Both the position numbers and the translations under genes were made by a program. The notes beneath the pieces are model-generated. The model ran no database searches. It saw nothing but the letters and a program-made list of their open reading frames with translations, and was not told the origin of the DNA. Below are positions 1-20,000 of a stretch of DNA of 20,000 nt, piece by piece (position 1 is the first letter of the stretch; each line of letters begins with the position of its first letter). Where the stretch lies: the sequence record SRR20825019_212, one strand, 5' to 3'.

Positions 1-853
1 TGATTCCCCTTTGACCGAGAAATCTCTCCAATTCAGGCCTACTTTCCTTGGAAATTCCCTTTACAACAAACGATTTCCAGGGGGTGATGCATATTTTCCC
101 GATACTGTTGTCCAAACAGAATCCACAAAATTCCTTTAGGAATTGAAGATCATAACGATTATTACGCCAATAAAGTCCCAACCAGTATTGGTCTAAGCCC
201 ATCCGGTTCATCCCCTCGTAGTAAGGGAATGTAACAAATGGAATTTGGAGTTCTTTCTTTATGGTCCTGTTATTGTTGGTCTGCAGTTTTTGATTCAATA
301 GGGTAAAGAGCTGATCTACATTGTCCATGGCATGGTACACTTCTTCTACGGCCCTACAGACCGAAACAATGTCCCAACTGTAAATCAGCACTGGGTAATA
401 GGCACTTTTCTTCCAATGGGGCAATACTATGTTCAAATACCAGTAATCTTCATCTTCGGATGCCACAAAATTGAGGTTTCCACTAAAAATAGGCACCAAG
501 CGTTGTTTGGGATCGGTAATATTGATTTTCAATCTTGGCATAAAATCAAACTGCTCCAATAGGTACAGGTAAGTGGATCCTTTGAGCCAATGGGTTCCAT
601 CAAAAATATCTGCCGACACATAAGAACAAACAATGTTTTGGTAAGATCTGTCAGCTACGATATCGGTCTTATATTTTGATGTTTTTTCCAACTGTCCCTT
701 ATGCTTATTGTCCAGCGGAAAGAGCAGGTCCTGCCTTGAGCCAAAGTAAACTTCCGACAATCCGGCTGCCTCGAGCATGGCAACACTGTCCTTGAGCTCA
801 CCCGGAGAGGTAATGCCCCCGCTTATCAATATCCTGTGCAAATCGTCGTTCAT
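1..853 (-). CDS. Partial (3'-truncated) conserved protein with nitrite/sulfite-reductase-like fold; homologues in Bacteroidota nitrate clusters are, from recall, annotated 'rubredoxin' (C-terminal domain would lie outside the window)
   Basis: Not in the ORF track. Hand translation from ATG at 853 gives 284 stop-free codons to the window edge: MNDDLHRILISGGITSPGELKDSVAMLEAAGLSEVYFGSRQDLLF...YQNIVCSYVSADIF...MPRLKINITDPKQRLVPIFSGNLNFVASEDEDYWYL...FPYYEGMNRMG...WLGLYWRNNRY...IGKICITPWKSFVVKGI. The ATG lies 4 nt after the nitrate reductase stop codon. Confidence 0.85.
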   Translation of the reverse strand, partial: MNDDLHRILISGGITSPGELKDSVAMLEAAGLSEVYFGSRQDLLFPLDNKHKGQLEKTSKYKTDIVADRSYQNIVCSYVSADIFDGTHWLKGSTYLYLLEQFDFMPRLKINITDPKQRLVPIFSGNLNFVASEDEDYWYLNIVLPHWKKSAYYPVLIYSWDIVSVCRAVEEVYHAMDNVDQLFTLLNQKLQTNNNRTIKKELQIPFVTFPYYEGMNRMGLDQYWLGLYWRNNRYDLQFLKEFCGFCLDNSIGKICITPWKSFVVKGISKESRPELERFLGQRGI

Positions 854-857
854 GATC

Positions 858-3800
858 TTAAACCAGTGTTGCTTTCAATTGTCCGTTCAATAGGGCTTGC
901 ACCTCGGGCTTACAACTTCCGCAGCCCAATCCTGCCCCGGTTTGAGAACATAGTTGTGAAAAATCCGTACATCCGCCCGCTATGGCATCCTTAATGTTCC
1001 CATCCCCCACTTGACTACAAGAACAGACCAAACTCCCTTTAAGCGGTTCCATTGTTGATGTACCCCGTAGCAATTCCTCCCTTTTTTCAGAGAGTTCTAT
1101 TTCTTCTTCAATGAGTCGCTTAAACTCTGCGAACTCATTTTTATCACCCATCAAAATAGCTCCTTTCAGGGTATCATCCTTAACAATACATTTTTTGTAG
1201 AACCGCTTGCTCACATCCATTAATAAAATCTCTTCATAGGAAGGATCGTCCTTTGGGGCATTGACCATTCCAATGCTGCAGAGGTCAAGATTTTCAAACT
1301 TTAAAATGTTCATCAATACAGAGCCGCCATAAATACTTCCCAAATCTCCAAGAATATAATTTGCGGCCACATCGGCCTGTTGTTCCGCTGCCGAAGTGAT
1401 GCCGTACAGCGCATTCTCAAACTCAGCGATTTCGCCCAATGCAAAAATGGACGGATCGCTCGTTTTGAGATAAGGGTCCACCAAAACCCCTCTTCGGGTC
1501 TCCAACCCGGCACTTGTTGCCAAAGATATGTTGGGACGGGTTCCGATAGCATAAACAATGGCATTACAACGTAGAGTCCTGCCTGTTTTTAGATTGACCA
1601 TCAAAGTATATTGAGATTCCTCTTCCTCAAAAATGGTGCTTACCTCGTTGTCAAAAAACAATTGAATCCCCCTTTCTGAAACATCTTCGGCCAATAATTT
1701 ACTGGAAACTGGATCTAACTGGCGTTCCATTAACCTGGGGGCACGCTGTATTATGCTGATATTGATATTGATTTTTTTAAGTGCTGCTGCGAGTTCTAGA
1801 CCGAGCAAACCTCCTCCGACGATGACCACGTGCTGTTCGTTTGTTGGGAGTCCCGTTTTGGACAAATAGTCTTTGAGTCGGTCCGCATCGCCCCTTTCCC
1901 GCATTGTGAATCTTCCCGGTAGGTCCATCCGTACTTCATTTGGCACAAAAGCGCGACTCCCAGTTGCCATTACCAAAAAATCGTAATTGTGTGTGCCTCC
2001 CAAATCATCGGTCACCGTTTTTTCTTTGGCATTGATGTCTTTGACTCCATTGTTAGGATACAATGTGACCTTAAGCTTTTCCAGTTCTCCTTGCTTCAAT
2101 TTTTGAAGGGCTTCCCAAGACAGTTCTTCATTCACATATTCCGGGAGCAAGACACGGTTGTAAAAGGGATGCTCCTCTTTGGAAAACACATGGATTTCAT
2201 CCGTTTTGTTCTTTTCCCGATAGGTTTGGATAAAACGGTAAGCTGCCGCACCAGCTCCAACAACAACTATTTTTTGCGAGGGCTTCTTATATTTTTCAAC
2301 CTGAACGGCACAGTATTTAAAATCGGGTTCTTTGGATACGGGGTCTACAATATCATTGGTAAGATTGTTGGCCCTACTAAAATCATTGTTCAGGATTTTG
2401 CCCCAGTGCATAGGAAGAAAAACCACCCTTTCGCGAATATCATAATTGATTTTTACCTTGACCCTAACATTGCCCCGCCTACTCTTTACCACTGCAATAT
2501 CACCTTCCTTAAGGTTTCGCACATAGGCATCTACCTTGTTCATTTCAAGGAAAGGGGATGGGATATGGGTCAATAATCGTTTTACTTTTCCCGTTTTTGT
2601 TCGAGTATGCCATTGATCCCTGACCCTTCCGGTATTGAGCACCAATGGAAAGTCCGTTGTTGTGATTTCTGATTTGTTGTACAGGTTTCTGGGTGCATTG
2701 AAATGTACTTTCCCATTTGCAGTGAAATATTTTTGATCTTGAAAAAGCCTCGGTGTTCCCTTGTGTTCGGGCGAAGGTACAGGCCATTGAAAGCTTCCTT
2801 CCTTTTGAAGACGTTCGTGGGACAGTCCAGAAATATCAATGTTGGTCCCCTTGGTCATTAGGCAATATTCATCATAAACTTCCGAGACATTGTTGTAGTC
2901 AAAACCGCCATATCCCATTTTTTGGGCAAATCTCCACAAGATTTCTGCATCTGGCAATGCCTCACCGGGAGCATCAATGACTTTGGGCAAATAACTTATC
3001 CGACGCTCGGAATTGGTCATGGTGCCTTCTTTTTCCAACCAACCTGCTGCCGGCAACAACAAATCCGCATATTTTGTGGTCTCTGAATTATGGGAAATAT
3101 CCTGAACAATCACAAAATTGGCCTTTTCGAGAGCTTTTTCAATTTTTTTGGCATTGGGCAAACTCACAATGGGATTGGTGCAAATGATCCATATGGCCTT
3201 CATTTTTCCGGATTCCAGCGCATCAAACATTTCCGTTGCCGTGAGACCGGGCTCGCCATTGATTTCCTTGCCTCCCCAAAATTGTCGGACTTCTTCTCTG
3301 TGTCTGGGGTTTCCCAAATCGCGATGGGCCGCCAACAAACTGGCCATCCCTCCTACTTCACGACCTCCCATGGCATTGGGCTGACCTGTTAACGAAAAGG
3401 GTCCGGAACCGGGCTTGCCAATCTGTCCCGTCAACAAAGAAAGGTTCAATAGCGAAACATTTTTATCCACTCCAATAACGCTTTGGTTCAATCCCATGGT
3501 CCACATACTAATGAATCCCTTGGCATCTGAAATCATCTTGGCGGCCTTACGGATTTCCTGGGTGGTTATCCCACATTTTTCTGCAGCCTTGCGAATGGAA
3601 AGTTCAAAAGCCATTTGCTTGCATGCTTCAAAATTAGAGGTGTGCTTTTGTATGAATGGTTTGTCAATCTTTTTCTTTTCTATCAACCATCTGGCCATGG
3701 CATTGAAAAGAATCACATCGGTGCCCGGCAAAATTTGTAAGTGCAGGTCTGCCAAGGCACACGTCTGTGTCTTACGTGGATCCACTACGATCAATTTAAC

Positions 3801-4391
3801 CTTGGGGTTTTGTTCTTTGTGCTTTTCAATTCTTCGAAACAAAATTGGGTGACACCACGCAGGATTGGCGCCGGCGATCAAAAAACAATCTGCCAACTCT
3901 ATATCGGCATAAGCAATGGGAACAGCATCGTTGCCCACGGTTTTCTTGTAGCCCACCACGGCAGAACTCATGCAAAGCCTGGAGTTGGTATCAATATTAT
4001 TGGTTCCCAAAAAGCCCTTGGTCAGCTTATTGGCCAAATAATATTCCTCGGTAAGGCATTGCCCGGACACATACAGCCCAACACTGTCCGGGCCATATTT
4101 CTCCATGATACTTCCAAAAACGGCAGCTGCCCTTTTAAAGGCAATATCCCAAGTAACCTGCTGCATGGGATGATTTCTACTCCATCGCATTTCTGGATAA
4201 AGTATTCTATCCTTGGTATCTTGGGCCACGTAATTCAACGTTTTTCCTTTGGTACAGAGCATTCCCTTGTTCACGGGGTAATCCTCATCCCCTTTAACGG
4301 ACAATATGCCCTTGGCATCTTTGGAAACCTCGATGCCGCACCCCACTCCGCAATACGAGCAAATAGTTTTATGTGTGTCTTTTTTCTGCAT
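858..4391 (-). CDS. nasA: Assimilatory nitrate reductase (Mo-bisPGD, NasA/NarB type) fused to a C-terminal FAD/NAD(P)H oxidoreductase and a BFD-like [2Fe-2S] domain
   Basis: N-terminal [4Fe-4S] motif CSYCGVGC...LCTKG; Mo-ligand region NIDTNSRLCMSS; SLTGQPNAMGGRE; LNTGRVRDQWHT; DPVSKEPDFK. Two Rossmann motifs follow (VVVGAGAAA, VIVGGGLLGLE), then C-terminal CSCSQV...GCGSC. Confidence 0.95.
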   Translation of the reverse strand: MQKKDTHKTICSYCGVGCGIEVSKDAKGILSVKGDEDYPVNKGMLCTKGKTLNYVAQDTKDRILYPEMRWSRNHPMQQVTWDIAFKRAAAVFGSIMEKYGPDSVGLYVSGQCLTEEYYLANKLTKGFLGTNNIDTNSRLCMSSAVVGYKKTVGNDAVPIAYADIELADCFLIAGANPAWCHPILFRRIEKHKEQNPKVKLIVVDPRKTQTCALADLHLQILPGTDVILFNAMARWLIEKKKIDKPFIQKHTSNFEACKQMAFELSIRKAAEKCGITTQEIRKAAKMISDAKGFISMWTMGLNQSVIGVDKNVSLLNLSLLTGQIGKPGSGPFSLTGQPNAMGGREVGGMASLLAAHRDLGNPRHREEVRQFWGGKEINGEPGLTATEMFDALESGKMKAIWIICTNPIVSLPNAKKIEKALEKANFVIVQDISHNSETTKYADLLLPAAGWLEKEGTMTNSERRISYLPKVIDAPGEALPDAEILWRFAQKMGYGGFDYNNVSEVYDEYCLMTKGTNIDISGLSHERLQKEGSFQWPVPSPEHKGTPRLFQDQKYFTANGKVHFNAPRNLYNKSEITTTDFPLVLNTGRVRDQWHTRTKTGKVKRLLTHIPSPFLEMNKVDAYVRNLKEGDIAVVKSRRGNVRVKVKINYDIRERVVFLPMHWGKILNNDFSRANNLTNDIVDPVSKEPDFKYCAVQVEKYKKPSQKIVVVGAGAAAYRFIQTYREKNKTDEIHVFSKEEHPFYNRVLLPEYVNEELSWEALQKLKQGELEKLKVTLYPNNGVKDINAKEKTVTDDLGGTHNYDFLVMATGSRAFVPNEVRMDLPGRFTMRERGDADRLKDYLSKTGLPTNEQHVVIVGGGLLGLELAAALKKININISIIQRAPRLMERQLDPVSSKLLAEDVSERGIQLFFDNEVSTIFEEEESQYTLMVNLKTGRTLRCNAIVYAIGTRPNISLATSAGLETRRGVLVDPYLKTSDPSIFALGEIAEFENALYGITSAAEQQADVAANYILGDLGSIYGGSVLMNILKFENLDLCSIGMVNAPKDDPSYEEILLMDVSKRFYKKCIVKDDTLKGAILMGDKNEFAEFKRLIEEEIELSEKREELLRGTSTMEPLKGSLVCSCSQVGDGNIKDAIAGGCTDFSQLCSQTGAGLGCGSCKPEVQALLNGQLKATLV

Positions 4392-4427
4392 TCTGGCAAC
4401 ACCGTATTTTTTCGATGTTGAAAATTA

Positions 4428-4449
4428 AAAATTTACGTATAAATACGTA
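4428..4449 (-). promoter_or_regulatory. Perfect 7-2-7 inverted repeat TACGTAT-AA-ATACGTA (4434-4449) overlapping a -7-like element TAAATTTT upstream of nasA
   Basis: Read directly from the sequence. Resembles the NarL/NarP 7-2-7 box (TACYYMT-N2-AKRRGTA, 6/7 per half) and recurs at the other cluster promoters. Confidence 0.75.
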
Positions 4450-4525
4450 GTGATAATTTAATAAAAGTGATGCCCTAAATCGAGAGAATGATAAAAATTG
4501 TGGCAAAAGGTTGAAAAAATGAAAC

Positions 4526-5212
4526 CTAGACTAAATTGTATTTGCTTGCCTTTTTGGAAAGATCTATCAAATTTTTCACTTCCATCTTCTTCATCAGGTT
4601 GAAACGATGTGTCTCGATGGTACGTTTACTATTCTGTAGTTTCTCTGAAATCTCTTTGTTCGTATATCCGGCCAAGACCAATTCCAATACTTGAAGTTCC
4701 TTGTTGGTCAAATCAAAAGGTGTGTTTTTATTGACTTTGGACAATGATTGATTTGTCTTTTTATCAGAGCTGAACAAGTTGTTCACCAATACGTTGGAAA
4801 TATCCCCGCTAAAATATTTACCGCCTTCTTGGACCATGTGGATTGCCTTTACAAACTCCGCTTTGCCCGTATCCTTTAAAAGGTAACCGTTGGCGCCTGC
4901 CTGTACGGATTTTAGAATATACTCCTCGGAATCGTGCATGGAAAGAATGATGCACTTGGTATTGGATTTGCCTTTGGCATTAAGACGCTCCACGGTCTCG
5001 ATACCTCCCAATTCAGGCATTCGGATATCGATTATCAAAATGTCCGGAGACTTTTCATCTACCATTTTAAGTGCATCCAAACCATTGGACACTTCTCCAA
5101 TCACATCCAAACCTGGCTCTTCTTCCAACAAGGCACGTATGCCGTCTCTGACCAAGGAATGGTCGTCGGCCAAAACAATGGTAATGATCGCTTTTTGTTC
5201 CGAATTTTGCAT
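4526..5212 (-). CDS. NarL/FixJ (LuxR-HTH) family response regulator
   Basis: REC domain (VLADDH, phosphoacceptor in IIDIRMP, LSMHD, GYLLKD) plus LuxR HTH (LTNKELQVL...NKEISEKL...RTIETHRFNLMKK). Confidence 0.95.
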   Translation of the reverse strand: MQNSEQKAIITIVLADDHSLVRDGIRALLEEEPGLDVIGEVSNGLDALKMVDEKSPDILIIDIRMPELGGIETVERLNAKGKSNTKCIILSMHDSEEYILKSVQAGANGYLLKDTGKAEFVKAIHMVQEGGKYFSGDISNVLVNNLFSSDKKTNQSLSKVNKNTPFDLTNKELQVLELVLAGYTNKEISEKLQNSKRTIETHRFNLMKKMEVKNLIDLSKKASKYNLV

Positions 5213-5216
5213 TGCA

Positions 5217-5245
5217 CAAAAATAATCGAATTATTGAAATACGTA
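5217..5245 (-). promoter_or_regulatory. Putative promoter of the response regulator: -7 element TATTTTTG (5224-5217) with an upstream TACGTAT half-site (5245-5239)
   Basis: Exact match to the Bacteroidota TAnnTTTG consensus, located just after an intrinsic terminator. The half-site is identical to the cluster motif. Confidence 0.5.
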
Positions 5246-5251
5246 GAACAT

Positions 5252-5288
5252 AAAAAAGGCCGCCCCATTTAAAAAATGGAACAGCCTT
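5252..5288 (-). terminator. Rho-independent terminator after the narK-porin unit
   Basis: Minus strand reads GGCTGTTCCATT-TTTTA-AATGGGGCGGCC-TTTTTT: a 12-bp stem including G-U pairs followed by a U6 tract, about 20 nt after the porin stop codon. Confidence 0.8.
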
Positions 5289-5309
5289 GACTCCAACTAA
5301 CTCTACTCA

Positions 5310-6605
5310 TTAATTTTCTTTATTCGTTGAGAACAACTTTGGTTTGATGATCAACATGGCCCATGCCCAATTTTGGGTACTGGCGGCATCTGTCTCGGCC
5401 ACGCCCTTAAGTTCATACATACCATCTGCAGGGAACAATTGGGAATATCCCACTTTTAGTGCGTAACCATTGAATTTTTGGGTGAACACCAAATCGACTT
5501 CGGTTCCCAAAGAGTTTTCCCCACTGGGCAGGTCTTGCTCTCCCCTAAAATTTAAAACCTTGGCCAAGAGGCTAGATTTTTCTCCTAATTTTATATTGGT
5601 GCTGATATGAACATCAAACAATCCAATGGAATTGGCATGATTGCCCACATAGAAATAATCCATAAAACCATTGAATTTATGATTGGTGCCAGATAAAGGG
5701 AAAAAAGCACTTGTCTCGCCTTCAACTTGGCCGTCATTTCCACTTATGATTTCAAATCCAGCTCCTAGACCGATAGTGTTCGATGCCTTATAACTGGCAT
5801 CGAACCCCAACAAGTACGCCCCCTTTACATCCAACTCCCCTTGCCTCTCCCCTGTTTGTAGAAATGCATTCGCGGCCAGTCCAAAATCTCCTTTTTTATA
5901 CGCAAGGTGCGCACCCAATGTCTGCAAATTACTTACTCCATTTGCGGTATCGTTACCATCAAAATTTTGAAAGCCGTTATTGAGCATCAACAAACTTGAT
6001 GCAAATCTTTCCCATTCTTGTTTTAGGTAGAGCATCTGCATGGTCTTATAACTGAAAAAGCCCATGGTATTATAGGTATTTCCAATGGATTGAAACCCAC
6101 TTGGATTATCAAAGTCCTGATTAAAGGCAAAGGCAGCATCAATAACAAAACTATCTTTGGAATACTGTATGAGGGCTGCATCATGGTTTCTGGCCTGTTG
6201 GGTCCAGTCCACTTCGCCCAAGATACGTTGGTCATCATAGGAAAGTACCTGTCTACCCAATTTGGCGGACCAGCCAGAACCGAGCTTAAGTTGGGCCCAG
6301 GCTTCGAAAACAGCAAATGAATTGTTTTCATCCTCAGGCTGTAATTGACGGTTTTCACCCCAAACAAAAACATCCTGAAGACTCAGGTAGAACCTATACT
6401 TTTCGGTTTGGTAATCCGTATTTAAGCGAATCCGCGTAGCGGTTGCAAAACCAGGGTCGGAGGCATCAGACATCAAACTGCCAAAACCATTTCTATACTC
6501 TGTTCTTGGTCTAAACTGCCCATCCACTACGAATTGGGCAAAGGAAAAATGTACTCCCATGAGGCATAGGCACACCAAGAGCCTTTTCTTATTGAAAAAC
6601 TTCAT
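5310..6605 (-). CDS. Outer-membrane beta-barrel, alginate export (AlgE-like) family; candidate anion/nitrate porin
   Basis: Sec signal peptide (MKFFNKKRLLVCLCLMGVHFSFA/QF); motifs GQFRPRTEYRNG, KLGRQVLSYDDQRILG, GTNHKFNGFMDYF and LGTEVDL; alternating amphipathic strands; starts 42 nt after the narK stop codon. Confidence 0.8.
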   Translation of the reverse strand: MKFFNKKRLLVCLCLMGVHFSFAQFVVDGQFRPRTEYRNGFGSLMSDASDPGFATATRIRLNTDYQTEKYRFYLSLQDVFVWGENRQLQPEDENNSFAVFEAWAQLKLGSGWSAKLGRQVLSYDDQRILGEVDWTQQARNHDAALIQYSKDSFVIDAAFAFNQDFDNPSGFQSIGNTYNTMGFFSYKTMQMLYLKQEWERFASSLLMLNNGFQNFDGNDTANGVSNLQTLGAHLAYKKGDFGLAANAFLQTGERQGELDVKGAYLLGFDASYKASNTIGLGAGFEIISGNDGQVEGETSAFFPLSGTNHKFNGFMDYFYVGNHANSIGLFDVHISTNIKLGEKSSLLAKVLNFRGEQDLPSGENSLGTEVDLVFTQKFNGYALKVGYSQLFPADGMYELKGVAETDAASTQNWAWAMLIIKPKLFSTNKEN

Positions 6606-6647
6606 ATTGCTTACTATTTGGTTGAATTATTAGGGAAACTAAAAGTG

Positions 6648-8048
6648 CTAACTTTCCACGGTGGATATGGCCATTTTACCTTCCGTTTCTTGAAGTACGG
6701 CTTCTTCATCTGCGGTAGAGAATTTAATGGCAAATGCACTGATAGCCGCTACGACCACGAAAATTCCAATGATAAAATATCCGCTCGACACGGCACTCGA
6801 GGCCGCTGCAGCTTGTGCAGCTTTTACAGCTTCTTCACCTAAGCCCTCATTGGTCTTTATGGCAATGCGTTCGGCCATTGCCGATTTGGATTTTAAAAAA
6901 AGTGCGGCCAAAAATGCACCAACATTTCCCCCTGCCCCAACGATTCCCGAGATGGAACCAATAGCTTTTTTGTTGATAAAGGGAACTACGGAAAATGTTG
7001 CGCCTTCGGCCATTTGAACTGTAAGACTAAAAGCCACCAAAAAGATGATTCCCACTGCAAGACTTGTGGTCAATGAGAATACGGAGAGCATAACGCCTTC
7101 GGCCATCAAAATAAAAGTCAGGAACAAAACCCTTCCACGCAGACCTTTTAACTTTCCGAAACGATCACCGAAAAAGCCGCCCAAGGTACGGGCAAAAATA
7201 TTCATCAGGGCAAAGGACAAAACAATGTTCCCTGCCGTAATCCTCTCCAAGCCAAAGGTGTTTTGCAAATAATCGTCCATGGTTCCATAAACGGTAAGCT
7301 CCATACCAAAACAAGCGGCATACACCAAGAACAATATCCAAACGCGGTAATCTTTCAAGGTGCTCACAAAAGATACTTTATCCTTCTTCAAAACCGGCAT
7401 GTTTCCTGTTTTCCGCAATTCTGCAAAATTGCCCTCTGGAGTATCCTGGGTAAAGAAGTAGTATACAAGCCCCATTAAAAAACATACTATTCCGGCAATA
7501 ACCATGGAGTAACGCCATGCAACTTCATCGGCAACACCAAAACTTACCACAGCTGAAGCAATCAAGGGCATTCCCAATCTGTTGGCACCACCACCAAGAT
7601 TTCCCCAACCGGCCGATGTGGCATTTGCAGTACCCACTATGTTGGGAGCGAACATAATGGAAGTATGGAATTGGGTAATAACAAAGGAAGCCCCTATGAA
7701 TCCGATAAGAAATCTACAAAGTAAGAACTGTAAGGGTGTTTGTGCCAAACCTATCAAGATTACGGGAATAGAACCAATAATCAACAACCACGTGTAGCAC
7801 AGCCTAGGTCCAAACCTATCGCACAACTTACCGATGAGCAATCGGGCAAAAACAGTACCGGTGACAGCTAAAATTATAGAATTCCATTTTTGCGATGGGG
7901 ACAATCCCAAATCCTTAACAACATCCGGCATAAAAGGAACAATGCCAAACCATGCAAAAAAGCAAATGAAGAAAGCAATGGCAGAAATCCAAAACGTTCT
8001 AATAGGGATACTTTTAAGATTCAAAAGGTTTAATCGTGTGGCTTTCAT
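6648..8048 (-). CDS. narK: Nitrate/nitrite porter (NNP) family MFS transporter, NarK/NRT2-like
   Basis: About 12 hydrophobic segments; nitrate signatures GTANATSAGWGNLGGG and GSISGIVGAGGNVG; conserved Arg in VFARLLIG and IFARTLGG; CFFAWF in TM1. Confidence 0.93.
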   Translation of the reverse strand: MKATRLNLLNLKSIPIRTFWISAIAFFICFFAWFGIVPFMPDVVKDLGLSPSQKWNSIILAVTGTVFARLLIGKLCDRFGPRLCYTWLLIIGSIPVILIGLAQTPLQFLLCRFLIGFIGASFVITQFHTSIMFAPNIVGTANATSAGWGNLGGGANRLGMPLIASAVVSFGVADEVAWRYSMVIAGIVCFLMGLVYYFFTQDTPEGNFAELRKTGNMPVLKKDKVSFVSTLKDYRVWILFLVYAACFGMELTVYGTMDDYLQNTFGLERITAGNIVLSFALMNIFARTLGGFFGDRFGKLKGLRGRVLFLTFILMAEGVMLSVFSLTTSLAVGIIFLVAFSLTVQMAEGATFSVVPFINKKAIGSISGIVGAGGNVGAFLAALFLKSKSAMAERIAIKTNEGLGEEAVKAAQAAAASSAVSSGYFIIGIFVVVAAISAFAIKFSTADEEAVLQETEGKMAISTVES

Positions 8049-8089
8049 AATACTTAGATTAATTGATTAGATAATCAAATCTAAGTATT
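8049..8089. repeat. 41-bp imperfect palindrome immediately upstream of the narK start codon
   Basis: AATACTTAGAT-(TAA)-TTGATTA-GA-TAATCAA-ATCTAAGTATT: 11-bp and 7-bp perfect arms separated by a 3-nt bulge. Confidence 0.7.
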
Positions 8090-8129
8090 TATACGTATTT
8101 ATTGAATTATGTAACGTTTTTCTACGTAT
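8076..8129 (-). promoter_or_regulatory. narK promoter: 7-2-7 box (sense TACGTAT-AA-ATACTTA, 8097-8082) overlapping -7 element TAGATTTG (8083-8076), plus an upstream TACGTA site (8123-8128)
   Basis: Read directly. The -7 element matches TAnnTTTG exactly; no TTTG is present at the -33 position. Confidence 0.75.
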
Positions 8130-8253
8130 TTTTATGAAATAATATAAAGGAGCCCTGTCATATTGCAACATTTTAAAATTGAGCCTTGTGTTACTGACAA
8201 TTTGAAAATAGACATTGAAAACAATGTAAGCCATATTATATTAAGGTATGGGT

Positions 8254-9030
8254 TTAGAGCTCCATACCTACAACTCTTTGGATGGCATCTTCAAAAAATG
8301 ATGGATGGTCGGCCACCACATCACCGACAATAATGATTCCAGGGCATGACAAATCCAATTCGCTGGACATATGGACGGCATCATTTAATGTGCCCGTGAT
8401 ACAATTCTCGTTTGGCAAGGTTCCATTTTGAACAATGGCATGCGGCGTGTAACCTTCTCTATACCTCCCTATTTCCTTAGCTATATCCACCAATTTACGG
8501 ACTCCCATCAAAATGACCAATGTTGCGGAAGATTGAGCGGCCCATTGAAAGTCCCTGGAAAGACCCCCTTCTTTTGTTGTTGCGGTAAGGACCCAAAAAC
8601 TGTTGCTCATCCCTCTTTTGGTGATGGATATTCCTTGACTTGCCGGTACCGATATAGCACTGGAAACACCTGGTACCACCTCCACAGGGATTCCAAAAGA
8701 TTCCGCATATTCGACTTCCTCCATTCCTCTACCAAATACAAATGGATCACCTCCTTTTAGCCGGACCACATGACCATACCTAAATGCATTTTCTACGATA
8801 AGGGCATTGATTTTATCTTGACCAAAGCTATGTTTTCCACACCGTTTTCCTACGTATATTTTCGGAATATGCCTTGGAGCTTCGGTTAGTAAATCAGCAT
8901 CCGTTAATGCATCGTACAGAACAACATCGGCCCGCTTCAAAGCGCGCAACCCTCTAACAGTAACAAGGTTTGAAGAGCCTGGGCCTGCACCGACCAAAGT
9001 TACTCTTGCCTGTTCCTTATATTGCTTCAT
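8254..9030 (-). CDS. cobA: Uroporphyrinogen-III C-methyltransferase (SUMT; siroheme biosynthesis)
   Basis: VTLVGAGPG, ADVVLYDAL, VVRLKGGDPFVFGRGMEE, VVPGVSSA, LVILMG; divergent from nirB, which requires siroheme. Confidence 0.95.
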   Translation of the reverse strand: MKQYKEQARVTLVGAGPGSSNLVTVRGLRALKRADVVLYDALTDADLLTEAPRHIPKIYVGKRCGKHSFGQDKINALIVENAFRYGHVVRLKGGDPFVFGRGMEEVEYAESFGIPVEVVPGVSSAISVPASQGISITKRGMSNSFWVLTATTKEGGLSRDFQWAAQSSATLVILMGVRKLVDIAKEIGRYREGYTPHAIVQNGTLPNENCITGTLNDAVHMSSELDLSCPGIIIVGDVVADHPSFFEDAIQRVVGMEL

Positions 9031-9066
9031 TATAAATATTTGTTTTGATTTTTATGAATTCCACAA

Positions 9067-9080
9067 CAAGAATACGTATT
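9067..9080 (-). promoter_or_regulatory. Putative cobA promoter: palindrome AATACGTATT (9071-9080) overlapping -7-like TATTCTTG (9074-9067)
   Basis: Same half-site/-7 overlap as at narK, nirB and nasA; one mismatch to TAnnTTTG. Confidence 0.55.
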
Positions 9081-9105
9081 TATTTTTAAATAATTATCAA
9101 TTATA

Positions 9106-9127
9106 TACGTAATTATACTTAGTTTTG
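9106..9127 (+). promoter_or_regulatory. nirB promoter: 7-2-7 box TACGTAA-TT-ATACTTA (9106-9121) overlapping -7 element TAGTTTTG (9120-9127)
   Basis: Read directly. In sense orientation it is nearly identical to the narK promoter (TACGTAWWWATACTTAGWTTTGATT). Confidence 0.75.
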
Positions 9128-9152
9128 ATTCATATTTCAAAATCATATGTAT

Positions 9153-11672
9153 ATGAAAACTGTAATTGTAGTGGGCAACGGAATGGTGGGATATAAGTTT
9201 TGTGAAAAATTTGTATCCAAATCCTCCAGCGATGAATATAAGCTTATTGTCTTCGGCGAAGAACCTAGACCTGCGTATGATAGAGTCCACCTCAGTGAAT
9301 ATTTTGAGAATCAAGATGCAAATGCCTTGGAACTTGCACCTACTTCTTGGTATAAAGAGAATAACATTGAACTTATTACAGGACAACGGGTCACAGATAT
9401 CAAAAAAGAGAATAAGGAGATCCATACCGCTTCGGGCAAATCTTATACCTATGATTATTTGATTTTGGCCACAGGCTCTGTTCCCTTTGTACCCCCTGTT
9501 TCCGGTGTTGAAAAGGAAGGTGTTTTTGTCTACCGAACCATAGAGGATTTAGGGGAGATGATGGCCTATGCCTCACAAATTAAAGCCATTAAACCCAACG
9601 GGAAAGCAGCTATTTTAGGAGGAGGCCTCTTGGGGCTCGAAGCAGGAAAGGCTGTTTTGGACATGGGCCTGGAAGCCCACGTTGTGGAGTTTGCACCAAA
9701 ACTGATGCCCCGACAATTGGATACCCGAAGTAGTAATGTGCTCCAGTTAAAACTGGAGGATATGGGAATACAGGTACATTTGAGCAAGGCAACCAATAAA
9801 ATCTTGGGCGACAAGGTAATCGAAGGAATGGAGTTTGGAGAAGATGATAGGTTGGACGTGGATATGCTCATCATTTCGGCAGGGATACGCCCCCGGGACG
9901 AGCTTGGTAAAACATGCGGACTGGAAATGGGAACACGAGGAGGAATCATCGTTGACAATAGAATGCGAACATCCGCTAAAGATATATTCGCCATTGGCGA
10001 GGTGGCCTTGTACAACCAAATGATATACGGCCTTGTCGCTCCTGGTTATGAAATGGCCGATGTTGCGGTGAATCAGATATTGGGCAATCAAGAAGTAATT
10101 ATGCCAGCGGATATAGATATGTCCACAAAACTTAAATTGATGGGTGTGGACGTAGCCAGTTTTGGTGTTCCATACATGCCTGCAGAAAAGGGGTTGTCCA
10201 TCATCTTTGAAAACAAGACAAAATACCTCTACAAGAGAATCAATGTAAGCCATGACGGAAAAACGCTCTTGGGAGGGATTCTCGTTGGGGATGCTGCAGA
10301 CTATAATATTCTGCACCAGATGTACCTAAATGGTATCGCTTTGCCCGATAATGCCGAAGAATTGATCGTAGGGGCACGCGGCGAAGGAGGCTCTGCTTTT
10401 GGTAGTGCCATGGATTTGCCCGATACCGCCCAAATCTGTTCCTGTGAAAGTGTTTCCAAAGGAAACATCTGCTCCTCTCTTTTGGATGGCAAGTCCAATT
10501 CTCTAAAAGATGTTATAAATTGTACCAAAGCCACAACGGGTTGTGGCGGATGTAAGCCCATGGTGGTGGAGCTGGTCAATGAGACGCTAAAATCCATGGG
10601 AAAAGAAGTGAAAGATGTTATCTGCGAACATTTCGAATATACGCGACAAGAACTCTACGGCATCATCAAGGTAAAAGGTATCACAAGTTATGATGAGGCT
10701 CTTGACAAATGCGGACATGGTGATGGTTGCGAAGTGTGCAAGCCTGCACTAGCCTCCATTTTTGCCACCATCTATAACCATACCGCCAACAAAGAAGACG
10801 TAATACAAGACTCTAATGATCGTTTTTTGGCCAATATCCAACGAAATGGTTCCTACTCGGTAGTGCCACGAATACCCGGGGGTGAAATAACTCCCGACAA
10901 ACTGATCGTTCTTGGAGATGTGGCCAAACAATACGGTTTGTACACCAAAATTACGGGAGGCCAGCGCATTGATTTATTTGGAGCTGAACTGAACGATCTT
11001 CCCGCCATCTGGAAAAAACTTATTGATGCTGGTTTTGAGAGTGGCCATGCCTACGGTAAATCCTTGCGTACCGTAAAAAGTTGCGTAGGCTCCACATGGT
11101 GTCGATTCGGTATGGACGAGAGTGTAAGCTTTGCCATTGCCCTCGAAGAACGCTATAAAGGAATTCGGTCCCCTCACAAACTAAAAGGAGGAGTATCGGG
11201 ATGTATTCGTGAATGTGCCGAGGCACGCGGAAAGGATTTTGGGGTGATCGCCGTAGAAGGAGGTTGGAACCTTTATGTATGTGGAAACGGTGGTGCCACA
11301 CCAAAGCACGCTCAATTATTGGCGGAGCAAATAGACAATGAAACGGTCATCAAATATCTGGACCGCTTTTTAATGTATTACATCCGGACTGCTGCGCCAC
11401 TAATGCGTACTGCCGCTTGGCTGGAAAAACTGGAAGGTGGCATGGAGCAACTCAAAAAGATTGTGATCGAAGACAGTTTGAACATTGCCGAAGAACTCGA
11501 AACTGACATGCAGGGCCTTGTGGAAAAGTATGAATGTGAATGGAAGCAAGCTGTGGAAAATGAAGAAATCGGCAGGCGCTTCAAGCATTTTGTGAATACC
11601 GATGAAAGGGACGATAATTTGGTCTTTGTTCCCATGAGGGAACAGAAAATGCCAGAACCATGGACCAACTAA
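9153..11672 (+). CDS. nirB: NAD(P)H-dependent siroheme nitrite reductase, large subunit
   Basis: VIVVGNGMVG, AYDRVHLS, ILGGGLLGLEA; two BFD-like Cys sets (CSC...GCGGC, CEH...GCEVC); siroheme/[4Fe-4S] ligands KSCVGSTWC and GVSGCIREC. Start placed at MKTVIV (alternative ATG at 9147). Confidence 0.97.
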   Translation: MKTVIVVGNGMVGYKFCEKFVSKSSSDEYKLIVFGEEPRPAYDRVHLSEYFENQDANALELAPTSWYKENNIELITGQRVTDIKKENKEIHTASGKSYTYDYLILATGSVPFVPPVSGVEKEGVFVYRTIEDLGEMMAYASQIKAIKPNGKAAILGGGLLGLEAGKAVLDMGLEAHVVEFAPKLMPRQLDTRSSNVLQLKLEDMGIQVHLSKATNKILGDKVIEGMEFGEDDRLDVDMLIISAGIRPRDELGKTCGLEMGTRGGIIVDNRMRTSAKDIFAIGEVALYNQMIYGLVAPGYEMADVAVNQILGNQEVIMPADIDMSTKLKLMGVDVASFGVPYMPAEKGLSIIFENKTKYLYKRINVSHDGKTLLGGILVGDAADYNILHQMYLNGIALPDNAEELIVGARGEGGSAFGSAMDLPDTAQICSCESVSKGNICSSLLDGKSNSLKDVINCTKATTGCGGCKPMVVELVNETLKSMGKEVKDVICEHFEYTRQELYGIIKVKGITSYDEALDKCGHGDGCEVCKPALASIFATIYNHTANKEDVIQDSNDRFLANIQRNGSYSVVPRIPGGEITPDKLIVLGDVAKQYGLYTKITGGQRIDLFGAELNDLPAIWKKLIDAGFESGHAYGKSLRTVKSCVGSTWCRFGMDESVSFAIALEERYKGIRSPHKLKGGVSGCIRECAEARGKDFGVIAVEGGWNLYVCGNGGATPKHAQLLAEQIDNETVIKYLDRFLMYYIRTAAPLMRTAAWLEKLEGGMEQLKKIVIEDSLNIAEELETDMQGLVEKYECEWKQAVENEEIGRRFKHFVNTDERDDNLVFVPMREQKMPEPWTN

Positions 11673-11684
11673 ATTACAAATACT

Positions 11685-12062
11685 ATGGAAGCATTATTTC
11701 AACAATACAGCCCGGTTGCTTTGGACAAGGTAACGGTTTGGTTCAAAGCTTGCCAAGAGCATGACATACCGGAAAACGGGGGCGCATGTGTAAAATACAA
11801 GAACAAACAGATTGCGCTATATCATTTTAAACGGAAACAAAAATGGTATGCCTGTCAAAACTTATGCCCCCATAAAATGGAAATGGTATTATCGCGGGGC
11901 ATGATAGGGGATTCCGAAGGTATTGCCAAAGTGGCCTGCCCCATGCACAAAAAAACATTCTCTTTGGAAAATGGGGAAAATCTCAACGGAGACCTGCCCT
12001 CGATCGCTACTTTTCCCGTAAAAGTGAAAAATGGCTTTGTGTATATTGGTTTTTCTGAATAG
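11685..12062 (+). CDS. nirD: Nitrite reductase small subunit (Rieske-like)
   Basis: WYACQNLCPHK...VLSRGMIGD...KVACPMHKKTFSL; directly follows nirB. Confidence 0.95.
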   Translation: MEALFQQYSPVALDKVTVWFKACQEHDIPENGGACVKYKNKQIALYHFKRKQKWYACQNLCPHKMEMVLSRGMIGDSEGIAKVACPMHKKTFSLENGENLNGDLPSIATFPVKVKNGFVYIGFSE

Positions 12063-12077
12063 TTTTAAGAAAAACCA

Positions 12078-12674
12078 ATGAATATGGGCAAGTCCGAAAA
12101 ACTTCTGGAAGCATTCAAATTGTTTGATGACGCCAATGCACAAGATCCCAACAAGGAAAGCTTTGAAGGAAAATTATATCCAAAAGAGTTATTGTATGCA
12201 CAGCGCATGACCGATATTCTGAATGAATTTGAACCGGATGCTTCGGAAGCATTGCAACTAACGGCACGTTGCCAGCACATTTGTAGGTGGGAAATACCTA
12301 GGGAATCCTATGAAATGAATCGGGTGGGCTACCTAAAATGGAGGCAGCAACTCAAGAAATTCCACGCAGAAAAAGCAAGCAATATACTAAAGAAAGTAGG
12401 CTACGATGAAGATATTATTGATAGGGTATCGTTTCTATTGCTCAAAAAACAATTAAAAAAAGATGAGGAGACCCAAACATTGGAAGATGTTATTTGCTTG
12501 GTCTTCTTAAAATATTATTATGAGCCGTTCCTCATAAAGCACGATGACGATAAAATTATCTCCATTTTGCAAAAAACTTGGAGAAAAATGTCAGAAAAAG
12601 GTCATAAAGCGGCCTTGGACTTGCCTTTTTCGGAAAGAGGAATGGAACTGGTCTCCAAGGCCCTATCCAACTAA
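12078..12674 (+). CDS. DUF4202-like protein of unknown function
   Basis: Recalled family motifs: DANAQDPN, ELLYAQRMT, LTARCQHICRWEIPRESY...GYLKWR, QTLEDVICLVFL, KTWRKMSEKG. Confidence 0.8.
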   Translation: MNMGKSEKLLEAFKLFDDANAQDPNKESFEGKLYPKELLYAQRMTDILNEFEPDASEALQLTARCQHICRWEIPRESYEMNRVGYLKWRQQLKKFHAEKASNILKKVGYDEDIIDRVSFLLLKKQLKKDEETQTLEDVICLVFLKYYYEPFLIKHDDDKIISILQKTWRKMSEKGHKAALDLPFSERGMELVSKALSN

Positions 12675-14542
12675 TGCCTAAAGTGGGCGCCGACAAACAA
12701 ATGAAAAGGAGCAATCAGCAGCAAACATTGGAGGTCTCAACCTTCTTGAGAATCCGAAAGTGGTATCTATTGGCACTATCGGCCATTGCCCTTACCATCA
12801 TCATAGCCCAAATCCTTATCCAACAGCACCTCAACTCCCAACTGAACGACTCCCGAGTAATCAACGTGGCGGGTCGACAACGTGCCTACAGCCAAAAATT
12901 GGTCAAGGAGGCTTTATTGCTCAACCAAGAAAATCTTGAGGAAAACGAGCGACAGGAGCTTTTAAAAGAACTGAACAGTACGCTTTATATCTGGAAGACA
13001 TCCCACGAAGGGCTTCAAATGGGGAACGACAGCATTGGGCTTCCCAAAGAGGACAATGTGTCCATTCTAGAACATTTTGATGAGCTTTCCATACACCATA
13101 GTGCTATGGTCGACGCTGTAAAAACAATGCTTTCCCAAAAAGATGCTTCTGGGAAAGCATTGAATGTTCTGTTGGCCAATGAAGGTCCCTTTTTGGAAAA
13201 AATGGACGCCATTGTCAATGAATATGATACCATCAGTAAGGAGCGATTGCAAAAACTTAAGGTCAAGGAATACCTTTTGTTGTGTTTTTCTCTATTGATT
13301 TTGATTTTGGAGGTCCTGTTTATCTTCAGGCCATTGTCAATTCAAATCAAGGAAACCATACGTAATCTGGTTAAAAGTCAGTTACAATCGGAGCAAGACG
13401 CCAAGGAAATCAAAAAAATATTCGAAGAAAAGGAACGTTCGCTACAAGAGTTGAAAGAACTGAACTTTGTTATTGACAATGCCGCACTCTTTGCGAGTGC
13501 CCGTAGTGATGGCACCGTTGTTTTCATCAGTAAAAAATTCTTGATCCTTCTGGAGGAATCCAACATTCCCCCCAACACACATCTTTCCGAAATATTGACC
13601 ACCGATGAAGGACAACAGCAATATCTTGGAGAGATTTTGACGAAACCCCGAAAGAGCATCAGAACGGAGGAAATTGAAATCAAGACCAAAGCGGGCAACA
13701 AATTGTGGTTGGACATGTCCATTATTCCCATGCACCAAACAAGCCTAAAGCAAAGTGTTTTGCTATTATGTTCTGATATAACTGAGCGCAAGAACAACCA
13801 AGAAAAGGTGGAACAACTTACGCTACAAAATTATGAGGATCGCATGCGCCAGAAACAATTACAGGCCAGTCTTATCGTGGAAGGTCAGGAAGAGGAACGG
13901 AAACGTATCGCCAAGGACATCCATGATGGCATTGGGCAAATGCTTACGGCGTTACGGTTCAATATCGAATCCATCAACTTGGACCAAATGGAGCGCACAA
14001 AAGAAAAAATAGCTTACCTAAAAGAGCTTACTTCCGATTTGATCAAAGGGGTGCGCACCGCCACCTTTAATCTTACTCCTCCCGAATTGGGCGACCACGG
14101 TATTTTTCCCGCGTTGCAAAAAATGACTTCGGAATTGAGTAAATTAACGGGAAAGAACATTTTGTTCGAGAACAAGGCAGAACAGAACATCCGTTTTGAT
14201 TCGTTGGCGGAAACCAATATTTACAGGGTTACCCAAGAAGCCGTGAACAATGCCATTAAATATGCGGATGCCAACTATATTTTGGTTTCCATAAACCATA
14301 CGGACAATTTGTTGAGCGTGGTGATAGATGATGACGGCAAAGGTTTTGACCCGACCGTTTTGGACCGTCCTCCAAAAAACAACAGTGAAGGTGGAATGGG
14401 CGTATTTTTTATGAGGGAGCGCATCAGTTACATAAACGGTAGATTGTTCATCAATTCCAACCCCGGTGAAGGAACACGTGTTACCATCAATTACAATTTG
14501 AACGAGACCAAAAAGCCAAAAAAAGAAACGTATGAAGATTAG
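12674..14542 (+). CDS. NarX/PilJ-type nitrate-sensing histidine kinase (TM-sensor-TM, PAS, HisKA_3, HATPase)
   Basis: Two TM helices flank a periplasmic domain with P-box-like INVAGRQRAYSQK; PAS-like region ending DITERK; H-box ERKRIAKDIHDGIGQ; YRVTQEAVNNAIKYA, DDGKGFD, GGMG. The ATG overlaps the upstream stop (TAATG); alternative start at 12701. Confidence 0.92.
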   Translation: MPKVGADKQMKRSNQQQTLEVSTFLRIRKWYLLALSAIALTIIIAQILIQQHLNSQLNDSRVINVAGRQRAYSQKLVKEALLLNQENLEENERQELLKELNSTLYIWKTSHEGLQMGNDSIGLPKEDNVSILEHFDELSIHHSAMVDAVKTMLSQKDASGKALNVLLANEGPFLEKMDAIVNEYDTISKERLQKLKVKEYLLLCFSLLILILEVLFIFRPLSIQIKETIRNLVKSQLQSEQDAKEIKKIFEEKERSLQELKELNFVIDNAALFASARSDGTVVFISKKFLILLEESNIPPNTHLSEILTTDEGQQQYLGEILTKPRKSIRTEEIEIKTKAGNKLWLDMSIIPMHQTSLKQSVLLLCSDITERKNNQEKVEQLTLQNYEDRMRQKQLQASLIVEGQEEERKRIAKDIHDGIGQMLTALRFNIESINLDQMERTKEKIAYLKELTSDLIKGVRTATFNLTPPELGDHGIFPALQKMTSELSKLTGKNILFENKAEQNIRFDSLAETNIYRVTQEAVNNAIKYADANYILVSINHTDNLLSVVIDDDGKGFDPTVLDRPPKNNSEGGMGVFFMRERISYINGRLFINSNPGEGTRVTINYNLNETKKPKKETYED

Positions 14543-14909
14543 GATTAAAGGAAACTCGATACGGTACAGATTGACAAAGACCGAAGTGGAAACCTTTTGC
14601 AAAACAGGAATGTTCAAGGAAAACACAGATTTTGGCCATAGTGTATTCAGTTATGTGCTAAAAGCTAAGAAAGGCATTGATAGCCTAGAGGCCTCTTATG
14701 AGGAAAATACCATTACCCTGTACCTGAACGATAAGAAACAATCGGGATGGGACATTTCGGATAAGGTTGGTTTTAGCGGCACAATGGATTTACCCAACGG
14801 AAAACAGCTTTCGTTATTGGTTGAAAAGGATTTTGCTTGCTTGGACAACACTACTGAAGATCAATCCGACAATTATCCCAATCCAAAGAGCGACAGCAAC
14901 ATATGCTAG
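14532..14909 (+). CDS. Conserved hypothetical protein (DUF7009-like, from recall)
   Basis: 125-aa ORF overlapping the kinase 3' end by 11 nt; MKIRIKGNSIRYRLTKTEV...LLVEKDFACLD...DNYPNP. Confidence 0.75.
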   Translation: MKIRIKGNSIRYRLTKTEVETFCKTGMFKENTDFGHSVFSYVLKAKKGIDSLEASYEENTITLYLNDKKQSGWDISDKVGFSGTMDLPNGKQLSLLVEKDFACLDNTTEDQSDNYPNPKSDSNIC

Positions 14910-15025
14910 ATCTGCAAACATAACTGGCATTATTCTATAAATACAAATGGGTGCAAATGCCTTTTATTGATATCTATGAAAAAAGTAGCACCGCCTGTTT
15001 TTACAGAAAATTTTGAACCTGAACA

Positions 15026-16327
15026 TCATATTTTATTCTGCCCTGTATTTACAACCTTGTTCAGATGGTAAACAAAAACATAATAGGTAAGCAGCAAAAC
15101 CAATATCCAACCGCAGCTTATAACTACTATACCAGTAATCGAAGTATGATAACGACCAACCAATTGCACATACATACTGACCATCATAAAAAAATATATA
15201 CCCCAGTTTATAAATTTCCATTTGCCCAAAATGGGTTTGTGCTGTTTCTTCCTTTGAATTGCTCTTCGCTTTAGGGTAATCCATATACCTGATAGCACTA
15301 ACGATGATATCCCCAAGCCCATAAAAAACCATATAATCTTGGTCACCAATCCTCCCCAATATCCAAAATGCAGTGGGTCGGCGATATCATTGACCCACAT
15401 AGTTTTACTTATTGTTTCAGCATTTTGAACTCCGATCACTTCATAATTATATGGATTTACATAAACCCTATTGGCACGCTGCCGAACCAATGGCACATCT
15501 GATTTGCCCCTTAGATAAACAGGACTTTCATAATCAGTGGGTATGTTCATGTCTTCTACCCTGAAATGCGGAATTGCTTTTTGTGCTACATTGACAACTT
15601 TATCATAATCAATATCATAAGCGAGGTCCATACTATCCGTAACTGTATAGTTTTCCAGTTTGGGGAGTTTGGGATTGACTTTTGTGCGTACATCGGCGAT
15701 GTTTGCTCGTTCTATAAAATACCATATTCCCGTAATCGAAAACAATATGGAAAACGGAATCGACCATAACCCGATCAATCTATGGAGGCTTCTAAAAAAC
15801 ACTAGCGGCCCTTTTTTTACTTCAAGTACAAACAGTTTTCGCCACCATTTTTTATAGAAGAACAAAGCCGTTAAAAAGGAGATCAGCAGCAGAAAGGCAA
15901 AGCTCAATACTATAAAATAGCCAAACTGATAAAAAGGCATGAATAAAAAATAGTGCAGGTCCCTAAAAAAGCGTTGAAAAGTGAGGTTGGCATTCCCCTG
16001 AATTTTTCCTGTATATGGATTTGCAAAGACATAGGTCTGTCTGCCGTTGTCCTTCATGTAAATAATGTCGCACAAGTAGGGTTCCTCCGTACGCATCCAA
16101 TAAGAAACCTGACCCTCTGGATATTGCTTTTCAAGGTTGGCGAGAATTGTATTTCTCGAAGCAAACTCCTTTTGTGGCTTTGCCCTTATTTCTGAAATAA
16201 ACAGCCAGTCCAACTCATGGCTAAGGGTGGCCATGGTACCAGAAAAGCATACTATAAAAAATAGTATGCTCAACTTGGTTCCGATCCAACTGTGGATTTT
16301 AAAAAGTTTCTTTTTTGATAATTTCAA
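15026..16327 (-). CDS. PepSY-associated TM helix protein (iron-regulated membrane protein, likely ferri-siderophore reductase-like)
   Basis: His motifs KIHSWIG, FFRDLHYFL, RSLHRLIGLW and PLHFGYWGG; ANPYTG/VNPYNY PepSY repeats; TTG start 2 nt after the receptor stop codon. Confidence 0.9.
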   Translation of the reverse strand: MKLSKKKLFKIHSWIGTKLSILFFIVCFSGTMATLSHELDWLFISEIRAKPQKEFASRNTILANLEKQYPEGQVSYWMRTEEPYLCDIIYMKDNGRQTYVFANPYTGKIQGNANLTFQRFFRDLHYFLFMPFYQFGYFIVLSFAFLLLISFLTALFFYKKWWRKLFVLEVKKGPLVFFRSLHRLIGLWSIPFSILFSITGIWYFIERANIADVRTKVNPKLPKLENYTVTDSMDLAYDIDYDKVVNVAQKAIPHFRVEDMNIPTDYESPVYLRGKSDVPLVRQRANRVYVNPYNYEVIGVQNAETISKTMWVNDIADPLHFGYWGGLVTKIIWFFMGLGISSLVLSGIWITLKRRAIQRKKQHKPILGKWKFINWGIYFFMMVSMYVQLVGRYHTSITGIVVISCGWILVLLLTYYVFVYHLNKVVNTGQNKI

Positions 16328-16329
16328 TG

Positions 16330-18798
16330 CTAAAATGTATATGAGACTGTTGCCATAATATTTCGGGGTCTCCCAGGGAAGGCTCTCAAGAAATCATATC
16401 CTCCTACCCAATGCGTCTTGTCGAACACATTATTAAAGTTCAATTGTATCTGAAATTTATCAACCTGATAGTAAACCGCTGTATTGACCAATCCATAGCT
16501 TGGAAAAATAGGAATCAATTCCGGGTCTCTTACAATGGAACCGTTTCGTTCCCCTACGTAATCGTAACCAAGTCCAAAGCCCAAACCATTAAAATCGCCT
16601 CTATCAATGATATATTTTGTCCAAAAATTGAAGGTATTTCTGGGTGCATTTGGTTTTTGATTGCCAAAAATAGCGATTGTGGATTCATCCGCTTCGGTAA
16701 AATATGCATGATTGTAGGCGTAGTTCATAATAACACTCCAATTGGGCATAATCTGTCCATAAACATCAACCTCCACACCTTCCGATTTTTCTTCCCCAAC
16801 CTGTTGTAATAAATCGGAGTTGCTGGAATCATTGGCGTTGTACAAAGCTCCTTTTTGGTTTAGGCTGTAAACTGCCAAAGTAGCACTCAGCCTTTTGTTG
16901 AACCACTCGGATTTTACTCCTGCTTCGAACAATTCACTGGTCAAAGGATCAAAAGGTCCCCCAGCTTCGGGATTATTTATTTCGGTCGCTGTTTGGGGTT
17001 GATATCCCTTAACCCAAGTACCGTAAAAGTTTATGTTGGGCGTAGCCTTATAGACCATACCTATTCTTGGTAAAAAAGCGTCCTGTCTTACTTTTTCTTC
17101 CGCATCGGTATTGTAATTTAAGTAATCGGTAAAATCATCGTACCGAAGGCCTACCAAAAGATTGAACTTTTTGTAGGTGAACTGGTTTTGTAGATAAATA
17201 CCGTTACCGGTTTGTTTGTATCTATCGTAGTTTCTAACAGAATAAACGTAATTGCTCATGTCCCGCATGGCATTCCCGTTCGTAGAGGTCAAATCAAAAG
17301 GAGCTACATTGGCAACAGGGTTTCCATCCTCGTCAAGCACATAATTATCAATATTGGCGACATTGAAGGAATTGGTTGCGGTTCCATTTTGTAGAAGATA
17401 GGCGTTTGCTTCCAATTGCGAACCTCCAGGTTCAAGCTCTTGCTGAAAATAATCGTAACCCACCAAAAGCTTATTCTTTATGTCACCAAGGTCATAATCA
17501 AAATTGAGGTAGTTCGTAAAGTTCTGATTGTTCCAAGATCGCTTACGAACAAACACCCTCATGGCCACCTGGGTAATATCAAAAGAACCATCACCTAACG
17601 CTAAAAAGTTATTGGCGGTCCTATGCTCCAATAAGTCTTCATCATAGGAGGAATTCAGATAGGTACTGTTAAAACTTATGTTTTCATTGAACTTATGCTG
17701 GAACGATAACGTAACATTTAAGTTTTGTTCGTTCAAATAGTCATTTTCTGCACTTAAAGATGTTGTTATTGGTGTTGAGTAAAGATCCCCGTCCCCAAAA
17801 ACTGCCTGTCCACGATCCAAGCGCCCTTTGTTGTCCTGATAGACCACATCGAAGTTCAAACGAGTCTTTTCGTTTGGAATAAAGGAAAATGAGGGAGCAA
17901 CAACAATATTTTTGTTGAATTGCAAATCCCTAAAACCATCCGTGTTTTGATACCCGATATTTAAACGGTACAATAGTTTGTTGTCTTTGGTCATCGGTCC
18001 TGTAAAGTCGGACAATAATCTAAAAGTGTTGAAGCTGCCCATACTGGCACTGATGGATTGTTTGGTGGTTTCCAAAGGTTTTTTGGTAACTGTATTTATG
18101 GTTCCCCCGGGTGACGCATTTCCAAACAAAGCAGATGCTGGGCCTTTGATAACTTCAACTCGTTCAACATGCGGAATAATCTGTTGGCTCCAGAAACTGG
18201 TCATCATTCGGGAACCATTTAAAAGTATGCTACTATTACGTTGTCCTTGAACACGAAATCCTCTCATGGTCAAATCATTATAAAATGAAAACTGGTTAAC
18301 ACCACTAACATTCTTAACTACATCATTGACCGTAAACGCTGCTTGGTCCAAAATGACTTCTTTTGTCACATAACTCACTGCCTGTGGCACATCAACCAGT
18401 TTGGTGGCTGATTTTGTAGCAACAAAAGATGTTGTGTTTTTGTAATTTCTTTCCTTTCTACCGATTATCTCAACTCCTTGCAATTGTGTAGTTGATTCGC
18501 TCAAGGTAAAATTCAACTCTAAGACGGTTCCTTCCCTTAAGGTGATTGGGTTTTCAATAGTTTCATAGCCAATATAGGAAGCTTGTGCAATATAGTTGCC
18601 CGGTGCAATACCCTCTATTCTATAAACACCATTATCGTCCGTAATTGTACCAATATTAGAGTTTAATATAATTACATTGGAATTTGCAATTGGCACTCCT
18701 GCATCGGAGATAACTTTTCCTTGAACGGAAGAATTTTGGCCAAAAGTTATGCTGAACGCTCCCAACAAAAAGAAATATAACAAGTAAATTTTATTCAT
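16330..18798 (-). CDS. TonB-dependent siderophore-type receptor with N-terminal carboxypeptidase-regulatory-like domain
   Basis: Signal peptide; GTITDDNGVYRI...SYIGYE N-domain; plug motifs DVPQAVSYV and ERVEVIKGPASALFG...PGGTINTVTKKP; C-terminal NNVFDK...GRPRNIMATVSYTF ending in Phe. Confidence 0.95.
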   Translation of the reverse strand: MNKIYLLYFFLLGAFSITFGQNSSVQGKVISDAGVPIANSNVIILNSNIGTITDDNGVYRIEGIAPGNYIAQASYIGYETIENPITLREGTVLELNFTLSESTTQLQGVEIIGRKERNYKNTTSFVATKSATKLVDVPQAVSYVTKEVILDQAAFTVNDVVKNVSGVNQFSFYNDLTMRGFRVQGQRNSSILLNGSRMMTSFWSQQIIPHVERVEVIKGPASALFGNASPGGTINTVTKKPLETTKQSISASMGSFNTFRLLSDFTGPMTKDNKLLYRLNIGYQNTDGFRDLQFNKNIVVAPSFSFIPNEKTRLNFDVVYQDNKGRLDRGQAVFGDGDLYSTPITTSLSAENDYLNEQNLNVTLSFQHKFNENISFNSTYLNSSYDEDLLEHRTANNFLALGDGSFDITQVAMRVFVRKRSWNNQNFTNYLNFDYDLGDIKNKLLVGYDYFQQELEPGGSQLEANAYLLQNGTATNSFNVANIDNYVLDEDGNPVANVAPFDLTSTNGNAMRDMSNYVYSVRNYDRYKQTGNGIYLQNQFTYKKFNLLVGLRYDDFTDYLNYNTDAEEKVRQDAFLPRIGMVYKATPNINFYGTWVKGYQPQTATEINNPEAGGPFDPLTSELFEAGVKSEWFNKRLSATLAVYSLNQKGALYNANDSSNSDLLQQVGEEKSEGVEVDVYGQIMPNWSVIMNYAYNHAYFTEADESTIAIFGNQKPNAPRNTFNFWTKYIIDRGDFNGLGFGLGYDYVGERNGSIVRDPELIPIFPSYGLVNTAVYYQVDKFQIQLNFNNVFDKTHWVGGYDFLRAFPGRPRNIMATVSYTF

Positions 18799-18805
18799 TT
18801 TGAAT

Positions 18806-18828
18806 TTATTTATATCTATTCTAAATAA
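18806..18828. promoter_or_regulatory. 23-bp palindromic operator TTATTTA-N9-TAAATAA (putative Fur/metal-repressor box), copy 1
   Basis: Perfect 7-9-7 arms between the promoter and the start codon of the TonB-dependent receptor. Confidence 0.7.
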
Positions 18829-18835
18829 TTGGCTG

Positions 18836-18867
18836 CGAATTTAAAGCGAACCATTTTTTGTCGCAAA
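18836..18867 (-). promoter_or_regulatory. Bacteroidota housekeeping promoter of the TonB receptor: -33 TTTG (18867-18864), 20-nt spacer, -7 TAAATTCG (18843-18836)
   Basis: Matches TTTG-N19-21-TAnnTTTG with one mismatch. Confidence 0.75.
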
Positions 18868-18869
18868 TT

Positions 18870-18892
18870 TTAATTAGATTAATTTTAAATAA
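18870..18892. promoter_or_regulatory. Second copy of the 23-bp operator (TTAATTA-N9-TAAATAA)
   Basis: One arm mismatch relative to copy 1; lies 2 nt from the -33 element. Confidence 0.6.
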
Positions 18893-19137
18893 ATCTTAAA
18901 ATAATGATTTAAACAACTGATTACAAAACCTTTAAAAACGTTAAATTTCAGAGTGTATTGGAGCTGTAAATGGGCATTTTCACTGGTCGAGGTAGCCTTG
19001 TTGGCTACAGAAGTAACCAAATCAGGATACTAGGAACCCATTTTTAATCATTATAAATTCGCCATTGGAACTTGTTCCTGATCAGACCATCAAACTGATG
19101 AATGATGCAATTTCTTTTTCTTGGGAATAGACAGAAA

Positions 19138-20000
19138 TCAATGACTTCCTATAGGTATGGTTATTTTAACAGTAGTGCCTTTGTTCTCTTCCGATTGAAT
19201 TGTTAACATCCCTTTGATACTGTCCACCATTTCAATGACAAGTTGAAGTCCCAGGCCATATCCTTTTTCATCATTGGTGCCACGCTCACTCAAAACACCT
19301 GTCTTCCTTAAATTTTGCAGTTTTTCTTTTGGGATACCCTTACCATTATCCTTCACTTCTATCAGCAGGGATACGTTATCTTTTGCAGCGATTATATCAA
19401 GGTTTACAGCTATTCTTCCTTCTGGTTCCGTAAACTTGATGGCATTGGCGATAATGTTCCCTGCAATGGGAAGAAGTTTTTTTCTTGGAAAACTGTAGTG
19501 GTTTTTTTCTTTGTTGAAGACCACTGCAAAATCAATCTTTTTGTTCAAGGCCGGTAAGGCATAAAGGTCTTCCAAATGTTTTTTGAATTCTGAAAGAGTG
19601 AAATAATTTTCTTTAAGTTGCTCTTTTTGTCTTTCCAGAATATCATCGGTCAAGTCGAGTAGCTTGGCAGCAGAGCTTTTTATCATTTCTAAGTACAAAT
19701 CGTACTCACTCTGTTCTAGCGTTTCATTTTCGGCACTTAATGCAAGCCCAAGGATACCTCCAATCGGGCCTCTAACATCGTGCGCTATTTGATTACGTTG
19801 GACAATAGCCCTGTCCAACTGATCTTGCAATACGTCCAATTTCATTTTGTTCTCAAGCTTCTTTACGATTTCGTCCGCAACAAGCCGCAGGAGTTTTTTC
19901 TTTTCTTCCGATATGTTCTTTTCCTGATAGTCGATTACACAAAGAGCTCCAATGCTTTCCCCCGTTTCCACCATGAGTGGGAAACCCAGATAATATTTGA
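19138..20000 (-). CDS. GAF-domain sensor histidine kinase (5'-truncated by the window edge)
   Basis: The frame stays open past the ORF-track start to the edge (KYYLGFPLMVETGESIGALCVID, a typical GAF end); H-box IAHDVRGPIGG; NIIANAIKFT, KDNGKG, GYGLGL. Confidence 0.9.
   Translation of the reverse strand, partial: KYYLGFPLMVETGESIGALCVIDYQEKNISEEKKKLLRLVADEIVKKLENKMKLDVLQDQLDRAIVQRNQIAHDVRGPIGGILGLALSAENETLEQSEYDLYLEMIKSSAAKLLDLTDDILERQKEQLKENYFTLSEFKKHLEDLYALPALNKKIDFAVVFNKEKNHYSFPRKKLLPIAGNIIANAIKFTEPEGRIAVNLDIIAAKDNVSLLIEVKDNGKGIPKEKLQNLRKTGVLSERGTNDEKGYGLGLQLVIEMVDSIKGMLTIQSEENKGTTVKITIPIGSH

What the first reader, a model, noticed from the sequence alone, without database searches (positions are those of the whole stretch)
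4428..9127. Shared TACGTAT-N2-ATACGTA box fused to the -7 element at the nitrate-cluster promoters: candidate new regulon motif
Seen, in sense orientation: nasA TACGTAT-TT-ATACG[TAAATTTT] (4449-4428); narK TACGTAT-AA-ATACT[TAGATTTG] (8097-8076); nirB TACGTAA-TT-ATACT[TAGTTTTG] (9106-9127); cobA ATACG[TATTCTTG] (9079-9067). A lone half-site precedes the regulator gene (5239-5245). In all four enzyme/transporter promoters the last TA of the box is the TA of the TAnnTTTG -7 element. narK and nirB lack a -33 TTTG. Established: NarL/NarP bind 7-2-7 inverted heptamers TACYYMT. Inference: this is the binding site of the cluster's own LuxR-family regulator. Overlap with -7 is a repressor-like position, or it implies an unusual activation geometry for Bacteroidota RNA polymerase.
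Basis: partly seen in the sequence, partly recalled or inferred. Interest (0 to 1): 0.8.

Follow-up and report, generated by a model that had tools for sequence, protein, structure and literature searches.

The report
Nitrate-cluster operator fused to promoter boxes
A conserved DNA palindrome sits on the core promoters of the nitrate-assimilation genes of marine flavobacteria and is very probably the docking site of the cluster's own nitrate-sensing regulator, giving a first testable model of how this bacterial group controls nitrate use.

Summary
TACGTA-N4-TACGTA boxes lie at 4434-4449 (nasA), 8082-8097 (narK) and 9106-9121 (nirB), with a single hexamer at 9073-9078 (cobA).

- **Conservation:** in 80 related Flavobacteriaceae loci plus the window, the box precedes nasA in 74 of 76, nirB in 68 of 68 and the transporter operon in 58 of 60.
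- **Specificity:** in five genomes, 22 of 49 near-perfect sites fall inside the roughly 20-kb nitrate cluster.
- **Link to the regulator:** among 20 Bacteroidota genomes with the fused nasA, intergenic hexamer pairs occur in all 9 that have the NarX-like kinase. They occur in 1 of 11 without it.

The box is therefore very likely (about 0.85) the operator of the cluster's NarL-family response regulator.

The hexamer shares its last TA with the -7 box at nirB, narK and cobA. At nasA the better-conserved -7 lies 6 bp further downstream.

All sites fall within about -38 to +24 of the predicted starts. I favour negative control relieved by nitrate (0.5) over an unusual activator geometry (0.3). No binding or expression data exist. 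I found no paper describing the motif.

The parts
4434..4449 (-). nasA box, TACGTATTTATACGTA (perfect palindrome). It spans predicted -34 to -19 if the -7 box is 4427-4420.
   Evidence: 0 mismatches. A box is present upstream of nasA in 74 of 76 sequences.
4420..4427 (-). Best-conserved -7 candidate of nasA, TAATTTTC (TAnnTT type; TAnnTTGY in other genera).
   Evidence: TAnnTT lies 7 nt after the box in 72 of 74 promoters. The TAnnTTGY variant at -12 to -5 is described in PMC9723704 (passages).
4428..4435 (-).
   Evidence: Fused TAnnTTT occurs in 59 of 74 promoters, but fused TAnnTTTG in only 4 of 74.
4526..5212 (-). NarL/LuxR-family response regulator, the proposed binder of the box.
   Evidence: Pfam Response_reg 2e-28 and GerE 1.9e-17. 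The closest solved structure is NarL 1A04, E 1.5e-33. The recognition helix is conserved in orthologues.
5217..5224 (-). Candidate -7 box of the regulator gene, TATTTTTG. It lies 4 nt before the ATG, so the mRNA is predicted to be leaderless.
   Evidence: Sequence. TAnnTTTG-N4-ATG occurs in 41 of 81 sequences and N5 in 6 of 81. This is a prediction only.
5241..5246 (.). Lone TACGTA hexamer upstream of the regulator gene (predicted -33 to -28).
   Evidence: Sequence. It is lineage-specific: 17 of 81 within 120 nt. Positions differ between genera.
5256..5288 (-). Terminator-like hairpin with a T run after the porin gene. It separates the narK-porin unit from the regulator gene.
   Evidence: 15 pairs, 6 G-C.
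5310..8048 (-). narK (6648-8048) and an Alginate_exp-family porin (5310-6605), forming the transporter operon.
   Evidence: RNA-library contig X2 covers 5385-8063 (weak).
8082..8097 (-). narK box, TACGTATAAATACTTA (predicted -26 to -11).
   Evidence: 1 mismatch. A box precedes the transporter operon in 58 of 60 sequences.
8076..8083 (-). narK -7 box, TAGATTTG, sharing its TA with the box.
   Evidence: TAMKTAnnTTTG occurs in 30 of 36 narK promoters.
8123..8128 (.). Auxiliary TACGTA hexamer 25 nt upstream of the narK box.
   Evidence: A comparable upstream hexamer is seen in a Zobellia-like locus (L103).
8254..9030 (-). cobA (uroporphyrinogen-III C-methyltransferase, siroheme branch).
   Evidence: NCBIfam TIGR01469, 259.5 bits against a cut-off of 185.
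9073..9078 (.). cobA hexamer TACGTA (predicted -16 to -11 of cobA). It lies 27 nt from the nirB box.
   Evidence: The hexamer is fused to nn[TCA]TTG in 59 of 64 promoters. The 27-nt spacing holds in 56 of 56 promoters matched by the pattern, out of 68 nirB regions examined.
9067..9074 (-). cobA -7 box, TATTCTTG, sharing its TA with the hexamer.
9106..9121 (+). nirB box, TACGTAATTATACTTA (predicted -26 to -11).
   Evidence: The fused box is present in 68 of 68 nirB promoters.
9120..9127 (+). nirB -7 box, TAGTTTTG, sharing its TA with the box.
   Evidence: TTG at +4 to +6 after the box is the best-conserved flank. The box starts 39-42 nt before the ATG in 48 of 66 promoters, which leaves no room for another promoter.
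9147..14909 (+). nirB-nirD-DUF4202-sensor kinase-DUF7009 operon. The kinase is at 12674-14542.
   Evidence: The kinase has PilJ-type sensor, PAS, HisKA_3 and HATPase domains and no HAMP hit.
858..4391 (-). nasA: an assimilatory nitrate reductase fused to a NirB-like flavoprotein and a BFD domain (1177 aa).

Best explanation
The boxes are the operator of the cluster-encoded NarL-family response regulator (4526-5212). This regulator is paired with the NarX-like, HAMP-less sensor kinase (12674-14542).

One regulator subunit reads one TACGTA hexamer. Two hexamers 10 bp apart (6-4-6, equivalent to 7-2-7) bind a dimer. Auxiliary hexamers 24-27 nt away probably add cooperativity.

Every regulated promoter carries a hexamer on or within the core promoter:

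- nirB and narK: box at -26 to -11.
- cobA: single hexamer at -16 to -11.
- nasA: box at -34 to -19.
- Transporter operons of other genera: box at -38 to -23 plus a third hexamer at -16 to -11.

A bound regulator should therefore exclude sigma-A from the -7 box. I propose negative control of nasA, narK-porin (or the ABC transporter), cobA and nirBD-kinase, relieved when periplasmic nitrate or nitrite is sensed.

**Shown:** the motif, its conservation, its restriction to the cluster, and its co-occurrence with the two-component system.

**Inferred:** that the regulator binds it, the sign of control, and how nitrate lowers occupancy. Possible routes are a kinase that is off or acts as a phosphatase when ligand is bound, or release of the regulator on phosphorylation.
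For: **The regulator is the binder**

1. TACGTA is the most enriched 6-mer in 180 upstream regions: 416 observed against 12.7 expected. Its density is 3.36 per kb in intergenic DNA against 0.23 per kb in coding DNA across 81 sequences.
2. In five genomes, 22 of 49 sites with at most 1 mismatch lie in the nitrate cluster. By genome: G001 3 of 8, G002 2 of 3, G003 7 of 19, G004 4 of 5, G005 6 of 14.
3. I took 20 Bacteroidota genomes from the 28 fused-nasA hits in a 401-genome sample. A full-length kinase orthologue is present in 9. All 9 of their loci have 1-6 intergenic hexamer pairs. Of the 11 loci from genomes without the kinase, 10 have none and 1 has one. Within family f7, one genome has both features and one has neither.
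4. The regulator is the only protein with a DNA-binding domain in the cluster. DUF4202 gave no hit in the box-bearing locus L109. DUF7009 is present in the box-less locus L114.
5. The recognition helix RT[IVA]E[TV]HRFN is conserved in orthologues that are 46-55% identical overall, from three families.

**Negative control**

1. The -7 box lies at -12 to -5 in flavobacteria (PMC9723704, passages). This places every box inside the RNA polymerase footprint.
2. The box position differs between promoter classes by 8 and 12 bp, which is not a whole helical turn.
3. Extra hexamers lie at or after the predicted start:
   - nirB in 9 of 68 promoters, at -3 or at +14 to +19.
   - Distant loci L113, L109, L105 and L106.
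   - The regulator gene's own promoter in Zobellia-like loci.
4. The -7 boxes are at or near consensus.
5. In Zobellia, operators of the repressor AusR that overlap the -7 box give strong repression. A single or distant operator gives weak repression (PMC7641319, passages).
Against: - **No direct data.** There is no binding, mutant or condition-resolved expression data.
- **Expected logic is positive control.** A nitrate sensor encoded in an assimilation cluster is expected to induce its genes. NarL-family regulators usually bind DNA when phosphorylated. This regulator keeps the acidic pocket, the phospho-acceptor Asp, and the Ser and Lys aligned with NarL. Repression relieved by nitrate therefore needs inverted sensor output or release on phosphorylation.
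- **No -33 element.** The anchored consensus shows no conserved TTTG upstream of the boxes. This is what activator-dependent promoters look like.
- **Rigid register.** The hexamer and -7 box keep an invariant register at nirB (68 of 68). The spacing to the cobA hexamer is a fixed 27 nt (56 of 56). Simple occlusion does not require this rigidity.
- **Limits of the samples.** Related genomes are not independent. The 80 loci were chosen by similarity to the regulator, so only the 20-genome set tests co-occurrence.
- **Starts are predicted.** Transcription starts were not mapped.
Confidence: 0.5

Rival explanations
1. The binder and the site are the same, but the phosphorylated regulator activates transcription. 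Bound between the -33 position and the -7 box, it would substitute for the missing -33 contact. Alternatively it could reshape the spacer, co-occupying the promoter with RNA polymerase. This would be an activation geometry not described for NarL-family regulators.
For: - Substrate-induction logic favours a positive regulator.
- The receiver domain has the canonical residues.
- The anchored consensus of the nirB, narK and nasA promoters shows no conserved TTTG upstream of the boxes.
- The hexamer-to-(-7) register is invariant (68 of 68) and the 27-nt spacing is fixed (56 of 56).
- At nasA and the ABC-type promoters the distal hexamer sits exactly where a -33 element would be.
- The kinase gene lies in the nirB operon, which would give the positive feedback common in two-component systems.
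Against: - The proximal hexamer shares the TA that sigma-A must read, so simultaneous occupancy is hard to picture.
- Box centres differ by 8 and 12 bp between promoter classes.
- Hexamers lie at the predicted start, or at +14 to +24, in several lineages.
- The -7 boxes are already at or near consensus.
- The only tested flavobacterial case of operators on the -7 box is a repressor (PMC7641319).
Confidence: 0.3
2. The box is bound by a different transcription factor encoded elsewhere in the genome. It would merely share its phyletic distribution with the two-component system.
For: - No binding data exist.
- A 6-4-6 palindrome could suit other dimeric helix-turn-helix families.
- Co-occurrence rests on few independent lineages (f1, f12 and f7 with the system; f4, f5, f19, f21, f55 and one f7 genome without).
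Against: - The sites are confined to the cluster in five genomes, which is typical of a locally encoded, pathway-specific regulator.
- The regulator is the only DNA-binding protein in the cluster.
- Its recognition helix is conserved together with the hexamer across three families.
Confidence: 0.1
3. The motif is not a transcription-factor site. It would be an extended -7 promoter element, the target of an alternative sigma factor, or a chance feature of AT-rich DNA.
For: - The unit TACGTAnnTTTG recurs as if it were one element.
- Where the third hexamer degenerates, a G before the TA of the -7 box is often kept.
Against: - The distal hexamer is as conserved as the proximal one although it lies outside any promoter element.
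- The 10-bp hexamer spacing does not fit the spacing of two-part sigma promoter elements.
- The sequence does not fit the two-part sigma-54 promoter pattern as I recall it (my own reading of the sequence).
- The motif is confined to one cluster. Chance is excluded and by conservation across genera.
Confidence: 0.05

Closest known systems
Escherichia coli NarX-NarL / NarQ-NarP and their 7-2-7 heptamer sites
   Same: - The sensor has a PilJ/NarX-type periplasmic domain and a HisKA_3 kinase core.
- The regulator belongs to the NarL family. NarL (1A04) is the closest solved structure, E 1.5e-33.
- The site is a 16-bp inverted repeat with TAC at positions 1-3 and GTA at 14-16.
- NarL both activates and represses (PMC8199190, passage).
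   Different: - It controls assimilatory, not respiratory, genes.
- Scores fall below the NCBIfam NarL, NarP, NarX and NarQ cut-offs.
- The kinase shows no HAMP or GAF hit and has a PAS domain.
- The half-site is TACGTAT, with G where the NarL rule has a pyrimidine.
- The residues aligned to the NarL helix ESTVKVHVKH read KRTIETHRFN.
- All known targets carry the site inside the core promoter.
Bacteroidetes 'narHK/narRR' class of nitrate-sensing kinases (review PMC8199190)
   Same: The window's kinase fits the review's description: a short sensor lacking HAMP and GAF-like domains, with PAS in Flavobacteriales, encoded beside nitrate metabolism genes (passages).
   Different: In the passages I read, the review treats sensor diversity and structure only. 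I saw no DNA target, regulon or direction of control there. I did not read its supplementary datasets.
AusR (GntR family) operators in Zobellia galactanivorans
   Same: - It is in the same bacterial family.
- The conserved motif found upstream of pathway genes includes the -7 box TAnnTTTG.
- One to three operator copies occur.
- Operators overlapping the -7 box give strong repression, and single or distant ones give weak repression (PMC7641319, passages).
   Different: - The regulator belongs to a different protein family and has a different operator sequence.
- AusR is a one-component repressor released by a metabolite, not a phosphorylation-controlled regulator.
MerR-type regulators that activate from the promoter spacer (recalled)
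   Same: A dimer bound to a palindrome between the upstream and downstream promoter elements. This is the only well-known class that activates from inside the core promoter.
   Different: - The protein family is unrelated.
- MerR sites do not share bases with the downstream promoter element.
- There is no evidence here for an over-long spacer, or for any -33 element at all.
Other pathway-specific nitrate-assimilation regulators, such as NasS-NasT of Paracoccus and NnaR of mycobacteria
   Same: They are dedicated regulators encoded with, or acting on, nas and nir genes. I saw them only as titles and abstract starts in search listings.
   Different: They belong to different protein families and, as I recall, use different mechanisms. 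None is known to use this motif.

Membership tests
NarL/FixJ (LuxR-type) response regulators | Receiver domain with a phospho-acceptor Asp, plus a C-terminal GerE/LuxR helix-turn-helix. | tested here: met
   PF00072 at 2e-28 and PF00196 at 1.9e-17. The alignment to NarL covers residues 10-217. The DD, D, S and K positions are conserved in orthologues.
NarL or NarP proper (orthologues of the E. coli proteins) | Score above the curated NCBIfam equivalog cut-off. | tested here: not met
   NarL scores 142.5 bits against a cut-off of 250. NarP scores 125.9 against 343.
NarL-type 7-2-7 operator | Two inverted heptamers separated by 2 bp. | tested here: met
   TACGTAT-NN-ATACGTA at 4434-4449. The spacing is invariant in 217 boxes.
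   Position 4 is G in 214 of 217 boxes, which gives 6 of 7 positions at best. The residues aligned to the NarL helix also differ.
NarX/NarQ-type nitrate sensor kinases | Periplasmic PilJ/P-box sensor domain with a HisKA_3 and HATPase core. | tested here: met
   PF13675 at 1.5e-14, PF07730 at 5e-12 and PF02518 at 2e-14.
NarX/NarQ-type nitrate sensor kinases | HAMP and GAF-like linker domains, and a score above the NarX or NarQ cut-offs. | tested here: not met
   No HAMP or GAF hit at E up to 0.001. NarQ scores 82.3 against 553 and NarX 69.7 against 578. This matches the Bacteroidetes class described in PMC8199190.
NarX/NarQ-type nitrate sensor kinases | Binds nitrate or nitrite. | not testable with these tools
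   The only basis is the review's statement that the nitrate-binding motif is conserved among these kinases in general.
Bacteroidota sigma-A promoter | -7 box TAnnTTTG at -12 to -5 of a mapped start. | tested here: inconclusive
   - Sequence matches: narK 8 of 8, nirB 8 of 8, cobA 7 of 8, nasA 7 of 8.
- Starts are not mapped.
- RNA-library contigs stop 6-28 nt short of the predicted starts and, with one exception, do not cross the boxes. The exception is X3 contig 5913-8448.
Promoter-occluding operator (AusR-like architecture) | Operator overlaps the -7 box. | tested here: met
   nirB 68 of 68, cobA 59 of 64 and narK 31 of 36.
Promoter-occluding operator (AusR-like architecture) | Loss of the regulator de-represses the genes. 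| not testable with these tools
   I found no mutant or condition-resolved expression data.

The most novel reading that the evidence does not exclude
The phosphorylated NarL-family regulator activates transcription from a site that shares two base pairs with the -7 box. It would replace the absent -33 contact of Bacteroidota sigma-A.

This would be a new activation geometry for a response regulator. It would also be a first view of how activators work with the unusual Bacteroidota RNA polymerase.
Probability: 0.3. Interest if true: 0.85.

Novelty: new variant of a known kind. Interest (0 to 1): 0.58.

Why it matters
Flavobacteriaceae are major marine heterotrophs, yet how they regulate nitrate assimilation is not described in anything I could find.

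The Bacteroidetes nitrate-sensor class is known only from sequence surveys (PMC8199190). This motif gives that two-component system a concrete, compact regulon: nasA, the nitrate transporter with its porin, cobA, and nirBD together with the kinase itself. It also provides a precise operator that can be mutated.

The promoter architecture forces a clear either/or. One possibility is a nitrate-relieved repressor, which would imply inverted output from a HAMP-less NarX-like sensor. The other is activation from within the core promoter. A single knockout in a tractable flavobacterium would decide between them.

The motif is also a practical marker for nitrate-regulated promoters in metagenomes, and a candidate nitrate-responsive switch for Bacteroidota genetics.

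Tried and rejected
- **Own genome:** the window's own genome is not held, so I used the nearest genome G001 and four genomes reached through loci.
- **Genome-wide enrichment:** there is none. Totals equal the reversed-pattern control, for example 8 against 8 in G001 and 19 against 18 in G003. Only the clustering is significant.
- **Extra regulon members:** the out-of-cluster matches I inspected are intragenic or lack a -7 box, so I rejected them. These were L003 and L123-L128, which is 7 of the 27 out-of-cluster sites.
- **Reading the fused TTTG as a -33 element:** rejected for nirB. The box starts 39-42 nt before the ATG in 48 of 66 promoters. A -7 box 19 nt further on would put the start inside the gene.
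- **A second nirB -7 candidate about 12 nt after the box:** rejected, because it is poorly conserved.
- **Sigma-54 or another alternative sigma factor:** the sequence and spacing do not fit.
- **Known RNA families:** none in the window.
- **Mapping starts from RNA contigs:** the runs are kept as contigs, which cannot show starts. Uncovered stretches are not evidence.
- **A solved nitrate-sensor structure matching the kinase by sequence:** none at E up to 0.001. Only DesK/VraS-type kinase cores matched.
- **The Flavobacterium hibernum promoter paper (PMC1828668):** not held, so the importance of the -33 element rests on recall.
- **Literature searches for the motif or for regulation of nitrate assimilation in flavobacteria:** nothing relevant.
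- **Structure and complex prediction:** not attempted, because these tools cannot model protein-DNA binding.

Full report
**Context**

The window carries a complete nitrate-assimilation cluster:

- nasA at 858-4391 (minus strand), a nitrate reductase fused to a NirB-like flavoprotein
- a NarL/LuxR-family response regulator at 4526-5212 (minus)
- an Alginate_exp-family porin at 5310-6605 (minus)
- narK at 6648-8048 (minus)
- cobA at 8254-9030 (minus)
- nirB at 9147-11672, followed by nirD, DUF4202, a sensor kinase at 12674-14542 and DUF7009, all on the plus strand

The kinase has a PilJ-type periplasmic domain, a PAS domain, HisKA_3 and HATPase. The nearest named record is a Flagellimonas locus whose regulator is 98% identical (L011).

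**The observation**

All quoted strings are at the stated coordinates. The regulator-gene half-site is one base off, at 5240-5246. The palindrome with up to 3 mismatches occurs 7 times in the window against 0.36 expected. None of 200 shuffles reached 7.

**Conservation**

A search with the regulator protein returned 80 loci at 70-98% identity, from about 20 named genera of Flavobacteriaceae. The gene order is conserved. Many loci replace narK with an ABC-type transporter operon.

I scored each upstream region by its best match to the 14 specified positions of TACGTATNNATACGTA.

| Promoter | n | 0 mismatches | 1 | 2 | 3 | 5 | 6 |
|---|---|---|---|---|---|---|---|
| nasA | 76 | 44 | 26 | 3 | 1 | 1 | 1 |
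| nirB | 68 | 10 | 30 | 21 | 7 | 0 | 0 |

The two clear nasA misses, L056 and L072, have degenerate remnants of the box.

TACGTA is the top 6-mer in 180 upstream regions, 416 observed against 12.7 expected. Its density is 3.36 per kb in intergenic DNA and 0.23 per kb in coding DNA.

The core is TACGTA-N4-TACGTA. The two central positions are always A or T. TAAGTA and TACTTA are tolerated variants.

**Specificity**

Genome-wide totals equal those of a reversed control pattern. The sites nevertheless cluster: 22 of 49 sites with at most 1 mismatch, in five genomes of 3.4-5.3 Mb, lie in the roughly 20-kb nitrate cluster.

The seven out-of-cluster sites I examined sit in coding-like DNA without a -7 box. 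I found no hits at molybdenum-cofactor genes or other siroheme genes.

**Link to the two-component system**

From a 401-genome sample of the phylum, 40 genomes had a nasA match and 28 of the matches were of the fused type. I fetched 20 kb upstream of 20 of these.

- A full-length kinase orthologue (E below 1e-100) is present in 9 of the 20 genomes.
- Those 9 loci have 1-6 intergenic hexamer pairs each.
- Of the 11 loci from genomes without the orthologue, 10 have none and 1 has one.

The groups were defined by the kinase, and the hexamer pairs were counted separately. Related genomes are not independent. The carriers fall in families f1, f12 and f7. The non-carriers fall in f4, f5, f19, f21, f55 and one f7 genome.

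The regulator is the only DNA-binding protein in the cluster. DUF4202 gave no hit in the box-bearing locus L109, and DUF7009 is present in the box-less locus L114.

NarL (1A04) is the closest solved structure, E 1.5e-33. The residues aligned to its recognition helix differ: KRTIETHRFN against ESTVKVHVKH. This helix is conserved in orthologues that are only 46-55% identical overall. The hexamer is conserved in the same loci.

**Promoter geometry**

In Flavobacterium psychrophilum the sigma-A -7 box TAnnTTTG lies at -12 to -5. A variant TAnnTTGY occupies the same place (PMC9723704, passages). On that basis the promoters fall into classes.

| Promoter | Arrangement | Count | Predicted position |
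|---|---|---|---|
| nirB | Box shares its last TA with TAnn[T/A/C]TTG | 68 of 68 | -26 to -11 |
| narK (window type) | Same arrangement | 23 of 60 transporter promoters | -26 to -11 |
| cobA | Single fused hexamer | 59 of 64 | -16 to -11 |
| Other transporter promoters | Box, then 6 nt, then a third fused hexamer | 11 of 60 | -38 to -23, plus -16 to -11 |
| Other transporter promoters | Box, then 10 nt, then TAnnTTTR | 10 of 60 | -38 to -23 |
| Other transporter promoters | Other box-bearing arrangements | 14 of 60 | varied |
| Other transporter promoters | No box | 2 of 60 | none |
| nasA | Box, then 6 nt, then TAnnTT | 72 of 76 | -34 to -19 |

At nasA a fused TAnnTTTG is seen in only 4 of 74 promoters.

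The cobA hexamer lies exactly 27 nt from the nirB box in all 56 promoters matched by the pattern, out of 68 examined.

Additional strict hexamers lie at -3 or at +14 to +19 of nirB in 9 of 68 promoters. They also lie downstream of the -7 box in the distant loci L113, L109, L105 and L106. In Zobellia-like loci a hexamer lies on the predicted start of the regulator gene.

The anchored consensus shows no conserved -33 TTTG.

**RNA**

Only contig-level data were available.

- Two metatranscriptome runs from one study have nirB contigs starting at 9154 and nasA contigs ending at 4395 and 4398.
- A run from a second study has contigs covering 5385-8063 (porin-narK), 8152-9046 (cobA) and 4472-5195 (regulator).

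These contigs stop 6-28 nt short of the predicted starts and do not cross the boxes. One contig, X3 5913-8448, does bridge the narK box. It may reflect read-through from cobA, or DNA in the library. This is at most a weak hint.

**Mechanism**

That the regulator binds the box is well supported, at about 0.85. The sign of control is not shown.

For repression:

- Every site lies inside the polymerase footprint.
- The proximal hexamer shares the TA that sigma must read.
- Box positions differ by non-integral helical turns between promoter classes.
- Some hexamers lie at or after the predicted start.
- The -7 boxes are near consensus.
- Overlap of AusR operators with the -7 box gives repression in Zobellia (PMC7641319, passages).

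For activation:

- Substrate-induction logic favours a positive regulator.
- The receiver domain is canonical.
- There is no -33 element.
- The register is rigid.

I put repression at 0.5 and activation at 0.3. Repression relieved by nitrate would need either inverted output from this HAMP-less sensor or release of the regulator on phosphorylation. Both are inferences.

**Comparison and novelty**

The system works like NarXL, but it is not an orthologue:

- It scores below all NCBIfam cut-offs for NarL, NarP, NarX and NarQ.
- It has no HAMP or GAF hit.
- Its half-site and recognition helix differ from NarL's.

It belongs to the Bacteroidetes narHK/narRR class named in PMC8199190. In the passages I read, that review gives no DNA target.

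Six full-text searches found no description of the motif. I read no supplementary files. Papers from subscription journals are not covered by the library.

**Verdict**

This is a real, conserved and apparently undescribed operator. It is a new variant of a known kind of system. Interest is moderate to high, because one knockout would settle an either/or in which both outcomes are informative.

Noticed in passing
window 4450-4525 (nasA upstream, sense = minus strand): A second conserved block lies upstream of the nasA box. A[CT]T[AT]TT[AG] sits about 19 nt before the box in 59 of 74 promoters. A weaker AATTATTAT-like block sits about 50 nt before it, in 28 of 74. The predicted positions are about -47 and -78. 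It could be the site of a second regulator, for example one reporting nitrogen status, or an A/T-rich upstream element.
   Followed up: partly
window 5213-5224: The regulator gene has a consensus -7 box, TATTTTTG, ending 4 nt before its ATG. This predicts a leaderless mRNA. TAnnTTTG-N4-ATG occurs in 41 of 81 sequences and N5 in 6 of 81.
   Followed up: partly
window 9073-9121; loci L059, L061, L063, L066, L075, L089, L090: The hexamers are arranged symmetrically. An auxiliary hexamer lies 27 nt upstream of the nirB box; this is the cobA hexamer. In seven loci another hexamer lies 26-28 nt downstream, abutting the nirB start codon (TACGTATG). This suggests a higher-order complex on the DNA.
   Followed up: partly
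window 12078-12674 and 14532-14909: DUF4202 and DUF7009 genes are embedded in the nirBD-kinase operon. They are conserved in many related clusters. DUF7009 overlaps the 3' end of the kinase gene by 11 nt. Their role in nitrate assimilation is unknown.
   Followed up: no
window 5310-6605: An Alginate_exp-family outer-membrane protein is encoded between the transporter and the regulator. It was detected in 77 of 81 sequences. It is probably a nitrate or nitrite porin.
   Followed up: no
window 858-4391 and 2-853: nasA is an 1177-aa fusion of a molybdopterin nitrate reductase with a NirB-like FAD/NAD reductase and a BFD [2Fe-2S] domain. It is followed by a conserved gene with a NIR_SIR ferredoxin-like half domain, which is cut off by the window edge.
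   Followed up: no
window 5913-8448: One metatranscriptome contig (run X3) runs from the porin gene through narK and its box into cobA. This suggests some read-through from cobA into narK, or DNA in the library.
   Followed up: no
loci L111, L114-L117, L121 (Bacteroidota families f4, f5, f7): Nitrate clusters without the two-component system have A/T-rich cobA-nirB intergenic regions with no TACGTA boxes. They presumably use a different, unidentified regulator.
   Followed up: no
window 15026-18798: A PepSY_TM protein and a TonB-dependent siderophore-type receptor lie next to the cluster. I saw no boxes upstream of them.
   Followed up: no
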